Shown in pieces: positions 1-64,000 of a stretch of 64,000 nucleotides of DNA. The stretch is from a bacterium. GTDB lineage: Bacteria; Verrucomicrobiota; Kiritimatiellia; CAIKKV01; CAITUY01. How positions within the stretch are numbered: the first letter of the stretch is position 1; every line of letters begins with the position of its first letter. The translations under genes and the position numbers were made by a program. Below the pieces are notes generated by a model. That model was given only the letters and a program-made list of their open reading frames with translations. It was not told where the DNA came from and did no database searches. The stretch is from contig JBAWZF010000011.1 in the NCBI GenBank assembly GCA_037143175.1, positions 3,747-67,746 on the forward strand, in the 5' to 3' direction.

Positions 1-1
1 C

Positions 2-1828
2 GGTGGGATTGCGGCGGCGTGGGTGACCCTGATCATTTTTTCTGAGGTTTGCCGGCGCGCCATGCGGACGTTGAGCCAGCAGGAGTTGGTGATTCTCCTC
101 GTGGTGGCGGGAGCCATGGCGGCAGGCGGACCGTTTGCGGGCCTCGTCTGGCGGCAGTATTTAGTCCAGAGTGATGCGGTGCGGGACATCGGGTTGCTCG
201 GGAAATTTCCAGCGTGGTTTGCTCCGCAACCAACCTCGGATGCCATCCTGAGCCGTAATTTCTTTGATGCCGCCTGGATTACCCCCGTCCTGCTAATCCT
301 GTTCATGACCATCATCGGGCGGTTCACAAGTTACACGCTGGGCTATATCTTCTTCCGGCTGACATCGGATGTGGAGCGTCTGCCGTTTCCCTTTGCCGGG
401 ATCGCGGCCCAGGGGGCGATGGCGCTGTCCGAGTCCGGAGAACGCAAAACGACGTGGAAATGGAAAATGTTTTCGCTGGGAGCCATTCTCGGGATTGTTT
501 TTGGGATTATCCAGATCGGGATACCGCTGGTGACGGGGTCGCTCTTGGCCAAGCCGGTCCAGATTATTCCTTTGCCATGGTATGACATGACCACCATGAC
601 TCAGAGCCTGCTGCCTGCCACGCCCACGGGGCTCATCATCGATCTGGGTCTGGTGATTACGGGAATGATCATTCCCTTCTGGGCGTTGGTCGGGACGGGT
701 GCCGCCATTCTCCTGACGCTGGTGATGAATCCACTGCTGCACCACCTGGGGGTGCTCACGCGCTGGCAACCTGGCATGGATACGGTGGCCACGACGTTCG
801 CGAATTCCATCGATTTCTGGATGAGTTTCACGATGGGGGTGACGGCCGCTATTGCGGTCATCTCGATTTTTCAGACTGGGCGGGATCTGTTCCGCAAGGG
901 GCGGGAGATGAAGGCGCGTCGCGCCGCGGAAGGACCGGTTGCACATCCACAGAACCTGTGGGATACGCCTCCGGGACGAGGCGATTTCTCCCTGTGGATT
1001 GCGGCTGGTGTTTATGTGGTGTGCGCCTCCATCGTGGTATGGCTGTGTCATGTTCTGGTGCCGGGTTTTCCGGTCATTTTCCTCATCTTTTTCACGTTCT
1101 TCTACACCCCGCTCATCTCTTACATCAATGCGAGGTTGATCGGGATTGTCGGTCAGAATGTGGAAATTCCTTTTGTGCGTGAGGCGGCTTTCATTTTGTC
1201 GGGTTACAAGGGCGTTGAAATCTGGTTAGCCCCGATCCCGGTCGAGAACTTTGGCGGCATGGCCCAGTCCTTCCGGACGAACGAATTGACCGGGACCAAT
1301 TTCTGGTCCTTCGTCAAGGCCGACTGCCTGGTCACGCCGTTGACGTTCATCTTGAGTTTTGTCTTCTGGGCGTTTATCTGGCATTCGAGTGCGATCCCCT
1401 CCGATTTGTACCCGTTTGCCCAGAAGATGTGGGATCTGCAAGCCAAGAATACTGTTTTACTTTACTCGGCTACCTTGGATACGGGGGGGGCGCAACCCCT
1501 GTTTTTCCAGGCCCTTCATCCTTGGGTGATTGCCGGTTCCTTCTCCTTCGGGGTCATTGGGTTTGCACTGCTCTCGGCGTTCAGTCTGCCGGTGATGACC
1601 GTGTATGGGTTTGTGCAGGGAGTGGGAAATATGCCGCATGCGTTCGTGGCGATGATTATCGGAGGACTGATCGGGAAGTTCTACTTCCATAAGCGATTTG
1701 GGCAGAAACGTTTTCTTGAAATTACGCCTGTAGTGGTGGCGGGCTATGGCACGGGAATCGGCTTGATAGCCCTGATTGGTGTGGCCATCAATCTGATTGT
1801 TTCGGCCGTGTCGTCTTCTAGGTTTTGA
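2..1828 (+). CDS. polytopic integral membrane transporter, possibly OPT (oligopeptide transporter) family; 5' end open to window edge
   Basis: Reading frame stays open from the GTG at 23 back to position 2, so the true start probably lies upstream of the window. More than 12 hydrophobic helices, about 600 aa, and an FPxxGxA-like motif (LPFPFAGIAAQGA). The stop overlaps the next start (ATGA). Confidence 0.5.
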   Translation, partial: GGIAAAWVTLIIFSEVCRRAMRTLSQQELVILLVVAGAMAAGGPFAGLVWRQYLVQSDAVRDIGLLGKFPAWFAPQPTSDAILSRNFFDAAWITPVLLILFMTIIGRFTSYTLGYIFFRLTSDVERLPFPFAGIAAQGAMALSESGERKTTWKWKMFSLGAILGIVFGIIQIGIPLVTGSLLAKPVQIIPLPWYDMTTMTQSLLPATPTGLIIDLGLVITGMIIPFWALVGTGAAILLTLVMNPLLHHLGVLTRWQPGMDTVATTFANSIDFWMSFTMGVTAAIAVISIFQTGRDLFRKGREMKARRAAEGPVAHPQNLWDTPPGRGDFSLWIAAGVYVVCASIVVWLCHVLVPGFPVIFLIFFTFFYTPLISYINARLIGIVGQNVEIPFVREAAFILSGYKGVEIWLAPIPVENFGGMAQSFRTNELTGTNFWSFVKADCLVTPLTFILSFVFWAFIWHSSAIPSDLYPFAQKMWDLQAKNTVLLYSATLDTGGAQPLFFQALHPWVIAGSFSFGVIGFALLSAFSLPVMTVYGFVQGVGNMPHAFVAMIIGGLIGKFYFHKRFGQKRFLEITPVVVAGYGTGIGLIALIGVAINLIVSAVSSSRF

Positions 1829-2862
1829 CGGAGTTCATCATGGAACAAAAAATTGGAAAACAAATCAAACTGCCCTTCCGGCGGGCGATGCAGATCTCTC
1901 TCAGGGGGATTCGGATCCGTTTCGGACGGTCATTGGTGACGGTTTCCGGCGTGGTGCTGGGAATAGCCTTTCTCATGAGCAATCTGACCGGGCAGTTGAT
2001 CAAGCAGGCGATTGCCAAGGAACGGGCCCAGCGGGATACGGTCAATATGATGCTTTCGCTCGTACGGGCGGAGATCGGGTCGGTGTCGGGGAAGAAAATC
2101 GCCGTGGCAGTCTGTGGTGCCCTGAGCGATGCGGATCGGTTGCTGCTTGAGCAAGTGGTGGCAGCCGGGCCCGAATCGGTGCGCGGATTGGGTTTTGAAA
2201 TGAATGGTGTTACATCGGTTCCGGTCGAGAGTTTGGGGCAGGAGGCGGCGCTGTTGTTGGTGCTGGGGAATGCAGCAAGGAGTGAACTTAAGCTCTCCAC
2301 GTTGTCGGCCGGGATGAGGCAGCGCGTGGTGCTCGATTCAGTGGAAGACCGTGTTTACGCCGATCCTGTCGACTCGTCCGTAAGGCGCGAGCCGTTCTTT
2401 GGCAGGGAGAGTGATGAGCAGATCCAGAAGGCGCAACAGCAGGCGCGTGCGGAGCGGTTCCGTACAATCTGGATTGTGGGCATTTCGTTGTTGGTCACGG
2501 TGTTGGGAGTGGCGAATGCACTGTTGATGTCGGTAACGGAGCGTTTCCGTGAAATTGGTACCATGAAATGTCTGGGTGCCTTATCGGCCTTTATCAGGAC
2601 GCTCTTTTTAATTGAGAGTTCATTGATCGGGTTGGCTGGCTCGCTGGTTGGGGTGGTGGTTGGCGCTCTGCTGCCGATGATTGCGTATAGCTTTGCGTTC
2701 CGTTTCGGACTGGTATTCGGTTCCATGCCATATGGGACGCTCTTTATTTCGGCGGCGGGGGCGGTCGTGGTGGGGACGTTGTTGGCAGTTCTCGCGGCGA
2801 TCTATCCGGCTCGATTCGCTTCACGAATGGTGCCGGCCTCAGCGTTAAGGAGTACGGTATGA
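1825..2862 (+). CDS. ABC transporter permease, FtsX/MacB/LolC-like
   Basis: N-terminal TM helix, a periplasmic domain, then a C-terminal three-helix FtsX-like region (TMKCLGALSAFIRTLFLIESSLIGLAGSLVGVVVG). 4-bp overlaps with both neighbours. Confidence 0.8.
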   Translation: MTEFIMEQKIGKQIKLPFRRAMQISLRGIRIRFGRSLVTVSGVVLGIAFLMSNLTGQLIKQAIAKERAQRDTVNMMLSLVRAEIGSVSGKKIAVAVCGALSDADRLLLEQVVAAGPESVRGLGFEMNGVTSVPVESLGQEAALLLVLGNAARSELKLSTLSAGMRQRVVLDSVEDRVYADPVDSSVRREPFFGRESDEQIQKAQQQARAERFRTIWIVGISLLVTVLGVANALLMSVTERFREIGTMKCLGALSAFIRTLFLIESSLIGLAGSLVGVVVGALLPMIAYSFAFRFGLVFGSMPYGTLFISAAGAVVVGTLLAVLAAIYPARFASRMVPASALRSTV

Positions 2863-3659
2863 GCAACGAGGATAACCAAACAACGGGGATGTCAACACGG
2901 CTGGATGAAATGCTGGCTGGTGCCCGCGATTCGGCCAAGGGTAGCTATGTCATCCGGGCAGTAGGGGTTAAGAAGGTCTACAAGATGGGGGATTTGGAAA
3001 CCCATGCCCTCCGCGGTGTAACGCTCGATGTGCGCCGGGGCGAGTATATGTCCATCATGGGGCCGTCCGGATCGGGCAAGTCCACGTTTTTCAACATGAT
3101 TGGCGGGTTGGACAAACCGACGGCCGGTAAGGTCTATATCGATCAGGTGGACATTGCACAACTGGATCCCTACGAACTGGCCTGGCTGCGATGCCGCAAG
3201 GTGGGTTACATTTTCCAGATGTTCAACCTGATCCAGGTGATGTCGTGCCTTGAAAACGTGATGCTGCCGATGTCCTTCGCGGGTAAGGATAGCGAAGAGG
3301 CGCGCGAGAAAGCCTTGGAGATTTTGGGCCTGGTGGGCCTGGCGGAAAGAGCGCTACATAAACCGGCCGAAATGTCGGGCGGACAGCAGCAACGTGTGGC
3401 GATTGCCCGGGCACTGGCGAACACTCCGGACATTCTGCTGGCCGACGAGCCGACCGGAAACTTGGATTTGAAGACAGGGGAAGAGATTATCGAACTGTTC
3501 AAGCACTTGAGGGACACGCTGGGGGTTACGATTATCACGGCCACGCACGACCTCAAGATGCTCAAGGCGTCGGATCGGATTGTATGGATTGAGGATGGCA
3601 ATCTGGCGCGCGTCTCGACGCCGGAAGAATCTGGAATCCACTTGGAAGAGGTTCATTGA
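2859..3659 (+). CDS. ABC transporter ATP-binding protein (MacB/LolD family), copy 1
   Basis: Walker A GPSGSGKST, signature LSGGQQQRVAIARAL, Walker B ILLADEPTGNLD, H-loop ATHD. Confidence 0.9.
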   Translation: MSNEDNQTTGMSTRLDEMLAGARDSAKGSYVIRAVGVKKVYKMGDLETHALRGVTLDVRRGEYMSIMGPSGSGKSTFFNMIGGLDKPTAGKVYIDQVDIAQLDPYELAWLRCRKVGYIFQMFNLIQVMSCLENVMLPMSFAGKDSEEAREKALEILGLVGLAERALHKPAEMSGGQQQRVAIARALANTPDILLADEPTGNLDLKTGEEIIELFKHLRDTLGVTIITATHDLKMLKASDRIVWIEDGNLARVSTPEESGIHLEEVH

Positions 3660-4066
3660 TGGGGTTTTTTCGCAAAAAAACGATACCGCCGAAGGCTCCG
3701 GTGATCAGCAATCCGCTGGCCGTGGTGCCGTTAAAGCCTGATAACGTTGAAGTTAAAAAAGACAGTCAGGGGCTCATCCACTTAAAGATGACCCCGCCAC
3801 TCAAGCCGTTTAAACGCAAGGTCGCGAAGTGGTTGCGCTACGAGTATAGCGCGAAGCTCGAATTGGATGAGTATGGTACATTCTTTTATAGTTTGGTGGA
3901 TGGCGAGCAGACGTTGAGTTCCATTGTCGATGCCATGGCACAGAAGTTGGGTAAGAGCCGAAAAGAGACTGCGATGAACGTAGTCGCCTTTACGAAATCG
4001 CTGATGACCCGGAACATGCTGGTCTTGATGGTTCCGGCAAAGATACCCCTGCGAGGAGAATCATGA
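3656..4066 (+). CDS. PqqD-family peptide-binding domain protein (RiPP recognition element-like)
   Basis: C-terminal roughly 80 aa, LDEYGTFFYSLVDGEQTLSSIVDAMAQKLGKSRKETAMNVVAFTKSLMTRNMLV, fit the PqqD/RRE pattern (LNxxGxxIWxLxDGxxTxxEIxxxL...). 4-bp overlaps on both sides. Confidence 0.6.
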   Translation: MMGFFRKKTIPPKAPVISNPLAVVPLKPDNVEVKKDSQGLIHLKMTPPLKPFKRKVAKWLRYEYSAKLELDEYGTFFYSLVDGEQTLSSIVDAMAQKLGKSRKETAMNVVAFTKSLMTRNMLVLMVPAKIPLRGES

Positions 4067-4794
4067 GTGAGATTGAGATTATTGCCAAAGCGACGAATGT
4101 CACCCGGAAATACACGATGGGCAAGGAGTCTGTATGGGCCTTGAACGGGGTCTCCCTTGACATTTATAAGGGTGAATATCTTTCCATTATGGGGCCGTCG
4201 GGGTCTGGTAAATCCACTTTCTTTAACATGATTGGGGCATTGGATTTCCCGACAACCGGTGTGATTGAGTTCATGGGGGCGGATTTGTTCTCACTGCCAG
4301 AAGAGCAGCAAGCGTGGATCCGTTGTAACAAAATTGGTTATATATTCCAGACCTTCAATCTGGTCACGGTGATGACGGCGCTTGAGAATGTTGCGTTACC
4401 TGCCGTATTGCGGGGTGACTCGCCGGAAGAAGCCACGGAACATGCCCGTAAGGTGCTGGAAATCGTGGGGTTGGGGCATCGTTTGGATCATTTGCCCATG
4501 CAGTTGTCCGGCGGACAGCAGCAACGTGTGGCCATTGCCCGTGCCCTGGTGAACCAGCCGTCGGTGATTCTTGCGGATGAGCCTACTGGAAACCTGGACA
4601 GCAAGACAGGGCTGGAAATTATTGAATTATTGTGCCGGTTGCAGCGAGAACAGAATGTGACTATTATCACCGCCACTCACGATGCACGGATGATCGCGGT
4701 ATCTGATCGTGTGATCTGGATTCGTGATGGCAAACTCGAGCGGATCGCCTTGCGTAATGAATTGAATGTAGAGGTGGGCGGTTTGAAGAATTAA
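4063..4794 (+). CDS. ABC transporter ATP-binding protein (MacB/LolD family), copy 2 (paralog of 2859..3659)
   Basis: Walker A GPSGSGKST, LSGGQQQRVAIARAL, ILADEPTGNLD. Long stretches are near-identical to copy 1 at both protein and DNA level. Confidence 0.9.
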   Translation: MSEIEIIAKATNVTRKYTMGKESVWALNGVSLDIYKGEYLSIMGPSGSGKSTFFNMIGALDFPTTGVIEFMGADLFSLPEEQQAWIRCNKIGYIFQTFNLVTVMTALENVALPAVLRGDSPEEATEHARKVLEIVGLGHRLDHLPMQLSGGQQQRVAIARALVNQPSVILADEPTGNLDSKTGLEIIELLCRLQREQNVTIITATHDARMIAVSDRVIWIRDGKLERIALRNELNVEVGGLKN

Positions 4795-4845
4795 TCTTGT
4801 CACTAAAAGATTAAAGGGTGCGGAGCACTTTTAGAGAGGTCGATT

Positions 4846-5280
4846 ATGTTAAAAGGTATTTCCCCGTTGTTGAGTCCTGAATTGCTATCTGTGTTGTGCC
4901 GGATGGGTCATGGGGATGAAATCGTGCTGGCGGATGCACATTTTCCCGGAGAGACGTTTGGGAAGCGTGTCATCCGGGCCGACGGGCTTGCGATTCCGGT
5001 TTTAATTGACGCCATATTGCCGGTATTCGAGCTGGACGCTTATGTGGACGCCCCGTTGGTCATGATGGCGGCAGTGTCCGGTGACAAACTTGATCCCCGC
5101 GTTGAGAAGGCCTATCGTGCGGCGGTTGACCGGCATGCTCCAAAAACTCCGGCTATCGCTCGAATTGACCGGTTTGCCTTTTATGACCGGGCGCAATCCG
5201 CCTTCGCGGTAGTGATGACCGGCGAACTGGCAAAGTATGGAAATATCATCCTCAAAAAGGGTGTGACGCCAGTTGGGTGA
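4846..5280 (+). CDS. RbsD/FucU family sugar mutarotase (L-fucose mutarotase-like)
   Basis: [34 protein letters not shown] is the hallmark N-terminus of the RbsD/FucU family. About 144 aa. Confidence 0.8.
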
Positions 5281-5284
5281 ACCG

Positions 5285-6316
5285 ATGACTCAAAAAACCG
5301 GAATAACGGCGGCGGGGAATTGGATTGTCGATCGGGTGAAGCGGGTGGATTGCCTTCCCGCCCGCGGGATGCTGGCCAATATCAAGGATCAAACCTTTAG
5401 TCCCGGCGGGGCTCCTGCCAACGTCCTTAATGATCTGGCGCGGCTTCAGGTGTCATATCGGCTGGCTGGCCTGGGAGTGGTTGGCAATGACGCTGACGGT
5501 CAGTATCTGCGTCGTGTGTTCTCGGAATTGGGAGTGGATATCGCCGGGTTAGAGGTGACGGACTCCGCTCCGACCTCTTTCACGGACGTGATGAACGATG
5601 AGACCACGGGGGATCGTGTGTTTTTCCATAATCGTGGCGCGAACGCCCTGTTCAGTCCCCCGCATGTGGATATCCATCACCTGGATTGCCGGATTTTTCA
5701 CCTGGGTTATCTTTTGTTGTTAGACGCCATGGATCAGACCGATCCTGTATATGGGACAGTGGCGGCGGGTTTGCTCAGACAGGTTCAGGCAGCGGGAATC
5801 CTGACCAGTTTGGATGTGGTGAGTGAGGAAAGTGACCGGTTTGCCCAGCTTGTGCCGCCCGCCCTGAAATATGTGGATTATCTGATCCTCAATGAAATCG
5901 AAACGGCCAGGGCAGTGGGGCTTAAGGTGCGGGATGAGCAGCGGAATCTTGATGGGGCCGCATTGATTGAAGCCGTGGAGCGGTTGTATGAATTTGGAAA
6001 CATGAAACTCGTGGCGGTGCACATGCCGGAAGGGGTTTACATGCGCGATCAAGCCGGGCGGCGTTATTCAAGGGGCTCTCTGGTGTTGCCGGAAGGGTAT
6101 ATTGCTGGTGCCGTCGGTGCGGGTGACGCTTTTTGTGCGGGAATGTTACATGGCCTGCATGAAGATTGGGATGTGTTGGAGATCGCTGGTTTGGCAAGTT
6201 GCTGTGCGGCGGCGAGTTTGTCGCGCCCGGGTGCCTCAGAAGGAGTCCAGCCCCTGGAAGAGACTCTTCATTTGGCCAAACGGTTTGGCGAACGTAAGCC
6301 GCCAGTATTAATTTAA
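5285..6316 (+). CDS. PfkB-family carbohydrate kinase
   Basis: C-terminal PfkB signature GAGDAFCAGMLHGL and a ribokinase-like length. An alternative TTG start lies at 5273. Confidence 0.8.
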   Translation: MTQKTGITAAGNWIVDRVKRVDCLPARGMLANIKDQTFSPGGAPANVLNDLARLQVSYRLAGLGVVGNDADGQYLRRVFSELGVDIAGLEVTDSAPTSFTDVMNDETTGDRVFFHNRGANALFSPPHVDIHHLDCRIFHLGYLLLLDAMDQTDPVYGTVAAGLLRQVQAAGILTSLDVVSEESDRFAQLVPPALKYVDYLILNEIETARAVGLKVRDEQRNLDGAALIEAVERLYEFGNMKLVAVHMPEGVYMRDQAGRRYSRGSLVLPEGYIAGAVGAGDAFCAGMLHGLHEDWDVLEIAGLASCCAAASLSRPGASEGVQPLEETLHLAKRFGERKPPVLI

Positions 6317-6325
6317 GGAACGTCC

Positions 6326-7552
6326 ATGAAGCAGAATCGAACTTTTGTCGGATTCGGGTTTGGCGCGATTCAAGCGGGACTATTTGGCTACGAAGCCTGG
6401 CGGTCAGGAAATTTTGGCAGGCTGGTTGTGGCGGAGGTGGTGCCCGCCATGGTGGAGGCGGTGCGCCGGAATAAAGGGCGCTATGCGCTCAATGTGGCGA
6501 CGCCGTCCGGAATTGAAACCCATGAGATCGGGCCGATCGAAATTCTGAATCCCCTGGTCGAGTGCGACCGGCTGTCCTTGATCAGGGCTGTGGCTGAGGC
6601 GGGGGAGATTGCCACCTCGTTGCCGAGCGTGGCGTTCTACGGGACGGGCAAGCCTGATGACGTGGTGGGCATTTTGACTGCCGGCCTGCGCGAAAAAATG
6701 TGTGATGCAGGGTTGCCTGCCGCGGTGATCTATACGGCGGAAAACCATAATCATGCGGCCGAAATTCTTTCTGAGACCCTGGAGGTTCAACTCGGTACAA
6801 GCCTTGGCGCCGCGCGGGCACAAGTACTTAATACCGTTATTGGGAAAATGAGCGGTGTGGTCACGGATGTGGGTCAAATTGCAGAGCAAAAACTGTGTCC
6901 GGTCGTGCCGGGCATGGTCCGTGCCTTCCTGGTCGAGGCATTCAATCGTATCCTTATTACCAAGATCGCATTACCTGGTTTCACCCGGGGGATTCAAGTG
7001 TTTGAGGAGAAGGCGGACTTGCTGCCGTTCGAAGAAGCAAAGCTGTATGGTCACAATGCTACCCATGCGCTGATTGGCTATCTCCTGCGAGAGCGTGGTG
7101 TGGTTACTATGGCTGAAGCGGCGCACGATCCGGAGCTGTTAACGTTTACACGTGAGGCGTTTTTGAAGGAATCCGGGGCGGCCCTGTGTCGAAAGTATCA
7201 GGGGGTGGATGCCCTCTTTACGCATGCGGGGTTCACGGCCTATGTAGATGATCTTCTGGTGCGGATGACGAATCCTTTCCTGAAGGATGCTGTGGACCGG
7301 GTTACGCGGGATAACCGTCGCAAACTGGGGTGGGATGACCGGTTGATCGGAACCATGAGGCTGGCCCTGGGGCAGGGGATCCAGCCGGAGCGGTATGCGC
7401 GGGGGGCCGCAGCGGCTATCCGTCAGCTTGCCGTGGAGGAGAAGACAACACCTACTTGCCTCATGGAGAGTTTGTGGAAAGATTATGATGCCGCGCAAGT
7501 GGCTCAAGTGCGACAGATGATTAATGCCGCGTTAACCGCTTTTCACTCTTGA
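6326..7552 (+). CDS. mannitol dehydrogenase family oxidoreductase (MtlD-like)
   Basis: N-terminal GxGxxG (FVGFGFGAIQAGL). KLYGHNATHALIGYLL and NPFLKDAVDRVTRDNRRKLGWDDRLIG align with E. coli MtlD KLFTLNTGHAITAYLG and [26 protein letters not shown]. Confidence 0.7.
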   Translation: MKQNRTFVGFGFGAIQAGLFGYEAWRSGNFGRLVVAEVVPAMVEAVRRNKGRYALNVATPSGIETHEIGPIEILNPLVECDRLSLIRAVAEAGEIATSLPSVAFYGTGKPDDVVGILTAGLREKMCDAGLPAAVIYTAENHNHAAEILSETLEVQLGTSLGAARAQVLNTVIGKMSGVVTDVGQIAEQKLCPVVPGMVRAFLVEAFNRILITKIALPGFTRGIQVFEEKADLLPFEEAKLYGHNATHALIGYLLRERGVVTMAEAAHDPELLTFTREAFLKESGAALCRKYQGVDALFTHAGFTAYVDDLLVRMTNPFLKDAVDRVTRDNRRKLGWDDRLIGTMRLALGQGIQPERYARGAAAAIRQLAVEEKTTPTCLMESLWKDYDAAQVAQVRQMINAALTAFHS

Positions 7553-7598
7553 GGCAGAATCTTCATAGTGCCAGAATGCCTGTATATCGCATGGATCC

Positions 7599-8399
7599 TC
7601 ACAGCGGTCGCTCGTGCTCCATCAGTGGGCCGCCCATGATGGCGGCTCCGCCATCCACGGCGAGAATTTGTCCGGTGATCTTTGCTGCCAGCGGACTGAG
7701 TAAAAATGCGGCTGCATTGGCGACGGCTTGCCTATCCTCGACGGGATCCCATGCGATAGGGCTGGATTGTGTCCAAATGTTGCCGATGTGTTCAAAGTCT
7801 GGGATCTTACTGGCTGCCGTTGTGGCGACGGGCCCGGAAGAAATGGCGTTGACTCGAATTTGGTCGCGGCCATGACGGCGGGCCAGGGCGCGAACCAGCG
7901 CTTCGAGAGCAGCCTTGTGAACTCCCATCCAGTTATATTGCGGATAGACATGGTGCGTATCAAATGAAAGGGCCAGGATAGCACCACCGGTTTTTAAATG
8001 GGGGGCAGCAAATTGACTGATGGTGGCGAGGGACGTGCAACTGATCTGGTAAGACTTGAGGACATCGGCCATGGAGCGAGTGTGGAATTCGTTGCCCATG
8101 CAGGTTTTGGGATTGGCATAAGCGATGGAATGAACGACACCGGCAAGCTCTCCGAGACCTGAGAAAAGTGATTCAATCTGGGACTCATCAGATACATCGC
8201 AGAAACGAAGGTCGAGGCGATTCTTTTCTTCCGTGGTTAAAACTTTGCTGGAGTTGAGATAGCGCTTATTGACGATCTCATTCTGGACGGAATAGATTAC
8301 TTTTCCGCCAAATCGTTCAATGGTGGTGCCAATAAAATAGGCTATGGAGTTTGGATCAAGCAAGCCCATAACCAAATAAGTTTTTCCTGATTCTATCAT
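7599..8399 (-). CDS. fabI: enoyl-[acyl-carrier-protein] reductase (NADH), FabI
   Basis: GKTYLVMGLLDPNSIAYFIG nucleotide-binding region and the Tyr/Lys catalytic region HHVYPQYNWMGVHKAALEALVRALA match FabI. 266 aa. Confidence 0.85.
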   Translation of the reverse strand: MIESGKTYLVMGLLDPNSIAYFIGTTIERFGGKVIYSVQNEIVNKRYLNSSKVLTTEEKNRLDLRFCDVSDESQIESLFSGLGELAGVVHSIAYANPKTCMGNEFHTRSMADVLKSYQISCTSLATISQFAAPHLKTGGAILALSFDTHHVYPQYNWMGVHKAALEALVRALARRHGRDQIRVNAISSGPVATTAASKIPDFEHIGNIWTQSSPIAWDPVEDRQAVANAAAFLLSPLAAKITGQILAVDGGAAIMGGPLMEHERPL

Positions 8400-8506
8400 G
8401 AAGTAGCCCTCTTTTCGTCACCTTGATAGCAATTGGTTTCAGTTGGGTCAAGGCACAGTATTGACATCGCTTGGCCTTTTGACTAGTTTATCAGCCGTTT
8501 TTTGAG

Positions 8507-8581
<75 letters not shown>

Positions 8582-8713
8582 GTTTTTCGTGAGATACTGC
8601 GATAAGGTTTCGGCACGCCAGAGAGTAAACGAAGCGGCTAGATTTTTCTAGCAACAAGTCGGATGACTGTTATATAATTTTGGCCTTGTAAATTTTTAAG
8701 GAAGGGAAATGCC

Positions 8714-9817
8714 ATGTTGAAAAACTTGATGATCGTCTGTGTGTGTGGTGGGGTTGTGACAGCTTTGAGCTCTGGGTGTAATAAGTCAGCTGAAGGAGAT
8801 GCCAAGGCGCCTGCTCCCAAGGTTGAGAAAGCGGTGGTCGAACTGAAGAATTCGGGTGATAAACCTACGGCGCCTGTGTTAGATCCTGCTTTGGTTTTGG
8901 TTGATGTGGGGGGTACAAAATTGACGGTGGCTGAAGCAGATCGCCAAGTGATGACGATGTTGGGTTCAAAAGCGGATCAGATTCCTCCTGCCCAGATGGA
9001 GGCGCTCATGGGGCGTTTTCGGCAGCAGGCCGTGCAGGGATTTGTCGTCCGTACGTTGTTGAGCCAGGAGGCTGATAAGCGGAAGTTTACCGTTTCGGAT
9101 AAGGATGTGGATGCAGAATTGGAGCTGATTAAAACCCGTTTGCCGGAGGGGAAAAAGCTTGAGGAAATTCTGAAATCGGAAAATATGACGGAAAAACAGC
9201 TTCGTGCTGATCTTACCGCCAAACTCCGTATTGATATGTTGTTGAAGGCGGAAGTGCCGACCAATAGCGTCGTTACTGATGAGGAAATCGCCAAGTTTTA
9301 TAATGAGCAAAAAGAGCGCTTTTTGCAGCCAGAGACGGTGCAGGCGCGGCACATCCTGATCAAACTGGATGCCACGGATGACGCCAAGGCCAAGGAGGCC
9401 AAGAAGGCCAAGATCGAAGCTCTTCGTAAGCAGTTGGTTGAGGGTGCTGATTTCACCAAGATCGCATTGGCGAATTCAGATTGCCCCAGCAAAGAGCGTG
9501 GTGGCGATCTTGGTTCCTTCCCCCGGGGGCAGATGGTCAAAGAGTTCGAGGAGGCAGCCTTCAATCAGGCTACCAATGCGATTGGTCCTGTGGTGGAGAC
9601 TCAGTTTGGGTATCACATCATTCAGGTGATGGAGCACGAAACGGCTAAGACCAACTCGTTGGAAGAAGTGAAGCCGAAATTGGCTGAACACCTGAAGCAG
9701 AAACAGCAGATGGAAATCTTTGAAAAGTTGATTGAAAAACTTAAGAAAAATACCAAGATCATCCAGTCTGACGTTTTAAAGCAGGCTCCGGAAATGCCGA
9801 TGATGGACGCTCAATAA
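8714..9817 (+). CDS. peptidyl-prolyl cis-trans isomerase, parvulin/SurA-PrsA-like lipoprotein
   Basis: Lipoprotein signal with a lipobox Cys (ALSSGC). Parvulin domain: RHILIKLD..., GGDLGSFPRGQMVKEFEEAAF, FGYHIIQV. Confidence 0.8.
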   Translation: MLKNLMIVCVCGGVVTALSSGCNKSAEGDAKAPAPKVEKAVVELKNSGDKPTAPVLDPALVLVDVGGTKLTVAEADRQVMTMLGSKADQIPPAQMEALMGRFRQQAVQGFVVRTLLSQEADKRKFTVSDKDVDAELELIKTRLPEGKKLEEILKSENMTEKQLRADLTAKLRIDMLLKAEVPTNSVVTDEEIAKFYNEQKERFLQPETVQARHILIKLDATDDAKAKEAKKAKIEALRKQLVEGADFTKIALANSDCPSKERGGDLGSFPRGQMVKEFEEAAFNQATNAIGPVVETQFGYHIIQVMEHETAKTNSLEEVKPKLAEHLKQKQQMEIFEKLIEKLKKNTKIIQSDVLKQAPEMPMMDAQ

Positions 9818-9842
9818 GTTTCGTGAGCGATTGGATCGAGAT

Positions 9843-9870
9843 AAGCCCGCTGAAAGGCGGGCTTTTTTAT
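9843..9870 (+). terminator. Rho-independent terminator after the PPIase gene
   Basis: Hairpin GCCCGC-tgaaag-GCGGGC followed by TTTTTTAT. Confidence 0.7.
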
Positions 9871-9882
9871 TGAGCGGATAGG

Positions 9883-10644
9883 TTATCCAATCATTCCTGC
9901 TATTGTTTTCAGGAGATCGGCGGGGTTACTTGATGGAACAAACCGGTCGACATTAATGAATTTATTGCCTTGTTGATAGACGCCGGTGCCGTCAAATAAA
10001 ATGATGGGAATTCCCTTGGCATCTGGAAAATCGATGAGGGCGGCGGCGATGGTGCTGCCGGTGGTCCCACTGAGAATGGCCTTGATCAGGATTATGGAGG
10101 GGGCGCGTGATGTGATGGTTTCCGCCAGAAACCGGCTGTCCAGAATGGCAACCGCGTTGTACCCTGCAGCAATAAAAGAGGTCTCCATTCGCTTGCTCAA
10201 TAATGGGTTGTCTTCCAGAATGATGATCGACTTTTTCTTTCCCGGTTCCGCGTGGGTGCTGGGGGAAAGCGTTTTTTTGGTTTTCTGGAGAATTCGCTTG
10301 ACTTCAGATATTAAGAGAGAGGGATCGCTGGTTTTGGATAGGAACCCCTCCACGCCCATGGTACTGAAGAAGGGTTCCATGTTGGCGCGCGCGGTAAACA
10401 CCAATATCGGGTAACGGGGTTTCCCGTCAGGGTCTGATAATTTTTTAAGTAGAGTCAGTCCAGACATGCCCGGCATACTGATATCCAGAATGATGAGATC
10501 GGGCGGCCTCTGGCGCAAAATTTGCAGGGCTTCATCACCTGTGGTGGCGCCCATCACTTCATAACCCTCCATGCGTAACTGATCGCCAACAGTGAGCTGC
10601 AGGCTGGGTTCGTCATCAATTAAAAGAATACGCTCGGTGTTCAT
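9883..10644 (-). CDS. response regulator with two receiver-like domains and no DNA-binding output
   Basis: N-terminal REC domain (ILLIDDEPSLQ...DLIILDISMPGMSG). A second, degenerate REC-like domain is C-terminal. 4-bp overlap with the upstream kinase. Confidence 0.75.
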   Translation of the reverse strand: MNTERILLIDDEPSLQLTVGDQLRMEGYEVMGATTGDEALQILRQRPPDLIILDISMPGMSGLTLLKKLSDPDGKPRYPILVFTARANMEPFFSTMGVEGFLSKTSDPSLLISEVKRILQKTKKTLSPSTHAEPGKKKSIIILEDNPLLSKRMETSFIAAGYNAVAILDSRFLAETITSRAPSIILIKAILSGTTGSTIAAALIDFPDAKGIPIILFDGTGVYQQGNKFINVDRFVPSSNPADLLKTIAGMIG

Positions 10645-12284
10645 CGATGGGGCTCCTTAATTTGAGGTGCTTGGAAAGCTGTCAGGCCCAGAAGGGCGGT
10701 TTCAATGGTATCCATTAACTCTCCGATTTTCCAGGGTTTAGCTACGGTTGGAATTGTGAAACGAGCCAGAATATCGGTGGTGGCCTCATCAAGAGTGGCA
10801 CCGGTTACGGCGATGATCGGGGTGTAAGAGAGGGTGTGAGAGCTTTTTAGTGTCAAAATTACAGTTGTGCCGTGAATATCTTCTAAAATCAGGTCAAGCA
10901 AAACCAGTGCAGGTCGATGTGCTTCTGCCATGAGGATGGCCTCTTGGCCGCTTTCGGCGGAAATGATCCGATAACCTTGATTGGTGAGATGCTGCTTTAA
11001 AAGCGCCAGGATTGCCGCATCATTGTCAACGATGAGTATAACTGGAGGTTCGGCGAGAGGGAGGCTGATGGATATGGCCGCGCCATGGGTTAGTCCCTCG
11101 GGGGGGCTCATCATCGTAAGTTTACCGCCATGGAGCAGAACGATATCTTTTGAAATGGCAAGGCCCAGCCCAGATCCGGAGGCCTGATTATTGGCTTTGA
11201 AATAACGTTCAGTGATATGGGGCATGGCTTCGGGTGGAATTCCGAGGCCGCTATCTGTCACAGTGATCCTGGCAAAGCGTTCGATCTCGGGATCGGGCGA
11301 CAATTCCACGCGAATCGTGCCGCCTCTAGGGGTAAATTTAACGGCATTACCGAGAATATTATGAAGGACACGCTGGATCATACCGGCATCACAGCGGATA
11401 AAGAGGCAGCCGGGGTCAAATACCATTTTTATGGAGATTTGAGCGGTCTCGGTTTGAGGTCTGAAGGTCTCGATGCAGCGTAAAATCAAGTGCCTGGCGG
11501 GGGCTGTGATGGGCGATAGACTCAGAGTTTGGTTATCAAGTTTGCCTAGATCTAGAATGTCGTTGATGGTAGCGACGAGACGTTGGCATTCAGTATCGAA
11601 GAGCTTCAGGTAGCGGATGGCGTGATCAGGGAGAGGGCCAGCGAAACCTTTAAGCAGGTTCCGGACACCGTACATCATGGAGGTGATAGGGGTTCTGAGC
11701 TCATGTGAAACATTGGCAACGAATTCCGACTTGGCCTGACTGTTCTTTTCCAGATGAATGACGGCTGCGCGCAACTCGTTCTCAATTTGTTTACGTTCGG
11801 TAAAGTCATGGAAAATGGCCAGCAGGTACTTGGTGCCGCTCAGGAGGATGGGGCGTGCGCTAACGAGGCTGTTCCGGAGGTCTCCGGATTTTGATTTATG
11901 AACGGTTTCAAACGTTTCGGCCCCGTGGGCCAGAATCCGGCTGAGATGGGCGGTCAGCTGAGTGCGGCCCTCCTGAGCGTCGATATCGAATAGGGTCAGG
12001 TGGCTAAATTCCTCTGCCGTGTACCCGAGTTGGCGGCAAGCCTGACTGTTGAATTGCAGAAAAGCGGCTGAAACGGGGTCAATGAGAATGATGGCATCCA
12101 TGGCCTGTTCAAAAATGATCCGGTAACGCTCCTCTGCTTCGCGTAGTCGTTGATCAACCATTTCACGCTGGTCGATTTCCTTTTGCAGGGCAGACATGGC
12201 GTCTAAGAACTCTGCGGAATGGAGTTCTGAGGGGGGGGTGGAATTTTCACGAAGGGGTAGCACTTTATAATTCGCCTTATTCAC
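10641..12284 (-). CDS. PAS-domain hybrid sensor histidine kinase (HisKA, HATPase_c, C-terminal receiver)
   Basis: H-box VSHELRTPITSM, G-box GSGLGLAISKDIV, and a C-terminal REC domain (ILIVDNDAAIL...LVLLDLIL). Confidence 0.85.
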   Translation of the reverse strand: MNKANYKVLPLRENSTPPSELHSAEFLDAMSALQKEIDQREMVDQRLREAEERYRIIFEQAMDAIILIDPVSAAFLQFNSQACRQLGYTAEEFSHLTLFDIDAQEGRTQLTAHLSRILAHGAETFETVHKSKSGDLRNSLVSARPILLSGTKYLLAIFHDFTERKQIENELRAAVIHLEKNSQAKSEFVANVSHELRTPITSMMYGVRNLLKGFAGPLPDHAIRYLKLFDTECQRLVATINDILDLGKLDNQTLSLSPITAPARHLILRCIETFRPQTETAQISIKMVFDPGCLFIRCDAGMIQRVLHNILGNAVKFTPRGGTIRVELSPDPEIERFARITVTDSGLGIPPEAMPHITERYFKANNQASGSGLGLAISKDIVLLHGGKLTMMSPPEGLTHGAAISISLPLAEPPVILIVDNDAAILALLKQHLTNQGYRIISAESGQEAILMAEAHRPALVLLDLILEDIHGTTVILTLKSSHTLSYTPIIAVTGATLDEATTDILARFTIPTVAKPWKIGELMDTIETALLGLTAFQAPQIKEPHR

Positions 12285-12359
12285 TATATTATCGGAGCAC
12301 TAAGGCCAATTAGCCCTATGGCAGCTCAAAATCAAGAATAATATTTTTTTGTTTTTGTT

Positions 12360-12387
12360 TTGACGTTAATCCGATGAACTCTATACT
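12360..12387 (+). promoter_or_regulatory. putative sigma70-type promoter (TTGACG, 16 nt, TATACT)
   Basis: Consensus-like -35 and -10 hexamers with a 16-nt spacer, about 45 bp upstream of the ATG at 12436. Confidence 0.4.
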
Positions 12388-12435
12388 GGCTGTCATTATA
12401 TCTAAATCCGGATCGTTGAATGACGCAAGGAGCCC

Positions 12436-13044
12436 ATGATGAAATACGAATACGCGATTAAAAAAATGGCGGTATGTGTTGCGCTCATTCTGGCTTTTGG
12501 GACGGTAAACGGTCTGGCGCAGGGGCGGGTGCGTGAAGGGGGATCCATACTAAAAGTCCGCGAATTGACCGGTTATGGGCCCCGGGGCTTGGTTAAAAGT
12601 CCCGATTCAGGCTCCTCCAAGCGTGCTGGATCCCGTGAATGGGCGGAACTTAATGTCCAATTTGATACTGAGCCGGAGTGGGTGGACGAGGTCGTATTCA
12701 ATTTCTATGTTTTGTTGCGAGACCGGGGCGGATCGGATTATACCTTGCTTAAAGGCGTTGTGACTTATGTGGATGTGGAGCGTGGTCGTTCTCATCAAGG
12801 GGTAGCCTATGTCCGGCCGACAGCACTGGCGCGGTACGGTGAAATTGTGGGGGTAGCTGTCGAGGCTAGTGTGAAGGGCGAAGTGGTGAGCGTTTTGACA
12901 GAAGGTCGATTGGGGCCGAGCAAGCCGTTGCCTTTGGAATGGTGGAAAAACCCCAAATTAAGCCCCAAAGATGGGTATGTCGTGGATAAATCGAAGACCC
13001 CGTTTGCGTTGATCAATTTCGATAATTACGAGGCTCTCAAGTAG
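12436..13044 (+). CDS. secreted hypothetical protein; first gene of the T4P-like cluster (Amuc_1102-like position)
   Basis: Signal peptide (MAVCVALILAFGTVNGLAQG). No recognisable motif. Gene order matches the Akkermansia Amuc_1102 to Amuc_1098 locus as I recall it. Confidence 0.5.
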   Translation: MMKYEYAIKKMAVCVALILAFGTVNGLAQGRVREGGSILKVRELTGYGPRGLVKSPDSGSSKRAGSREWAELNVQFDTEPEWVDEVVFNFYVLLRDRGGSDYTLLKGVVTYVDVERGRSHQGVAYVRPTALARYGEIVGVAVEASVKGEVVSVLTEGRLGPSKPLPLEWWKNPKLSPKDGYVVDKSKTPFALINFDNYEALK

Positions 13045-13054
13045 GCAGCTCATT

Positions 13055-14782
13055 ATGTTCGGATCAGATCGTATTCTAGCATTGGACATTGGAAACAGCA
13101 AGATTGTGCTTGCTGAATTCAAGCTTGCGGGGGCGCAAAACCTCGAATTGGTTAATTATGCCGTGTCGCCTTTGGGGATTGATCCGGAGAGTACGTCGGA
13201 TGTTTCGGCCTATATCGTTTCGGGTATTCGTGATGCGATGCGGGCGAGTAACATCCGTCCCGGACCGGTTAGTGTTTCGGTATCAGGGCAGATGGTATTC
13301 CCGCGTTATGTGAAATTGCCGCCGGTGACTCCAGATAAAATTTCGCAGATTGTGAAATATGAGGCGCAGCAAAACGTCCCGTTTCCCATTGATGAAGTAG
13401 TCTGGGACTACCAGTTGGTGGGGCAGGATACCGGCGAGCTGAGCGTTCTGTTGGTGGCGGTGAAGGGGGATTTCGTTAAGAATATCACCGATTGTGTTGA
13501 GGCTGCGGGGCTCGAACCGATGTTGGTGGATGTGTCTCCGCTCGCGCTTTATAATACCGTGCGCTATAATTACGCCGATTTGCCGGGTTGTACTATGATT
13601 CTGGACATGGGGGCGCGCTCCACGAATGTGGTGTTTGTTGAAGGAACAAAAATCTTCAGTCGAAGTATTCCGGTGGCGGGTATGGCGATCACCCGTGATG
13701 TGATGAAGGAATTTGAGCTGTCGTTTGAAGAGGCTGAGCAGCTCAAGATTGCGCATGCTTTTGTTGGATTTGGTGGCGTATACGAGGGGCATGAGGTCGG
13801 GGTCTCCGATCGCACTTCCAAGATCGCGCGTAATATTATGACGCGGTTACATGCTGAAGTCATTCGAACGATCAATTTTTATCGTAGCCAGCAGGGCGGG
13901 GCGCAGCCTGAAATGGTGCTGTTGACCGGGGGCTGTTCGGTGATCCCTCAGGCCAATGTGTTCCTGAAAGAAAAGCTTAAAATTGAGGTGGATTTTCTCA
14001 ATCCGTTCCGCAATGTAGCGGTGAGTTCAAATATTTCGTCCGACAAAGTGGGCGAAAATCTACACTTGTTGGGGGAAGTGGTCGGTTTGGCGCTGCGGCG
14101 CACTTTATCTTGCCCTGTGGAGATCAATCTTCTGCCGCATGAGTTGGCTGCCCGACGCGTGTTGCAACGTCGCATGCCGTTTTTCGGGTTGGCCTCAGTC
14201 GGCTTGGTGTTTATTGTACTTGTGTTTGGCATGTTTCTTCATCAGATGAAGTCTATGGCGCAAGACCGGTTGATTAAGGTGCAGTCCCGTATTGATGATT
14301 TATCCACTCCTAACGCAACCTTGGGGCAATTGGCAAAGCAGAAATCTCAGTTATATGCCCAGGCTGCAGACTTAAGCACTTTGCTTGAAGGCCGGGTACA
14401 ATGGTTGACGATTCTGGACGACTTGCATCAGCGTTTGGCTCCGGGAATGTGGTTGACTTCAGTGCGGGTTTTGCCAGCAAAGGATGAAAAGGCGCCTTCG
14501 AGATTTGAAATCAAGGGCATGGCGTTTACGGATGAGGTTAACAATCAGGCAATTACTGAATATGTGGCGAAGCTGAAGGGAGTCGGGTACTTTGCGGATG
14601 ATCTTCAGATCAAGCGTATTAAGCCAGTGGAAAGTACTGATTATGCCACTGAATTTACTGTGGAGCTCGGGCTGAACAAGACTCCTGTTCCTGCTGTCAA
14701 GGTGGTACAACCGATGCTTGAGGCGAAAGCCGGCGTTAGTGAGGATAAAGGCGGCAAAACCAGCGGCAAGGGGAACCCGTAA
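13055..14782 (+). CDS. type IV pilus assembly protein PilM fused to a PilN-like membrane/coiled-coil domain (Amuc_1101/FtsA-like)
   Basis: N-terminal actin-like PilM fold (ILALDIGNSKIVLAEF..., LVDVSPLALYN), one TM helix near aa 375 (FFGLASVGLVFIVLVFGMFL), then a PilN-like periplasmic region. Confidence 0.75.
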   Translation: MFGSDRILALDIGNSKIVLAEFKLAGAQNLELVNYAVSPLGIDPESTSDVSAYIVSGIRDAMRASNIRPGPVSVSVSGQMVFPRYVKLPPVTPDKISQIVKYEAQQNVPFPIDEVVWDYQLVGQDTGELSVLLVAVKGDFVKNITDCVEAAGLEPMLVDVSPLALYNTVRYNYADLPGCTMILDMGARSTNVVFVEGTKIFSRSIPVAGMAITRDVMKEFELSFEEAEQLKIAHAFVGFGGVYEGHEVGVSDRTSKIARNIMTRLHAEVIRTINFYRSQQGGAQPEMVLLTGGCSVIPQANVFLKEKLKIEVDFLNPFRNVAVSSNISSDKVGENLHLLGEVVGLALRRTLSCPVEINLLPHELAARRVLQRRMPFFGLASVGLVFIVLVFGMFLHQMKSMAQDRLIKVQSRIDDLSTPNATLGQLAKQKSQLYAQAADLSTLLEGRVQWLTILDDLHQRLAPGMWLTSVRVLPAKDEKAPSRFEIKGMAFTDEVNNQAITEYVAKLKGVGYFADDLQIKRIKPVESTDYATEFTVELGLNKTPVPAVKVVQPMLEAKAGVSEDKGGKTSGKGNP

Positions 14783-14785
14783 CCT

Positions 14786-15781
14786 ATGCAGTCCCGGCGT
14801 AAACTTTTGATCATCATTGTGGCGAGTATATTGGTTCTGCTTTTGGCGGGAGCAGCGACGCTTCTGGTGCGGGGGTTTCTGCAATTGCAAGAGGTGGATG
14901 CCAGCCTGCAAACTGCAAGCGAAACCTTGACTTCACTGTACGCGCAAAATCCATTCCCCTCTGGTGGTAATCTTCGGCTTGAGCGTGAGAATATTAAGAG
15001 TATTGGAGAGGAATTGCTTGGATTACAGTTGGCGATGAGCGAGGGGCAGGTGGAGCCGATTGCGCAAAGTCCCGCCAAATGTATCACTCAATTCTGGGAG
15101 ACGCGGAACTCACTTCTAGCTCGAGCCGGAGGTACCGTGAAAATTGATAAAGGGTTTGATTTTGGATTTGGACGACACATGAAGGGGGATTTGCCATCGA
15201 TTCAAGATGTGCCCAGGATTGCCCAACAATTGAAGATTGTCGAAACCTTGTGCAGTATTTTGTACGCTTCGAAAATTACGGCGTTGACCTGGATTTCCCG
15301 ACAAGAATTTGAGTCGGATGCCGCACTTGCTGCATTGCCTGGTAAACCTGCCAGCGGTACCACGGCTGCAAAAGCGGGGGCTGATATTGTGGTTAAAAAT
15401 GTGGCTGATGCGACAGCCGGTTTGATTCCTGCCGGGCAACTGTATGGCCGTTGGCATTTCATTGTCCAGTTTACTGCGCGCGAAGGGGCGCTGATGAAAG
15501 TTTTAAACGGGATGTCGCGCAGTCCTGTGTTTATTATTGTGACCCGTATGGAGATCAAAGGTGACGATAAGGTGTTTGATCGAAAAGAGGCGGAAGCGGT
15601 AGCGGCCAAGTCGGCCGAACGCAATGAAGACGCTGGCGCCAAGGAGGCGGTAAAACCTAGAGATGCACGAGTTGTTTGTGGTCGGGATGCCCTAGTCAAT
15701 GTAAAGCTTGAGTTGGACGTATATCAGTTTGCAAAGCCGCAAACCAATGAGCCAGAAAAGAAGCTGGGGGGGGTAAAATGA
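14786..15781 (+). CDS. PilO-like membrane-anchored protein; likely Amuc_1100 homolog
   Basis: N-terminal TM anchor and a coiled-coil region. The C-terminus (FIVQFTAREGALMKVLNGM...VNVKLELDVYQFAKPQTNEPEKK) resembles the Amuc_1100 C-terminus as I recall it. Confidence 0.55.
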   Translation: MQSRRKLLIIIVASILVLLLAGAATLLVRGFLQLQEVDASLQTASETLTSLYAQNPFPSGGNLRLERENIKSIGEELLGLQLAMSEGQVEPIAQSPAKCITQFWETRNSLLARAGGTVKIDKGFDFGFGRHMKGDLPSIQDVPRIAQQLKIVETLCSILYASKITALTWISRQEFESDAALAALPGKPASGTTAAKAGADIVVKNVADATAGLIPAGQLYGRWHFIVQFTAREGALMKVLNGMSRSPVFIIVTRMEIKGDDKVFDRKEAEAVAAKSAERNEDAGAKEAVKPRDARVVCGRDALVNVKLELDVYQFAKPQTNEPEKKLGGVK

Positions 15782-16809
15782 CGGTCACCAGCATAAATTC
15801 TTTTTTTCAGAAAAATTATGACAGGCTTATAGCTGCGGTCGTGCTTATGGCGTTGCTGGCCTCGCTGGTTTTCCTTGCTGTTCAGGCCAAAGTTCAAAAA
15901 ACTGGGCAACAGGAGTTTGATAGCAAACTTGCAGGTTTGACTCCGAAATTTGCAAAGGCTGCCCCTGCGGACAAAACTATTTTCCGGGATGCATTAACGG
16001 CCATTGCAAACCCATTCCAGGCTGAAGAGTGGATGCAGGATCTTTTGTTAACCCCTGAGCTGAGGGTTCGCTGTGTGGTGTGTGAACGGCCCATCCCCTA
16101 TGCTGCGACAAACTGTACGTTTAAGGCTTGCGGCGTTGAGCAACCTACTGAAAAAGTCCACTTGGATGATTCAAATAGTAATAGGATCCCTGATGAGTGG
16201 GAAAAGAAATATTCGTTCTTTTCCATGACTTCCGACGAAATGACAGTTGATCATGATAATGACGGTTTTACATCCAGAGAGGAATACGACTGGAAAACGG
16301 ATCCACGGGATACGGGAAGCCATCCGCCGTACCTGGCAAAAGTCAGAGTTTCCGGGATTAAACCGATTCCATTCAGGATGATATTTAAGGCGGTAAACCG
16401 TGCGGGTGGAAAGCTGATCTTTCAGATTAATTTGCAGGCAAACGGGAGATCGTTCTACAAGAGTTTAGGGGAAGATGCGGAAGGCTTTAAATTGGCCTCC
16501 TATGATGAGAAGGCTGCGGACGGCCCTACTCTGACGCTGGAGCGTAATGGAAAGCAAATTCCCTTAATTAAAGGGCATCAAGTGCCGCGTGATGATTATG
16601 AGATTTCGTTAGTCTCGCTCTTGGATGAATCGGTTTTTGTTGTGCGGCCGGATGTGGATTTCGAATTTAAGGGAGACCGGTACAGGGTTAAAAAAGTTGA
16701 CACACAAGGGAGTCGTGTACTAATAAGCGACCCTTTACGGAATGTGGATGTTTGGATTGAGCGGCAGGCGCCTAGCGTAGATCAACCAGCGGCAACCCCC
16801 ATTAGATAA
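15778..16809 (+). CDS. membrane-anchored hypothetical protein with a Cys4 zinc-ribbon-like motif (PilP position)
   Basis: N-terminal TM helix, CVVCERPIPYAATNCTFKAC, and an acidic DHDNDGFTSREEYDW calcium-binding-like motif. 4-bp overlap with the upstream gene. Confidence 0.5.
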   Translation: MTVTSINSFFQKNYDRLIAAVVLMALLASLVFLAVQAKVQKTGQQEFDSKLAGLTPKFAKAAPADKTIFRDALTAIANPFQAEEWMQDLLLTPELRVRCVVCERPIPYAATNCTFKACGVEQPTEKVHLDDSNSNRIPDEWEKKYSFFSMTSDEMTVDHDNDGFTSREEYDWKTDPRDTGSHPPYLAKVRVSGIKPIPFRMIFKAVNRAGGKLIFQINLQANGRSFYKSLGEDAEGFKLASYDEKAADGPTLTLERNGKQIPLIKGHQVPRDDYEISLVSLLDESVFVVRPDVDFEFKGDRYRVKKVDTQGSRVLISDPLRNVDVWIERQAPSVDQPAATPIR

Positions 16810-16853
16810 TAAAGCCGCAAGGCTGTGACTAAAGAATGTAAGGAGAACGATTT

Positions 16854-19712
16854 ATGAGATTACAACACATACTCCGTTACGGCTCGTTTTTACTGGTCGG
16901 AGCAGTTACCGTTTTCGCAGCTTATTCCCAGGCCGCAGACGCCGTTATCGAAGAGCTTAAACCCGAAGTTATTGCTGTTGCGGGGACTAATGTGCCTGGC
17001 ACAGCAAAACCTGCTGCCGTTGTTCCTGTGATCGAGGAATTGGCTCCTGTGATTGTTCCTGTTGAGAAGCCGGTTGTGGTTATTGAAGAACCTGCGGCTC
17101 CTGTAGCCGCACCCGTGGAAGCGGTGCCTGTGGCTGAACCTGCGAAAGTGGCGGCTCCCGGGATCGAAGAATTGGCTCCAGTACCAGCGGTTGTTCCTAT
17201 TGAAAAACCGGCTGCAGTTATTGAGGAGTTGGCGGCCCCTGTTTCTGTTAAGGCGCCTCAGGTCGCTGCTGCGCCGGACGCCGCGACAAAACAAGCTTTG
17301 GAATCAGCGATGAAGGGTGCTAGTGATGAAGAGCGTCTCAAAGTCTCGACGGCTGTTTCTCAACAAGAGGAAGTCCGGCGTAAATCCCGCGAAATTGACG
17401 GACGTAAGGCGATGGAGTTGGCTGATGAGTCGTGGAAAATGAATGACTATTCTTCGGCGGCCGAATCCTACAAACTAGCCCTCAGCAAGCTGCCGTTAGT
17501 TGAGCGTTGCATGGGTCTGCGTATTCGAGCCAACGAACGCCTGCCGGAGTGTGAGTATGAAATTGTTCGTACCATGGTCAAGGAAGGCCGGGATAAGGAG
17601 GCGAAAAATAAAGGTGAGGAATTCTTAAAAGTACGCCCGAATAATATACCTCTACGGAAATTGATGGCCAAGCTCACTGAAAAGAAGCCTGCACCAACTC
17701 CTGTTGATGATTCAAGTGCGAAGATAGTGCAAAATGATCCTGAAGTTGAAAAGCAGATGCGCTTGGGGCGTGAGGCGATGGCGGGGCGTGAATATTCTGA
17801 AGCGCGTCGCCGGTTTGAGTCTGTGCTCGGAGTGGAGCCTGATAACCGGGAGGCTATGCGGTATTTGAAGGTATTGGGCGACCGTGAGTACGGGAATAAA
17901 TCAGTTGAACGCGATGCAACGGCTAGAAAGATGACCGCAGATGTGCGTGACACTTGGAATTCGAAGTATAAGGTCATCAAGGGACGCCCGCAGGCTGCCT
18001 CTCCAACGAATACACAGTCTGTTTCGGTCATAGAAGAAAAGATGAAGAAAATCATCATCGATGAAGTGGAGTTTCGTCAGGCGAACATGCACGATGTGGT
18101 TGATTTTCTCAATAAACGTAGCCGTGACTGTGACAAGTCTGCCGTTGATGAATCTCAAAAGGGTGTCAACATCATTTTGAACCTCAATCCGGGAGGAACC
18201 TCCGTATCTGCTCCTGCAACTGTTCCCAAGGATGCTGCTGATCCTTTTGCCGCTGATGCAGTGAAAAGCGGCGGAGCTGCGGGTGTCCCTGAAGTAACTT
18301 TTTCGGCGAGGTATATCACTCTTTACAATGCTCTTAAAATTATTACCAGTGTTTCCGGATTGAAGTGGCGAGTCGATGGTGATGTGGTGATGATTATCCC
18401 GTTTGACTGGGATCCGGCCACTATCGAAATGCGCATGTATCCCGTGGAGCCTACCTTCATTGAGCGTGTCAAGCTGACAAGTAGCGGCATGCCGGCACCC
18501 ACCACGAAGGGGGGGCGTGAATTTGAGGCACTGAATGCCGGCGGAGGCGCCGAGGGGGTTGGCGATATAAGAACAAACTTTGAGCAAATGGGAATGAAGT
18601 TCCCGAAAGGTTCGTCCATTAATTATAACCCGGGAATCGGGAAAGTGATTGTGGCTAATACGGCTGACAATCTGCTCATATTTGAAAAGCTTCTGAGTGA
18701 GTTGAATGTGGTGCCCATGCAGGTTGAAATCGAAGCCAAGTTTGTGGAGGTCAACGAAACCGACTTATACGAAGCTGGCTTGGAATGGCTGCTGACGGAT
18801 AACTGGGAAATGTTGACGAAAAAGAACAGCAATCCATATGCGCCCATGTCTTCGAATCCGAGGATTCAGATGAATGCCAATAGCGCTGATGGCGGATTTA
18901 CAAAGGGGCTTAACTTTTTGGGAACTGATAGCGGTAAGACCGTACCTATGGCTGGGGGCAAAGGGACTCTTGGGGGTATTGCTTCCATTGCCGGGGTTTT
19001 GACGAACCCCGATCTTACGGCTATTCTTCATGCATTGGAGCAAAATGGCAATGCCGACTTGCTTTCTGCGCCCAAAGTGACGGCTCGGTCAGGCGAGGCC
19101 GCGTTAATTAAAGTTGTTACTGAGTATATCTATCCCACCACTTTTGAAGTGCAGGGCGGGCAGATTGGCACCAGCACAGGTACCGGCGCTAATAACGCTA
19201 ACGTCATTCAGGAGACTACGGTTGTTCCACAGGATTTTGCCACACGTGAAGTTGGCGTGATTTTGGAAGTGACGCCTGAGGTCAGTCAGGATGGGAATAT
19301 GATCAGCTTGACCATGAAGCCTAAGGTAGTGACGGATCCCATCTGGTATCAGTATGGCTCTACTGTTCGGCGTGCTGACGGTTCTCAGCAGACATTGAAC
19401 ATGCCGCAGCCGTTCTTTCAGGTTCGGGCGATTGAAACCAAGATTTCGATTTATGATGGCGCTACTGTAGCGATGGGTGGTTTGATTACCGAGTCTGTGG
19501 ATAAAGTGAATGACAAGATTCCCGTTCTCGGTGATATACCCTTTATTGGCGCTCTATTCCGGTCCAAGTCTGAAAAAAGCGTTAAGCGGAACTTATTGAT
19601 TTTCGTGACGGCTAAACTGGTTGATCCTGCCGGACATCTGATTCGAAACCAGCCGACAGATGTCGTTGAGGCAGCCCCCGCCAGTGCATTGGCGCCTGCT
19701 TCCACGCGTTAA
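16854..19712 (+). CDS. secretin (PilQ/GspD family) with a long Pro/Val/Glu-rich repetitive N-terminal extension
   Basis: C-terminal secretin motif ATVAMGGLITESVDKVNDKIPVLGDIPFIGALFRSKSEKSVKRNLLIFVTAKLV, a signal peptide, and tandem IEELAPV/EKPAAVIEE repeats. Confidence 0.85.
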   Translation: MRLQHILRYGSFLLVGAVTVFAAYSQAADAVIEELKPEVIAVAGTNVPGTAKPAAVVPVIEELAPVIVPVEKPVVVIEEPAAPVAAPVEAVPVAEPAKVAAPGIEELAPVPAVVPIEKPAAVIEELAAPVSVKAPQVAAAPDAATKQALESAMKGASDEERLKVSTAVSQQEEVRRKSREIDGRKAMELADESWKMNDYSSAAESYKLALSKLPLVERCMGLRIRANERLPECEYEIVRTMVKEGRDKEAKNKGEEFLKVRPNNIPLRKLMAKLTEKKPAPTPVDDSSAKIVQNDPEVEKQMRLGREAMAGREYSEARRRFESVLGVEPDNREAMRYLKVLGDREYGNKSVERDATARKMTADVRDTWNSKYKVIKGRPQAASPTNTQSVSVIEEKMKKIIIDEVEFRQANMHDVVDFLNKRSRDCDKSAVDESQKGVNIILNLNPGGTSVSAPATVPKDAADPFAADAVKSGGAAGVPEVTFSARYITLYNALKIITSVSGLKWRVDGDVVMIIPFDWDPATIEMRMYPVEPTFIERVKLTSSGMPAPTTKGGREFEALNAGGGAEGVGDIRTNFEQMGMKFPKGSSINYNPGIGKVIVANTADNLLIFEKLLSELNVVPMQVEIEAKFVEVNETDLYEAGLEWLLTDNWEMLTKKNSNPYAPMSSNPRIQMNANSADGGFTKGLNFLGTDSGKTVPMAGGKGTLGGIASIAGVLTNPDLTAILHALEQNGNADLLSAPKVTARSGEAALIKVVTEYIYPTTFEVQGGQIGTSTGTGANNANVIQETTVVPQDFATREVGVILEVTPEVSQDGNMISLTMKPKVVTDPIWYQYGSTVRRADGSQQTLNMPQPFFQVRAIETKISIYDGATVAMGGLITESVDKVNDKIPVLGDIPFIGALFRSKSEKSVKRNLLIFVTAKLVDPAGHLIRNQPTDVVEAAPASALAPASTR

Positions 19713-19714
19713 GG

Positions 19715-20590
19715 TTGCTTATGAGCAATAGACGGCTGTTGTTGATTGATGGGACGCAGCTGTTCTATCGTTCTTTTTTTGGTATCAAGGAACTAACGAC
19801 CCGAGACGGGACCCCTTCCAATGCCGTTTATGGTTTTGTAAGGGGGATTCATCAGTTGATCGAGGTTCGCTCACCCTCCCATTTGGTAGTCGCCTGGGAT
19901 GGGGGGATTCCCGCTGCCCGGCGTAATCTTCTGCCTGAGTATAAAGCGCAGCGTCCGCCTATGCCTGATGCTTTGCGTGTGCAGTATCCTGCCATTGTAG
20001 AGTTTCTTGAATGTGCGGGCATTCCGTTCATTCGCAGGGATCAGGAGGAGGCAGATGACATTCTGGCATCTCTGGCGCGATGGGCTGAACCAGAGGCCGA
20101 TGAAGTTATTGTGGCAACCTGTGATAAAGATCTTTATCAGATGGTGTCTGGAAAAACGGTAATGGTCGGGTGGGGTAAAGAGGATAAGCCCGCAGGTCGG
20201 GCTGAGGTATTTGAAAAGACAGGGGTATATCCGGAGCAGATCGTGGACTGGCTCGCATTAACCGGAGACACCGTGGATAATATTTCCGGGGTGGATAGTG
20301 TAGGCCCCAAGACCGCCGCCAAGCTGTTGGCCAGCTTTGGAACGGTAGCGAGCATTTTTCAGAACATCGATGCGGTAAAGCCCGATCGTATTCGTGAACG
20401 CTTGCTTGCTGGTCGGGCGACGGTTGAGCGGAATCTGGCACTCGTCAGGTTGAATGCGGTCATGGATTGCTCTCCGGGTTGGGCTGGCCTGATGGTGCGT
20501 TCAGAGAATCCTAATAAAATGCGGCCTTTTTATGCCCGTATGGAATTCCACTCTTTGATCAAGGGTTGTGATCAAGGTGAATTGTTTTAA
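19715..20590 (+). CDS. stand-alone 5'-3' exonuclease (FEN/Pol I N-terminal-domain family)
   Basis: LLLIDGTQLFYRSFFG, PSNAVYGFVRG, and a helix-hairpin-helix region GVDSVGPKTAAKLL. Starts 2 bp after the secretin stop. Confidence 0.8.
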   Translation: MLMSNRRLLLIDGTQLFYRSFFGIKELTTRDGTPSNAVYGFVRGIHQLIEVRSPSHLVVAWDGGIPAARRNLLPEYKAQRPPMPDALRVQYPAIVEFLECAGIPFIRRDQEEADDILASLARWAEPEADEVIVATCDKDLYQMVSGKTVMVGWGKEDKPAGRAEVFEKTGVYPEQIVDWLALTGDTVDNISGVDSVGPKTAAKLLASFGTVASIFQNIDAVKPDRIRERLLAGRATVERNLALVRLNAVMDCSPGWAGLMVRSENPNKMRPFYARMEFHSLIKGCDQGELF

Positions 20591-20664
20591 ATTAGTGCTC
20601 AGCCGTTTCATTTTTCCTCTCGAAAACGTTGACTCTAACTCTGCATCCGATATCCTTTCTCTCC

Positions 20665-21939
20665 ATGAAAGTTCTAGTTATAGGCGGTGGTGGGCGTGAA
20701 CACGCATTGATTTGGAAGCTCGCGCGCGATAGTTGTCGTCCGGTGCTTTTTTGTGCTCCGGGGAACGCAGGTACTGCGGAATTGGCAACGAACGTTGCCA
20801 TCGAGGCGGATAATATTCCTGCGTTGGTGGAATGGGCCATGGAGCACCATCCCGATCTTGTGGTGGTGGGGCCAGAAGCACCTCTGTGTGCAGGGCTGAC
20901 CGATGCGCTTGAGGCGGGTGGAATAAGGGTCTTTGGTCCTTCCATGGCGGCGGCTAAGCTGGAGGGCAGTAAGGTGTTCGCCAAGGACGTGATGGTCGCC
21001 GCCGGAGTGCCGGCGGCACAGTCCAGCACCTTTACGGACGCCCAAAAGGCCATTGATTTTATCAACGATATCGGCATTCCTATTGTAATCAAGGCGGAAG
21101 GTCTGGCGGCCGGGAAAGGCGTTACTGTCTGTGCCACTCGCGAAGAGGCCGAGCGGGCGATCAAAGAGGCATTGGTGGAAGGGGCCTTTGGGGAGGCGGG
21201 ACGCCGTATTCTTGTGGAAGAATTTCTCGAGGGGGAAGAGGTCTCCGTCTTGGCGTTAACAGATGGTGAGCATATAGTATTGCTGGCCTCTGCGCAGGAT
21301 CATAAACGCGTGTTCGACGGGGATCGTGGCCCTAATACCGGAGGGATGGGCGCCTATTCACCCGCGCCCGTCCTCACGGCTGAACAGATGCCCGCGATTG
21401 AGCGAGAGGTGTTCGGGCGTACTTTGGCCGAGTTGAAAAGTCGTGGCATAACTTATAAAGGGGTTTTATTTGCCGGTCTGATGATGACGAAAAACGGGCC
21501 TATGGTGCTCGAATTTAATTGCCGATTCGGGGATCCCGAAACCCAGGTAATTTTGCCTCGAATCGAAGGCGATTTAATTCCAGCCCTTGAAGCCTGTATT
21601 AATGGGACGCTGTCGGCAGACATGATCCGGTACAAATCGGAATCCTGTGTCTGTGTAGTGATGGCGGCAGGCGGATATCCCGGCCCCTATCAGAAGGGCA
21701 AAAAGATTGGTGGTCTGAAGGCTGCGGCCCGTTTGGCTGAGACAGTCGTTTTTCATGCGGGGACACGATGCCAAAATGGGGATGTGTTGACTGCTGGTGG
21801 CCGTGTATTGGGCGTGACGGCGTTGGGTGATACCTTGAAGAATGCGGTTGATCGAGCTTATGTGGCGGTGAAAAAAATCAGCTTTGATGGCGCCCTGTTC
21901 AGGCGTGATATTGCGGCCAAGGCTTTTAATAAGGGATAA
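20665..21939 (+). CDS. purD: phosphoribosylamine--glycine ligase
   Basis: MKVLVIGGGGREHALIWKLA N-terminus and an ATP-grasp domain. Confidence 0.9.
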   Translation: MKVLVIGGGGREHALIWKLARDSCRPVLFCAPGNAGTAELATNVAIEADNIPALVEWAMEHHPDLVVVGPEAPLCAGLTDALEAGGIRVFGPSMAAAKLEGSKVFAKDVMVAAGVPAAQSSTFTDAQKAIDFINDIGIPIVIKAEGLAAGKGVTVCATREEAERAIKEALVEGAFGEAGRRILVEEFLEGEEVSVLALTDGEHIVLLASAQDHKRVFDGDRGPNTGGMGAYSPAPVLTAEQMPAIEREVFGRTLAELKSRGITYKGVLFAGLMMTKNGPMVLEFNCRFGDPETQVILPRIEGDLIPALEACINGTLSADMIRYKSESCVCVVMAAGGYPGPYQKGKKIGGLKAAARLAETVVFHAGTRCQNGDVLTAGGRVLGVTALGDTLKNAVDRAYVAVKKISFDGALFRRDIAAKAFNKG

Positions 21940-21948
21940 GGAGTATCA

Positions 21949-22488
21949 TTGAAAAAGAAACAAGCAAAAATCAGTAAGCCCGAAGTGGCGATTGTCATGG
22001 GAAGTGATTCGGACTGGCCTCTATTGCAGGAGACTGTCAATACTCTGACGGGTTTCGGGGTTGGTTGTGAGGTTCGCGTGATGTCGGCACATCGGACGCC
22101 GGATCTTGCGGCCACCTATGCACGCAAGGCATCAGGTTGTGGTCTGAAGGTGATTATTGCTGCTGCAGGAGGGGCTGCTCATTTGGCGGGAGTGATCTGT
22201 GCTCATACCACATTGCCGGTGATAGGTGTGCCCGTTACCAGTGGTTTCTTGAATGGCTTGGATTCGTTGCTTTCAACCGTCCAGATGCCGGCGGGAGTAC
22301 CTGTGGCCACTGTGGCGACGGGGAAGGCTGGTGCTGTGAATGCGGCCATTTTGGCGGTGCAAATTCTAGCCTTGAATCGTCCTGATCTCGCGCAGAAACT
22401 GGTGGTCCATAAAAATACGCTTATTGAGAAGGTGAACGCGGGGAATGACCGTATTCAGAATGAGTTGAAAAATCTCAGAATAAGTTGA
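21949..22488 (+). CDS. purE: N5-carboxyaminoimidazole ribonucleotide mutase
   Basis: VAIVMGSDSDWP...MSAHRTPD and IAAAGGAAHLAGV. TTG start. Confidence 0.9.
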   Translation: MKKKQAKISKPEVAIVMGSDSDWPLLQETVNTLTGFGVGCEVRVMSAHRTPDLAATYARKASGCGLKVIIAAAGGAAHLAGVICAHTTLPVIGVPVTSGFLNGLDSLLSTVQMPAGVPVATVATGKAGAVNAAILAVQILALNRPDLAQKLVVHKNTLIEKVNAGNDRIQNELKNLRIS

Positions 22489-23474
22489 GTGGATATCGAT
22501 CACGGGGGGATTTATTGATGTCTGGCTGGCAGATGTATCGTCGCTTTTTACCTCGTGGATGGGGGCTCTGTCTTTTTGTTTGGTGGCACGCCTTGCCGGT
22601 GGTTGGGGGCGAGAGTCTGGATGAAATTCTGTACGGTTTGGAGACGAATGGAATTTTAGGAGACCGATCGGCCGCTGTTCTGGGTGGGCTTAAAGGCATT
22701 CTTCAGTCAATTGATTCCGAGGTGACCCTTTGCGCTACTAATCCTTCTGTAGCAGAAGCTGGCTTATCCTCATCTGTTGTGCAGGCGGTTGAATTGTGGC
22801 CAGAGAATCTAGCCTATCTCAAGGTATCCGGTTTGGAGACTGGCAGTGGTGATGAGATTTTAGCACATCTGAAATCATTGAGTGACCGAGGGGGTGTGCT
22901 GTTTGATTTGAGAGGAGGAGGAGGCCAGGATCTCAATTCGGTCTGTGTATTGGCTGGCTTGACGCGTAGTCAAAACGAGCCCCTGTTTGTCATCACCGAT
23001 AATCGCGGGGTTGCGCTGTCGACAAATTCAGTTGGCGGGGAATATTTCAAATTGCCGCTGCTGCTGGTTTTGATCGATGCCGCAACTTGCGGGGCCTCAG
23101 AGGCGCTGGTCTCAGTTTTAAAAGGAAGTCCCGGAGTGATGTTGGTGGGTTCTCCAACAAAAGGTGATCCTTATCTCAGGAATTGGTTTCCCTTGCCAGG
23201 GGGGAAGATCGTGAGGATTGCGACGCAGAAATGGCTTCCCGTCTCAGGTGGAATGTATCAGAAAATCGGGATCAGGCCGGATATTATGGTGGAGGCCGCT
23301 GCTGGGATTGGAGGCGCAGGCCTGTCACGCACAAATAGGTTTGCCCGAGCCTTGAGTCCCAAATCAGACGCCGACCAGGAGCTCATGATGCGTGTTGCGG
23401 GAGATGCCGCTCTGCAGCGGGCAACCGATATTCTTCTTGGTCTGCAGGCGGTGGGGGGGTATGGACAAGATTAA
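22485..23474 (+). CDS. S41-family (C-terminal processing) peptidase-like protein, short form
   Basis: LLLVLIDAATCGASEALVSVLKGSPGVMLVGSPTKGD resembles the S41 Ser/Lys catalytic region. N-terminal hydrophobic segment. No clear PDZ domain. Confidence 0.5.
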   Translation: MSGYRSRGDLLMSGWQMYRRFLPRGWGLCLFVWWHALPVVGGESLDEILYGLETNGILGDRSAAVLGGLKGILQSIDSEVTLCATNPSVAEAGLSSSVVQAVELWPENLAYLKVSGLETGSGDEILAHLKSLSDRGGVLFDLRGGGGQDLNSVCVLAGLTRSQNEPLFVITDNRGVALSTNSVGGEYFKLPLLLVLIDAATCGASEALVSVLKGSPGVMLVGSPTKGDPYLRNWFPLPGGKIVRIATQKWLPVSGGMYQKIGIRPDIMVEAAAGIGGAGLSRTNRFARALSPKSDADQELMMRVAGDAALQRATDILLGLQAVGGYGQD

Positions 23475-24525
23475 CCCTCCGATCATTACGATCAGATCCG
23501 GTCAGATCGATCATAAGGCCGTTCGCGCGGCCGTAGAAGCCCTACATACCGGGGCCTTGATCATTTTGCCGACCGAGACTGTTTACGGAGTTGCGGCTGA
23601 TCCTAGGGTGCCTGGGGCTGAGGACCGGATCTATGAGGCCAAAGGGCGCGAGCGTAGCAAGCCGCTGCCCATGATGGCAGCCTCGCTAAAAGCTGTTGAG
23701 GCTACGGGCGCTGAGTTATGTCCCGCGGCGAGGCGGCTAGCCTGCCGTTATTGGCCTGGCCCACTGACGCTGGTGGTGAACTGTGGTTCTCGGGTAGAAG
23801 GCTTTCGAGTACCCAATCATCCAGTCGCGCTGGCCATTTTGCAGGCGGTAGGTGGTTTATTGCGTGTGACCAGCGCCAATCAAAGCGGTGAGCCTTCTGC
23901 GCTCACTGCGGCATCTGCCTTACAGGCGTTAGGTCAGCATGTGGCACTCGTTCTGGATGCTGGTTCCGCCAGATTGGGTATGGAAAGTACGGTGGTGGAT
24001 GCGACGGGGGACACCTTGAAGATTCTCAGGCAGGGGGCACTACCAGCCAAGGCCATTCTGTCGCGACCAAAAGTGTGGCTGGTTTGTACGGGGAATACGT
24101 GTCGCAGTCCTATGGCCGAGTATTTATTGCGTCACTGGCTGGGGCCTGCGCCCCAATGGGAAGTGGCGTCAGCTGGCGTATCGGCACTGGATGGGCAGCG
24201 GGCAAGTGAGTGTGCGATTCAGGTCATGCAGGAAAAAAAGCTGGATTTGGCTTCGCATAGGAGCCGGAAACTGACTGAGGCCCTCATTGACGATGCAGAC
24301 CTCATTGTGGTAATGACGGAGGCGCATAAGCGGGCAATTTTGCATCGTTTTCCATGGCTTGACGACCGCGTGGTGCTATTGAATACGTTCAGTTCTGCAC
24401 ACCCCGGGGAAGATGTTCCTGATCCATTTGGAATGTCGCTGGCCGTCTATCGTGCAATTCGGGATGAGATTGATGCGGCAATGCCTGATTTGCTGTTGCA
24501 TTTACATGGGTTGTATCACAAGTGA
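23461..24525 (+). CDS. L-threonylcarbamoyladenylate synthase (Sua5/YrdC/YwlC) fused to a low-molecular-weight protein-tyrosine phosphatase
   Basis: YrdC domain ([14 protein letters not shown]). C-terminal LMW-PTP P-loop [19 protein letters not shown] plus a DP motif. Starts at 23392 and 23404 are also possible. Confidence 0.75.
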
Positions 24526-24543
24526 TCTAGAGTGGAACGGACG

Positions 24544-26239
24544 GGAAAGGGTTATGATGAAAATAGCGATTGGTGCGGATCATGGCGGTTTTGAACTTAA
24601 AGAGACGCTTAAGGCGGAGTTGAAAAAACACAGGATCGCTGTTGAGGATGTGGGGTGTTACAGCGTGGAAGCCGTGGATTATCCTGACTATGCCCGGGCT
24701 GTCGCCGTTATGGTTTCTGAAGGGCTTGTGGATCAGGGAATCCTGATTTGTCGAACGGGTCTGGGGATGAGCATGGCGGCCAACAAGTTTCCCCGTGTCA
24801 GGGCAGCGTTGTGTCTGAATCCCGAGATGGCGATTGCCGCGCGCACTCATAATGATGCTAACGTTCTCGTCTTCGGCAGCGATATGGAGACGCCTGCAGC
24901 AGCCATGGCGACATTAGATGCCTGGCTCAAGGCTGTATTTGCAGGCGAAGATCGGCATCAGCGACGTGTGGATAAGATTGGTTCCGCAAAAGGGGCGGCT
25001 TTGGAGGCGGCTTCCATCGCGGAGACGGATAGTGAGATCTACCTCGCAATCAAAAATGAAGAAGAGCGTGAGCTGAAAACGCTGGACTTGATTGCCTCTG
25101 AAAACTATGCCAGTCGCGCGGTTCGTGAAGCCCAGGGTTCGGTTATGACCAATAAGTATGCCGAAGGGTACCCCGGGAAGCGTTACTATAACGGTTGTGA
25201 GTTTGTGGATGTGGCCGAGCGGCTGGCGATTGAGCGGGCTAAGGCCTTGTTTGGCGCGGAACATGTCAACGTGCAGCCGCACTGTGGAAGTTCGGCTAAC
25301 ATGGCGGTATATTTTTCTGTTCTCCAGCCGGGCGATACCATTCTGGCTATGAGTCTTGCTCATGGAGGCCATCTGACTCACGGACATAAAATCAATTTCT
25401 CGGGACGGTTCTTCAACTTCATTCCGTATGGGGTCAGCCAGAAGACAGAAATGATTGATTATGATGAAATCGCGGAACTGGCGCTCAAGCATAAGCCCAA
25501 AATGGTGGTTGCAGGCGCCAGTGCCTATGCCCGTGTGCTCGATTTCAAGCGGCTTCGTGAAATCGCGGATAGCGTGGGGGCTATGCTCATGGTCGATATG
25601 GCGCATATCGCAGGCTTGATCGCAGCCGGAGTGCATCCTAGTCCGGTTCCGTATGCTGACTTTGTCACGACCACCACGCATAAAACGCTCCGGGGGCCCC
25701 GCAGTGGAATGGTGCTATGTAGGGCAAGTTACGCCGCCGGGATTGATAAACAGGTTTTTCCCGGTCTGCAGGGCGGTCCCTTGATGCACACCATTGCGGC
25801 CAAGGCGGTTTGCTTTAAAGAGGCGATGTCGCCGGAATTCAAACAATATCAAAAACAGGTCGTTAAGAATGCCAAGGCGTTGGCTGCGTATCTTGCCAAG
25901 CATGAGTTACGAATTGTGTCGGGAGGAACCGATAATCACCTGATGCTGGTCGATCTGACCTCCAGTGGCATTACGGGAAAAGACGCTTCGATCGCCCTCG
26001 AGAAGGCGGGTATGATTGTAAATAAAAATGCCATTCCGTTTGACGTTCGGCCTCCGGCTGTCACTTCGGGAATTCGCATTGGGACGCCCGCCATCACCAC
26101 GCGGGGTATGAAGGAACCTGAGATGGAACGACTGGGCGGCTGGATTGTGGATGCGATTAAACATCAGGCTGATGAAAGTGCCCTGGCGCGAATCAAGGCG
26201 GAGGTGGTGTCCACTGCGGTGACGTTTCCCGTCCCGTAA
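24544..26239 (+). CDS. glyA: ribose-5-phosphate isomerase B fused to serine hydroxymethyltransferase
   Basis: About 150 aa of RpiB ([16 protein letters not shown]...) run without a stop into a full GlyA ([45 protein letters not shown]). Confidence 0.8.
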
Positions 26240-26262
26240 AACGATCTGATAGGGGGGCGGGT

Positions 26263-26799
26263 ATGATTCTTCGTGACCTGAATACGGGTGAAATGGCGGC
26301 CGTTGAGGCCATCGGCGTATCGCGGATGTTTACGACTGGCGACGCTATTATTCGTGAGGGGGAAGCAGGGTCGTCCTTTTTTTTTGTTCTCGATGGCAGG
26401 GTGGAAGTCCGTAAAAGTATCGGACTGGATAAGCATAAGAAATTGGTCGAACTGGGCTCCCTGGACATTTTCGGTGAGGTCTGCTTCCTCGGGGTTGAGT
26501 CGCGCTCGGCCAGTGTCGTGGCCTTGGAATTGACGCATGTGCTGGAGTTTTCGCGGGATGCGTTCGAGAAATTGATCGCGGTGAAGCCTGCGATTGGATT
26601 GAAATTGTATCGCGGGATTGCCTGTGAATTGGCGCGGCGACTAGCCTGTGTTGATGGCGAGCTTCGGGACGCGCTCATCTGGGCTTTAGGTGACATGAAG
26701 TTTCCTGTCGATCCTTCCCTCGTGGCGTCCCAACGGAAATTATCACTGACTCCTCTCAAAAACACGGCGGGACCCACCGCGAAAATTGTAGTCGTGTAG
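26263..26799 (+). CDS. cyclic nucleotide-binding domain protein
   Basis: cNMP-binding fold motifs (FFFVLDGRVEVRK, GEVCFLG, RSASVVAL). No obvious HTH. Confidence 0.6.
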   Translation: MILRDLNTGEMAAVEAIGVSRMFTTGDAIIREGEAGSSFFFVLDGRVEVRKSIGLDKHKKLVELGSLDIFGEVCFLGVESRSASVVALELTHVLEFSRDAFEKLIAVKPAIGLKLYRGIACELARRLACVDGELRDALIWALGDMKFPVDPSLVASQRKLSLTPLKNTAGPTAKIVVV

Positions 26800-26805
26800 C
26801 TGGCG

Positions 26806-27597
26806 TTATTTGATCATGCGGCGTCTCATGACGTGAAGGGCCACCGGGAACAACAGGGCTGTAGTGATGACCAGATAACCGCCGGAAATGATAATCTGAG
26901 TCCAGGTTATGGTGCCCAGGCACAAATTTCTAGACAATGTCACCAGATGCGACAGGGGAAGACCCCATGCAATGATCCGCGCCCAGTCGGGTAGATTTTC
27001 CAAGGGGAAAAAGGTGCCACTGAAAAGATACATGGGCGTAATAAACAGGAAAATCGGCAAGTTAAACATTTCGATGCTTTGGACGACACCGGTAAAAATC
27101 ATGCCGATACAGCCAAACAGCAGTCCACCAAAGAAGGCCAGCGGGATGATTCCGAATCCTGTCGGATAATGAACAAGGCCGAAGCCGCTCAGAACCGCGG
27201 TCATGATCGTTGCTGTCATTAGTGACTTGGTGGCGCCCCAAACGATTTCTCCGGCAATAATCTCGTCTACGGAGAGCGGGGTGGCCATGATGGCATCATA
27301 GGTTTTTTGGTAGTACATCCGGACAAAGGATGAAAAGGAATTTTCCATGAAGGCGGTATACATGATGTTGGTGGCGATAATAGCCGGTGCCATAAACGCC
27401 ACATAGGTCAGGGTTTGCCCAGCATATTGAATTTCGGGGATCAACAGGCGAAATCCAAAACCCAGGGAAGCAATATAGAGCACAGGCTCAAGAAGGGGTG
27501 TAAGAAAACCGATCAGCCAGGAGCGACGTGTGACCAGCCAGTCACGCCGCCAGACTCGCAGGAGTCGCCAGGAGAGGGTAGCGCCTGTTTTGCTCAT
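26806..27597 (-). CDS. ABC-2 type transporter permease
   Basis: Six TM helices and about 260 aa. 4-bp overlap with the upstream ATPase. Confidence 0.75.
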   Translation of the reverse strand: MSKTGATLSWRLLRVWRRDWLVTRRSWLIGFLTPLLEPVLYIASLGFGFRLLIPEIQYAGQTLTYVAFMAPAIIATNIMYTAFMENSFSSFVRMYYQKTYDAIMATPLSVDEIIAGEIVWGATKSLMTATIMTAVLSGFGLVHYPTGFGIIPLAFFGGLLFGCIGMIFTGVVQSIEMFNLPIFLFITPMYLFSGTFFPLENLPDWARIIAWGLPLSHLVTLSRNLCLGTITWTQIIISGGYLVITTALLFPVALHVMRRRMIK

Positions 27598-28508
27598 TCG
27601 CGCAGCTCCCGTCCGGTCAATTTAAGGAAGACATCTTCCAATGAGCCCACGCGCAGAATGCAGTTGTCATGGCAATAAAGCCGTGTGATTTCATCGTAGA
27701 TCGCCTCGTTATCTTTACAATAAATCAACATGCGATGTCCGAGATCTTCGTGATCCAGGGCGCTGGTGATCACGTAATCCCGTAATTCCGGGCATACAGG
27801 GCTATTCTCAATGACTTTATTGCCTACATATTTAGCAATCAGGTCCCGGGGGCGGCCTTCAACCAGAATTTTTCCATGGTCAACAATGATGAGTCGATCA
27901 CACAGAAGTGAGGCTTCCTCCATGTAATGAGTGGTGAGAAGGATGGTGACGCCTTGTTGTTTAAGCTGCGCCAAACGATCCCAGAGTTGGTGGCGCGTTT
28001 GGGGATCCAGCCCTGTGGTGGGTTCGTCCAGGATCAGAAGGTCAGGCTCGTTCATCAGGCCGCGGGCGAGGGCCAATCGGCGCATCATGCCGCCTGAAAG
28101 TGATTTGACATTTAGTTTTTCCCGGTTTTCAAGTCCGAAAAACTCCAATAGTTTTGTTGTTCGCGCCCGGGCGATGTTACGGGAAATGCCGAAAAATCCG
28201 GCAAAAATTTCCAGATTGTCCCGAACCGAAATTTCTTCGTCGAGACTGTTGTCCTGATGGCACACGCCAATACGAGTTCTGATGGATCTCCAGTGGGTGG
28301 TGATGTCTTCGCCGAAAACTTTCAGGGTGCCTCCGCTGCGAGGGGAAAAGCCATAAATCATGCGGATCGTGGAGGTTTTTCCGGCCCCGTTGGGCCCTAG
28401 CAGGCCGAAGAGCTCTCCTTGTTGAACGGTAAAGGAGATGCCGTCAACAGCGGTGAACGCGCCGTAACATTTGCGGAGATTTTCTGCTTCTATGACGGAG
28501 ATGGCCAT
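27594..28508 (-). CDS. ABC transporter ATP-binding protein (ABC-2/DrrA-like)
   Basis: Walker A GPNGAGKTST, LSGGMMRRLALARGL, LILDEPTTGLD. Confidence 0.9.
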   Translation of the reverse strand: MAISVIEAENLRKCYGAFTAVDGISFTVQQGELFGLLGPNGAGKTSTIRMIYGFSPRSGGTLKVFGEDITTHWRSIRTRIGVCHQDNSLDEEISVRDNLEIFAGFFGISRNIARARTTKLLEFFGLENREKLNVKSLSGGMMRRLALARGLMNEPDLLILDEPTTGLDPQTRHQLWDRLAQLKQQGVTILLTTHYMEEASLLCDRLIIVDHGKILVEGRPRDLIAKYVGNKVIENSPVCPELRDYVITSALDHEDLGHRMLIYCKDNEAIYDEITRLYCHDNCILRVGSLEDVFLKLTGRELRE

Positions 28509-28531
28509 TTCGGAAGGATGGTATCAATGTC

Positions 28532-29917
28532 TTGGAAGAGTACAAATCATCTTTTGCAGGGCGCGCAATAAACCTCTTTGCCATACCGAGTTATCAGGAT
28601 ATTCTTGCCGGCATGGAACGACGGAGTGGATTTTGGATTGCCTCGACACCTCTGAAATCTTGGGTTTTGCAGAGCCGGCCGATAACATCCAGGAAAAGTG
28701 ATGTTAATCTTCGCTTTGATGGCGGACAGTATCAGCTATGGGAGGGGTTCGGTGGCGGGGTATCGGAGAAGAGCTGGGATGCGTTGGCCTTGTTAAAGGC
28801 GGGGGATCGACTCCGGGCGCTGAATGCCCTGTTTAATCATGAGGAGGGCTGCCGGTTCCACTATGCGCGGCTTCCTGTTGGGGCTTCCAATACGGCCCGT
28901 GACGGGTACTCGTGCAATGCAACCCCCAATGACCTTGCCATGAAAAATTTTAGCATCGTACGGGACCATGAGTGTCTGATCCCGTTCCTGCGTATTCCTC
29001 TGGATCGGATCCGGAAGTTTAAAACGGTTGCCTGTCCGTGGAGCCCCCCTGACTGGATGAAGGAGGAGACGGCGGTCGGGTGTGGGCGGATAAAGTGGGA
29101 TCCTGTGATGCTGGAGGCGTATGCCCTCTATCTTGCGAGGTTTGTTCAGAATTATCGGCGAGAGGGGATCATGATTGATCATTTGCTGATTCAGAATGAT
29201 CCGGCCGATCAATCCGGTCAGCCTGGCTGTTATTGGACCGGCGCACAACTTCGCGACTTTATCCGGAACTATTGTGGGCCGGTGATGAGGAAACAAAAAG
29301 TTTCCGCGCGGTTGTGGTTGGGTGCGCTGGACTCGTTGGACTACACAGATTATGCCCTGACGACGTTGAGTGACCCGATGGCGATGCAGTTTATTGCAGG
29401 GGTGGCTTGTCAGCAAGGGGGGCGCGATACTTTGCAGCGGATCCGGCGCGCCTTTCCGGATATTCGCATGATGCAGTCTGATTGTGGGGCGGGGGATGGG
29501 CAGAATACCTGGGCTCAGGGCCATGCCACCTTTTCCGTGATCCAGCAGGCGATTACGGCTGGAGCGGATGTCTGCCTGTACGATAACATGGTTTTCCTCG
29601 AAAATGGTAAATCCCTGGATGGACGGGGGCTAAACTCGTTGATCAAGGTTAATGAGATGACCAGGACTTATGTTTTGACTCCGGACTATTTTGTTTTAAG
29701 GCATTTTTCGTATCTCGTAGACCGGTATGCGGTGCGGCTTGGATTGGATGGGGAATGGGCCGATCGTGCCGTTGTATTTTACAATGAGGATGACGAGAGC
29801 CGGGTTATGGTAATCCATAATCCGGAATTGGCGTTCAGGCGCGTGGTTTTGGAAGATGGTGATCGGCGCCTGGTGATGTCTCTTCAACCTCAATCCATCA
29901 ATACGATCGTGTTATAA
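28532..29917 (+). CDS. glycoside hydrolase family 30 (glucosylceramidase-like)
   Basis: EGFGGGVSEKSW, ARLPVGASNTARDGY, ACPWSPPDWMK typical of GH30. Confidence 0.75.
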   Translation: MEEYKSSFAGRAINLFAIPSYQDILAGMERRSGFWIASTPLKSWVLQSRPITSRKSDVNLRFDGGQYQLWEGFGGGVSEKSWDALALLKAGDRLRALNALFNHEEGCRFHYARLPVGASNTARDGYSCNATPNDLAMKNFSIVRDHECLIPFLRIPLDRIRKFKTVACPWSPPDWMKEETAVGCGRIKWDPVMLEAYALYLARFVQNYRREGIMIDHLLIQNDPADQSGQPGCYWTGAQLRDFIRNYCGPVMRKQKVSARLWLGALDSLDYTDYALTTLSDPMAMQFIAGVACQQGGRDTLQRIRRAFPDIRMMQSDCGAGDGQNTWAQGHATFSVIQQAITAGADVCLYDNMVFLENGKSLDGRGLNSLIKVNEMTRTYVLTPDYFVLRHFSYLVDRYAVRLGLDGEWADRAVVFYNEDDESRVMVIHNPELAFRRVVLEDGDRRLVMSLQPQSINTIVL

Positions 29918-29924
29918 AAAACAA

Positions 29925-29957
29925 AAACCCCGAACCTGTGAAGGTCGGGATTTTTGA
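29925..29957. terminator. bidirectional Rho-independent terminator between the GH30 gene (+) and rpsI (-)
   Basis: CCCGAACC-tgtgaa-GGTCGGG hairpin with A-tracts and T-tracts on both sides. Confidence 0.55.
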
Positions 29958-29981
29958 CAAAACGGGCTGGCCGTATTTGGT

Positions 29982-30380
29982 TTAACGCTTGGAGAACTGG
30001 AAGCGTTTACGAGCACCGGGTTGACCGTATTTTTTACGTTCTTTCATACGGGAATCGCGGGTCATACAACCGCTCGCTTTGAGCGCGGCGCGCAAGGTGG
30101 CGTCGCTTAATTGTAGCGCACGGGAAATAGCCTGACGAAGTGCGCCAGCCTGGCCAACGGTACCGCCGCCGATGAGGCGGGCAGTCAGGTCAAACTTGGT
30201 GAGCGTATCCGTCAGCTTCATGGGCTGTTCGATAAACTTGATCACGGCTTCGTTGCCGAAATAGATCGTTGGATCTTTTTTGTTAACGACCCATTTACCG
30301 GTTCCGGGGGTGAGACACACCCGGGCGACCGACGTTTTCCTGCTGCCTGATGCGCGATATTCTGCAACTTTTTCTGCCAC
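29982..30380 (-). CDS. rpsI: 30S ribosomal protein S9
   Basis: C-terminus GARKRFQFSKR and overall S9 similarity. Confidence 0.95.
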   Translation of the reverse strand: MAEKVAEYRASGSRKTSVARVCLTPGTGKWVVNKKDPTIYFGNEAVIKFIEQPMKLTDTLTKFDLTARLIGGGTVGQAGALRQAISRALQLSDATLRAALKASGCMTRDSRMKERKKYGQPGARKRFQFSKR

Positions 30381-30393
30381 TGGGATACCCTCG

Positions 30394-30825
30394 TTACTTA
30401 ATGTCGATTACTTTAGGGTTCTGAGCGGCATGAGAATGCTCAGCGCCCGCAAAAACCTTCAAACGTTTAATAACCTTCCGGCTCATATGATTACCAGGAA
30501 GCATTCCTTCAACCGCCTTTGTGATCATACGATCAGGATGGCGCTCGCGCATGGCCGCCACTGTTGTGGTCTTGTGGCCGCCCCGGAAACCGGTGTAGCG
30601 CTCATAGATCTTCTTGTCGTCCTTGGTTCCAGTGAGCTTTACGTCCTTGGCATTGATGACGATGACAAAGTCACCGGTATCAATATGGTTCGTAAAGGTC
30701 GCCTTGGTACGCCCACGAAGCAAATTCGCCACCTTGACGGCCATCCGTCCCAGGGGTTTCCCTGCTGCGTCAACAATAAACCAATTACGCTTGATTTCGC
30801 TCTCTTTGGGTAGAGATGTCTTCAT
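30394..30825 (-). CDS. rplM: 50S ribosomal protein L13
   Basis: NWFIVDAAGKPLGRMAVKVANLLRG...YERYTGFRGG matches L13. Confidence 0.95.
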   Translation of the reverse strand: MKTSLPKESEIKRNWFIVDAAGKPLGRMAVKVANLLRGRTKATFTNHIDTGDFVIVINAKDVKLTGTKDDKKIYERYTGFRGGHKTTTVAAMRERHPDRMITKAVEGMLPGNHMSRKVIKRLKVFAGAEHSHAAQNPKVIDIK

Positions 30826-31036
30826 TCTTTGTTCAACCTTTCAGGCCATAAAAAGCGGGCTTGTTTACTTTATTTCAGGGGGATGTGTCAACCACTATTT
30901 CCACCTGATGCTCCTTTCGTCGCCATCAGGCCGGAATAGGAACTGCATTAATTAAGACGTAACACTATCGCGAATCGTAATAAATGTGAAGGAGAATCCT
31001 TTCTTTTCCTCCCTCGTGTTATAAAGTGAGTAGAGT

Positions 31037-32566
31037 TTGATGGATAAGGAGGAGGGTATGGTGGACTCGACATTATCGGTGGCAATACGGGATTTGAAAT
31101 TGATGGCCGGCCAGACGGTGCGGCTACGTGGATGGCTACATGGAAAGCGGGCAGGCGGGAAAGTGGTGTTTTTGCTCGTTCGTGATGGAACCGGCCTTTG
31201 CCAGTGTGTGGTGGAGGGAGCCATGGTGGAGGCCTTTGCCAGTGCCCATGAATTAACGCAAGAGTCGTCGTTGATGATTACCGGGCTGGTTCGGTTGGAT
31301 GAGCGTGCTCCGGGTGGGGCGGAGTTGGCGGTCACGTCCGTCGAGGTGTTGCAGATTTCCAAGGATTATCCCATCAGCCGGAAAGCGCATGGCATTGATT
31401 TTTTGATGGATCACCGACATCTCTGGCTCCGCTCGCCACGACCTGCTGCTATTTTGCGGGTTCGGCATACTGTGATCCGGGCCATTCGCGATTTTTTTGA
31501 CTCTAACGGGTTCACGCTCGTTGATATGCCGATTTTGGTGCCGGGCGCAGGAGAAGATCGGCAGTCCTTGTTTCCTGTGGATTATTTCGGTGAGAAATTA
31601 TTTTTGAGTCAGACGGGGCAGCTTTATCTCGAAAGTGCCTGTATGTCATTGGGTAAGGTTTATTGTTTCGGCCCGACCTTTCGTGCCGAGAAGTCCAAAA
31701 CGCGCCGGCACCTGACGGAGTTCTGGATGGTGGAGCCCGAGATGGCATTTGCCGAATTGGATGATGTGGTGGCTTTGGCTGAAAATATGATCTGTGCCAT
31801 TGTAGCCGCTGTGCTGGAAAAGAATCGGCCCGACCTGGAAGTGCTCGGGCGTGATGTTTCCGACTTGGAGAAAATTGTTAAGCCGTTCCCGCGGATTACC
31901 TACACGGAGGCGGGCGAACTTTTACGGGGCCCCTCCATGCTTCGGAAGCTGGAACAGGAATTGGTGCAGGAAAAGGGGCGTCTGCAGGAGTTGATGAAGG
32001 AGTTGGAGTCTGTGGAAGCGGCGCTTTGTAAGGCAAAAAAGGGATGGCAGCAGGAACAACAGGAAACGCGTATGCGTGAACTCCATGAGGACATACATGA
32101 ACTTGAGCAGGAACTTCTTGTGCGTCCGGAACATATCAGACTGGCCCAGTCATTTGCCTGGGGCGAAGATTTGGGCGGAAGCGATGAGACGATTGTGTCG
32201 CGTCAGTTTGACCGTCCTGTCTTTGTAACGGGCTATCCCCGCGCAGCCAAGGCGTTCTACATGAAGGTCTCTCCCGATGATTCCAGGACGGTGCGGAATT
32301 TTGATCTGCTTGCCCCTCAGGGCTATGGCGAGATTATCGGGGGCAGTCAGCGTGAGGAAAATCCTGACATTATTGAAGAGAGCATGAAGGCCAAGGGCTT
32401 GCGTCCGGAAGATTACGCCTGGTATCTGGATCTTCGACGCTATGGCAGTGTGCCGCACGGGGGATTTGGACTGGGCGTGGAGCGGACGTTGACCTGGCTC
32501 TGCGGGCTCAAGCATGTCAGGGAGACGATTCCGTTTCCGCGCACCCTGGGGCGTGTTTATCCGTAA
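31037..32566 (+). CDS. asnS: asparagine--tRNA ligase (class II; AsnRS/archaeal-type AspRS fold) with a roughly 65-aa coiled-coil insertion
   Basis: Class II motifs FRAEKSKTRRHLTEFWMVEPEMAF and GGFGLGVERTLTWL, and a C-terminal FPR. Inserted heptad-rich segment LRKLEQELVQEKGRLQELMKELESVEAAL...HELEQELL. Confidence 0.75.
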   Translation: MMDKEEGMVDSTLSVAIRDLKLMAGQTVRLRGWLHGKRAGGKVVFLLVRDGTGLCQCVVEGAMVEAFASAHELTQESSLMITGLVRLDERAPGGAELAVTSVEVLQISKDYPISRKAHGIDFLMDHRHLWLRSPRPAAILRVRHTVIRAIRDFFDSNGFTLVDMPILVPGAGEDRQSLFPVDYFGEKLFLSQTGQLYLESACMSLGKVYCFGPTFRAEKSKTRRHLTEFWMVEPEMAFAELDDVVALAENMICAIVAAVLEKNRPDLEVLGRDVSDLEKIVKPFPRITYTEAGELLRGPSMLRKLEQELVQEKGRLQELMKELESVEAALCKAKKGWQQEQQETRMRELHEDIHELEQELLVRPEHIRLAQSFAWGEDLGGSDETIVSRQFDRPVFVTGYPRAAKAFYMKVSPDDSRTVRNFDLLAPQGYGEIIGGSQREENPDIIEESMKAKGLRPEDYAWYLDLRRYGSVPHGGFGLGVERTLTWLCGLKHVRETIPFPRTLGRVYP

Positions 32567-32619
32567 CGGTTTATTGACGTATTATTTAATCGTGATATCT
32601 TGCGCTCAGTTCTTTGATA

Positions 32620-32800
32620 ACCAGAAGCCGTGAAGTAAGTATGGAAGTTCGTGAAATTCGAACGCGGTCGCGCCGCTGTAACCGGATACGAAACCCTTAA
32701 ACCACTCCTGTCAAGGCAGGGGGAAGGTGGGTAGTAGGTCTGAAGCCGGAAGTCAGAAGACGTTTTACTTCATGCTCAATGGACAGGTAACAGGATTTGT
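32620..32800 (+). promoter_or_regulatory. cobalamin (AdoCbl) riboswitch
   Basis: GGAAGTTCGTGAAATTCGAACGCGGTCGCGCCGCTGTAACCGG parallels the E. coli btuB core GGGAAUCCAGUGCGAAUCUGG...GCGCAGCGGUAAGG. B12-box-like ACCACTCC...GGGAAGG. Sits upstream of a TonB-dependent receptor. Confidence 0.8.
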
Positions 32801-32865
32801 TACCCGTCTCTCTTTCGCGATGGAAGAGCAATGAGGCGTAAAACAACTCATAAGACCCTTTTATT

Positions 32866-32900
32866 TTCCATCAGGAAGATCAAAGGGTTTTTGTTTTTTA
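32866..32900 (+). terminator. intrinsic terminator/attenuator (riboswitch expression platform)
   Basis: ACCCTTTT...AAAGGGT hairpin followed by TTTTGTTTTTT, just upstream of btuB. Confidence 0.55.
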
Positions 32901-33009
32901 TGCGTTGAGAGACCGTGAGCAGCTGGCCGATGGAGGTGGATCAGGAATGGGGCGTAGGACTGGATCCGGCGCTCGGGATGCTGAAACGGGTGGATTGGGA
33001 GTCAACGAA

Positions 33010-34875
33010 ATGAAGAAAACAGTATGGATGGGGTTGGTCGTGGCGGGTGGGTTGAGTTGGAGCGAGGCGGCAATCACGAATGAGGTTCCTCTGCAAAGTG
33101 TGGTGGTTACGGCAACACGGGTTGAGCAATCACTTGCGACGGTGGGGAGCTCCGTGACAGTGGTCGATCAGGCGCAACTGGCGGAGCGCCAATGTCGCAC
33201 GGCGTATGACGCCTTGCGTGAAGTTCCCGGGCTGGATGTGGTGCAGTTGGGCGGTGCAGGCGGGACTATGTCGACTCTCATTCGAGGAGCGGCTTCTGAG
33301 CAGACGCTTGTCCTGGTGGATGGGGTCCCTGTTAATGACCCCGCTGGATTGGGGCGTGGCGCCGATCTTTCCCAGATGCCGGTGCAGAATGTCGAGCGCA
33401 TTGAAGTGTTGCGGGGGCCGCAAAGCACCCTCTACGGTGCCGATGCGATTGGCGGGGTGATCAATGTCATCACCAAAAAAGGTGCAGGGCCGGTCGGCGG
33501 CGAGGTGTCTGCCGAGGCGGGCTCCTTTAATACCTTCAATGAGACTGCTGCTGTTCGCGGCGGAACATCAAACTACAATTACTCTGTAGGGGTATCCCGT
33601 CAGGATTCGGACGGCATTTCGAGTGCTGCTGAGAAGAATGGCAATCCTGAGAAAGATGGCTATCACCGGACAGATCTTTCGAGCAAATTGGGGTGGACCC
33701 CGATGGATGAATTTGAGGCCCATGTGCTCGTGCGTTGGAACAAGGCCGACTACGACTACGATGACTTCATGAATGGCCGGCCCGTAGATGGTGACAACCA
33801 TGGTATTTCGGATCTGGTTTCGCTCTATGGGGAGGGGAAGGGGAAGTTGCTTGATGGGCAATGGCGACCGCGTGTGGGTGGGTCATGGGTCAGTCAGAGT
33901 CGTGAGGATACGTCGTCGGTCGGGAATTCTTCATTTGACAGTTTGCTGCAGAAGCTTGAATGGCAGAATGACATGTATTTGGGGAATGCCAATATTGTCA
34001 CGGCCGGTATTGAGGCCCAGCAGGAATCTGCAGAGTCAACCTATGAATCATTCGGATATGTGGATCAGTTTAATCGGAAAACAGCGAAGCATCGCAGTGC
34101 GTATGTGCAGGATATCCTTTCGGCCGGGCCGCTGACGACCACGGTGGGGGGACGGGTGGATAGTTATGATTCATTTGGAACTGAAAACACCTGGCGTGTG
34201 GCTCCGTCGTATGACATGGCGGCCACTGGAACCCGGTTCAAGGGGTCATACGGTACCGGTTTCAAGGCGCCATCCCTGTTTCAACTCTATTCATCCTATG
34301 GTAGCCCGGAATTAAATCCGGAGACCAGTAAGGGGTGGGATGCTGGCGTAGAGCAGGAAGTTGCCGGGGGCTTTCTCGTAGTGGGCGCCACTTATTTTGA
34401 AAATCAGTTTGATGACCTGATTGACTATGATTTTGTCACCATGAAATACGGGAACATCAATCAGGCTGAAACCCGCGGCGTCGAAACTTTTGTCACGGCG
34501 AAGCCGGTGAAAGAACTTTCGGTACGGGCGGCCTACACATATACTGATACGGAAAACAAAATTACCGGTGACCAGTTATTGCGGCGTCCTCGCAACAAGG
34601 TGTCTCTCGATACCACGTATGCGATTACTTCAAAGCTAAAAGGAACGGTCAGTGTCATTTATGTCGGCCAACGAACAGATGAGGACTTTGTGACCTATAT
34701 GCCTGCGACACTGGATGGGTACATGCTGGTGAACCTTTATGCCTCGTATGACGTTCGTAAGAATGTGACATTATTCGGTCGACTTGAAAATCTGTTTGAT
34801 GAGGAATATGAGCAGGCCATCGGCTATGGCACTCCGGGGCGCGCCGGATATGGGGGCGTCAAAGTGACGTTCTAA
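33010..34875 (+). CDS. btuB: TonB-dependent outer-membrane receptor, BtuB-like (vitamin B12 uptake)
   Basis: Signal peptide MKKTVWMGLVVAGG. TonB-box region VVVTATR. Plug and beta-barrel with a C-terminal aromatic residue (VKVTF). Preceded by the cobalamin riboswitch. Confidence 0.85.
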   Translation: MKKTVWMGLVVAGGLSWSEAAITNEVPLQSVVVTATRVEQSLATVGSSVTVVDQAQLAERQCRTAYDALREVPGLDVVQLGGAGGTMSTLIRGAASEQTLVLVDGVPVNDPAGLGRGADLSQMPVQNVERIEVLRGPQSTLYGADAIGGVINVITKKGAGPVGGEVSAEAGSFNTFNETAAVRGGTSNYNYSVGVSRQDSDGISSAAEKNGNPEKDGYHRTDLSSKLGWTPMDEFEAHVLVRWNKADYDYDDFMNGRPVDGDNHGISDLVSLYGEGKGKLLDGQWRPRVGGSWVSQSREDTSSVGNSSFDSLLQKLEWQNDMYLGNANIVTAGIEAQQESAESTYESFGYVDQFNRKTAKHRSAYVQDILSAGPLTTTVGGRVDSYDSFGTENTWRVAPSYDMAATGTRFKGSYGTGFKAPSLFQLYSSYGSPELNPETSKGWDAGVEQEVAGGFLVVGATYFENQFDDLIDYDFVTMKYGNINQAETRGVETFVTAKPVKELSVRAAYTYTDTENKITGDQLLRRPRNKVSLDTTYAITSKLKGTVSVIYVGQRTDEDFVTYMPATLDGYMLVNLYASYDVRKNVTLFGRLENLFDEEYEQAIGYGTPGRAGYGGVKVTF

Positions 34876-34884
34876 GCGGAACGA

Positions 34885-35649
34885 ATGGGGGACAGCATTC
34901 AGAATTCAGGAATGATGGGAAGAATCCTGTTGAGCCCGACCTTGCGTCGGGCTTTCCCCCTTTCTCTGCTTTTGCATGTATTGGCTGTGGCGATAGTTTT
35001 GATCGGCATCAAGTATTGGCCGGTGGCTCCAGTCAGGTCGGTTCCAGTCGGGATGGTATTGGATGTCACCGAGCCAATGCGACCACAGGTGACTGCCGAA
35101 GAGCTGCCTGGGTTGGGCCAGGTGCTGGCGGAGATACCGCCAGAATCACGGATTGTGCCTTCCCCTGCAGTGCCTGAAACCCTTGCGCCCATGATTCCTG
35201 AGCCAGCCATCAAAGCTCCTGACCAGGTGTCGTTGTGGGTGCCGGTGATGCCTGAGGTGAGCCCAGTTGCCGGGGGCTCGCAGATCATGCAACCACCTGC
35301 CGTTCATACGTCTGGCCCGGCGGCGGGCATGGGGGTGCAGTCACAGTCTGTTTCCGGCGAGGGGCAGATTAAAGGTGGGCGGCCTATCGCGCTTTCAGAG
35401 ATCGTGCCGCGTTATCCCTATGGGGCAAGGATGCGTGGCGAGGCAGGGCGGGTGACAGTACATGTGCGCGTAAGTGACAAAGGGGTGGTGGAATCTGTGG
35501 AGGTTGTGAATGGAAGCGGCCATCCGGCATTGGATGACTCGGCCGTCACGGCGACAAAGAAGGCTCGATTCAAGCCTGCTGAGCAGGATGGAAAGCTCGT
35601 TCCTTCCGATATGAATCTACAATTTGAATTCCGGCTTGAGGAGCGGTAA
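34885..35649 (+). CDS. tonB: energy transducer TonB
   Basis: N-terminal TM helix, Pro-rich spacer (PEPAIKAPD...), and C-terminal TonB domain (IVPRYPYGARMRGEAGRVTVHVRVSDKGVVESVEVVNGSGHPALDDSAV). Confidence 0.8.
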   Translation: MGDSIQNSGMMGRILLSPTLRRAFPLSLLLHVLAVAIVLIGIKYWPVAPVRSVPVGMVLDVTEPMRPQVTAEELPGLGQVLAEIPPESRIVPSPAVPETLAPMIPEPAIKAPDQVSLWVPVMPEVSPVAGGSQIMQPPAVHTSGPAAGMGVQSQSVSGEGQIKGGRPIALSEIVPRYPYGARMRGEAGRVTVHVRVSDKGVVESVEVVNGSGHPALDDSAVTATKKARFKPAEQDGKLVPSDMNLQFEFRLEER

Positions 35650-35658
35650 TACTACTCC

Positions 35659-36147
35659 ATGAGCCAGAAAAAACAAAAAGAAGAGAGCTTGAAAAAAATA
35701 GCACTTGGCGACCGGGTCTGGGTCGAACGGTTGAAAGACCATGGCTCCGTGGTGTCTATGAGTGATGATGGGCGTAGAGCGGTCGTCGAGTTGGGTAAAG
35801 TACGGTTTAATCTTGAGCTTTCCGGTCTGGCTCCCGGGCGTGAGAAGGTGAATGCGCGTAGTCGGAAAGTTGAAATCATGCGCCCAGTCCGACGCTCATC
35901 ATCGGCTGTCCGTGAAATTGATATGCATGGACTGCGAGTTGAAGAAATGTTGGTTCGGTTGGATCATTTTTTGAACGAAGCGTTACTGGGCGGGGTGGAT
36001 GAGATTCGTGTCATTCACGGACATGGTTCCGGGGCCTTGAAAAACGCCCTTCATAAGCGCCTGAAAGAAATGGGAATCCGCCACTTCAGGCTGGGTGAAC
36101 CTGGGCAGACCCCCGGCGGGGATGGCGTCACGATTGTGTCTTTGTGA
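35659..36147 (+). CDS. Smr domain-containing protein
   Basis: C-terminal Smr motif IDMHGLRVEEMLVRLDHFLNEA...IRVIHGHGSGALKNAL. Confidence 0.7.
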   Translation: MSQKKQKEESLKKIALGDRVWVERLKDHGSVVSMSDDGRRAVVELGKVRFNLELSGLAPGREKVNARSRKVEIMRPVRRSSSAVREIDMHGLRVEEMLVRLDHFLNEALLGGVDEIRVIHGHGSGALKNALHKRLKEMGIRHFRLGEPGQTPGGDGVTIVSL

Positions 36148-36264
36148 GGGCACGCATTTCATTTTCTGAATATGCGGCAAAAACAGAAATCTTTAAAAGT
36201 CTTGACGCTGATATATCACGTGATATTATTAATGGATAAATACACGTTTGGAAGTGCAGTGCGC

Positions 36265-36900
36265 ATGCGGCAAAAAACAGAACGAGTAACACTCAAGCAG
36301 CGGGCCTATGAGGACATTCTGAAGAATATCCTTGCTGGCCAGTTTGCGCCTGGAGATCTCCTGAATCGGCGGGGCGTGGGACTGCAATTGAAAATGAGTT
36401 CCGCGCCGGTGCATGAAGCCATGATTCAGTTGGAGCGTGACGGTTTTCTGGAGGCCCTGCCGCGACAGGGGACTCGGGTGCGATCCGCCTGCAGGGAGGA
36501 TGTGCGTGGACATCTGGTCGTCCGTGAGGCGTTGGAGTGTCAGGCGGCTCGCATGATTTGTGGGGAGCGCGTGCGGCGGAATCTTTCGAGTCTGACTCCC
36601 TTGGCAGCGGCCGCCGACTCAGTTGAGCAATCAGATTCCCAGCGTGCGGTTAGTGAAGTTGCATTTCATGTGGCCTTGGTCGAGCTTTCCGCGTGTCCGG
36701 CGCTTCTTCGCGAGTATCGGCGCGTGATGCAAATTGGGTTATTCTACCGCATCAACCTGTTGATGGCCATGCCGCTGCGTGAGCCTGAGAATCGTCATCT
36801 CTCATTACTCGAAGAACTCTGTAAAGATACTCCCGAGGTTGCCGCAAATGGGATGAGGCGGCATGTTTGGTCCGGGAAACCGGATTCACTTAAGGCGTGA
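36265..36900 (+). CDS. GntR/FadR-family transcriptional regulator
   Basis: N-terminal winged HTH (LKQRAYEDILKNILAGQFAPGDLLNRRGVGLQLKMSSAPVHEAMIQLERDGFLEALPRQGTRV) and a C-terminal FCD-like helical domain. Alternative in-frame starts at 36172 and 36232. Confidence 0.75.
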   Translation: MRQKTERVTLKQRAYEDILKNILAGQFAPGDLLNRRGVGLQLKMSSAPVHEAMIQLERDGFLEALPRQGTRVRSACREDVRGHLVVREALECQAARMICGERVRRNLSSLTPLAAAADSVEQSDSQRAVSEVAFHVALVELSACPALLREYRRVMQIGLFYRINLLMAMPLREPENRHLSLLEELCKDTPEVAANGMRRHVWSGKPDSLKA

Positions 36901-37457
36901 AACGGAATGGCGGTGACTACGATTTTATCGATGTGTTGATACGGCGTAGCACCGATGGTGGAAAAACTTTTGCACCCGCTGTGAAGCTGGTCGACCACAC
37001 AACATATGGCAATGGGCCGGTGAACAATATCCGTAGTGAATCGGTGCTCCATCGCCGCCTCGTTGCGATTAGTCCCGACGGCGTCTCAGGCTGGCAGGTT
37101 CGCGGGTTTGACAACGCCTTGCAGGATCCGGTTTGCATGGCTAGTATCCTGCGTCATGATTGGGCCGCAGGTGATCAGGCGGGTCGGCTTCTGTTTGCCA
37201 ATCCGGATCCCATCAATCAAACCCCTAATCCGTGTTTTGATCGTAAGCACCTGACCGTCAAGATGAGCTTGGATGACGGCACTACGTGGCCACTCACCAA
37301 AGTCCTCGAAGAGGGACCTGCCGGCTACAGCGATCTAGCCTGTCTTTCAGACGGTACGGCACTCTGCTTCTACGAGTGTGATGCCGTCACTCATATGTGT
37401 GACACCCGATTTTTGCGACTGGCACGGTTTGATAAACAATTCTTACAAAAAGGATAA
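36897..37457 (+). pseudogene. sialidase (BNR/Asp-box, GH33-like) C-terminal remnant
   Basis: Only 186 aa, carrying two Asp-boxes (STDGGKTF, SLDDGTTW). Lacks the N-terminal catalytic blades. The GTG start overlaps the GntR stop, and an in-frame TAA lies immediately upstream. Confidence 0.55.
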
Positions 37458-37459
37458 CA

Positions 37460-38335
37460 ATGAAAACAAAGGGTTTGGTTGCGGCGCCGCCTACGGCATT
37501 CCGCGCGGATAGTAGTATTGATCTGGGTGTGGTGGCTCCGCTGGCTGAGCACCTCCGGCGGCAGGGGGTTGTTGGGGTATTTGTCAACGGTACCACGGGC
37601 GAAGGGATGTCGCTCTGCACCGAAGAGCGGGAGGAACTGGCGGCCGAGTGGCGGCGGGTATTGCCGTCGGGCATGCGGTTATTTGTGCACGTTGGACACA
37701 ACTCCGTGGCTGAATGCAAACGCTTGTCGCAGCATGCCCAGGCCATTGGTGCCGATGCGATCGCGGTGATGGCTCCTGGTTTCTTTAAACCGGCTGGTAT
37801 CGACGGGTTGGTCGACTGGTGTGCCCCGATCGCGGCAGCGGCGCCCGAATTGCCGTTCTATTTTTACCACATGCCCTCAATGAATGGGGTGAATGTCAGT
37901 ATCGCGGACTTTCTTCCGCGCGCGGCGGATCGTATTCCGAGTCTGGCGGGCATCAAATTTACCTTTGAGGCTATGGGCGATTATATGTCCGCCTTGCGTG
38001 TGGCAGGTGGACGATTTGACGTGCTTTGGGGGCGTGACGAAATGCTGCTGGGTGCGCTGGCTATGGGCGCCGAGGGCGGGGTGGGTTCAACCTACAATGC
38101 GATTGCCCCGATTTACCTTAAATTGATCGAGGCTTTCAATCGCGGTGATTGGGAGTCGGCGCGCGATTTGCAGGCTCAGGCAATTGCCTTTATTGATTCC
38201 CTGGTGGCGACGGGTAACTTTTTTGCAGGGCTGAAGGCGTCGCTTCGGGCGCAGGGCGTTCCCATCACACCGGCTGTCCGGTTGCCGCTGGCGTCTGTGT
38301 CCGAGCAGAAACTGGCTCGCATCAAGCTGCCTTGA
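37460..38335 (+). CDS. nanA: N-acetylneuraminate lyase (DapA/NanA family aldolase)
   Basis: DapA-family motifs (GVFVNGTTGEGMSL, Lys-containing IKFTFEA region). The sialidase and GntR context supports NanA over DapA. Confidence 0.7.
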   Translation: MKTKGLVAAPPTAFRADSSIDLGVVAPLAEHLRRQGVVGVFVNGTTGEGMSLCTEEREELAAEWRRVLPSGMRLFVHVGHNSVAECKRLSQHAQAIGADAIAVMAPGFFKPAGIDGLVDWCAPIAAAAPELPFYFYHMPSMNGVNVSIADFLPRAADRIPSLAGIKFTFEAMGDYMSALRVAGGRFDVLWGRDEMLLGALAMGAEGGVGSTYNAIAPIYLKLIEAFNRGDWESARDLQAQAIAFIDSLVATGNFFAGLKASLRAQGVPITPAVRLPLASVSEQKLARIKLP

Positions 38336-38342
38336 GTTGGAT

Positions 38343-38681
38343 CTAATTGCGGGGATGGGGGAGTTGGTTGATTTGCAGTTCCCTGTCCTCTAAATATTCG
38401 CGTAGAGCCATGGGGATTGGCCAGTCGAGAAAGAAATGATTTCCCTGTTTTGTGTGCCAGACCAGGCCGCATTTGGTGGCCAGTACCACTTTGTCCCGGC
38501 GACCCTTAATGGCTTTACCAACCAGTATCTCGGCCATTCCGAGTCCGTAGGCGGGGGCGGTGTCAATGAGGTTGATGCCGGCATCGAGACTCACCTGAAT
38601 GGCTTTGATAGAGGCCTGCTCATCCGTTCCGCCCCACATCCAGCCACCCAAGGTGGAACTATACAAGGTGGATTTCGCCAC
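38343..38681 (-). pseudogene. aldo/keto reductase, N-terminal 112-aa fragment
   Basis: AKR N-terminus (LGGWMWGG...IDTAPAYGLGMAE...KCGL) terminates after 112 aa, where a full AKR is about 330 aa. Confidence 0.55.
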
Positions 38682-39138
38682 CGTTGGCCAGCAGCGCGTC
38701 TATGCCTGGTTTGCCAAGCCGCTGGAGCCTGCGCGCCACGGTTATGCCACGTTGACGATTCATATGCATGGGGAGCCGGTTGATCTTAAGAATTCCCAAT
38801 ATTTGGGGAGATCTACTGATAATAATAGTTTGTATCTGAATGCAAAGCATTCCGATGGCCGCACGGGGATTACTAAGGACTGGGTAGAAGATGACAAGGC
38901 GCCACGGGTAGATAGTTATTTCGACGTTTTGAATTTTGCGGCAAAGGTTTCCTGTCCTGTGTTGATGTGTGCGGGGCTTACGGATACCGTCTCGTCTCCC
39001 ACCTCGGTGTATGCCGTTTATCAGACCGTCAGAGGACAGAAAGAGATTATGACCTGTCCAAATATCGGACATGCGTGGTCACCTGCGTTTGATCGTTACG
39101 CGTGGAACTGGCTTGCGAGAATCATGGCGTTAGAATAA
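38599..39138 (+). pseudogene. acetyl xylan esterase / cephalosporin-C deacetylase (AXE1) remnant with an internal deletion
   Basis: YFDVLNFAAKVSCPVLMCAGLTDTVSSPTSVYAVYQ...GHAWSPAF aligns with the AXE1 C-terminus. The N-terminal beta region is present, but the segment carrying the GxSQG catalytic serine is absent. Overlaps the AKR fragment on the opposite strand. Confidence 0.55.
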
Positions 39139-39180
39139 AGGCGCTGCGATGAAATAAGGGTTTTGAATAATCATCAGTGA

Positions 39181-39966
39181 CTATTGTCGATTACGAAAAC
39201 GTAATTTTCCGGGACTCGTGCCCATGCACCGTTTGAAGAGGTGTGACATATGGTACTGATCCCCCATGCCGGCCTTCCCGGCAATGACTTTTAGAGGAAG
39301 GGAGGTTGTCAGTAACAGGTCTCGTGCATATTCCACACGAAGTGCCCGGACGTCCTCCATGGGCGTACGTCCCGTCAGTTTGCGATACTGACGGACAAAG
39401 TGGAATTTACTCATGCCCGCTGCTGCGGCCATCCAATCAAGTGTGACCGGTTCATGGATTCTTTCGCGTACTTGACGGCGCACTCCCTCAACAAAATCCT
39501 GATCAGCACACATCCATAAACTTTTGAATTGCACCAGTAGGGCGTCGCAAAGTGACTGAGTCAGGGCTGGAGTTAGCAGCTTGTGCGATTTTATCTCAGC
39601 TGTCAGCCATTCCATAAGGATGCGAATCCGGCCATGTCGATCACGTACCTTGATGGATATCTCTTCGGGAGGCTCGTTCCAGTCGAACGCTAGAAAGGCA
39701 CTCTCGAGTATATCGTTCGGGGCAGTCCATTCAGCATGCGGGACACGTTTAGGATAGAAGAGAATGTCGCCAGCCGTGGCCTTGATCTTTTGTCCCCTAA
39801 TTTCGACGTACTGTGACCCTTCTATGATAAGAATCATTTCATAAAAAGGGTGTGCGTGTGAGCCCATTTCCCATTGCGTATGACGCGTTTGCCTTCCAAT
39901 CGATAGAAATCGTGATGTATTCATGGTGAATAGCAATTTCAGACAATAATTAGCAATCCCAGCCAT
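39181..39966 (-). CDS. AraC-family transcriptional regulator (cupin sensor plus HTH)
   Basis: C-terminal AraC HTH (LDWMAAAAGMSKFHFVRQYRKLTGRTPMEDVRALRVEYARDLLL...HLFKRCMGTSPGKLR). Confidence 0.85.
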   Translation of the reverse strand: MAGIANYCLKLLFTMNTSRFLSIGRQTRHTQWEMGSHAHPFYEMILIIEGSQYVEIRGQKIKATAGDILFYPKRVPHAEWTAPNDILESAFLAFDWNEPPEEISIKVRDRHGRIRILMEWLTAEIKSHKLLTPALTQSLCDALLVQFKSLWMCADQDFVEGVRRQVRERIHEPVTLDWMAAAAGMSKFHFVRQYRKLTGRTPMEDVRALRVEYARDLLLTTSLPLKVIAGKAGMGDQYHMSHLFKRCMGTSPGKLRFRNRQ

Positions 39967-40073
39967 TTACTGCAGGGCTAAAGAATATCATATTGCGCAC
40001 ATATCTCAAGCGTTATGGACTTTACTGACGAAAGCAATGCGGGCAATTAAAAGCAATATCCGGGAGGTCTTCA

Positions 40074-41492
40074 ATGGCTAAAATAGCAATGATCGGTGCG
40101 GGCAGTCTGGTGTTTGGCAAAACGCTCATTTCGGATTTTCTATCTACCCCCGCCTTGAAGGGAAGTGAGTATTGCCTGATGGCTCTGACGCACAAGCGTC
40201 TGGACAAAATGCATGACTTCGTCAATCGCATGATCAAGGACAATTCCGTGGAGGCTCGGGTCACGGCCACGACGGACCGACGGGAAGCGCTCAAGGGCGC
40301 CGATTATGTGGTGGTCATGATCCAGTCCGGCGGCGTTTCTGAGTTCGCTCAGGACTATGAGATCCCCATGAAATATGGTGTGGACCAGTGCATTGGCGAC
40401 ACCATGGGGCCTGGGGGTGTTTTTCGTGCCCTGCGCCACATCCCGGCCCTGCTTGACATTGCGAAAGACATGCAGGAGCTTTGCCCCAACGCGATTCTTT
40501 TCAACTACGCTAACCCGATGGCCATGTGTTGCTGGGCACTTGGAAAGGTGCCGGGGCTCCAGTTCGTTGGACTCTGCCATGGTGTTCAGACCACGATGGA
40601 TCTGATTGCCAGTTATGTTGGCGCTAAAAAAGAGGAAATTGATTTTGTCGCCGCTGGAATCAATCACATGGCATGGTTTCTCAAGCTCGAAAAGGAGGGG
40701 CGCGATCTTTACCCCTTGCTCAAGAGCAACTTTGAAAAGCCGGGGTACTATGTCAACGAGAAGGTGCGTGCCGAAGTGATGCGCCACTTTGGCTATTTCA
40801 TGACTGAAAGCACGGGCCATCTATCCGAGTATCTTCCCTATTTCCGTAAGAACAAGAGGGCGTTGGATCTCTATTGTGACGAGCCAGCGTTTGGAGGTGA
40901 AACGGGTGCCTATTACAAGTACTGCAAGATGCTGGACGAGAAGTTCAAGACCCTCGACCCGCTCTCCATCGAATCGACCCTGCTTGGTCCTCGCAGTGCC
41001 GAATACTGCTCGCATATCATTGAAGCCAAAGAGACCGGGAATATCTTCAGGCTGAATGGCAATATCCGCAATGATGGTTTGATCACTAATCTGCCAAATG
41101 GGTGTTGCGTCGAAGTTCCGATCTATGTCGATAAAATGGGTCTGCATCCGACGGTTGTCGGGGATTTGCCTGTGCAATGTGCCGCGCTCAACATGACTAA
41201 CGTTCTGGTGCAGGGGTTGACTGTTGAAGCCAGTTTCACAGGTGATCCGGAATTAGTGATGCAGGCAATTGCGCTGGATCCGCTTACCGCGTCAGTTCTG
41301 ACCCTTGCGGAAATTCGAAGCATGGTCTCGGAAATGCTGGAGGCTGAGGCGCGCTACCTGCCGCAATTCAAAGATCGTAAACTTCGAGCTGTGCCGCCTA
41401 TCAAGGTGCCGGCTCATGTCAAACGCCAGGAGGTGCCGGTAGACCCGGCTCTAGCGATTGCAAACCGTTTTGGGAAACTTGCTCAGGTGTAA
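40074..41492 (+). CDS. glycoside hydrolase family 4 (NAD+/Mn2+-dependent alpha-glucosidase/galactosidase type)
   Basis: MAKIAMIGAGSLVFG Rossmann N-terminus, plus CENMVRGT-like and LCHGV motifs typical of GH4. Confidence 0.8.
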   Translation: MAKIAMIGAGSLVFGKTLISDFLSTPALKGSEYCLMALTHKRLDKMHDFVNRMIKDNSVEARVTATTDRREALKGADYVVVMIQSGGVSEFAQDYEIPMKYGVDQCIGDTMGPGGVFRALRHIPALLDIAKDMQELCPNAILFNYANPMAMCCWALGKVPGLQFVGLCHGVQTTMDLIASYVGAKKEEIDFVAAGINHMAWFLKLEKEGRDLYPLLKSNFEKPGYYVNEKVRAEVMRHFGYFMTESTGHLSEYLPYFRKNKRALDLYCDEPAFGGETGAYYKYCKMLDEKFKTLDPLSIESTLLGPRSAEYCSHIIEAKETGNIFRLNGNIRNDGLITNLPNGCCVEVPIYVDKMGLHPTVVGDLPVQCAALNMTNVLVQGLTVEASFTGDPELVMQAIALDPLTASVLTLAEIRSMVSEMLEAEARYLPQFKDRKLRAVPPIKVPAHVKRQEVPVDPALAIANRFGKLAQV

Positions 41493-41522
41493 AGGTATTA
41501 AATATTAAATAGGAAAACTCAT

Positions 41523-42584
41523 ATGTCAGATAAGAAAATCAAAATTGGCTTCGTCGGTGTTGGTGGCATGGGGCAATGTGCTCACTTGAAGAATTATGCA
41601 GCCCTTTCTGAACTTTGCGAAGTTGTCGCCCTTGCTGAATTGCGCCCGGAGATTGCACGTAAGGTGGCGCAACGTTATTTCATTCCCAAAACCTACCCCT
41701 CCCATGAGGAAATGCTGAAGAGCGAGAAACTGGATGGTATTGTCGCCTCACAACCGTTTACACGTCACGGAACGCTGATTCCTGACTTGCTGAAATCTAA
41801 GATACCTGTATTTACCGAAAAACCGATTGCCGGTACTATCGAAATGGGCGAGAAGATTGTCAAAGCCGTCGCCAATAGCGGCACCTTTCACATGGTGGGG
41901 TACCACAAGCGCAGCGACCCGGCAACCATGGCAGCCAAGGTGGAGATTGAACGACTTAAGCAAACGGGCGAATTGGGTAAAATGAAATATGTCCGTTTAT
42001 TGATGCCAGCTGGGGACTGGGTGGCAGGGGGCTTCTATGACTTGATCAGCAGTCATGACCCTGCCCCGCAGATGCAATGGGATCCGGCTGATGCGTCACT
42101 GAGTAAGGCGGACTATGATACCTATATCAGCTTTGTGAATTATTATATCCATCAGGTAAATCTCATGCGCCATATGCTGGGTGAGAGTTATGAAGTCACT
42201 CATGTAGATCCTACGGCGGTGCTGTTGGTAGGCAAAAGCAAGAGCGGGATCCCCTGCACGATTGAAATGACCCCATACCAATCGTCCATTGATTGGCAGG
42301 AGTCAGCCCTGGTCTGTTTTGAAAAAGGATGGGTCAAAGTGGAACTGCCAGCGCCGCTGACATTGAACCGCGCTGGACGTGTCACCTTCTTCCGTGATCC
42401 CGGGAACGGGGTACAGCCCCAGTTTATTGAGCCGCAAATGCCCTGGGTACATGCCATGCGCCAGCAGGCGGTCAATTTCATCCGCGCCATCAAAGGCGAG
42501 ATCAAACCCATGTGTGAGGCGTCCGAGGCACTTGAAGATATGCGTGTCGCGCGCCAATTCCTCACGCACTATAAGGGCGTCTAA
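41523..42584 (+). CDS. Gfo/Idh/MocA-family NAD(P)-dependent oxidoreductase
   Basis: KIKIGFVGVGGMGQCAHLKNY N-terminal Rossmann fold. About 350 aa. Confidence 0.8.
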   Translation: MSDKKIKIGFVGVGGMGQCAHLKNYAALSELCEVVALAELRPEIARKVAQRYFIPKTYPSHEEMLKSEKLDGIVASQPFTRHGTLIPDLLKSKIPVFTEKPIAGTIEMGEKIVKAVANSGTFHMVGYHKRSDPATMAAKVEIERLKQTGELGKMKYVRLLMPAGDWVAGGFYDLISSHDPAPQMQWDPADASLSKADYDTYISFVNYYIHQVNLMRHMLGESYEVTHVDPTAVLLVGKSKSGIPCTIEMTPYQSSIDWQESALVCFEKGWVKVELPAPLTLNRAGRVTFFRDPGNGVQPQFIEPQMPWVHAMRQQAVNFIRAIKGEIKPMCEASEALEDMRVARQFLTHYKGV

Positions 42585-42611
42585 AGGACTGTTCGAAATA
42601 AGGAGAAATGT

Positions 42612-43715
42612 ATGCCACTGAAATGGAAGCGTGTTTGGATCTCTGACGAAACTTACGAATCAGCAGGCGTCTTTGACGTCAATGGTGATGGTATCCCTGA
42701 CATTGTCTCGGGGGCTTTCTGGTACCAGGGCCCCGATTTCCGCCGCAAGCACTTCATCGGTGAAGTGAAACCGGCTGGCGAATATTTTGATGATTTCTCA
42801 ACTATTGCCATGGATGTGAACGGTAATGGACGCACCGATTTCGTTACTGGTGGCTGGTGGGGGAATAACCTGCGCTGGCGCGAGTGTCCGGAAGATCCGA
42901 CGAAACCATGGACGGAGCACGTTATCGCCGTGACCGGCAATGTCGAAACGACCCGTGCCTGGGATATTGACGGTGATGGGGTTCTCGAAATCTTCCCGAA
43001 CACCCCGCCTAATCCGGAAGTGGCCTACTACAAGCTGATCGTCGATACCAAGGGTAAAGGTACAGGCAAATTTAAGAAAGTGGTCATCCATACCTTTGAA
43101 GGCAAGGGGCAGGGGCATGGGTTGGGATGTGGCGATATTGCTGGGAACGGGCGAAAGGACATCATTTTGTGCAATGGTTGGCTGGAGGCGCCTGCCGATC
43201 CCGAGCATGGCCGCTGGATTTGGCATGAAGACTTTCCGTCCCCGCCTTGGGGTTGGGCGGCCAGTATTCCAATGCTGGTGGTTGATCTTAATGGTGACGG
43301 CAAAAATGAAATCATCACTGGTAACGCTCATGGGTATGGGCTCTGGTGGAGCGAACAGAAGATTTCAAGTGGCAAACGCGAATGGATACACCATCCGATC
43401 GATCCCTATAATGCACAATATCACGATATGCAGTGGGTCGACATCGACGGAGATGGCCAGCACGAACTTGTCACCGGCAAACGTCATCGTGCCCATTGCG
43501 GGAACGAAGCGGGCGAATGGGATGACCTGGGAATTTACTATTTTAAATGGAATGGCGAATCTTTTGCCAAGCAGGTCATTGATTATGGCTCGATCGGCGA
43601 GGGGAAAGGTTGCGGGATCCATTTTGCCCTGGCCGATCTTCGTGGTACCGGTCGCTTGGATTTTATCGCTCCCGGCAAAGACGGACTTTCCGTCTACTAC
43701 AATGAAGGTATGTAA
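42612..43715 (+). CDS. FG-GAP repeat beta-propeller protein, no signal peptide
   Basis: Seven DxNGDG-type repeats (DVNGDGIPD, DVNGNGRTD, DIDGDGVLE, DIAGNGRKD, DLNGDGKNE, DIDGDGQHE, DLRGTGRLD). Confidence 0.7.
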   Translation: MPLKWKRVWISDETYESAGVFDVNGDGIPDIVSGAFWYQGPDFRRKHFIGEVKPAGEYFDDFSTIAMDVNGNGRTDFVTGGWWGNNLRWRECPEDPTKPWTEHVIAVTGNVETTRAWDIDGDGVLEIFPNTPPNPEVAYYKLIVDTKGKGTGKFKKVVIHTFEGKGQGHGLGCGDIAGNGRKDIILCNGWLEAPADPEHGRWIWHEDFPSPPWGWAASIPMLVVDLNGDGKNEIITGNAHGYGLWWSEQKISSGKREWIHHPIDPYNAQYHDMQWVDIDGDGQHELVTGKRHRAHCGNEAGEWDDLGIYYFKWNGESFAKQVIDYGSIGEGKGCGIHFALADLRGTGRLDFIAPGKDGLSVYYNEGM

Positions 43716-43737
43716 ACCCTTTTGGAGTGCGGGTAAT

Positions 43738-44148
43738 TTACTTCAAAATGCAGTTTTCGTGGGTGATTTGAGAGCTGCGGTCGGTGTATTGATGAAACTC
43801 AATCCTGACTCCGCTTGGATCTGTGGTCCACATCTGCCAGCTTTGATCAGCGCCCAGCATTTTCTTCGTTGCCTCATATCCGTTTTGGGTCAGGCGAAGG
43901 CCCGTGGAGTCGATATCATCCACTTCCAAACAGAAATGCTGAATCGGACAACTCGCTTTGGTATCGATCTCGTCCCGCTGGAAAATTTCGATATAGCCGC
44001 CCCGGCTCAGTTCCAGATAAAACCCGACAACCTGGTTGTTACGAATGAAGTCGAATGCCTTCTTTAAACTCAGCCCCTGGCAGTAAAAGCGCTCTGATGC
44101 CGCCAAGTTCGACGCAGAAATACACACATGAGCCAATCCCTTGATCAT
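43738..44148 (-). CDS. VOC-family (glyoxalase/bleomycin-resistance fold) protein
   Basis: GLAHVCISASNLAASERFY...HFCLEVDD. Confidence 0.7.
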   Translation of the reverse strand: MIKGLAHVCISASNLAASERFYCQGLSLKKAFDFIRNNQVVGFYLELSRGGYIEIFQRDEIDTKASCPIQHFCLEVDDIDSTGLRLTQNGYEATKKMLGADQSWQMWTTDPSGVRIEFHQYTDRSSQITHENCILK

Positions 44149-44261
44149 TGCCTTCTCCTTTTATTCCGGCTTTGTTGAAGGAGAACTATAATGCCTCATC
44201 CATAGGGCGTCTATTGACAATTCATCGTTTCTCTTCGTTCCGTGGTTAGGTTTTCGAATTC

Positions 44262-46544
44262 TTGTTTTTTGTATATGGAAGGGCTAATATGCAAGAAACT
44301 ATGACCGCTAAAACAAACGTTTTATTTTCTGATCCGCTCCTGATGGGGGCTGATCCGGCTACGGGTTTGATGGCCGTGGAGCATGTTGAGCGCGCTGCTC
44401 AGGATCAGATGGTATTATTTTGGCGGAAGGAGGGGAGAACGGTCCAGACTGAAGTCTCTTTCTCTCCCTTTATTCTGATAGCTGATAAAGCACTTTTGGA
44501 GGGGCTCGAGAAGGGCGTGGAAGTGATCGCGCTTAAGGGAGATGCGCCCTTCCGCTGGAGGGCCAATTTTCCGACCTGGAAGGCCTGTCAGAAAGCCAAA
44601 GCCTGGTTGGCGAAAGAGACCGGGGTTATGGCGGGGAATCCACAGGCGCCCTACTTCTTGCTGACGGATCCTGTTCAGCAATATCTGATTCAAACGGGCC
44701 AGACCCTTTTCAAGGGCCTTAACTTTGCAGATCTACGCCGGATGCAGGTGGATATCGAGTGCTACACTACGGAAGGCTATGATTTCTGTAATGCGGCTCG
44801 TGAGGGAGACCGGTTGATTGCGATTGCGATGGGCGATTCATCGGGTTGGAGTGAGGTGTTGTCTGGTGATGAGTTGGACGAGAAGACGATGCTGGAGCGG
44901 TTTGTTGCCATTGTACGGGAGCGGGATCCAGATGTCATTGAGGGGCATAACATTTTCAATTTCGACCTGCCCTATATCGCTGCTCGAGCAAAGCGGGGCG
45001 GGGTAAAGCTGTCGATTGGTCGGAATGGGGCGCCCCCTGATTCGCGTCCGAGCCGGTTCTCGGTCGGGGAACGGACAATCTCATTTACGCGGTTTGAAGT
45101 GTTCGGACGGCAGATCGTCGACACTTATTTTATGGTGCAGGCTTATGATATTACCCACCGTGCGCTTGCCGGGTATGGTCTCAAGGAAGTGGCGCGACAT
45201 TTTGGAATTGCCCCTGCAAATCGGACCTACATTGAAGGCAGTGAAATTTCAGCAGAGTTTAAGCGCAATCCCCAAAAGTTGATGCAGTATGCCTTGCATG
45301 ACATTCAGGAAACAGAAGCGCTGAGCCGCCTGCTTTCCCAAAGTGCATTTATTCAAGCCCAGATGATTCCCCTCTCGTACCAGAACATCGCCATTCGCGG
45401 CAACGCCACCAAGATTGATGCCCTGATTTTGCGGGAATATCTCCACCAGAAACGGGCCATCCCTATGCCCGAACGAGGTCGTCCGTTTGCCGGGGGATAT
45501 ACAGATATGTTTATGGAGGGCGTTATCCGGAATGTGCATCATTGCGATGTGCGCTCACTTTACCCTTCGCTCATGTTGACACGTAAAATCGGACCCAAAA
45601 CTGACAGTCTCGAAGTGTTCCACCGGCTATTGGAACAGTTACGGCGTTTCCGGTTGGATGCCAAGCGTCATGAGCAGGAGGCATTCTCTGAGGGGGAGAA
45701 GTTGCATTTTGGTGCGTTGCAGGCCACATTCAAGATATTGATCAACTCGTTCTACGGTTATCTTGGATTCGATCAGGTACGCTTCAGCGATTTCGATGCC
45801 GCCGAGCGGGTGGCTTCGGAAGGGCGAGACCTGTTGCACCACATGATTGACTGGCTGAAAAAAAATGGGGCCCAGCCAGTTGAGATTGATACGGATGGCG
45901 TCTATTTTGTCCCCCCGACCGAAGGGGGCGTCAGCCAGAAATCATTCAGAAGCCATTTTTCAGCTTCCCTGCCCGAAGGCATTGACGTTGAGTTTGATGG
46001 CGAATATGTGGCGATGTTCAGCTACAAAATGAAAAATTATGCGCTGCTGACCGATAAGCAGGAGATTATTATTAAGGGAGCTGCGTTGAAGTCGCGCGGG
46101 CTGGAGCTGTTTCAACGGAATTTTCTGCGTGATATGATTCGACTTAAACTGGAAGGAAAAGAGGTCGAGATCCCGGCGTTAAAAACGCAATATGAATCAG
46201 CTATCCGGGACCGGCAGTGGCCTATTACGATGCTGGCCAAAACCGAAACGCTGCAGGATGCGCCTGCTACCTATGCCGCCAAGATTGAAGGGAAAGGCCG
46301 TGGGCGGAACGCAGCGTATGAGCTGGCGTTAACGTCTGGACGGGACTATCGAGCCGGGGATCAGTTGTCATACTACGTGGCAGGAATGAAGAAAACGGTG
46401 CAGGTGTTTGCTGCGGCGCGATTGGTGGCCGAGTGGAATCCCGTTGAGCGGGATGAGAATGTGCCGTACTATATCGCGAAATTGGATTCCCTCTATGAAA
46501 AATTCTGTGGTGGCAAACTGGGTGGTGAGCGGGAGGATGAATGA
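44262..46544 (+). CDS. polB: DNA polymerase, family B (Pol II-like)
   Basis: Exonuclease motifs DIECYT and NIFNFDLPY. Polymerase motifs RSLYPSLM, KILINSFYGYLG, EIDTDGVYF. An alternative start at 44289 is possible. Confidence 0.85.
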   Translation: MFFVYGRANMQETMTAKTNVLFSDPLLMGADPATGLMAVEHVERAAQDQMVLFWRKEGRTVQTEVSFSPFILIADKALLEGLEKGVEVIALKGDAPFRWRANFPTWKACQKAKAWLAKETGVMAGNPQAPYFLLTDPVQQYLIQTGQTLFKGLNFADLRRMQVDIECYTTEGYDFCNAAREGDRLIAIAMGDSSGWSEVLSGDELDEKTMLERFVAIVRERDPDVIEGHNIFNFDLPYIAARAKRGGVKLSIGRNGAPPDSRPSRFSVGERTISFTRFEVFGRQIVDTYFMVQAYDITHRALAGYGLKEVARHFGIAPANRTYIEGSEISAEFKRNPQKLMQYALHDIQETEALSRLLSQSAFIQAQMIPLSYQNIAIRGNATKIDALILREYLHQKRAIPMPERGRPFAGGYTDMFMEGVIRNVHHCDVRSLYPSLMLTRKIGPKTDSLEVFHRLLEQLRRFRLDAKRHEQEAFSEGEKLHFGALQATFKILINSFYGYLGFDQVRFSDFDAAERVASEGRDLLHHMIDWLKKNGAQPVEIDTDGVYFVPPTEGGVSQKSFRSHFSASLPEGIDVEFDGEYVAMFSYKMKNYALLTDKQEIIIKGAALKSRGLELFQRNFLRDMIRLKLEGKEVEIPALKTQYESAIRDRQWPITMLAKTETLQDAPATYAAKIEGKGRGRNAAYELALTSGRDYRAGDQLSYYVAGMKKTVQVFAAARLVAEWNPVERDENVPYYIAKLDSLYEKFCGGKLGGEREDE

Positions 46545-46972
46545 ATAAGAAAAGTGGTTTTACGTTAATTGAGATTCTGATTGCCATGACGATTATTGGC
46601 ATTTTGTCAGGAGTGGTGGGGTTATCGGTATCCGGCTATTTGAGGAAAGCCAAACTCGAGGCTTCCCGTGCCCAGATCAAAACGTTTCAGACAGCCTTGC
46701 AGATGTACAAGGCCGCACATGCCCAGTATCCCTCCACCTCGCAGGGACTTGAGTCGTTATGCGTGGCGTCATCCATTCCTCCGGTGCCGAAGGATTACCC
46801 CGCCGAAGGCTATCTGGAAAGTCGCAACCTACCCAAGGATCCCTGGGGGAATGCCTATATCTATCTTGTGCCCGGCAGGAAAGGGGAGCCGTATGAAATT
46901 GTGTCCTACGGTGCCGATGGAGAAGAGAGCGGTACGGGTGAGGCGGCAGACATAAGTAGCGCGAATCTGTGA
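46541..46972 (+). CDS. gspG: type II secretion major pseudopilin GspG
   Basis: Prepilin leader plus GFTLIEILIAMTIIGIL. PKDPWGNAYIYLVPG and SYGADGEE typical of GspG. ATGA overlap with the polB stop. Confidence 0.85.
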   Translation: MNKKSGFTLIEILIAMTIIGILSGVVGLSVSGYLRKAKLEASRAQIKTFQTALQMYKAAHAQYPSTSQGLESLCVASSIPPVPKDYPAEGYLESRNLPKDPWGNAYIYLVPGRKGEPYEIVSYGADGEESGTGEAADISSANL

Positions 46973-47334
46973 GTTCTGTGAATAAATCAGGATTCACATT
47001 GATAGAGTCTCTCGTGGCGCTTGCGATTCTCGGGATCATTGTCGGGGTATTGGTAAATGTCCATCTTCAGTCCCTGCGCGCTGAACATTTTTCCCAACTT
47101 CGCACATCAGCGGTGCTTGAAGGGGAAACAATCTTATCCCAGTCCTTGTCAGGGATGGAGCGACAGGCTATTGTGGATCAGGCGAGTCAACAAGGTTGGG
47201 CCGTTACAGTGAGTAATTCGACAATGAATACGGCATGGGGCGAATGGCGGATTGCGGCAACGAATGTGGATGCCCCGGCAGTGACGTTGTATTTGAGGGC
47301 AGGGGAAGAGGTAAAAGAAGCGCATGCAAAATAA
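46969..47334 (+). CDS. minor pseudopilin (prepilin-type N-terminal methylation domain)
   Basis: SGFTLIESLVALAILGIIVGVL N-terminus. 4-bp overlap with gspG. Confidence 0.75.
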   Translation: MSSVNKSGFTLIESLVALAILGIIVGVLVNVHLQSLRAEHFSQLRTSAVLEGETILSQSLSGMERQAIVDQASQQGWAVTVSNSTMNTAWGEWRIAATNVDAPAVTLYLRAGEEVKEAHAK

Positions 47335-48151
47335 ATTAATCAAACTTCAGGATCTATTGAGAGAAACTGATGGAGTGGTGGTGGCCTATTCTGGTGGTGT
47401 GGATAGCACGTTTTTGGCGGCGGTCGCAGTACAGGTCTTAGGTGACCGCGCCGTGGCAGTAACGGCCTTATCCTCAACCTATCCTGAATGGGAACAAAAA
47501 GAGGCTACTGAGCAGGCGCGGCATATGGGCATTCGGCAGATTGAAATTTCAACCCATGAAATTGATGATCCATGTTTTTCTGAAAATCCGCCCGACCGTT
47601 GCTATTATTGCAAAAAAGAGCTTGTGCATTATGTTCGGGCGGTGGCTGACCGCGAGGGAATTCAGGTCATCGTTGATGGCAGCACGGTAGACGATCTAGA
47701 CGATATCCGGCCCGGGCGACGTGCGATGGCAGAAGGTCGTGTGAGAAGTCCTTTGTTAGAAGTAGGCTTGACCAAAGCTGAGGTCCGGGAGTTATCCCGT
47801 AAGATGAATTTGCCGACAGCGGACAAGCCATCTTTGGCCTGTCTGGCTTCGCGGGTGCCGTTTGGAACTCCGATCACTGAAGAGAAGCTGAAGGCGATTG
47901 ATCAGGTTGAGCGAGCGTTGTGGGGTATGGGCTTCCGCCAATTGCGCGTCCGGCACCATGGCGAGATTGCCCGCATTGAGGTTGAGCCCTCGGAGATTGC
48001 CCGGCTCTGTGATCCCGAAGTGAGGGCGAAGGTGATTAAGGCTGCCAAAGAAGTGGGCTTTAAATATGTTGCCGCCGATCTTCAAGGCTATCGCACCGGA
48101 AGCATGAATGAGGCGTTAAAAAGAGCGAATTCAGGAGACAGTATCCAGTAG
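47324..48151 (+). CDS. PP-loop ATP pyrophosphatase, LarE/TIGR00268-like
   Basis: PP-loop SGGVDST, CYYCKK, and PSLACLASRVPFG resembling the LarE Cys region. Confidence 0.55.
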   Translation: MQNKLIKLQDLLRETDGVVVAYSGGVDSTFLAAVAVQVLGDRAVAVTALSSTYPEWEQKEATEQARHMGIRQIEISTHEIDDPCFSENPPDRCYYCKKELVHYVRAVADREGIQVIVDGSTVDDLDDIRPGRRAMAEGRVRSPLLEVGLTKAEVRELSRKMNLPTADKPSLACLASRVPFGTPITEEKLKAIDQVERALWGMGFRQLRVRHHGEIARIEVEPSEIARLCDPEVRAKVIKAAKEVGFKYVAADLQGYRTGSMNEALKRANSGDSIQ

Positions 48152-48209
48152 TCAGTATTTTTTCGGAATTCAACATGCTGGATCCTGAATTCTGGCTTCT
48201 GAATTCTCT

Positions 48210-49382
48210 CTATTTCCCCATCGCCACTTCGAGGGCCAACACGGTATAGGAGGTCACCAGGACGTCATTGGCCTCCCAGAAGCGGTTATTGGTGTTGACC
48301 CAATAGCCATGGCCGGTCTTGGAATCCACTTTTTGAAGGCCGACCAATTTCTTTACAAGTGCCTCGCGCCACATGATCTGACTTTGATCCTTGGCGGGGA
48401 TGGCATCGCGGCCATAGGCGGCCAGGGCCTTGCTGAGGACGCCGTAGAAATAATAGAGCCCTTGATCGCCCATGCCGGGGTTTTCGTCCAGTGTCCAATG
48501 TTTGGCGGCCCAATCAAAGGCTGATTGAACGCGCGGGTCATTCTTGTTTACATCGGCATAGATCAGACTCAGCAAACCTGCGTAGGTCATGCTGCCATAG
48601 GATCGAAAGACGACGATACCTTCCTTATTGGTGGTGGTGCCCGCCTTGCTCTCATCAGGCCGGTAAGCGAAGCCCCCGGCATTTTCAGCGCCGGTGGACG
48701 GCTTATTTTGGAGTCGGTCGAGGTAACGCACTGCGGCGGCCCAATCCAGATCCACATGGGCCTCTGATTTATCGCGAAGATCCTCGGCGCTTTGGGTCAG
48801 GCGCATGGATTCATAGGCAATGACGGAATCGCTTAAATCGGTATAGTCGCGGCCGCTTTCGCGATCGTAGCCCATTCCGCCTTCATAGCGGTCATCGCCG
48901 AAATGTTGTCCGGCGGCCACAAACTTCCGGGCTTTGAGAACGATGGGGGTATACTGCGGGTCATTGAGCGAGTGGAGGGCAATCATACAGAGGGCGGTAT
49001 TATAATTGCTGAGTCCGCCTCCCTTGCCGGGAATTTTGCGATAGATGCCGCCATCTGCCTGGACGTTGCCCAAGATGAATTTTGCGGCTTTGGCCGTGAC
49101 TTCGGCTTTTTTAGGATGATTACTCATGCTGAACGCCCAGAGCGGCAGTGCCGTCAGGGCGGGAAAACTGGCTTCCGACCAGGATCCATCTTCCTTTTGC
49201 TGGGCGGCCAGCCAGTCCAGTCCCCGGTTGAGGGCGGCTTCGGTTTCCTTGGACGTGGAGATGTCAATTTTGCCGCCAACAGCTTGTTTGGTGACGAGCG
49301 TCTCCGAGGCGGCGGATGCGGTGAACATCGAGGTTACGAGGCTTAATACGACCAGATGACAGATAAACGCCTGTTTTTTCAT
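48210..49382 (-). CDS. secreted prenyltransferase/squalene-oxidase-repeat (terpenoid cyclase-like alpha/alpha toroid) protein
   Basis: Signal peptide and repeated QxxxGxW-like motifs (QQKEDGSWSE, GGFAYRPDE, YYFYG). Confidence 0.45.
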   Translation of the reverse strand: MKKQAFICHLVVLSLVTSMFTASAASETLVTKQAVGGKIDISTSKETEAALNRGLDWLAAQQKEDGSWSEASFPALTALPLWAFSMSNHPKKAEVTAKAAKFILGNVQADGGIYRKIPGKGGGLSNYNTALCMIALHSLNDPQYTPIVLKARKFVAAGQHFGDDRYEGGMGYDRESGRDYTDLSDSVIAYESMRLTQSAEDLRDKSEAHVDLDWAAAVRYLDRLQNKPSTGAENAGGFAYRPDESKAGTTTNKEGIVVFRSYGSMTYAGLLSLIYADVNKNDPRVQSAFDWAAKHWTLDENPGMGDQGLYYFYGVLSKALAAYGRDAIPAKDQSQIMWREALVKKLVGLQKVDSKTGHGYWVNTNNRFWEANDVLVTSYTVLALEVAMGK

Positions 49383-49505
49383 AAGACTACTCCTTCTATT
49401 AAGTGCTACCTGAGCATTATATACTTCCTTCTGTAGGTCTCAAACAGATTAAACGCTGGCGGAGCCGAAAGAGTTCGCTAGGATTTGGAAATAGAGATCC
49501 CCTCG

Positions 49506-49559
49506 TAATTTCAGACTTCCTGTTATGTTGAGCTCAACATAACAGGAAGTCTGAAATTA
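49506..49559. repeat. perfect 54-bp palindrome (27-bp arms, no spacer) in a divergent intergenic region
   Basis: TAATTTCAGACTTCCTGTTATGTTGAG/CTCAACATAACAGGAAGTCTGAAATTA. I reverse-complemented it by hand and it is perfectly self-complementary. Confidence 0.9.
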
Positions 49560-49664
49560 TCAGGAAAGGCTCGATTTTATTGTTGGGTGGCGATATTTTA
49601 TTGCTGGTTGAGGGGAATCGTCGTAAATTTTAATCCCTATTTATCGAGTGATCGGGATAATCGC

Positions 49665-49895
49665 ATGGCAAAAGGTAAAACGGAAATTGACATGGATTTG
49701 TGTAAGGGCTGCGGCCTCTGTCTTACAGCGTGTAAGTTCAATGTTTTGAAGCTATCCAATCCGGAGCAGGTTAACAAATATGGATATCGTTTCATGGTTT
49801 CGGCTCAACCAGAGCTGTGCACGGGTTGTGGGTTATGTGCTCTGATGTGTCCTGACAGTGCCATTTCGGTGTGGCGCTCTAAAGCGAATCATTAA
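49665..49895 (+). CDS. 2-oxoacid:ferredoxin oxidoreductase delta subunit (2x[4Fe-4S] ferredoxin)
   Basis: Two CxxCxxCxxxCP motifs (CKGCGLCLTACKF, CTGCGLCALMCPD). Confidence 0.8.
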   Translation: MAKGKTEIDMDLCKGCGLCLTACKFNVLKLSNPEQVNKYGYRFMVSAQPELCTGCGLCALMCPDSAISVWRSKANH

Positions 49896-49912
49896 GGGTT
49901 GATGGGTGTCTT

Positions 49913-51022
49913 ATGGGCGAACGAGTGTTAATGAAGGGAAACGAGGCGATTGCTGAAGCAGCTATTCGAGCTGGCGTGCAGTCCTATTTCGGCTATCCGA
50001 TTACACCCCAAAATGAACTGATTGCCTACATGTCTGTGCATATGCCTGCGAAAGGCCGGACGTTTATTCAGGCGGAGAGTGAATTGGCGGCAATCAATAT
50101 GGTGTATGGCGCCGCAGCGGCAGGCATGCGCAGTATGACAAGTTCATCGAGTCCCGGACTCTCCCTCAAGCAGGAAGGAATCTCGTATCTTGTAGGGGCT
50201 CAGCTGCCTGCGGTGATTGTGAATATCATGCGGGGGGGGCCCGGCCTGGGTAATATTGCGCCTTCGCAAGCGGACTATTTTCAGGCCTGCAAGGGGGGCG
50301 GGCATGGTGATTATCATCTGGTGGTGTATGCTCCAGCTACGGTGCAGGAGGCTGCCGACCTGACCACCAAATCGTTTGATGTGGCAGACCGCTATCGCAA
50401 TCCGGTGCTTATTTTGGGGGATGCCATTATCGGACAGATGATGGAGCCTGTGGTACTGAGCGAGAGCACCCCGAACCCACCGCCCAAACCGTGGGCAGTG
50501 GGGGGGATCCGGAATGGACGAAAACCCAACTTGATCAACTCTCTTTCATTGGAAGAAGGCGTTGTTGAGGAGTGGAACTGGCTTTTCAAAGCCAAGTATG
50601 AGGAAATTAAGAAAAACGAACTCATGGTTGAAATGCTTGATTGTGAGGATGCGGATCTGATTTTAGTCGCGTATGGAACGACCTCCCGCATCTGCAAGGA
50701 AGTGTTACGCCAGTCGCGCGCCAGGGGGTTGAAGGTGGGCTTAATCCGTCCGATCACGCTCTGGCCGTTTCCCTATAGAGCCATTGCGCAGGCGGCCCGG
50801 AAAACCCCTGAATTTCTTGTGGTTGAGATGAGTCTGGGGCAGATGATTGAAGACGTCAAGTTGGCGGGGCTAGGTGATGCGGCGATCCATTTTCATGGCC
50901 GGCCGGGTGGCGGAGTTCCGCGTGAGATCGATATCAGGGAAATTATTGAGCATGTGCTGGTGCAAAAAAGAGCAGGCAAAATCGCCACGCGGGGAACCGT
51001 GATTGATTGGGAAATTTCCTGA
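49913..51022 (+). CDS. 2-oxoacid:ferredoxin oxidoreductase alpha subunit
   Basis: GYPITPQNELIAYMS and overall PorA/VorA similarity. Confidence 0.85.
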   Translation: MGERVLMKGNEAIAEAAIRAGVQSYFGYPITPQNELIAYMSVHMPAKGRTFIQAESELAAINMVYGAAAAGMRSMTSSSSPGLSLKQEGISYLVGAQLPAVIVNIMRGGPGLGNIAPSQADYFQACKGGGHGDYHLVVYAPATVQEAADLTTKSFDVADRYRNPVLILGDAIIGQMMEPVVLSESTPNPPPKPWAVGGIRNGRKPNLINSLSLEEGVVEEWNWLFKAKYEEIKKNELMVEMLDCEDADLILVAYGTTSRICKEVLRQSRARGLKVGLIRPITLWPFPYRAIAQAARKTPEFLVVEMSLGQMIEDVKLAGLGDAAIHFHGRPGGGVPREIDIREIIEHVLVQKRAGKIATRGTVIDWEIS

Positions 51023-51034
51023 GGCAAGTGTTTT

Positions 51035-51811
51035 ATGAGCGATATGGAAATGGAAAAAATTGCCGGACGATCCTCGTTGTGGGATGCCAAGCCTTCTCCC
51101 TATTGTCCGGGTTGTGGACATGGGGTGGTGCACCGGGTGCTATGCGAATTGATTGAAGAATACAATCTCGCTGACAATTGCGTCTTTATGGCGCCAGTAG
51201 GGTGTTCCATCCTGGCCTACACTTTTCTGGGACTGGATGTCTGTCAGTCAGCCCATGGCAGAACGCCTGCGGCAGCGACGGGTATCAAGCGAGCCCGTCC
51301 GGATACGTTTGTTCTGGCCTATCAGGGAGATGGGGATCTGGCTTCGATCGGTACAGCGGAAATAATTCATGCCGCCAATCGCGGGGAAAACATCACCACC
51401 ATTTTCGTGAATAATGCGATTTACGGAATGACTGGCGGCCAGATGGCTCCCACGACCCTCGCGGGGCAGACGGCCACGACTTGCTCGAACGGGCGTGATG
51501 CGTCATTGGGGATGGGGAATCCGCTCCGTGTTTGTGAGATGCTTCAGAGCCTGGCGGGAGTGACCTATCTGGCGCGCACGACGGTGCATACTCCGGCAAA
51601 TGTGATCAAGACAAAGATAGCCATTAAGAAGGCTTTTGATGTGCAACTCAAGCGGCAGGGGTTTTCGTTGGTGGAAATTCTTTCTTCCTGTCCGGTCAAC
51701 TGGGGTATGCAGCCCGTTGCGGCCTTGGATTTTGTTGATAAGAAGATGGTGCCTCAATACCCATTGGGCGAGTTCAAGGTGGGTGGTGTTTCTGTCACAC
51801 CAGGGGCATAG
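51035..51811 (+). CDS. 2-oxoacid:ferredoxin oxidoreductase beta subunit (TPP-binding)
   Basis: CPGCGHG and a TPP-binding GDG...N region. Confidence 0.85.
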   Translation: MSDMEMEKIAGRSSLWDAKPSPYCPGCGHGVVHRVLCELIEEYNLADNCVFMAPVGCSILAYTFLGLDVCQSAHGRTPAAATGIKRARPDTFVLAYQGDGDLASIGTAEIIHAANRGENITTIFVNNAIYGMTGGQMAPTTLAGQTATTCSNGRDASLGMGNPLRVCEMLQSLAGVTYLARTTVHTPANVIKTKIAIKKAFDVQLKRQGFSLVEILSSCPVNWGMQPVAALDFVDKKMVPQYPLGEFKVGGVSVTPGA

Positions 51812-51822
51812 GAAGGCGTATC

Positions 51823-52359
51823 ATGGAGCATCGTTGCATATTTTCCGGATTTGGTGGTCAGGGCATCGTTTCACTGGGGACTTTGGTGGCCAATGCCGGA
51901 ATGGCGGATAACCGTTACGTGACATTTTTTCCTTCGTACGGTATCGCCATGCGTGGGGGAATGGCGAGTTGTACCATTGTGGTATCTGATCACGAGATTA
52001 ATTCGCCGATCGTAAATGATCCGACTGTTTTGATGGTCATGGATGAGGCGTCCTACGATTGTTTTCATGGCAAGGTGGCTTCAGGCGGATTGATGTTTGT
52101 GAATTCAAGCCTGGTCAATAAGCGGATTTCACGTCCGGATGTTAAAGCGGTATATATTAATGCTACTGGTATTGCGCTCGAGCACGGGGATGGCCGCATG
52201 GCTAATATGGTGATGCTGGGTGCCGTTATCAAGTTGACCCGTATAGTTTCTTTTGAAGCCGTAGAAACGGCCATTAATAAAATTCCTTCGGTCAAGCTTC
52301 ACTCGCTTATCGGTCGGAATTTGCAAGTCATGAAGCTTGGATTTGAGGAAGCGAAATAG
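51823..52359 (+). CDS. 2-oxoacid:ferredoxin oxidoreductase gamma subunit
   Basis: FSGFGGQGIVSLGTLVANAG motif. Confidence 0.8.
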   Translation: MEHRCIFSGFGGQGIVSLGTLVANAGMADNRYVTFFPSYGIAMRGGMASCTIVVSDHEINSPIVNDPTVLMVMDEASYDCFHGKVASGGLMFVNSSLVNKRISRPDVKAVYINATGIALEHGDGRMANMVMLGAVIKLTRIVSFEAVETAINKIPSVKLHSLIGRNLQVMKLGFEEAK

Positions 52360-52374
52360 ATTAGGAGTTAGGTC

Positions 52375-53391
52375 ATGTCGTCCAAAATTGATTTTGACAA
52401 ACTGTGTTTTTCAATCACCCCCGGTGATACCATGTTCATCAGCAAATGTAAGGCAGATGGTGTGTGGGATAAAGGGGCCTGTCTGCCTTATGGGGACATC
52501 CCCATTTCTCCAGCCGCAGGGGTGTTGAATTATGGCCAGGGTTTGTTTGAAGGTCTCAAGGCGATGCGGACGAAAACCGGGAAAGTGGTGTTGTTCCGTC
52601 CTTCCGAAAACGGAAAGCGTATGACTGAGGGCGCCCATCGTGTCTGTATGCCTCCATTCCCTGTGGATAGGTTTGTGGAGGTGATTTGTGAGATTGTGCG
52701 CCGGAATGTAGCCTTTGTTCCTCCTTATGGGAAAGGCAGTCTTTACATTCGTCCGTGTCTTTGGGGGACGGGGCCAGTGTTGGGGGTCTCTCCTGCTCCA
52801 GAATTCACTTTTATGGTGTATGTCTCGCCTGTGGGCCAATATTTCAAAACAGGTGTCAAACCCATCAAGCTTGAGATCACTCGTGATTTTCACCGTGCAG
52901 CACCGAAGGGGACGGGCGGAGTGAAGTCTATTGGTAACTATGCGGGCGCCATGCTGCCTGCAAAAATCACCAAGGCTAAAGGATTTAACGAGTGTATTTA
53001 TCTGGATGCGCATGAGGATAAGTATATCGAGGAAGTGGGCGCGGCTAATTTCTTCTGTGTGAAGGACCATACGTTGCTGACGCCCAAGCTTGGTTCGATA
53101 TTGCCAGGCATCACCCGCAAATCGGTGATGCAGATTGCTCAGGATGTCATGGGATTGCAGGTGATCGAGAAGAGTCTATCGGTGGAGGAGGCGTTTTCGG
53201 CCGATGAGGCCTTCTGTTCCGGTACCGCCGCCGTGATTAGTCCCATTGGCTCCATTACTTGTGAAGACCAGGTGAAAATTTATCAAGATTTTGAGGTGGG
53301 GCCGGTCACTCAATCTTTGTACGATCATTTGACGCGTATCCAATTGTGTGAGGAAGAGGATCGATTCGGCTGGGTTGTTGAGGTCATGTGA
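52375..53391 (+). CDS. ilvE: branched-chain amino acid aminotransferase (fold type IV)
   Basis: GQGLFEGLKA, SLYIRP, ANFFCV motifs of BCAT. Confidence 0.85.
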   Translation: MSSKIDFDKLCFSITPGDTMFISKCKADGVWDKGACLPYGDIPISPAAGVLNYGQGLFEGLKAMRTKTGKVVLFRPSENGKRMTEGAHRVCMPPFPVDRFVEVICEIVRRNVAFVPPYGKGSLYIRPCLWGTGPVLGVSPAPEFTFMVYVSPVGQYFKTGVKPIKLEITRDFHRAAPKGTGGVKSIGNYAGAMLPAKITKAKGFNECIYLDAHEDKYIEEVGAANFFCVKDHTLLTPKLGSILPGITRKSVMQIAQDVMGLQVIEKSLSVEEAFSADEAFCSGTAAVISPIGSITCEDQVKIYQDFEVGPVTQSLYDHLTRIQLCEEEDRFGWVVEVM

Positions 53392-53409
53392 TCCGCGAAA
53401 TCGGGAAGA

Positions 53410-54615
53410 GTGGTCGTTCGTCCATGCCTGTTTTATTCCATGATTACAAAGCGCATACTTTGGTTAATGCTGTTCCTTATAGCTCTGCCGCTATGGGGGC
53501 AGACAGGCCCCTCGGATGTTGCGTCTGCCAGGGTGGTGATTGAGTTTTTCTTTGAAGTGGGGTGCGATAGCTGTGCTGAGGTGCGGGGGACGGTGTTACC
53601 TGAATTGGAACAACGGTTTTCGGGCTACTTTGATCTCCGTGAGCGAGACATTGGCATTCAGTCTAATTATCTTGCTCTGGTTCATTATCAGGAGGCTGCT
53701 CATGTTAAGGATAATGAGCCGGTCTGTATGGTCGTGGATGGACGGGATTATCTGCCAGGTGTGGATCGCATCAAAAAACAGTTTTTCCCCGCTTTGGATC
53801 AGGCGTTGATCCGGTATCAGACGGGTGCCAGCCCCGCGCCCCTCCCTGCAGAGGCCGGTACGGGATTGACTGATGTCTCGCTTTTGCAGCGTCGAATTGA
53901 TCGGTTTACGATTCTGGGGGTGATCTCCGCTGCTGCGGTGGATAGCATCAATCCCTGTGCCATTTCAGCGTTGGTCTTTTTTATGAGTTTCCTTTCGGCG
54001 GCGCGGATCGGGGTGCCTCGAATGTGGCTCTCCGGGCTGGCGTTTCTCGCGGCTTGTTTTGTGACGTATTTGGGGATTGGGTTTGGCCTTTTGAAGGTGT
54101 TGGGCTTTCTGACTGCTTTTCACGCATTAAAGGGAGTCATTGATGGTGGTCTGATATTGATGCTGCTCGGTTTTGCGTGCTTCTCCTTTCGGGACGCTTT
54201 GAAATATCATCGGACGGGTTTGGCTTCGGATGTCACGCTAAAATTGCCGATGAAGATTCAATCTATGATTCATCAGGTCATCAAAAGTGGCCTGCAGAAC
54301 CATCACTTGATCCTGGGGGGGCTCGGAATAGGAGTGGTCGTCACGGTGTTGGAGAGTGTTTGTACGGGGCAGGTATATGTTCCGGCGCTTGTTATGATGT
54401 TAAAAGGAGGACACTCCATTTTGCGGTGCACGGTTTACTTACTGGTGTATAATGCGGTTTTCGTGATGCCGTTACTTATTGTGCTGGGGCTGACATGCGC
54501 CGGCATGAAGACCCCGGCGCTTGTCGCCTGGAGTCGACGGAATGTTGTTACGAGTAAGATTATGTTGGGGTTATTGTTTATGGGAATGACCGCACTGATG
54601 GTGCTGTTACATTGA
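53410..54615 (+). CDS. DsbD/CcdA-family thiol-disulfide transporter with an N-terminal periplasmic CxxC domain
   Basis: Signal/TM, CDSC motif, then a multi-TM domain with Cys residues in helices (DSINPCAISALVFF, VCTGQVYVP). Confidence 0.55.
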   Translation: MVVRPCLFYSMITKRILWLMLFLIALPLWGQTGPSDVASARVVIEFFFEVGCDSCAEVRGTVLPELEQRFSGYFDLRERDIGIQSNYLALVHYQEAAHVKDNEPVCMVVDGRDYLPGVDRIKKQFFPALDQALIRYQTGASPAPLPAEAGTGLTDVSLLQRRIDRFTILGVISAAAVDSINPCAISALVFFMSFLSAARIGVPRMWLSGLAFLAACFVTYLGIGFGLLKVLGFLTAFHALKGVIDGGLILMLLGFACFSFRDALKYHRTGLASDVTLKLPMKIQSMIHQVIKSGLQNHHLILGGLGIGVVVTVLESVCTGQVYVPALVMMLKGGHSILRCTVYLLVYNAVFVMPLLIVLGLTCAGMKTPALVAWSRRNVVTSKIMLGLLFMGMTALMVLLH

Positions 54616-54634
54616 TTTCAGAGGAGAAGCGAAA

Positions 54635-55003
54635 ATGAAGAAAACGGATAAGCCGGTTAAGGTACAGGGAAGAATGCGGGTTTTGGCGGCTCATGCGAGG
54701 GCTGTGGCGGACTCGCAGGCCGTTAAGGCGGAGAGCCGCATTGTAATTGCGGTAATCGGCGAGGATCGTCCTGGAATTATGGCAGGAGTGACGGGGGTTC
54801 TGGCCAAGGTGGATGCTAACATCCTGGATGTGAGCCAGACGATTATGAGCGATCTTTTCACAATGGTCATGCTGGTGGATATCAAGCGGATTTCCGTCCC
54901 TTTCTCTAAATTGAAAGCGACTTTGGAAGCTTATGGCAGGAGTTCCGGGCTCTCCATCATTTCGCAACATGAAGAGATATTCCAGGCAATGCATCGAGTT
55001 TAA
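54635..55003 (+). CDS. ACT domain protein (UPF0237 family)
   Basis: VIAVIGEDRPGIMAGVTGVLAKVDANILDVSQTIM ACT fold. Conserved partner of the UPF0210 gene. Confidence 0.7.
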   Translation: MKKTDKPVKVQGRMRVLAAHARAVADSQAVKAESRIVIAVIGEDRPGIMAGVTGVLAKVDANILDVSQTIMSDLFTMVMLVDIKRISVPFSKLKATLEAYGRSSGLSIISQHEEIFQAMHRV

Positions 55004-55026
55004 GCAGGACGATCAGGGGATAAAAG

Positions 55027-56391
55027 ATGGCTATCAGTTCACAGGAAATTATTGAAACGCTGGGCATGATTCATGCCCAGAATCTGGATATCCGCACTGT
55101 GACCATGGGCGTTGACCTCCATGATTGTGCGGGTGAGGATGTCGCGCGTGTGTCCCGGAAGTGCTACGAAAAGGTCATGAGAATGGCTGAACGATTAGTG
55201 CCGACCGCGGAGGAGGTGGCGCAGGAATATGGTATCCCCATTATTAATAAACGCGTTTCTGTCACGCCCATCGCCTGGGTGGCAGCGGCTTGTGAATCGG
55301 AGGATTATACGCCGATTGCCCGAGAACTGGATCGTGCGGCCCGCGAACTGGGGATCGATTTTATCGGAGGCTTTTCGGCTTTGGTTCAGAAAGGGATGAC
55401 TCCGGCGGGTGAGGCCTTGATCCGTTGTATTCCCCGGGCGTTGGCGCAAACCTCCCGTTTGTGTTCCTCGGTTAATATTGGAACGACTAAAGCTGGCATC
55501 AATATGGACGCTGTGGCCCTGATGGGGCAAATCATCAAGGAATCCGCCCTTTTGACAGCGGATAGTGGTGGCAGTGCCTGTGCCCGGCTTGTAGTGTTTT
55601 GTAATGCAGTCGAGGATAACCCTTTTATGGCCGGGGCCTTTTTAGGAGCGGGAGAGGGAGATGGCGGGTTGTCTGTCGGGATTTCCGGGCCGGGTACCAT
55701 CCGGGCGGTTGTTCAGGCACTGGGACGTGATCTGGATTTGCAGATGGTGGCTGAGGAAATCAAGCGGGTGGCATTTAAGATTACCCGGGCGGGTGAGTTG
55801 GTGGGGCGAAAATGTGCCGCGCGGTTGGGCGTGCCGTTTAATATTATCGATCTTTCATTGGCACCCACGCCTGCGCCGGGGGATTCAGTCGCAGACATTC
55901 TGGAGGGGTTGGGATTGGATAAGGTGGGGTGTCCCGGAACAACCGCAGCGCTTGCATTGCTGAATGATGCGGTTAAGCGAGGCGGGGCGATGGCTACGAG
56001 TCGGGCAGGCGGAATGAGCGGAGCCTTTATCCCGGTGAGTGAGGACGCCACGATGGCGCTTCGTGCGGCGGAAGGTTCCCTCACGATCGAGAAGCTTGAG
56101 GCCATGACGGCGGTGTGTTCCGTGGGATTGGATATGGTTATATTGCCGGGCGATACTTCAGCGGAAACCTTGAGCGGCATTATTGCGGATGAGGCCGCCA
56201 TTGGGATGATTAATAAAAAAACCACAGCGGTCAGGGTGATTCCTGCGCCGGGTAAGAAAGTCGGTGATTTTGTAGATTTTGGCGGGTTGCTGGGCGGGGG
56301 GCCTGTTATGCCTGTGAATAATCACTCCTGTGCCGTCTTTATCCGTCGTGGTGGGCGTATCCCCGCTCCATTGCAAGGGCTGAGTAATTAA
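55027..56391 (+). CDS. UPF0210 (DUF711) family protein
   Basis: N-terminus [27 protein letters not shown] is typical of UPF0210. About 450 aa. Confidence 0.7.
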
Positions 56392-56393
56392 TC

Positions 56394-57272
56394 GTGACGA
56401 CCAGCATTCCAGATAAAGGCCGCGGCGAGCAGCGTGAAAATCTATTCTTTCTGTTTGTGATCCTGGCGGTCACGGTGATTGCGTATGGCCCCCTAATGGG
56501 TGGGGTATGGGAGATGAGTGCCCAGACCACTCAGGCCCTTAATGCCTTCGTGTTGTTGGGTGTGGCATTTGTAGATGCGCTGCTTACGGCGGTAAAAATG
56601 GGGCCGTTTCGACCCGCAATCAATTCCCACGGTTTGTTATTATTCGGGCTGTCCTGTCTGGCTCTGGCGACGGCATCCCTAGCGCAAGTATGGCCTTTTT
56701 CGGTTTTGGGATTATGTCTGAATGTGGGTGCCTTGTTATCGTTCTGTTTTGGCAAGAATGGGGTGAGGGCATTTTATCCCGCACTTGCGGGGTTTGCGGT
56801 GGTGGTTCTAATGCTGGTATTAGTACCGCAAGTTGATGAAACACTGAGGTTGCTTGCGGGCCGGATGTCTGCCTGGATATTGCCACTCCTCGGCATCCGG
56901 ATTGAATATTTAGTCCAGGCGATGCCCTTTCAAGTTTATCTTGTTGCGGAGAGAGGTGCGGGGGTGTTCAACGTGGCTACCGAATGCAGTGGTATGGGTA
57001 TTCTGATGTCCTCGATGGTGTTAAGTTTGATTCTAACCCTCAAGCGTCGAGTTCCGGCCTATGGTGTTATTCTTTTGCTGGCCGCATCCATGGTGATCGG
57101 GCTGGGGTTCAATATTCTTCGAATTGTGGCAATTGCGCTAACCGCACTCCGTACGGATCTCCCGTATTCCGTTATTCATGAAGGACTGGGAACAGGAGTT
57201 TATTTGTTGGCATTGCTGACCATATGGCTATTGAACTATTTGCCAATTACTGGAAGCCGTTCTTCATTATAG
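56394..57272 (+). CDS. exosortase/archaeosortase-family membrane transpeptidase (short form)
   Basis: Eight TM helices. Catalytic-triad-like motifs GAGVFNVATECSGM (Cys), FNILRIVAIAL (Arg), YSVIHEGLGTG (His). Starts 3 bp after the UPF0210 stop. Confidence 0.6.
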   Translation: MTTSIPDKGRGEQRENLFFLFVILAVTVIAYGPLMGGVWEMSAQTTQALNAFVLLGVAFVDALLTAVKMGPFRPAINSHGLLLFGLSCLALATASLAQVWPFSVLGLCLNVGALLSFCFGKNGVRAFYPALAGFAVVVLMLVLVPQVDETLRLLAGRMSAWILPLLGIRIEYLVQAMPFQVYLVAERGAGVFNVATECSGMGILMSSMVLSLILTLKRRVPAYGVILLLAASMVIGLGFNILRIVAIALTALRTDLPYSVIHEGLGTGVYLLALLTIWLLNYLPITGSRSSL

Positions 57273-57315
57273 GTGAGGATGCAGGCTGAAATTTTTTCTC
57301 GCATGATGGCGGCCG

Positions 57316-58098
57316 TTAGTTCTTTAGGTTGTCGGCCTGGTTTGTTGATGTTTCGCTGGCGCCCATGTTGGTGAAGTTATCGGGGACTGTCGATTCCTTC
57401 GGGTTTTGTGCGCGGGCTGCATCGAGAAAGCGGGTGGCAAATTCCATTTCACTTTGCGCAAGCTTAATTTCCTGCTCAATATTATTAGTCCTCGACTGAA
57501 TGAGCATGTCTTCGGCTTCGACAATCTCTGGGGGTGATGAGGTGAGGATGACTGTTGGGTTAATGAGTATGGTTGGGATATTTGTGACCATCCAGTCGGT
57601 ATTATTGGTGTCATTATTAGTGTAGGGGCGACTGAGGCGGGCGGCTGGGGTTGGGGGCGGAGTAATCTTGAAGAAAGAGCAATTACCTATCAGGAGAATG
57701 GTTGCTAAAACCAAAAGAGGCAGCCCGATGGTGAGCAATTTTCGCCATTTGCGGAAGCCCGCAAGGCCTTCCCACGTTCCCGTATTGAGGTAAGATTGGA
57801 CAAATAATCGTGTATGGCCGATTTCGATCACATCACCGTGTTTAAGGGGTGATTCATGAACTTCTGATTTGTTGATCAGGAGGCGGTTGGTTTCTCCCAT
57901 GACGCAAATCTGGAGTTGCTCGGCGCGGGGAGTGATCTTGGCGTGGAGTTCGCCGATTTCTGAATCGGGTAGACAAATGTCACAGGAACTGCCTCGTCCA
58001 ATGGTAACTGGGGAGCGTCCGATAGTGAGACGTTCCCCATGCTTTTCCCCATTAAGTATGACAAGTTGATAAGACATAAAGTGAGGCATCATACACAA
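57316..58098 (-). CDS. FHA domain protein with a single TM helix and an Asn/Thr-rich extracytoplasmic tail
   Basis: FHA motifs (LTIGRSPVTIGRGSSCDICLPD, SEIGELHAKI, NKSEV, GDVIEIG) followed by TM LLTIGLPLLVLATILLIG. Confidence 0.7.
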   Translation of the reverse strand: MCMMPHFMSYQLVILNGEKHGERLTIGRSPVTIGRGSSCDICLPDSEIGELHAKITPRAEQLQICVMGETNRLLINKSEVHESPLKHGDVIEIGHTRLFVQSYLNTGTWEGLAGFRKWRKLLTIGLPLLVLATILLIGNCSFFKITPPPTPAARLSRPYTNNDTNNTDWMVTNIPTILINPTVILTSSPPEIVEAEDMLIQSRTNNIEQEIKLAQSEMEFATRFLDAARAQNPKESTVPDNFTNMGASETSTNQADNLKN

Positions 58099-58128
58099 GC
58101 CTTAGCGGCGATTGCAGTCTTTTTTGCG

Positions 58129-60039
58129 TCAGTCGGTCAATCGTTGCGAGACGTAATCGGTATGGAGGGTGGGCGGTGGGATGGGGATATCGAACCAAGC
58201 CTGAAGTTCGAGATCTAAACCGGTGCCATACATGTAATTGTAAAGGGATTTCCGGAGTCCGCAGCCCATAGCGTGATGATCGCATTTAACGGAATCCGTG
58301 AAAGGGACTTCATTGCGGGCGAAACTGGATTTTGGGAACCTTGAGAGGCGGATCCCGAACTTGCGGGGATCCATATAAATTGGGCTGTGGATTGTGAGTG
58401 CAAAGCGATGCCAATAGGCAGACTGAATGCATCCCGCTTCAAATAGTTGTCTCACATATTCCAGTGAATCCACCGTGTCTTGGATCGTTTGGGAGGGGCA
58501 GCCATACATGAGGTAGGCGTGAACCAGGATGCCCGCCTCACTTAATGCATGGGTGACTTGGGTGACTTGGTTGAGATTAAATCCTTTTGCAAGAAGGGTG
58601 AGAAGGCGGTCGGTAGCGGATTCCAGTCCGCCTGTTACGGCGATACAGCCTGATTTAGCCAGTAAGGCGGCGAGTTCGGGAGTGAAGGCTTTATCAAAGC
58701 GGATATTTCCCCACCAGGTGATTTTGAGATCACGTTCGATCAGTTGTTGCGCAAGTTTTCTCAGCAGGACTGGCGGCATGGCTTCGTCCACAAAGTGAAA
58801 CCCTGTTTGGCCGGTTTGTCTGATGATCTCCTCAATCTGCGAGATCAGGAATTCGGGAGAAGCGGGCACATAGTGCTGGATGTAGTCTAGACTGGTGTCG
58901 CAGAAGGCGCATTGGTGCCAGTAACATCCGTGAGCGAGCGTCAGTTTGTTCCAGCGCCCACATGACCAGATTTTGTGCATGGGATTGGGCAACTCGATCA
59001 AGGAGAAATAACGATCCAGCGGTAGTTCGGAATACTGGGGCGTGACGGGGGCCAAAGGTAATCTGGGAGATGGCATGTCTGACGTATTCCCATTTCCCGA
59101 GAGGAAACAAACACTTCCATTTTTGCGGATAAAAGTCCGTTCGAAATGCGGCGTGATGCGGGGATTGAGAAGTGTTAGAAGCGGAGTCTTCAGGTTCTCC
59201 AAGTGTTCGATAATACGCAAGATCGGACGGTCTCCCCCGTCGAGGGTGATGTAGTCGGCATAGTCGAATACGCGGAGATCAGAAAGTGAGCGAAGCTCAG
59301 TATTGATATAGCCACCGCCCATAACAATGGGAAGGTGTGGATCCTGCTTTTTGATATGCCGTGCCATTCGGAATGCAGCATAGACATTCCCAGGGAAGGG
59401 GAGGGTGAAGCCCACCAATTCAGGGTGATGAGTGTTCAGCAGTTCATCAGCTATATCATCAATCATGGAATCAATCAGGGTGGGTTTCCTGCGCAGGGCG
59501 GAGGCGATGCCGTCAAACGAGGAGGCGCTTGCGGCGAGTTTCTCAGCGTACTTTGCCAATTCAAAGCGGGCGTCGACGCCATCGCGAATAGCATCGGTAA
59601 GATCGTCAAGGTAAAGGCTTGCGAGATGAATGGCCAGGTCGTGGGTGGACAGATGCCCGAGGGTAGGAGCAAGATGGGCATGAGCTTCGGCCAGCGCTTT
59701 GAAACGGGGCCCTTCAGGCAGGAATTGGTGAGAGGCAATCCGCCATGCCAAGGTGGGATCCTTGCCCTGAAGGAAGCGGATGACGGGTTCGATAGTGGAG
59801 GCGTACTTTTTTGAGTGTCGTAGGAAATGGCGGACACTGTGTGAACGAGCTCCAGGTTTCATGACCTTGGCGACTTGGCGTAGTCCTGAACGGGAGAACA
59901 TGCGGAGTGCCAACATGAGCGCAGCATCGGCTTGAACAACCTTGTGTTTTGAAGGCTTTAGCAGGCCAGCCAGATAAGCGGTAGCCGGGTAGGGTGCATT
60001 TACTTGCACCATAGGGGGCGTTATCAGGAGGATGCGCAT
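58129..60039 (-). CDS. B12-binding-domain radical SAM protein (class B-like) with an atypical CX4CX2C cluster motif
   Basis: N-terminal MRILLITPP and LVGFTLPF...PIVMGGGY Rossmann-like B12 domain with a large insertion. CYWHQCAFC motif and VTGGLES (GGE-like motif). Confidence 0.65.
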   Translation of the reverse strand: MRILLITPPMVQVNAPYPATAYLAGLLKPSKHKVVQADAALMLALRMFSRSGLRQVAKVMKPGARSHSVRHFLRHSKKYASTIEPVIRFLQGKDPTLAWRIASHQFLPEGPRFKALAEAHAHLAPTLGHLSTHDLAIHLASLYLDDLTDAIRDGVDARFELAKYAEKLAASASSFDGIASALRRKPTLIDSMIDDIADELLNTHHPELVGFTLPFPGNVYAAFRMARHIKKQDPHLPIVMGGGYINTELRSLSDLRVFDYADYITLDGGDRPILRIIEHLENLKTPLLTLLNPRITPHFERTFIRKNGSVCFLSGNGNTSDMPSPRLPLAPVTPQYSELPLDRYFSLIELPNPMHKIWSCGRWNKLTLAHGCYWHQCAFCDTSLDYIQHYVPASPEFLISQIEEIIRQTGQTGFHFVDEAMPPVLLRKLAQQLIERDLKITWWGNIRFDKAFTPELAALLAKSGCIAVTGGLESATDRLLTLLAKGFNLNQVTQVTHALSEAGILVHAYLMYGCPSQTIQDTVDSLEYVRQLFEAGCIQSAYWHRFALTIHSPIYMDPRKFGIRLSRFPKSSFARNEVPFTDSVKCDHHAMGCGLRKSLYNYMYGTGLDLELQAWFDIPIPPPTLHTDYVSQRLTD

Positions 60040-60056
60040 GAATCACAGTCTGCCAG

Positions 60057-61277
60057 CTATCGGCCCAGCAAATTCCGTGACGCCATGATGTCCTTGAGTC
60101 GGGCTATGCTCTTTTCCGCCTGCAGCAATTCAGGGCCAAACTCGTCTGTGATAGAGGCGAGCAATTGATTGAGCGCAGCGATTTTCGACTCCAGTGGAGC
60201 GACCTTAGCTTCCAGATCAGCGATTTTACGGTTAGCGGTCATGGCATCAATAGCCGCTTTCCCAGCGAGATCATGAAGCGCATGTTCGGCCTCTTGAACG
60301 CGCATTTCGGCATATTGCACCTTCTTTTCAGCCTCATCCAAGCGCATAACAAAGCGCGATGATTCTTTGGTGGCTGATTCGAGCTTTGACTTCAGAGTGG
60401 CGATTTCTCCCACAAGTACCGTTGTGCCCGGTGAAGTGCGGGCCGTTGATAATGGCTCGTTCAAGCTCACTTCCGGCGGGGTCCACTTGGCAACAGGCGT
60501 AGGGAGTGGGGAAGGCTCCGGTTGCAGGCGCGGGACAACCTCTTCAACAACTGGTGTGGGAGCCGGCGCTGGCGGAGGGGGGACTGGAAGTGGAGCGACA
60601 GGAATAGCCGCCGGTGCTGGAGGTTCGATCGGCGCGACGGGTGCAGGGGGAACAGCAATTACTGGTTCTGCAACGGGGGCTTTTGCGGCAGCAGCCGGTT
60701 CAGGCAAAGTGACCGGGATGATGCCTGAGCACTGCTTGCATTTGATTTTTTTTCCGATGAGCGTTTGTGAAACTTTGGTCTGCCACTGGCAGGCCGGGCA
60801 GACGACGGGAATATTGGCCCCGCTGGAGGCATCTGGAACCTGGCCGAGGACGATAGGAGCGGCCGCTTTTTTGGCGGTGCTAACAGGCGAAGAAGAGGGG
60901 GCTTGTTGCATCGGTTTCGGCGGCGGAGTTAATTGAGCAGTATCACTTGCCGCAGCGGCTGGGGACGTAACGACAGGCGTGACTGGCGCAACGACAGGGG
61001 CGGCTGGGGCCACGACTGCAGGAGCCGCTTGCGGTGGAGGTGCAAGCACAACAGGAGTTGCAGCAATGGGGGCAAAGGGTGTGCTGGCGACAGGTGCGGG
61101 GGTAGCCGGAACTGAGGGTGCCTGAACAGGGGTGGCGGCAGCGGCTGGGGCACCCTTGCCAACGGGAATGGGTTTGCCGCACTTCGGGCATTTCACTTCC
61201 GTAGGCATTCTGGCCGGCATGGCCTTGATTTTAAGCTTAGCCTTACAATTTCCACACTCAATAGGAATCAATTCCAT
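60057..61277 (-). CDS. double zinc-ribbon, Pro/Ala/Val-rich, C-terminal coiled-coil protein
   Basis: Two CxxC...CxxC ribbons (CGNCKAK...CPKCGKP; CPACQWQ...CKQCSG), long PAV low-complexity linkers, and a C-terminal heptad-rich region of about 120 aa. Confidence 0.7.
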   Translation of the reverse strand: MELIPIECGNCKAKLKIKAMPARMPTEVKCPKCGKPIPVGKGAPAAAATPVQAPSVPATPAPVASTPFAPIAATPVVLAPPPQAAPAVVAPAAPVVAPVTPVVTSPAAAASDTAQLTPPPKPMQQAPSSSPVSTAKKAAAPIVLGQVPDASSGANIPVVCPACQWQTKVSQTLIGKKIKCKQCSGIIPVTLPEPAAAAKAPVAEPVIAVPPAPVAPIEPPAPAAIPVAPLPVPPPPAPAPTPVVEEVVPRLQPEPSPLPTPVAKWTPPEVSLNEPLSTARTSPGTTVLVGEIATLKSKLESATKESSRFVMRLDEAEKKVQYAEMRVQEAEHALHDLAGKAAIDAMTANRKIADLEAKVAPLESKIAALNQLLASITDEFGPELLQAEKSIARLKDIMASRNLLGR

Positions 61278-61422
61278 ACCATGCTCCTTCGTTCAAATCG
61301 CACTAATTGTTACAAGTAGTTAAAAATAGCAGCGGATTCTAGAATAGACAACCCCATTTCAAAAGAAAATCAGCTATTGGGACATGGTGAGGCGGCCAGT
61401 ACCTGAAGATTTCGGCCACCCG

Positions 61423-62706
61423 TTATAGCACACTGTGATGTTTGCGGATTCTGGCTGTTTCATGGAGGGATACCCGCGCCTGGGAAGCAAAGTCCTGCCA
61501 TGCTGAAACCGTTTTCCCAACCTGTTGTAGAACCTTTGCGGCGGTGCCGATGCCGAATCGGTCTGCCACAGCCAGCAGGTCGGCTCGGGAGATGCCGGAG
61601 AATTTCCCATTGACCGCCATGAGATGTTGATTCGTCCATTCGCCTTCGGGATTGTGGGCATGGGTTACATCGTAGGCTGGGGCTAGCGTCCAGCTTCCCC
61701 TCTCGCGCAGCAGGAACGTGAAGTTTTTGCTGTGGTCGTCGCAATTGGCTGCCATCACATTGAAGGCCATCCGGCGGAACGCTTCTTCCATGGCTGTATA
61801 TCCAAGTTTCAGGCGTGAGATCGTCTGGAAGAGTTGACTGTAATCGTGGCTGGCCTTCTGCTTGTAATCCAAGTGCGCCATTGCGCAAAGGGTCTGCATG
61901 TGATGTTTGCGGTTTCCGTCCCGGTCGAAGCGCAGGGTCATGAAGTGTGCTCGGTCGTTTTCCTCCAACAACCGGGAGGATGACATGGTCATGCCGGCGG
62001 ACGTGGCCATCAGGTAGTAGGCGTATTCGATCCGCCCATAATCCTGAGAACTTCCCAATTCCCGATCTGTGCCCATGCCGTCGAATTTAAGCAGCCAGTG
62101 TTCATAGCCGGGGGCGACATCGAACTGTCCGGCGCGGATCTCCTGTGTCGTCGGGTTCCATGCAATCACCGCTTTTGCCCTGGCTCCGCCCGCCGAGGTT
62201 CCCACCCGGATGATCTGTGTCAGCGCTGCTCCGGCCAAATGGTCCGCGCCGAGATCGCCCCGCACGGCAAGGCGGGCACTTTCGACAAGTTTGGCAAGAG
62301 AGAGCGCCGTACTGTTAATTGTCGCTGGACTGCGGGCCGGCCGGAATTCCAGGGCTCCCATGCCGCGTTTCCCCATATAGGCTAGACGATCCAGGGGCGT
62401 GATATGCGAGCGATCAACACCTTGCATGGCCATCCAACCGTCAATTAGTGTATTGCCAAAATCATCCGGAAGGGCATCGGCCAGCAGGGCGGGCAGGCGT
62501 TTGTAGGTCAGTTCAGGCAGGTCTGTGAACACGAAAGGGGCGCTCGCTTGGGCAAGGGGCATGGTCAGGGGTGCAAGCTCGATGCCCGACCGAACGAAGG
62601 CCGGATCGTATTCAAACGCATAGTACCCCAATCGGGAGTCCAGCGCCACGGCTCCGACCGTCTTTTCCCACAAGCGGACTTCGATGATATGGACAGGCTT
62701 ATACAT
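61423..62706 (-). CDS. hipA: HipA-family serine/threonine kinase toxin
   Basis: HipA N-terminal and C-terminal domains, and the catalytic motif ANCDDHSKNFTFLL. Confidence 0.8.
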   Translation of the reverse strand: MYKPVHIIEVRLWEKTVGAVALDSRLGYYAFEYDPAFVRSGIELAPLTMPLAQASAPFVFTDLPELTYKRLPALLADALPDDFGNTLIDGWMAMQGVDRSHITPLDRLAYMGKRGMGALEFRPARSPATINSTALSLAKLVESARLAVRGDLGADHLAGAALTQIIRVGTSAGGARAKAVIAWNPTTQEIRAGQFDVAPGYEHWLLKFDGMGTDRELGSSQDYGRIEYAYYLMATSAGMTMSSSRLLEENDRAHFMTLRFDRDGNRKHHMQTLCAMAHLDYKQKASHDYSQLFQTISRLKLGYTAMEEAFRRMAFNVMAANCDDHSKNFTFLLRERGSWTLAPAYDVTHAHNPEGEWTNQHLMAVNGKFSGISRADLLAVADRFGIGTAAKVLQQVGKTVSAWQDFASQARVSLHETARIRKHHSVL

Positions 62707-63007
62707 GTGGTATGTCCTTAGCTCTGGATGCCCGTTGGCGAACCGGCTTGGATTTTAGCATTTGCATGGGACTGATGGAGATCTGGGGGGCCAGTGTGCC
62801 AAGCCACTCCTCACGGCCCAGGGCGCGGAGGACTTTGATCAGGGATACGACAGTGGAACCTTTCCCTTTCTCTAGATGCTTAACGACGTTCAGGGCCACG
62901 CCGGCCTGTGCGGCAAGTTGGCGCTGGTCAATGTTCTGGCGCAGACGTAGGTCGTGCAGGTGTCGCCCCAGCTGTGCTTCCCATTCCTCTGTCGTTAAGT
63001 CACTCAT
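62699..63007 (-). CDS. hipB: HipB-like XRE-family HTH antitoxin
   Basis: HTH_XRE (LRQNIDQRQLAAQAGVALNVVKHLEKGKG). 8-bp overlap with the hipA start. Confidence 0.75.
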   Translation of the reverse strand: MSDLTTEEWEAQLGRHLHDLRLRQNIDQRQLAAQAGVALNVVKHLEKGKGSTVVSLIKVLRALGREEWLGTLAPQISISPMQMLKSKPVRQRASRAKDIPHV

Positions 63008-63268
63008 AGATCAAAAGCCCTTAATTAGTCCATTGACTTATAAAATGATATCAATAGCCTAAAATAAGTCTATTGAAAATTTATGGTATATGCGTCTCGG
63101 TGTGGTGGATTTAGGGATAGGTGAAAGTATCGGTTATATGTTCAACAATACGGGCAGGCCTTGAGCATGCATGTATTCATCGGCTTCCTGTCGATGTTCT
63201 GCAAAGAATCGTGAGTAATTTGCGCAACCCGCATAACACGGGTTGCGCAACGTGTTGCTTGCAATCGT

Positions 63269-64000
63269 TTAAGGTGCTTGAGTAGTTTCCTGCAGAGTGC
63301 CATCTGCCTGCTCTATTGTTGCAATTTGTGCCGTCTCCTGCGCGGGTTCCGGTGTCTGGTCGAGGGCAATGGCCGGTGCTGGTGTATCCACGATTACCGG
63401 TTCCGGTATGATGATGGGGTCTTGGGTTTGCACAGGCGCCGGTATTGGCTCTGGTGTTGGTTCCACCGTGACGGCCGGTTCCGGTGTAATGATCGGAGTT
63501 TCAGGTGCCGCCGGTGTTGAGACCGTGACGGGTTCCGGCTGTGGTGGTGGGGCTGGTTCGGGGGTTATCACCGGCGCTGGAGTTTCTACGATCACCGGTT
63601 CCGGTACAACGACGGGCTCTTGCGTTTGCGCGGGCTCCGGCATTGGCTCCGGTGTTGGTTTTACTGTGACAGCTGGTTCCGGTGTTATCGCCGGAGTTTC
63701 CGGCACTACCGGAGGTGAGACCGTGACGGGTTCCGGCTGTGGTGGTGGGGCTGGTTCGGGGGTGACGACCGGCGCTGGTGTTTCTGCGATCACCGGCTCC
63801 GGTATGATGATGGGCTCTTGCGTTTGCACAGGCTCCGGCATTTGCTCCGGTGTTGGTTCCACCGTGATAGTCGGTTCCGGTGTTATGGTTGGAGGTTCTG
63901 GCATTACCGGAGGTGAGGGCGTGACGGGTTCCGGCTGAGGTAGTGGATCTAGTTCGGGGGTGACGACCGGCGCTGGTGTTTCTGCGATCACCGGCTCCGG
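63269..64000 (-). CDS. Pro/Thr/Glu/Val-rich tandem-repeat protein (C-terminal part; N-terminus lies beyond the window end)
   Basis: About 53-aa units (PEPVIVETPAPVITPEPAPPPQPEPVTVS...TPEPAVTVEPTPEPMPEPAQTQEP) repeated at least four times. The DNA repeats are near-identical with a period of about 159 bp. Confidence 0.7.
   Translation of the reverse strand, partial: PEPVIAETPAPVVTPELDPLPQPEPVTPSPPVMPEPPTITPEPTITVEPTPEQMPEPVQTQEPIIIPEPVIAETPAPVVTPEPAPPPQPEPVTVSPPVVPETPAITPEPAVTVKPTPEPMPEPAQTQEPVVVPEPVIVETPAPVITPEPAPPPQPEPVTVSTPAAPETPIITPEPAVTVEPTPEPIPAPVQTQDPIIIPEPVIVDTPAPAIALDQTPEPAQETAQIATIEQADGTLQETTQAP

Follow-up and report, generated by a model that had tools for sequence, protein, structure and literature searches.

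Gene content and layout of the locus

An ORF check of the window, by which we mean the whole 64-kb stretch of DNA analysed here, returned six ORFs of 202, 575, 331, 343, 952, and 291 aa, all on the + strand, bearing out the coordinates and lengths in an earlier note on this DNA. From 12436 to 20590, the successive intergenic junctions measure 10, 3, −4 (an ATGA overlap), 44, and 2 bp, so that the 2 to 4 bp junctions previously claimed stand for the 3 and 2 bp ones and fall for those of 10, −4, and 44 bp. The 2 bp junction between the secretin and the exonuclease genes requires a TTG start; gene callers use the ATG at 19721, 8 bp past the secretin stop, which is the probable start and gives an exonuclease of 289 aa. 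A promoter-like site (12360..12387, + strand; TTGACG, 16 nt spacer, TATACT; 10 of 12 consensus matches) lies some 50 bp ahead of the first gene, inside the 151-bp gap between the cluster and a divergent histidine kinase gene. It is a consensus match only, and sites of this kind are not clearly more numerous in the region than expected from shuffling. Given that promoter and terminator scan counts were no higher than in shuffled sequence, the operon limits could not be defined by the scan. GC content and GC skew across the region were unremarkable and the neighborhood was of a housekeeping kind, with no sign of a mobile or foreign island, and we dropped that reading.

The first gene (12436..13044, + strand) encodes a 202-aa protein of the Amuc_1102 family, or 201 aa from the second ATG used by gene callers. 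It matched NCBIfam NF042424 (Amuc_1102 family) at 58.9 bits, above the cut-off of 55, and its 201-aa call carries a precomputed Pfam match to PF28178 (Amuc_1102); BLASTP against Amuc_1102, a check that the earlier note had proposed, gave 24% identity over 221 aa (E 3e-8). A single-sequence phmmer search of the 202-aa protein against the PDB found nothing; with a profile from related loci, the sole PDB match was 7DSZ (Amuc_1102), with an E value of 1.9e-14. The signal peptide ends near A-x-A|Q in all 18 aligned homologues, none of which has a class III prepilin leader. These features suggest export via an ordinary Sec signal peptide, making this protein a candidate fibre or surface subunit. A Sec leader in place of a prepilin leader on a putative fibre subunit counts against the explanation favored below.

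The second gene (13055..14782, + strand) encodes a 575-aa protein of the Amuc_1101 family, which had been described as PilM fused to PilN. One polypeptide indeed carries both a PilM_2 domain (aa 10–349; PF11104, 151.3 bits, cut-off 27) and a weak PilN match (aa 453–538; PF05137, 20.4 bits, below the cut-off of 22.8), with EINLLP at aa 356–361 and a TM helix at aa 373–398 preceding the PilN-like part. This layout points to a cytoplasmic actin-like PilM domain followed by the docking motif EINLLP, the TM helix, and a periplasmic PilN-like part. The PilM part also scored 154.2 with TIGR01175 (cut-off 133), and its closest PDB match was Myxococcus PilM (E 4e-39). The top match of the fusion was NF045709 (Amuc_1101_fam; E 1.3e-149), but at 499.8 bits it was under the equivalog cut-off of 650; BLASTP against Amuc_1101 gave 31% identity over 460 aa (E 2e-75).

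The third gene (14786..15781, + strand) encodes a 331-aa PilO-like bitopic membrane protein of the Amuc_1100 family, with an N-terminal TM helix, a coiled coil, and a ferredoxin-like core. Identity to Amuc_1100 is about 15–17%, and the pairwise BLASTP proposed in the earlier note was not significant (E 0.59 and 4.5). Against the PDB, neither single-sequence phmmer nor a first 29-sequence profile (A1) reached Amuc_1100; A1 against the single Amuc_1100 sequence was suggestive only (23%, E 9e-4), and NF038287 (Amuc_1100 family) scored 63.5 bits, under its equivalog cut-off of 180. The link became solid only via a deeper profile, from an exhaustive representative search, and fold searches. These supplied the similarity to Amuc_1100 or to PilO/PilN folds on which the earlier note had staked its reading, and they support the 331-aa protein as a homologue of Amuc_1100 that adopts a PilO fold. 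The likeness noticed in the C-terminus also recurred: in both profile comparisons, VYQFAKPQTNEPEKK (aa 312–326) lined up with LVHFNQPKAQEPSED at the C-terminus of Amuc_1100. Fold matches further included the GspM and GspL periplasmic domains, and a Pfam scan of the cluster proteins gave no PilO or PilP match.

The fourth gene (15778..16809, + strand) encodes a 343-aa PilP/GspC-like coupling protein of the Amuc_1099 family, which comprises a TM anchor, a four-cysteine module, a D-x-D-x-D-G loop, and, at the C-terminus, a beta region with a domain of the secretin-binding type. The cysteines previously read as a zinc ribbon (C99, C102, C113, and C118) are invariant in 36 homologues. NF042425 (Amuc_1099 family) matched at 69.7 bits, above the cut-off of 50, BLASTP against Amuc_1099 gave an E value of 2e-20, and the top fold match was the GspC HR domain, which binds GspD.

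The fifth gene (16854..19712, + strand) encodes a 952-aa outer-membrane secretin of the Amuc_1098 family, consisting of a signal peptide, a Pro/Val/Ala-rich spacer, a TPR region, N-domains, and the Secretin domain (aa 727–924; PF00263, 124.1 bits, plus TPR matches ahead of it). The spacer holds five IEE(L/P) motifs (aa 32–127), and Tandem Repeats Finder detected no DNA repeat beneath this repetitive N-terminus. The match to NF042912 (Amuc_1098_fam) had an E value of 1.5e-130 but, at 436.7 bits, was under the equivalog cut-off of 750; homology to Amuc_1098 was full-length (BLASTP 26% over 926 aa, E 1e-72). The best PDB matches were the PilQ-family 6W6M (E 3e-18) and then GspD, and the TIGR02515 PilQ and GspD models scored 126.8 (cut-off 284) and 158 (cut-off 351), respectively. 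The secretin had been called giant; with 906 aa in Amuc_1098, its size is not unusual.

The last gene (19715..20590, + strand; 291 aa) encodes the stand-alone 5'-3' exonuclease recognized in the earlier note, of the DNA polymerase I 5' nuclease type, with both exonuclease domains present (PF02739, 154.6 bits; PF01367, 79.2 bits). In the PDB it came closest to the N-terminal part of Taq polymerase (E 1.2e-44), and it scored 235–255 bits with the PolI models of NCBIfam; the protein showed no signal peptide and no TM or hydrophobic segment. It is probably co-transcribed with the cluster.

Conservation of the cluster and comparison with Akkermansia

The cluster has a pilMNOPQ operon architecture. 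The five-gene order, read earlier as secreted protein, PilM-PilN, PilO-like, zinc-ribbon protein, and secretin, recurred in Akkermansia and in every one of the 33 species-level genome loci recovered, of which a few are truncated at contig ends. The Akkermansia locus (L038) was compared directly with the window order, and 1102, 1101, 1100, 1099, and 1098 are co-oriented in both. The Amuc_1102-like gene heads the operon in all 29 related loci not cut before it, as well as in Akkermansia. Judging from these sequence comparisons, the arrangement is conserved far beyond chance.

The exonuclease gene came after the secretin gene in 26 of the 29 informative loci and, in the window, is followed by purD and purE. 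Akkermansia and three loci that branch deeply (L033, L035, and L037) do not have it there; in these, the secretin is instead followed by coaE-rho(-tig-clpP). By itself, adjacency in 26 of 29 loci within the clade would normally hint at a functional link, which counts against the explanation favored below.

The locus most closely resembles Amuc_1102-Amuc_1098 of Akkermansia muciniphila (MUL2, "pili-like"; Ottman 2017, PMC5332112; PMC13174399), with five genes in equal order and orientation, similar protein sizes, equal TM and signal-peptide topology, a TPR region ahead of the secretin domain in both, and each protein homologous to its counterpart. BLASTP, profiles, folds, and gene order thus support the earlier designation as an ortholog in the sense of a counterpart locus. 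The differences are that identity is only about 15–31% across the proteins; that three of the five (1101, 1100, and 1098) fall under the NCBIfam equivalog cut-offs, with 1102 and 1099 above them; that the present cluster is followed by the exonuclease, purD, and purE, in contrast to coaE-rho in Akkermansia; and that a divergent hybrid histidine kinase and a response regulator lie upstream only in the present clade. The host also differs, being a lake PVC bacterium labelled Kiritimatiellia as opposed to a gut member of the Verrucomicrobiales. The proposal of a related genome did not hold, as this genome is not close to Akkermansia: its relatives bear the labels Kiritimatiellia, Verrucomicrobiota, Lentisphaerae, or PVC group, and NCBI taxonomy places Kiritimatiellia and Akkermansia in different phyla. 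The host is a distantly related PVC bacterium, probably a freshwater member of the Kiritimatiellia.

Discussion

Public databases already name this system. We consider it likely that the cluster is the positional orthologue of the Akkermansia locus and encodes a MUL2-type machine that spans the envelope, is akin to type IV pilus systems, and serves glycan attachment or capture, with the exonuclease outside the machine. By analogy with type IVa pilus and type II secretion systems, the cytoplasmic PilM domain would be fused to PilN, and an inner-membrane platform would arise from the pairing of PilN's periplasmic part with the Amuc_1100 homologue in its PilO-like role. The Amuc_1099 homologue, which is TM-anchored and PilP/GspC-like, would connect this platform with the presumed outer-membrane channel, the secretin, by way of the secretin's periplasmic N-domains. 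The Sec-exported Amuc_1102 homologue encoded by the first gene would be the likely passenger or a surface/fibre subunit. The Akkermansia literature and glycan-degrading genes in the window suggest that such a machine may serve attachment to, or capture of, complex polysaccharides, and not DNA uptake. This glycan role would be carried over from a different phylum and habitat: experimental findings on mucin or glycan use, on exposure at the surface, and on TLR2 signalling by Amuc_1100 are reported for Akkermansia only (PMC5332112, PMC12418764, PMC13174399). Given that three of the five proteins scored below equivalog cut-offs (499.8/650, 63.5/180, and 436.7/750), functional equivalence to the Akkermansia proteins is not assured. 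The medical relevance suggested in the earlier note falls away, as TLR2 relevance does not transfer at such low identity to Amuc_1100 (about 15%), nor, considering also the lake origin of the protein, does immunomodulatory interest.

Canonical prepilins and motors had been reported absent from the cluster, and a Pfam scan of the ORFs of the 64-kb window agreed, detecting no class III signal-peptide pilins, PilB, PilT, PilC, or PilD; the statement that there is no pilin holds only for canonical prepilins. That an energising ATPase, a platform protein, and a prepilin peptidase are absent from 64 kb counts against our favored explanation. In Pseudomonas and Myxococcus, a pilMNOPQ-type operon normally lacks pilA, pilB, pilC, and pilT. 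The cluster could accordingly be read as an ordinary PilMNOPQ module of a true type IVa pilus for adhesion or twitching, with pilins, PilB, PilT, PilC, and PilD encoded elsewhere and the Amuc_1102-like protein as an accessory, which we regard as unlikely. As in Pseudomonas aeruginosa, Myxococcus xanthus, and Thermus, the order is the classical M, N, O, P, Q, and the parts correspond: an actin-like PilM, nearest to the Myxococcus and Thermus type IVa PilM; a PilN-like part that keeps the INLLP motif (here EINLLP) along with a TM helix; a protein with a PilO fold; another with a PilP-type beta domain; and a secretin whose best solved match is PilQ-family. Model organisms also keep pilMNOPQ apart from pilA and pilBCD. 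However, PilM and PilN are one polypeptide here, the PilP equivalent is TM-anchored like GspC and contains a four-cysteine module plus a D-x-D-x-D-G loop, whereas PilP is a lipoprotein, and the PilO-, PilP-, and PilQ-like proteins were under the cut-offs of, or undetected by, canonical family models. No pilin or pilus ATPase is encoded nearby, and the constant presence of the extra, Sec-exported Amuc_1102-like gene at the operon head speaks for its being a core component.

A type II secretion-like exporter, in which platform and secretin would push folded cargo (the Amuc_1102-like protein or glycan-degrading enzymes) over the outer membrane, seems quite unlikely. The 1099-like protein resembles GspC HR, the 1100-like protein GspM and GspL, and the secretin is matched by GspD models, but far under the cut-off. 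Type II secretion uses GspL and GspE, and PilM-type cytoplasmic proteins belong to type IVa pilus systems; the cluster has such a PilM-type part where type II systems have the GspL cytoplasmic domain with GspE, and no GspE, GspF, or pseudopilins were found in the window.

It is very unlikely, in our estimate, that the cluster represents an ancient PVC-wide module without canonical prepilins or a PilB-type motor, assembling or exporting a Sec-delivered Amuc_1102-like subunit via the PilMN fusion, the PilO-like and PilP/GspC-like proteins, and the secretin, with the secretin-exonuclease adjacency in Kiritimatiellia and Lentisphaerae (26/29) reflecting co-regulation or coupling and not neighborhood inertia.

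A DNA-uptake (competence) machine coupled to the 5'-3' exonuclease, which would process incoming DNA, is highly improbable. In its favor, the nuclease starts 2–8 bp past the secretin stop with no terminator-like site between, their adjacency persists even where the Amuc_1100-like protein is only ~30% identical, and the nearest solved secretin, 6W6M, presumably comes from a competence pilus. Against it, the nuclease has no export or membrane signal and is closest to a cytoplasmic replication and repair activity; in Akkermansia, L033, L035, and L037, coaE-rho takes its place after the cluster; and no ComEA, ComEC, or DprA was found within the 64-kb window. The housekeeping pair coaE-rho, though unrelated, stays next to the cluster across a still broader range, so being neighbors at this locus is no sign of a common function, and on this synteny evidence we rejected the link to DNA uptake at which the earlier note had hinted. 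Most likely, the exonuclease is a cytoplasmic housekeeping neighbor, sitting in a conserved housekeeping neighborhood, and not a component of the pilus-like machine.

Under the favored reading as a MUL2-type envelope machine, the earlier finding was correct but mostly ordinary. What it adds is range and a part-by-part reading. A recent survey covered Verrucomicrobiales, Chthoniobacterales, and Methylacidiphilales only (PMC13174399); the MUL2 "pili-like" locus now extends well beyond Verrucomicrobiales, reaching MAGs from lakes that carry the labels Kiritimatiellia and Lentisphaerae, and the coaE-rho surroundings can still be recognized. This wide spread supports an old, general PVC envelope machine, and not an adaptation to gut or mucin. 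Our literature search for a published assignment of Amuc_1100 to PilO or of Amuc_1099 to PilP gave only a general likeness to type IV pilus and type II secretion proteins. The present comparison would make Amuc_1101 a PilM-PilN fusion, Amuc_1100 PilO-like, Amuc_1099 PilP/GspC-like, and Amuc_1098 the secretin. If Amuc_1100 is PilO-like, Amuc_1100-type proteins are predicted to be inner-membrane-anchored platform subunits, a placement at odds with how Amuc_1100 is usually described, namely as an outer-membrane protein.

Identity of the Cluster

The earlier note had recognized a cluster resembling the Akkermansia Amuc_1102 to Amuc_1098 locus (MUL2), and this identification was right, with the tests it proposed giving positive results. 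All six claimed ORFs are present on the forward strand: an Amuc_1102-like gene (12436-13044, 202 aa), an Amuc_1101-like PilM-PilN fusion (13055-14782, 575 aa), an Amuc_1100-like gene (14786-15781, 331 aa), an Amuc_1099-like gene (15778-16809, 343 aa), an Amuc_1098-like secretin (16854-19712, 952 aa), and a 5'-3' exonuclease (19715-20590, 291 aa with a TTG start). Their junctions measure 10, 3, -4, 44, and 2 bp, not 2-4 bp throughout as had been described. On identical contigs, gene callers chose the second ATG as the start of the first gene, and the ATG at 19721, 8 bp past the secretin stop, for the exonuclease.

The top NCBIfam match of each of the five pilus-like proteins was the corresponding Amuc family model, above the cut-off for the Amuc_1102-like (58.9 vs. 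55 bits) and Amuc_1099-like proteins (69.7 vs. 50) and below it for the Amuc_1101-like (499.8 vs. 650), Amuc_1100-like (63.5 vs. 180), and Amuc_1098-like proteins (436.7 vs. 750). Four of the five window/Akkermansia pairs were significant by BLASTP: Amuc_1102 (24% over 221 aa, E 3e-8), Amuc_1101 (31% over 460 aa, E 2e-75), Amuc_1099 (26% over 351 aa, E 2e-20), and Amuc_1098 (26% over 926 aa, E 1e-72), while Amuc_1100 was not (E 4.5). For synteny, we used an Amuc_1100 query whose residues 31-317 are identical to PDB chains 6KNY, 6LAD, and 6LAF; with it we recovered P0086, a 317-aa database protein that is 99% identical to the query and stands for 774 member sequences, and through its genomic context the Akkermansia locus was reached (L038 and L039). 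There, Amuc_1102 (238 aa), 1101 (612), 1100 (317), 1099 (337), and 1098 (906, TPR plus secretin) precede a coaE-rho ORF, matching the window in gene order, orientation, and sizes, and predicted transmembrane and signal-peptide segments lie at equivalent positions in the counterparts. Public databases already contain proteins identical to those of the window, under the NCBI names "Amuc_1100 family pilus-like protein" and "Amuc_1099 family pilus-like system protein" and with precomputed labels from a newer Pfam release (PF28028, Amuc_1100; PF28178, Amuc_1102). The system is already named in NCBI and Pfam, and is a member of a large, widespread family.

Architecture of the Pilus-Like Proteins

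In layout, the cluster corresponds to a pilMNOPQ operon headed by an additional gene. Pfam placed a PilM domain at aa 10-349 and a weak PilN match at aa 453-538 of the 575-aa protein; EINLLP, the canonical PilN docking motif, lies immediately behind the PilM domain (aa 356-361), followed by a transmembrane helix (aa 373-398), and the closest solved structures are PilM of Myxococcus, Thermus, and Pseudomonas. TPR matches precede the secretin domain in the 952-aa protein. Its N-terminus (aa 32-127, window 16947-17234) forms a spacer rich in Pro, Val, and Ala that contains five V/G-IEE(L/P) motifs; Tandem Repeats Finder detected no tandem repeat at the DNA level there. Four cysteines (C-x2-C...C-x4-C, aa 99-118) are invariant in the Amuc_1099-like protein, as is a D-x-D-x-D-G-F...E loop (aa 158-169) that resembles a calcium-binding site, and canonical PilP and GspC have neither feature; PF18884 is recorded for some of its relatives in precomputed Pfam annotation. 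Pfam scans of ORFs from the 64-kb window detected no canonical pilin, PilB, PilT, PilC, or PilD.

The first gene is homologous to Amuc_1102; the sole match of its family profile was 7DSZ (E 1.9e-14), a structure likened to an archaeal type IV pilin in the literature (PMC13174399). In each of 18 aligned homologues the leader is of the ordinary Sec type, ending near A-x-A|Q, and none has a prepilin leader.

Relationship to Amuc_1100

Pairwise sequence comparison of the 331-aa protein with Amuc_1100 gave no significant match (E 0.59), and a first profile of its family was suggestive at most. An exhaustive profile search recovered 1,891 family representatives at 50% identity with E ≤ 1e-3, 420 of them with E ≤ 1e-30. 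When a 51-sequence profile of these members was compared with a 12-sequence Akkermansia profile, hhalign returned a probability of 98.3% (E 2e-14), collinear across 289 columns, and paired the C-terminal motif singled out earlier, DVYQFAKPQTNEPE, with NLVHFNQPKAQEPS of Amuc_1100. In a Foldseek search of the PDB with an AlphaFold2 model (pLDDT 75; core mostly 80-96), the ten highest-ranking matches were without exception crystal structures of Amuc_1100 (E about 4e-10, target TM 0.69-0.80), with PilO ranking after them. Because of these profile-profile and fold matches, the proposed resemblance to Amuc_1100 stands. Earlier work had already described a likeness between the Amuc_1100 core and proteins of type IV pilus and type II secretion systems (PMC13119276, citing Wang et al., 2020).

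Distribution and Host

A scan of species-representative genomes yielded 33 loci with a related cluster, none of them from Akkermansia. All are uncultured MAGs, mostly lake-derived, labeled Kiritimatiellia, Kiritimatiellaeota, Verrucomicrobiota, PVC group, Lentisphaerae, or "bacterium". The five-gene order was kept in 33/33 loci, contig ends allowed for, and persisted down to about 28% identity in the Amuc_1100-like protein. Given that the window contains no rRNA gene, host placement rests on MAG labels; the host genome is far from Akkermansia, Akkermansia and Kiritimatiellia belonging to different phyla in the NCBI taxonomy. Since the published MUL2 survey spanned Verrucomicrobiales, Chthoniobacterales, and Methylacidiphilales (PMC13174399), our results widen the known range modestly.

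The Adjoining Exonuclease and Its Neighborhood

In 26 of 29 informative loci, including the distant L031, L032, and L036, where purD and purE no longer adjoin, the exonuclease is encoded immediately 3' of the secretin and in the same orientation. The earlier note had taken the closeness of the two genes in the window as a hint of a link to DNA uptake or processing; we consider a link to DNA uptake very improbable. Both 5'-3' exonuclease domains were found by Pfam, and the protein, which has no hydrophobic segment, is closest to the DNA polymerase I 5' nuclease domain (Taq, E 1.2e-44; 235-255 bits against NCBIfam PolI models); we conclude that it is probably a cytoplasmic housekeeping nuclease. 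Moreover, it is missing beside the cluster in Akkermansia and in L033, L035, and L037. In L033 and L035, coaE, rho, tig, and clpP directly follow the secretin, as coaE-rho does in Akkermansia, and in L018, L020, and L022 the exonuclease stands between the secretin and a coaE/rho/tig block, whose genes are Pfam-confirmed in L018 alone of these three. Comparison of these loci indicates that the cluster occupies an old housekeeping neighborhood, which the exonuclease joined in one branch, and that a conserved place in this neighborhood is no sign of shared function.

The coaE-rho-tig(-clpP) block beside a MUL2-type cluster is kept from Akkermansia to MAGs labeled Lentisphaerales/Verrucomicrobia (L018, L033, L035); in Akkermansia, coaE and rho were called as one 673-aa ORF (L038 14890-16911). 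In two distant loci, L031 (labeled Kiritimatiellaeota) and L032 (labeled Lentisphaerae), the exonuclease gene precedes one for a membrane protein of some 700 aa (17049-19181 and 16663-18681, respectively), which in L031 has a weak Pfam match to the Dpy19-like C-mannosyltransferase family.

Other Features of the Window

Divergent from the cluster, 9883-12284 (-) encodes a 547-aa hybrid histidine kinase with a PAS domain and a 253-aa response regulator; this pair, a candidate regulator of the cluster, is kept upstream of it only in the closest relatives, e.g., L005-L008 and L012-L017. Two domain fusions were observed on the forward strand: Sua5/YciO/YrdC with a low-molecular-weight phosphotyrosine phosphatase in one ORF (23392-24525), and a ribose-5-phosphate isomerase B domain (LacAB_rpiB) with a full serine hydroxymethyltransferase (24413-26239, 608 aa; also a single gene, of 588 aa, on identical contigs). 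A cobalamin riboswitch (32643-32761 (+), 72.9 bits) immediately 5' of a TonB-dependent receptor and TonB protein (32905-35649 (+)) probably forms a B12 uptake unit with them. A 760-aa family-B DNA polymerase with exonuclease and polymerase domains (44262-46544 (+)) lies in ordinary bacterial chromosome, an EpsH-family exosortase gene comes after a DUF711 gene at 55027-57272 (+), and a HipA-type kinase toxin is encoded at 61423-62706 (-). GC skew is positive in all 2-kb bins of 1-64000 (0.07-0.24) and the forward strand carries most real genes, consistent with the entire window lying on one leading-strand replichore.

Predicted Function

From the demonstrated homology and architecture, we infer a function for the cluster. 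In Akkermansia, the proteins encoded by MUL2 are abundant in the envelope (PMC5332112), uptake of mucin products needs MUL genes (PMC12418764), and MUL2 was proposed to serve attachment to fucose-rich glycans across Akkermansiaceae (PMC13174399). The glycan-catabolic genes of the window (GH30, GH4, a NanA-like lyase, an esterase, and sugar kinases) fit a polysaccharide-foraging lifestyle. By analogy with Akkermansia, the cluster would most likely form an envelope-spanning machine, related to type IV pilus systems, that attaches to glycans or captures them.

Follow-up and report, generated by a model that had tools for sequence, protein, structure and literature searches.

Within the window, by which we mean the whole stretch of 64,000 nucleotides (64 kb) that was analysed, a gene on the minus strand (48210..49382) encoding a secreted 390-aa prenyltransferase/SQHop (squalene)-cyclase-repeat protein stands back to back with a plus-strand operon (49665..53391) encoding ferredoxin (delta), the alpha, beta and gamma subunits of a 2-oxoacid:ferredoxin oxidoreductase (OFOR) and a class IV aminotransferase. 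The first gene of this operon, for a 2x[4Fe-4S] ferredoxin (49665-49895), is followed by those for OFOR alpha, beta and gamma. The region between the two divergent transcription units contains a perfect 54-bp palindrome at 49506-49559, TAATTTCAGACTTCCTGTTATGTTGAG followed directly by CTCAACATAACAGGAAGTCTGAAATTA, with 27-nt arms, no mismatches, no spacer and GAGCTC at its centre, and the repeat finder gave an extended version at 49501-49564, with 32-nt arms and 2 mismatches. The palindrome precedes the start codon of the ferredoxin gene by 105 nt and lies 63 nt from a sigma-70-like promoter of the 390-aa gene, TTGAGA-16-TATAAT (11/12), on the minus strand at 49416..49443. Both the palindrome and its setting, with the two flanking genes pointing away from it, had been described in the first-pass annotation just as we found them.

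Allowing up to 3 mismatches, the 27-nt arm has a single occurrence in the 64-kb window and no match in 100 shuffles, and 49506-49559 is the only long perfect hairpin of the window, the chance expectation for such a palindrome being 3.6e-12 per window under uniform base composition. The single-stranded DNA has a folding energy of -26.4 kcal/mol (z = -10.6), and the sequence that follows the stem is AAATTA. A sigma-54 -24/-12 element was considered by eye in TGGCGATATTTTATTGC, just downstream of the palindrome, and was rejected for a spacing that is 2 nt too long.

The 390-aa protein has a graded series of homologues, in which four loci, L012 and L013 (88% protein identity) and L014 and L015 (84%), keep the divergent arrangement of the 390-aa gene and the OFOR operon. 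None of the syntenic intergenic regions of these four loci contains the palindrome, and the called gene-to-gene gap is 225 nt in L014 and L015 as against 282 nt in the window; from the absence of the palindrome in syntenic relatives we infer that it was gained in the window lineage. The TTGAGA-16-TATAAT sequence of the 390-aa gene is conserved in the palindrome-free L012-L015, and the promoter of this gene was therefore not disrupted by the insertion. The intergenic DNA of L012-L015 is too diverged for a base-level empty site to be defined at the window locus, so that absence alone can be stated, and a further homologue (P0002, 89%) has lost synteny.

Using the exact 32-bp core of the palindrome in a scan of one genome per species, we collected 8 loci in 4 PVC-group MAGs, five of them on different contigs of one Lentisphaerae MAG and the other three in further PVC-group MAGs. 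Metagenomes scanned with 19 nt from a single arm, a query that leaves most of the other arm unconstrained, gave 29 loci, and a scan of viral contigs with one arm gave 0 matches. After dereplication there were 30 sites, about 17 of which are solo palindromes with unrelated flanks, the remainder being a few degenerate sites, two probable chance matches and several hybrids. The solo palindromes are intergenic without exception; nine lie 2-61 nt past a stop codon, and two, the window copy among them, are placed between divergent genes. The search for further copies that the first-pass annotation had recommended has thus returned a palindrome that is multi-copy in related genomes and metagenomes.

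A logo of 32 outer arms shows conservation across 11 nt (tAAnTTCAGAN) and background further out, which sets the family unit at 2 x (11 + 6 + 10) = 54 bp. Since both of its sides match the family consensus, the window copy is perfect over 54 bp, a complete, consensus-perfect unit of twice an 11-nt outer arm, a 6-bp spacer and a 10-nt inner arm. In the notation used below, a is the outer arm tAAnTTCAGAN, s the spacer TTCCTG, b the inner arm TTATGTTGAG and A a second type of outer arm, CTTCACATAA, with primes for reverse complements. In the window, a (TAATTTCAGAC, 49506..49516), s (49517..49522) and b (49523..49532) are read on the plus strand, and b' (CTCAACATAA, 49533..49542), s' (CAGGAA, 49543..49548) and a' (GTCTGAAATTA, 49549..49559) on the minus strand. 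Each arm of the palindrome reads 11-6-10 like a dif/lox core site, TAAnTTCAGAN-TTCCTG-TTATGTTGAG, where s would be a 6-bp crossover region and s' a second, inverted one, as indicated by the junction breakpoints (of RIT elements, a 20-bp module and a 293-bp module X) described below. The last base of the outer arm, at the variable position N, is C in the window and C, T, G or A among the copies, and it is identical in both arms of 16-17 of 18-19 copies. No consistent target-site duplication was found at seven boundary offsets in 16 copies, the mean being about 1 nt or less. A difference beside the palindrome between L038 and L041 is due to an unrelated event, the deletion of a pilin-like gene.

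Some of the one-arm matches carry the different outer arm A and lie about 150 nt upstream of a tyrosine-recombinase-like gene, and in L018 and L024 there are three tandem recombinase genes. Homologues of the first recombinase are mostly on contigs of about 3.16 kb, a pattern typical of a repeat at whose ends assemblies break, and the three-gene element was found in at least 6 different flanks (L047-L054) as well as on a stand-alone contig of 3,169 bp (L055). A natural mini-RIT is present in L019. The three tyrosine recombinase (YR) genes are carried by L018, L024, L047-L055, L059, L063 and L070, in an element of about 3.2 kb with, in most copies, 4-bp overlaps between the recombinase genes. 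Their best matches are RitA, RitB and RitC of Sphingobium herbicidovorans MH, in the same order, with 32%, 33% and 41% identity. The 27-bp terminal repeats of the PVC elements are TTATGTGAAG-CGGACTG-TTATGTTGAG and that of the Sphingobium RIT is TTATGCGAAG-CGCCGGA-TTATGCGCAG, and the grammar spacer-TTATGyGAAG-N7-TTATGnnnAG is common to the terminal repeats of the PVC, Sphingobium and Sinorhizobium RITs, at both element ends. On gene order and terminal repeats, we take the three-recombinase elements to be bona fide RIT (recombinase-in-trio) elements, and the inner arm b of the window palindrome belongs to the motif type of their terminal repeats (TTATGTGAAG / TTATGTTGAG). In the 64-kb window, tblastn at 1e-2 gave no Rit-like ORF, no RIT terminal repeat was found at up to 6 mismatches, and there is no X module; with neither a Rit gene nor terminal repeats, the window feature is a RIT-type site and not a RIT element.

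Complete insertions, as in L053 and L059, have the structure flank-a-s-b-b'-s'-[A'...RIT...A]-s-b-b'-s'-a'-flank, so that a-s-b-b'-s' stands at both ends of the RIT, with the a arm (TTCAGAC) and the core as in the window. The window core at 49517-49548 (TTCCTG-TTATGTTGAG-CTCAACATAA-CAGGAA) is the core found at L024 and differs from the cores of L047-L054, L059 and L070 by 1-2 bases in the central 20 bp, and the window arms (TAATTTCAGAC) match both the logo of 32 arms and the outer arms of the RIT insertions. Between TTCCTG and CAGGAA, the 20-bp b-b' can be replaced by module X, which is 293 bp long, has the ends ACCTCGG...CCGAGGT and is non-palindromic. All four combinations of left and right modules around RITs were observed: X on the left and b-b' on the right (L050), the reverse (L052, L054), X on both sides (L051) and b-b' on both sides (L053). 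The 20-bp modules that flank RITs are imperfect, TTATGTGGTG being joined to CTCAACATAA.

The same exchange of partners can be followed at one locus, upstream of an ArsP permease found with identical protein sequence on 97 contigs. There, one and the same flanking sequence, CAGGAA-GTCTGAATTTTGAAC..., borders on a solo a-s-X-s'-a' (L056-L058, L060, L062, L064, L065 and L071-L073), on the ritC end of a RIT (L047, L049) or, in L059, L063 and L070, on the ritA end, the 20-bp module then occurring both ways round. The RIT is therefore present in both orientations at the ArsP locus, which shows an attachment site without polarity, as expected of a palindrome. All the breakpoints of the observed junctions are at TTCCTG/CAGGAA, and we regard this as strong comparative evidence for strand exchange within these hexamers. 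Beyond X, the DNA differs among contigs (a GH10 gene, an ABC transporter and others), which suggests rearrangements between dispersed copies. The occupancy polymorphism at ArsP is between a RIT and a RIT-free allele with module X, not b-b'; only X-type and RIT-occupied alleles were found there, and among the loci retrieved no single locus has both a solo b-b' and a RIT-occupied state. The one instance of the A-s-b-b'-s'-A' junction is at the end of a contig (L018), a place where fold-back by the assembler would give the same picture, and for this reason we have downgraded this A/A palindrome as evidence of a circular junction. The suggestion of the first-pass annotation that the palindrome is the footprint of a miniature mobile element or a member of a repeat family is accordingly right in essence: it is multi-copy and absent from the orthologous region of relatives, but it is not a DDE-type MITE, having no target-site duplication, and its arms are those of tyrosine-recombinase RIT junctions.

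A module of the b-b' type is also present in the Sphingobium and Sinorhizobium RITs (TTATGGAAAG joined to GTATGCATAA, and TTATGCAAAG joined to GTTTGCATAA, respectively), bounded by their own spacer pairs, TTTCGG/CCGAAA and TTTCTC/GAGAAA. Since s-b-b'-s' is thus intrinsic to proteobacterial RITs too, the core of the window palindrome is of RIT type and not a host motif. In these elements the module is single, on one element side only and with no conserved outer arm, and in a search of proteobacterial plasmids for solo RIT-core palindromes with the predicted Sphingobium junction, the inspected matches were RIT ends.

Taking these comparisons together, we propose that the window palindrome is probably a solo, unoccupied attachment site of the PVC-group RIT family, made of two inverted dif/lox-like core sites placed back to back. 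The Xer-like Rit tyrosine recombinases would exchange strands in the 6-bp spacer, and a RIT with an A-s-b-b'-s'-A' junction would enter a solo palindrome via either spacer, the palindromic nature of the site allowing either orientation of the RIT. If the two 32-bp cores that flank an inserted RIT as direct repeats recombined with each other, the RIT would be removed and a-s-b-b'-s'-a' left behind, and the window copy would have been acquired in the window lineage. The Rit proteins have been assigned to the simple Xer-like YRs (PMC8138268), a class that the 11-6-10 core sites fit. Against the model stand the failure to find one locus in both the solo b-b' and the occupied state, the lack of a Rit gene in the window, the negative result of Nielsen et al. 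for circular RIT junctions in exonuclease-resistant DNA (PMC5737581) and the proteobacterial RITs, with their single b-b' module and without conserved a arms, and crossover in the spacer explains neither the arrival of a whole a...a' unit at a naive site nor the symmetry of base N; the latter would be explained by arm-to-arm copying (hairpin or snap-back) or by descent from symmetric master copies. A broader proposition is that PVC RITs have a polarity-free site of two inverted Xer-type cores, exchange strands at TTCCTG, and have seeded solo 54-bp "landing pads" and X-type modules that capture RITs either way and mediate rearrangements; we advance it more tentatively, as a serious possibility that is, taken whole, slightly more apt to fail than to hold.

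The symmetry at N also enters into a different explanation, according to which the palindromes are an independent repeat family with its own means of spread (hairpin or snap-back steps that restore symmetry, in a REP-like manner) and the RITs merely target them, as some IS elements target REP/BIME. Solo copies do outnumber RIT-adjacent copies, the copies are internally symmetric even at N in each of its four states (C, T, G, A), which copying of arm from arm would yield, the nine copies just past stop codons are placed as REPs are, and the window has no RIT. We nevertheless consider this explanation unlikely, because the s-b-b'-s' core shares its architecture and the motif TTATGnnnAG with the junction module of proteobacterial RITs, which occur without such host repeats, and because the palindromes have no GTAG-type REP head, have no RAYT/Y1 transposase beside them in the ORF and Pfam tables inspected (a non-systematic inspection) and seem to be low in copy number, one MAG having 5 with the exact core.

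Protelomerases classically act on perfect palindromes of 40-56 bp without a spacer, and Rit enzymes might work like telomere resolvases at the centre of the palindrome, between b and b', so that a hairpin-ended linear RIT is released and the chromosomal hairpins re-fuse into a perfect solo palindrome. Such a reaction would also explain the arm-to-arm symmetry of N. It has a precedent in the hairpin proposal of Nielsen et al. for RITs, who described 47- and 51-bp imperfect palindromes at RIT ends and suggested hairpin-ended intermediates from exonuclease-resistant DNA, circular RIT junctions being undetected (PMC5737581). The junctions described above make this improbable: the breakpoints are at the spacers and not at the centre, the non-palindromic 293-bp X can take the place of b-b' between TTCCTG and CAGGAA, and the RIT-flanking modules stay imperfect (TTATGTGGTG joined to CTCAACATAA) in both orientations, where replication of hairpins would have symmetrised them.

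The position of the palindrome between divergent genes, 105 nt before the ferredoxin start codon, together with its strong stem, could also speak for local co-option, either as the operator of a dimeric OFOR/aminotransferase regulator or as a hairpin in a transcript, where it might be an RNase III target, stabilise the mRNA or terminate transcription, the more so as many other copies directly follow genes on the 3' side, a position in which a hairpin could protect transcripts or end them. We think co-option very improbable. An operator would be conserved at the orthologous promoters, and the palindrome is absent from those of L012-L015; identical copies adjoin unrelated genes, usually just past stop codons, so that the binding site for a dimeric regulator of branched-chain amino acid fermentation proposed in the first-pass annotation finds no support. 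The promoter-like site of the 390-aa gene is outside the palindrome. The terminator scan made no call in 49300-49750, and the earlier judgement against a terminator is borne out for the window copy, with both genes pointing away and no U-tract. An Rfam scan of 48000-51000 gave no family above threshold, its sub-threshold matches being only look-alikes of miRNA hairpins, which are spurious, as any long hairpin would give them. Cruciform extrusion and RNase III cleavage, also suggested earlier, are physically possible with so strong a fold and have no support here. The palindrome has no evident role in the OFOR operon and sits in a tolerated intergenic spacer.

An assembly artefact, a fold-back at a repeat, has a virtually negligible probability even though de Bruijn assemblers can create or lengthen palindromes and some family members are at contig ends (L018, L024, L043), since the window copy lies within its contig between flanks that are unique on either side, the 282-nt intergenic region is identical, palindrome included, in an ENA contig from an independent assembly (L009), and internal family copies are present in more than 15 contigs from several assemblers and pipelines. 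The ferredoxin protein is found on 8 contigs, with the same neighbourhood in each.

If the broader proposition on PVC RITs set out above is true, it would for the first time define a recombination site, a crossover position and a target for RIT elements, and it would suggest a reason for the presence of three recombinases, namely three arm types (a, TTATG-type and x). The anatomy predicts that the substrate is 54 bp long, that crossover takes place in 6 bp, that there are three types of arm, that integration occurs in either orientation and that excision leaves a solo product. For the OFOR operon the outcome is deflationary, with nothing in these results linking the palindrome to branched-chain 2-oxoacid metabolism; a "regulatory-looking" palindrome in a promoter region can be mere mobile-element debris, which is relevant to annotation.

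Among known systems, REP/BIME sequences with RAYT and MITEs resemble the window palindrome and its relatives in being palindromes that are short, dispersed and intergenic and that often follow closely on genes. By contrast with these, the present family is low-copy (5 exact-core copies in the best-sampled MAG as against the hundreds expected of REPs, which are imperfect palindromes of 20-40 nt that flank a RAYT gene), is without a GTAG head or, in the ORF and Pfam tables inspected, a RAYT and, in the 16 copies compared, without the fixed-length TSD that accompanies the TIRs of a DDE-transposon MITE, and its arms are like tyrosine-recombinase core sites and identical to RIT junctions. The target sites of protelomerases, such as telRL of N15 (about 56 bp), are likewise perfect spacer-less palindromes of about 50 bp, and enzymes of tyrosine-recombinase type are near the palindrome in related loci. 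However, the target of a protelomerase lies where a hairpin-ended linear replicon is joined and goes with a protelomerase gene, and the PVC copies are internal and multi-copy in chromosomal contigs, with breakpoints at the spacers rather than at the centre. Solo LTRs and att-site scars are similar in that the solo unit is the expected product of recombination between bracketing direct repeats; they differ in that here the repeat itself is palindromic and without polarity, with the element in either orientation.

The likeness to dif/Xer sites lies in each half of the palindrome, which has the form arm-6 bp-arm, and the RIT-side sequence GCTTCACATAA-TTCCTG-TTATGTTGAGC resembles dif of E. coli (GGTGCGCATAA-TGTATA-TTATGTTAAAT). 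A chromosomal dif is a single 28-bp site (11-6-11) per replicon, at the terminus, whereas the PVC site is multi-copy, with five on different contigs of one MAG, and each palindrome copy has two sites joined back to back without intervening DNA; in addition, the outer arm a is unlike an Xer arm, and the predicted recombinases are element-encoded trios, presumably distinct from host XerC/D. The pdif modules of Acinetobacter plasmids are DNA segments between inversely oriented sites, in varied combinations, and b-b', X and the RIT are similarly bounded by inversely oriented sites and occur in different combinations.

RIT elements are reportedly widespread, Ricker being said to have found them in 7 phyla in 2013. 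They have been described by Van Houdt et al. 2009/2012 (PMC3414803) and Nielsen et al. 2017 (PMC5737581), and in a comparative table their entries for target specificity, for the formation of empty sites and for mode of movement read "not tested" (PMC10214605). The PVC loci resemble known RITs in having ritA-ritB-ritC orthologues in canonical order with short overlaps, in their size of about 3.2 kb and in the grammar of their terminal repeats, which is that of the Sphingobium and Sinorhizobium elements, and the window palindrome shares the 32-bp core and the outer arms of the PVC RIT junctions. The window differs from known RITs in holding the site alone, without recombinase genes or terminal repeats, and the PVC family differs from the proteobacterial RITs in having the palindrome on both sides of the RIT and, in addition, solo copies that are dispersed and whose 11-nt a arms are conserved. 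Apparently new are the family of solo palindromes, the modular grammar a-s-[module]-s'-a' and crossover at the hexamer, with the reservation that Ricker et al. 2013 may already have described part of this. The RIT is itself a known kind of element, and the dispersed family of solo sites and the defined crossover appear to be the new part.

Module X, a non-coding unit of 293 bp with imperfect terminal inverted repeats of about 50 nt and a GC-rich hairpin inside, fills the frame (a-TTCCTG-X-CAGGAA-a', a and a' being the outer arms) that in the window palindrome holds the central 20 bp, and is found both solo and adjoining recombinase-in-trio (RIT) elements (L050 150-442; L051 383-679 and 3857-4141; L052 3333-3625; L056 5390-5673). 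In contig L019 (1-130), the inner terminal-repeat motifs ATTATGTTGAG and CTCAACATAA are separated by just 46 nt and are followed by the usual A-s-b-b'-s'-a junction (RIT-side arm, spacer, paired inner arms, spacer and outer arm). Judging from this arrangement, the region, which has the contig start inside the element, looks like a miniature RIT, an apparent non-autonomous derivative without any of the three genes.

The outer arm of the organism carrying the ArsP locus is preceded by an additional conserved stretch of about 27 nt (GTAATCTyGAAyTkGCGTTCGAGAT; L056 5350-5383 and L058 5225-5255). Two direct copies of it, about 290 nt apart, are present in L071 as against one in L056, which suggests a further layer of repeat-mediated deletion. 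In the window (49504-49509), as in L037-L039, the arm likewise has (C)GTAAT ahead of it.

Between the window palindrome and the ferredoxin gene, a direct repeat (ATTTTATTGTTGGGTG / ATTTTATTGCTGGTTG, 21-nt spacing, 49574-49610) could serve the 2-oxoacid:ferredoxin oxidoreductase operon as a genuine promoter or operator element; in the relatives, the matching region holds one GCAATAwAAAAT-like motif, which lies on the opposite strand. Where the NAD-synthase-like gene and the 390-aa gene converge, the gap between them contains an imperfect inverted repeat (48116-48203) whose 29-nt arms are 72% complementary and separated by 30 nt; the two genes possibly share it as a terminator region. The segment 44262-47334 carries a family-B DNA polymerase gene with type II secretion pseudopilin genes (T2SSG / N_methyl) directly after it, an order kept in the relatives L010-L015.

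The Lentisphaerae MAG has several copies of an unrelated MITE-like repeat of about 250 bp with nested hairpins (ggctttata..cccgtggtttcaaccacggg..; L001 275-520; L005 1670-1909; L006 513-613 and 4491-4630), one of which directly adjoins a palindrome. A 147-aa pilin-like gene is deleted at strain level 35 nt from a solo palindrome, one without a RIT (L038 5058-5092 versus L041 759-1186); this deletion has a 4-bp direct repeat (ATGT) at its borders and seems unrelated to the palindrome.

Two copies of the Sphingobium herbicidovorans RIT lie within IS66-family transposase genes, each a different one, at the same codons (G/Q-R-K-N motif; L066 1100-1170 and 4500-4600, and L068 760-800 and 4170-4260), the position of the 6-bp spacer overlapping C-Arg-AA (CCGTAA / GCGGAA). 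The right-hand hexamer CCGTAA is the same in both copies despite the differing targets, as if 6 bp moved along with the element. A PVC-group contig (L035 5060-5140, equivalent to L032 630-700) has the relic of a RIT end directly beside a truncated IS66 transposase, again at these codons (CAGGAA-GAATTGG, that is ..R-K-N-W). RITs may naturally and recurrently target IS66 transposase genes.

On an Agrobacterium Ti plasmid (L067 1341-7963), a RIT adjoins the arsenic-resistance genes ArsR/ArsK/ArsH/ArsC/ACR3; RITs likewise adjoin arsenic-resistance genes at the PVC-group ArsP locus (L047-L065), where the ars cluster downstream of ArsP differs from contig to contig. The proximity in both systems could be a coincidence or could reflect RIT-linked mobility of ars islands.

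Follow-up and report, generated by a model that had tools for sequence, protein, structure and literature searches.

An exosortase-like gene that starts almost directly on the stop codon of UPF0210 raises the question of whether the two proteins work together or only share a transcript. UPF0210 and its ACT-domain partner UPF0237 are among the most conserved prokaryotic gene pairs with no assigned function, and any reliable neighbour would therefore be valuable. A preliminary description of this locus, which lies in a 64-kb stretch of DNA (hereafter the window), proposed either that the sortase's activity is tied to UPF0210 or that the sortase is a clue to what UPF0210 does. Our analysis favors a simpler reading, to which we give a probability of roughly 0.6: the locus is a clade-specific operon in which a divergent exosortase is co-transcribed with an autonomous ACT/UPF0210 cassette, without biochemical dependence of one on the other.

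The ACT/UPF0210 pair is readily recognized, as first described. The ACT-domain protein of the UPF0237 family (54635–55003, + strand) matches PF13740, scores 111.6 bits on NF001220 (cutoff 74) and carries an N-terminal extension of about 33 residues. Its gene ends 23 nt upstream of that for UPF0210 (55027–56391, + strand), a cytoplasmic, very highly conserved protein also called DUF711 or “PFL family protein,” which reaches 703 bits with NF003700 and 609 with PF05167 and aligns over its full length with SP0239 of Streptococcus pneumoniae (PDB 2HA9; E-value 2.5e-163). Among diverse loci, an ACT gene immediately precedes that for UPF0210 in 58 of the 67 that could be tested. Our search of the literature on UPF0210, DUF711, UPF0237 and SP0239 returned incidental mentions and no functional study.

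The third gene (56394–57272, + strand; hereafter Xrt) encodes a 292-residue, eight-transmembrane (TM) protein of the exosortase/archaeosortase family, a putative cysteine transpeptidase. It scores 70.2 bits on PF09721 (cutoff 25.7) and 43.7 bits on TIGR04178 (cutoff 23). Hydropathy analysis by the Kyte-Doolittle scale places TM segments at residues 17–35, 49–67, 81–99, 102–120, 126–144, 198–216, 224–242 and 265–283, and the AF2 model likewise comprises eight long helices (mean pLDDT 83.6). Searches of the PDB by sequence profile, and by Foldseek with this model, found no solved structure resembling it.

Exosortases are defined by invariant Cys-x-Gly, Asn-x-x-Arg and His-x-x-x-Gly motifs (PMC1569441), and Xrt has all three, at places that fit the family topology as predicted from hydropathy. 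The putative nucleophile Cys198 (codon 56985–56987, + strand) opens the CxG motif (ECSG; C198-S-G200) at the predicted outer start of TM6; the NxxR motif (FNILRI; N240-I-L-R243, codons 57111–57122, + strand) closes TM7 at its predicted outer end; and the HxxxG motif (HEGLG; H262-E-G-L-G266, codons 57177–57191, + strand) sits in the loop before TM8. The defining residues of the three motifs (C198 and G200, N240 and R243, H262 and G266) do not vary among 18 homologues or among all 26 sequences of the clade described below, although overall identity there drops as low as 41%. Hydropathy and the positive-inside rule, applied to a basic N-terminus and a KRR loop at residues 217–219, predict that C198, R243 and H262 face the periplasm. 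The family assignment and the placement of the Cys/Arg/His signature made in the preliminary description are supported.

Assignment to a subtype did not follow. In NCBIfam 20.0, no named Xrt, Crt or Art model is passed; the best subtype scores are 27.7 bits for XrtD (cutoff 400), 25.5 for XrtW (425) and 24.4 for XrtK (55). Xrt also falls below the cutoffs of the classical 8TM_EpsH model TIGR02602 (27.8 versus 105.55 bits) and of the XrtA model (27.8 versus 208). Its search yielded 82 homologue clusters, and its relatives in PVC bacteria likewise pass neither the subtype models nor TIGR02602. Because Xrt fails every subtype model as well as the EpsH model, we infer that it is an uncurated, PVC-restricted paralogue, and its subfamily, as far as profile scores define it, is PVC-restricted, unnamed and covered by no curated model. 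Judged by motifs and scores together, Xrt is a true exosortase, though a divergent one and the second of its uncultured lineage of freshwater Kiritimatiellia. The HMM check that had been suggested therefore confirmed the superfamily and left the protein outside every named Xrt subtype.

A heuristic search for PEP-CTERM-like C-terminal tails came up empty in the window, as the preliminary description had noted, and in about 380 kb of related loci; candidate C-terminal tripartite sorting signals were rejected as false positives, among them the C-termini of Xrt proteins themselves. Genes for PEP-CTERM proteins are usually scattered rather than placed beside that of the sortase (PMC1569441).

We next consider the junction. 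The UPF0210 stop and the Xrt start read TAA-tc-GTG (56389–56396, + strand), so that the Xrt start, which had been placed 3 bp after the stop, indeed begins at the third base beyond it; the spacer itself is 2 nt. An in-frame TAA at 56385–56387 makes the GTG at 56394 the only possible start ahead of TM1. The junction leaves no room for a separate intergenic promoter and, with the GTG 2 nt after the UPF0210 stop, Xrt is almost certainly co-transcribed with ACT-UPF0210, as read from this arrangement. Between 49587 and 57272 no gap exceeds 23 nt, and Xrt is the last gene of this tightly packed + strand run. A scan of 49300–58300 found no promoter-like or convincing terminator-like + strand site within the run, but shuffled controls gave more sites than the real sequence, and the scan is uninformative either way beyond the scant intergenic space. 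A scan with Rfam detected no RNA element within the gene string or close to it. The run is closed by a convergent gene outside the string, encoding an FHA-domain membrane protein (57316–58098, − strand; PF00498 and PF16697), which is kept downstream only in closer relatives. In many relatives a GT2 gene lies between Xrt and the FHA gene; we considered its product as a substrate and rejected it as a cytoplasmic glycosyltransferase encoded on the opposite strand.

A 2-nt gap is ordinary in this genome. Gaps of 5 nt or less separate 17 of the 42 same-strand neighbour pairs in the window, where the median gap is 9.5 nt (taking longest-ORF starts).

Upstream of the pair lies the DsbD-like gene of the preliminary description (53410–54615, + strand), with which the conserved string begins in this genome. 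It encodes a DsbD/CcdA-like thiol-disulfide membrane protein with a signal anchor, a periplasmic thioredoxin-fold domain containing C52xxC55, and a six-TM domain with C183 in TM1 (NPCA) and C318 in TM4 (SVCTGQVYVP). All four cysteines are conserved without exception in 15 homologues. Residues ~40–140 of the AF2 model match thioredoxins and glutaredoxins, which make up the top 20 and 48 of the 50 Foldseek matches listed, each covering ~80–100 residues; the probabilities are about 1.0, but the E-values are weak (0.04–0.2). No Pfam or NCBIfam model is above cutoff, the best being PF11139 (SfLAP; 28.2 versus 35), and some homologues are annotated as CcdA in their source records. A database protein (P0083) is 100% identical; from the 382 residues of the NCBI product, the true start is likely to be close to 53467.

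In most loci of the clade, this gene is preceded by a DUF1573 gene, and the two together precede ACT-UPF0210; the DUF1573 gene has been lost from the present genome. The association extends beyond the clade. DUF1573 is paired with a DsbD-like gene in L033, the DsbD-like gene stands alone in L031 and L034, and a 601-residue protein (P0130), DsbD-like in sequence and bearing DUF1573-type Pfam domains, resembles a fusion of both.

The order DsbD-like–ACT–UPF0210–Xrt is not peculiar to one genome, the outcome that had been named as refuting the coupling. One clade, a group of uncultured lake Kiritimatiellia, has it at 25 of 28 distinct loci, with flanking genes that differ. UPF0210-to-Xrt gaps in the clade range from −4 to 198 nt and are 15 nt or less in 12 of the 24 measured. 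In the most divergent case (L035), the order persists at 41% identity in Xrt and 39% in the DsbD-like protein, with the flanks fully turned over. Gene order that outlasts complete turnover of its flanks is the usual signature of operon selection, and a genuine tie in regulation or function may lie behind it.

The exceptions are as informative as the rule. Compared with L008, locus L005 has precisely lost a stretch of 1.97 kb, comprising ACT and UPF0210, between two GGGAGCA repeats. A similar loss distinguishes L010 from L004, and in L011, compared with L120, the DsbD-like gene is gone along with ACT and UPF0210. The three loci belong to the metagenome-assembled genomes JBAXRC01 (L005), CAZMSS01 (L010) and CAYOQM01 (L011). 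All three losses are nested in the tree, and each leaves Xrt and its catalytic motifs intact. Read in this way, three independent and clean deletions have removed the UPF0210-Xrt adjacency, which appears dispensable at the locus. All cases of adjacency fall in one clade, and so point to one origin.

Beyond the clade, the pair goes without Xrt. No exosortase lies near UPF0210 in any of 80 diverse loci, whose downstream neighbours are heterogeneous and include no recurrent third gene. In the near-outgroup loci L036–L038, where UPF0210 is 67–78% identical, ACT-UPF0210 likewise has no exosortase nearby; a 271-residue gene product following UPF0210 in L036 was considered as an Xrt and rejected on inspection of its translation, which is soluble-looking, has no Pfam hit on record and lacks TM segments and exosortase motifs. 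UPF0210 itself is 64–67% identical to proteins of Thermoanaerobacteraceae and Clostridia (named Firmicutes by NCBI). The groups from which these proteins and SP0239 come (Thermoanaerobacteraceae, Clostridia, Streptococcus pneumoniae) are not known to have exosortase systems. Conversely, the distant relatives of Xrt in Opitutales lack UPF0210, ACT and DsbD-like neighbours. DUF1573/DsbD-like, ACT/UPF0210 and Xrt are thus three modules, each of which also occurs alone elsewhere.

Genes for 2-oxoacid:ferredoxin oxidoreductase (OFOR) and BCAT lie upstream in the window, and an Fd-POR-AMP-ligase gene lies downstream in L037. A general link of UPF0210 to 2-oxoacid:ferredoxin oxidoreductase or BCAT was rejected, since no homologue of OFOR or BCAT lies near UPF0210 in any of the 80 diverse loci.

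These observations can be weighed against the idea of a true functional coupling, in which ACT as sensor and UPF0210 as enzyme would regulate or supply the exosortase, by way of an acceptor or a gating metabolic signal, in a dedicated pathway. Adjacency in more than a single genome, its persistence across deep divergence amid changing flanks and the prevalence of short gaps all speak for it. Against it, short gaps are commonplace in this genome, every case traces to a single origin, and Xrt survives intact where the pair has been cleanly deleted three times. The exosortase-free loci of the outgroup and of the diverse set, and the closeness of UPF0210 to its Firmicutes counterparts, add to this, as does the location of UPF0210 in the cytoplasm, across the membrane from a catalytic triad predicted to face the periplasm. 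We give functional coupling a minor though appreciable chance. The first proposal of the preliminary description, that the sortase's activity is tied to UPF0210, is accordingly disfavored; its suggested survey of UPF0210 neighbours did recover the coupling, within one Kiritimatiellia clade and in none of the 80 diverse loci.

A second possibility divides the string differently. The DsbD-like protein and Xrt, together with DUF1573, could form a real envelope module in which the transporter keeps the catalytic Cys of Xrt, or a substrate Cys, reduced, with ACT-UPF0210 as an inserted passenger. Excision of ACT-UPF0210 in L005 and L010 leaves the DsbD-like gene directly followed by Xrt, both proteins are predicted to have Cys chemistry facing the periplasm, and DUF1573–DsbD-like precedes the pair in most loci. 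Yet DsbD-like homologues at 43–47% identity (L031, L033 and L034) adjoin no exosortase, distant Xrt relatives have no DsbD-like neighbour, and both L011 and L023 carry Xrt without an adjoining DsbD-like gene. The DsbD-like gene is tied more consistently to DUF1573 than to Xrt, and we consider a dedicated DsbD-like/Xrt module to have a small chance of being correct.

More ambitious still, the entire DUF1573–DsbD-like–ACT–UPF0210–Xrt string might be one pathway that wires cytoplasmic metabolism to surface-protein sorting, with ACT/UPF0210 sensing or making an acceptor or licensing metabolite and the DsbD-like protein maintaining periplasmic thiols. We regard this as improbable. If true, UPF0210, a very widespread family, would gain its first functional handle, and a new type of exosortase with a non-PEP-CTERM signal would be defined. 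Least probable is that Xrt is an inactive or repurposed homologue (a pseudo-enzyme or scaffold), as its low TIGR02602 score, the lack of a passing subtype and the lack of PEP-CTERM-like tails in the loci scanned might suggest, since its three motifs are invariant in 26 of 26 clade members, its full-length eight-TM architecture is kept and PEP-CTERM genes normally lie apart from the sortase gene.

We therefore return to the clade-specific operon as the preferred reading. By analogy with its family, Xrt would be an inner-membrane Cys/Arg/His transpeptidase with its active site facing the periplasm, and would cleave a C-terminal sorting signal off secreted proteins encoded elsewhere in the genome. 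The string is a clade-specific juxtaposition of an envelope redox module (DUF1573/DsbD-like), a cytoplasmic ACT/UPF0210 cassette and Xrt. Their link would reflect shared transcription inherited from one ancestor, such that a low-abundance membrane enzyme may ride on the transcript of a conserved cassette.

What does this mean for UPF0210? The comparative sequence evidence indicates that Xrt merely rides behind the ACT/UPF0210 pair, and so tells little about the pair's function. As a clue to UPF0210 function the neighbour is weak, contrary to the second proposal of the preliminary description: diverse UPF0210 loci, near outgroups and close Firmicutes homologues all bear on this point. The exosortase linkage is lineage-restricted and dispensable, so it should not be used for annotating UPF0210. 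The clade instead offers a clean natural example in which ACT-UPF0210 acts as a two-gene cassette that can be excised. A modest novelty is the PVC-restricted exosortase subfamily outside curated models, coexisting with a canonical exosortase/EpsI system.

Comparison with known systems places each part of the string. Like DsbD/CcdA/ScsB-type transporters, the DsbD-like protein combines a periplasmic thioredoxin-fold CxxC domain with a six-TM core bearing Cys in TM1 and TM4. It differs in lying below all curated HMM cutoffs, in its family-specific TM motifs (NPCA and SVCTGQVYVP) and in having a DUF1573 Ig-like protein as its family's usual partner. The ACT/UPF0210 pair shares the two-gene order and short gap of UPF0237/UPF0210 pairs elsewhere (e.g., SP0239, PDB 2HA9); the ~33-residue ACT extension distinguishes it, and envelope-gene flanks are found in this clade only.

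Xrt resembles the exosortase/EpsH family (PF09721, TIGR04178; Haft et al. 2006, PMC1569441) in its size of ~290 residues, its eight TM helices, and its CxG, NxxR and HxxxG motifs, predicted here to lie where three successive helices reach the outer face. Its host is a diderm PVC bacterium, and its gene does not lie beside substrates, again as in that family. It differs in having neither an EpsI partner or fusion nor an assigned cognate signal: tblastn with two EpsI proteins found no EpsI in the window, and Xrt has no C-terminal extension. It also differs in its setting, which in this genome is not a group of exopolysaccharide (EPS) genes but the downstream side of a cytoplasmic ACT/UPF0210 pair; the window contains no canonical exosortase and no priming sugar transferase. 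In deeper-branching members of the clade, the string lies in or near an EPS locus with a canonical, XrtA-type exosortase and EpsI. In L121, L023 and L022, these two genes are ~1.8–6.5 kb from the string, among sugar-transferase, Wzy and glycosyltransferase genes, and the exosortases pass TIGR02602 with 153–197 bits. On an HMM of the window's subfamily, canonical exosortases score 66–84 bits and clade members 350–430 bits, consistent with a distant relationship. The lineage therefore has a conventional exosortase/EpsI system, and the window's Xrt is its second paralogue.

Positions 49587 to 57272 of the + strand form a single densely packed gene run. It begins with a ferredoxin (49587-49895), the alpha, beta and gamma subunits of a 2-oxoacid:ferredoxin oxidoreductase (OFOR; 49913-52359) and a class IV (branched-chain) aminotransferase (BCAT; 52375-53391). 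These precede a DsbD-like membrane protein (53410-54615), an ACT protein (54635-55003; NF001220, 111.6 bits, cutoff 74), UPF0210 (55027-56391; NF003700, 703 bits; PF05167, 609 bits) and the 292-aa exosortase-family membrane protein Xrt (56394-57272), hereafter called the string. A convergent FHA-domain gene (57316-58098, - strand) closes the run. ACT and UPF0210 are soluble cytoplasmic proteins. UPF0210 has a solved pneumococcal homologue (PDB 2HA9, "UPF0210 protein SP0239"; E-value 2.5e-163) and shares 64–67% identity with proteins from Thermoanaerobacteraceae, Clostridia and Peptococcia; we found no characterization of it in the searchable literature. The ACT protein carries a ~33-aa basic N-terminal extension (54635-54733; motif RVxAAHARAVADSQ) outside the 90-residue NF001220 family model, and is of comparable length (116–119 aa) in PVC relatives with or without an exosortase 3' of it (loci L023, 8126-8482, and L035-L038).

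Xrt is an exosortase-type protein. It passes both PF09721 (Exosortase_EpsH; 70.2 bits, cutoff 25.7) and the exosortase/archaeosortase signature TIGR04178 (43.7 bits, cutoff 23), and hydropathy predicts eight TM segments. The EpsH family is defined by eight TM helices and invariant Cys-x-Gly, Asn-x-x-Arg and His-x-x-x-Gly motifs placed at the outer ends of three successive helices (Haft et al. 2006, PMC1569441). The corresponding Xrt motifs, C198-S-G200, N240-I-L-R243 and H262-E-G-L-G266, are invariant in 18 diverse homologues; C198 starts TM6, R243 ends TM7 and H262 precedes TM8. An AlphaFold2 model from an alignment of 18 homologues (mean pLDDT 83.6) shows eight long helices, plus a short beta-hairpin within the 170-193 loop; sequence and fold searches of the PDB found no exosortase structure. 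By the positive-inside rule, a basic N-terminus together with the KRR loop that joins TM6 to TM7 would place C198, R243 and H262 all in the periplasm.

HMM classification brought no named subtype model near its cutoff, and Xrt scores 27.8 against a cutoff of 105.55 for TIGR02602, the classical exosortase subfamily. Its relatives, down to 29–37% identity in Opitutales, likewise fail these models, and the most specific annotation among its homologues (82 clusters) is "exosortase/archaeosortase family protein". In L121, L023 and L022, three deeper-branching members, a canonical exosortase lies ~1.8–6.5 kb from the string, scoring 153–197 bits to TIGR02602, with EpsI separate or fused, among Wzy-like, priming sugar-transferase and glycosyltransferase genes. 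Xrt thus represents a divergent second paralogue, and its lineage also has a conventional EPS/exosortase system; no EpsI, canonical exosortase or priming transferase was found in the window. The Xrt sorting signal need not be PEP-CTERM. No PEP-CTERM-like C-terminal tail was found within the window, which is uninformative because such substrates are usually scattered in single-gene operons (PMC1569441).

The UPF0210/Xrt junction reads TAA-tc-GTG, that is, the UPF0210 stop, a 2-nt spacer and the Xrt start, and an in-frame TAA at 56385-87 makes GTG 56394 the sole Xrt start before the conserved TM1. The preliminary description was thus accurate on the DsbD-like gene, ACT, UPF0210, Xrt, the UPF0210/Xrt junction and the lack of a PEP-CTERM protein in the window. 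A 2-nt gap is ordinary here: 17 of the window's 42 same-strand pairs have gaps of ≤5 nt (median 9.5 nt). The junction leaves no space for an intergenic promoter, and a scan of the run, itself weak evidence, found on the + strand neither a promoter-like site nor a convincing terminator-like one. One mRNA most likely carries ACT-UPF0210 and Xrt, with Xrt translated from it; with the strongly conserved UPF0210 gene stopping 2 nt before it, the GTG start would give low-level coupled expression, as would fit a membrane enzyme. By analogy with its family, Xrt is predicted to cut the C-terminal sorting signal of exported proteins via Cys198 and pass them on. Elsewhere in the window, a type IV pilus-/T2SS-like cluster (13055-19712, +) extends from PilM (13055-14782) to a secretin of 952 aa (16854-19712), and a 5'-3' exonuclease-like gene (judged from sequence) follows 2 nt later, a further case of seemingly unrelated genes set very close together.

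The coupling is not unique to this genome. Across 28 distinct loci (24 from a species-representative genome scan, three from contig look-ups, and the window), UPF0210 lies immediately 5' of Xrt on the same strand in 25, all in one clade, with gaps of -4 to 198 nt (≤15 nt in half of cases). The closest loci come from MAGs titled Kiritimatiellia, Verrucomicrobiota or PVC, chiefly from stratified lakes. The DsbD-like gene precedes ACT in nearly all string loci, and a DUF1573/Ig-like gene precedes it in most, not including the window's subclade; gene order across the clade thus indicates an ancestral DUF1573-DsbD-like-ACT-UPF0210-Xrt string. The flanks are not conserved, with upstream OFOR and BCAT only in the two closest relatives and downstream FHA only in the nearer half. 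The string holds as far as L035 (identity 41% for Xrt, 39% for DsbD-like, 78% for UPF0210), and its survival despite flank turnover gives genuine support to a selected operon.

Other neighbours were also seen. A B12-binding radical-SAM protein (~636 aa; distantly PhpK-/RiPP-methyltransferase-like at 85–87 bits, far under cutoffs) is encoded next to Xrt in convergent orientation in the window (58129-60039, -), in L001 (11754-13628) and in L035 (7312-9231), the most divergent clade member. Beside it in the window, and conserved there in L001, is a gene for a 406-aa protein (60057-61277, -) whose two CxxC-type segments resemble zinc ribbons and whose long middle part is rich in Pro and Ala; it has a C-terminal coiled coil and no Pfam match. 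Between Xrt and the FHA gene, many relatives (L002-L011, L021, L120) have an opposite-strand GT2 gene (269–275 aa; for example L003 10854-11663, -), absent from that position in the window.

Does this operon reflect dependence between UPF0210 and Xrt? Every UPF0210-Xrt case lies in one clade, a single origin, and the UPF0210-Xrt adjacency was lost in three independent cases, each nested among string-bearing relatives. Compared with L008 (Xrt 91% identical), L005 has a precise 1.97-kb deletion of ACT and UPF0210; the breakpoints (L005 ~285-310; L008 1210-1225 and 3170-3195) lie at two near-identical GGGAGCA Shine-Dalgarno-like sequences, which suggests that microhomology between ribosome-binding sites drove the excision. 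L010 has an equivalent deletion relative to L004, and L011, compared with L120, has lost DsbD-like, ACT and UPF0210, leaving a LysM gene directly before Xrt. All three retain a full-length Xrt with its catalytic motifs. A UPF0210-alignment scan of metagenome contigs yielded 80 loci (58–66% identity), none with a flanking exosortase by an HMM built in this analysis (control: 37 matches in PVC loci) and none with DsbD-like, OFOR or BCAT homologues. ACT lies directly 5' of UPF0210 in 58 of 67 testable loci, and the genes 3' are heterogeneous (largest cluster 3 of 70). Exosortases are also absent from near-outgroup loci (UPF0210 67–78% identical), and Opitutales Xrt relatives have none of the string neighbours. 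Thermoanaerobacteraceae, Clostridia, Peptococcia and pneumococcus are not known to have an exosortase system.

True functional coupling of UPF0210 and Xrt would fit the string's persistence across flank turnover, but is unlikely given one origin with three losses that left Xrt intact, the exosortase-free UPF0210 loci, close UPF0210 relatives in groups not known to have exosortases, the occurrence of each module alone, the ordinary gap, and cytoplasmic UPF0210/ACT set against a probably periplasm-facing active site. The earlier proposal of a sortase tied to UPF0210, or of a clue to UPF0210 function, is accordingly not upheld. A general link of UPF0210 to amino-acid/2-oxoacid metabolism was hinted at by the window, where four-subunit OFOR and BCAT (49587-53391) lie directly 5' of the string, and by L037 (6476-10897), where ferredoxin, POR and an AMP-forming ligase follow ACT-UPF0210; it was rejected, as 0 of the 80 diverse loci share it.

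The DsbD-like protein, 100% identical to one on record (NCBI MAG contig), passes no curated HMM; it has four invariant cysteines (C52xxC55, C183 in TM1, C318 in TM4), and a structure model gives its N-terminal domain a thioredoxin fold. It occurs with DUF1573 in L033 and without the others in L031 and L034. Its steadiest partner, in the Xrt clade and beyond, is an Ig protein of DUF1573/HYDIN-like type that contains a CGC motif (L033 4938-7194; L035 2656-4570; L121 7362-9604), and one protein, P0130 (601 aa), with DUF1573-type Pfam domains on DsbD-like sequence, looks like a fusion of both. Together these point to an envelope redox pair in PVC bacteria; no DUF1573 homologue was found in the window. 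An envelope module made up of DsbD-like and Xrt, with ACT-UPF0210 as its passenger, is rather improbable. That Xrt is an inactive homologue is very improbable; its motifs are invariant in 26 of 26 clade sequences.

The rest of the window holds further features. A cobalamin riboswitch (RF00174, 72.9 bits; 32643-32761, +) lies 5' of a TonB-dependent receptor (Plug and beta-barrel; 32905-34875), which together look like a B12 uptake unit, and a putative TonB-like gene, judged from sequence, may follow at 34885-35649. A HipA-family kinase (61423-62706, -; HipA_C 163.8 bits, with a HipA N-terminal coupling domain) probably serves as toxin in a toxin-antitoxin pair. All 2-kb intervals across 1-64000 show positive GC skew (0.07–0.24), and the cumulative skew climbs steadily. 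Almost every gene as far as 57.3 kb lies on the + strand. The whole window apparently lies on the leading strand of one replichore.

We favour, at a probability of roughly 60%, a clade-specific operon in which autonomous modules have come to lie side by side without depending on one another biochemically. UPF0210 function should not be inferred from its linkage to Xrt, unless whole-genome profiling or transcript and genetic data say otherwise. All four string proteins belong to known families. What is new is an uncurated, PVC-restricted exosortase subfamily that occurs together with a canonical exosortase, an operon context for Xrt peculiar to one clade, and natural deletions that show ACT-UPF0210 acting as an excisable cassette.
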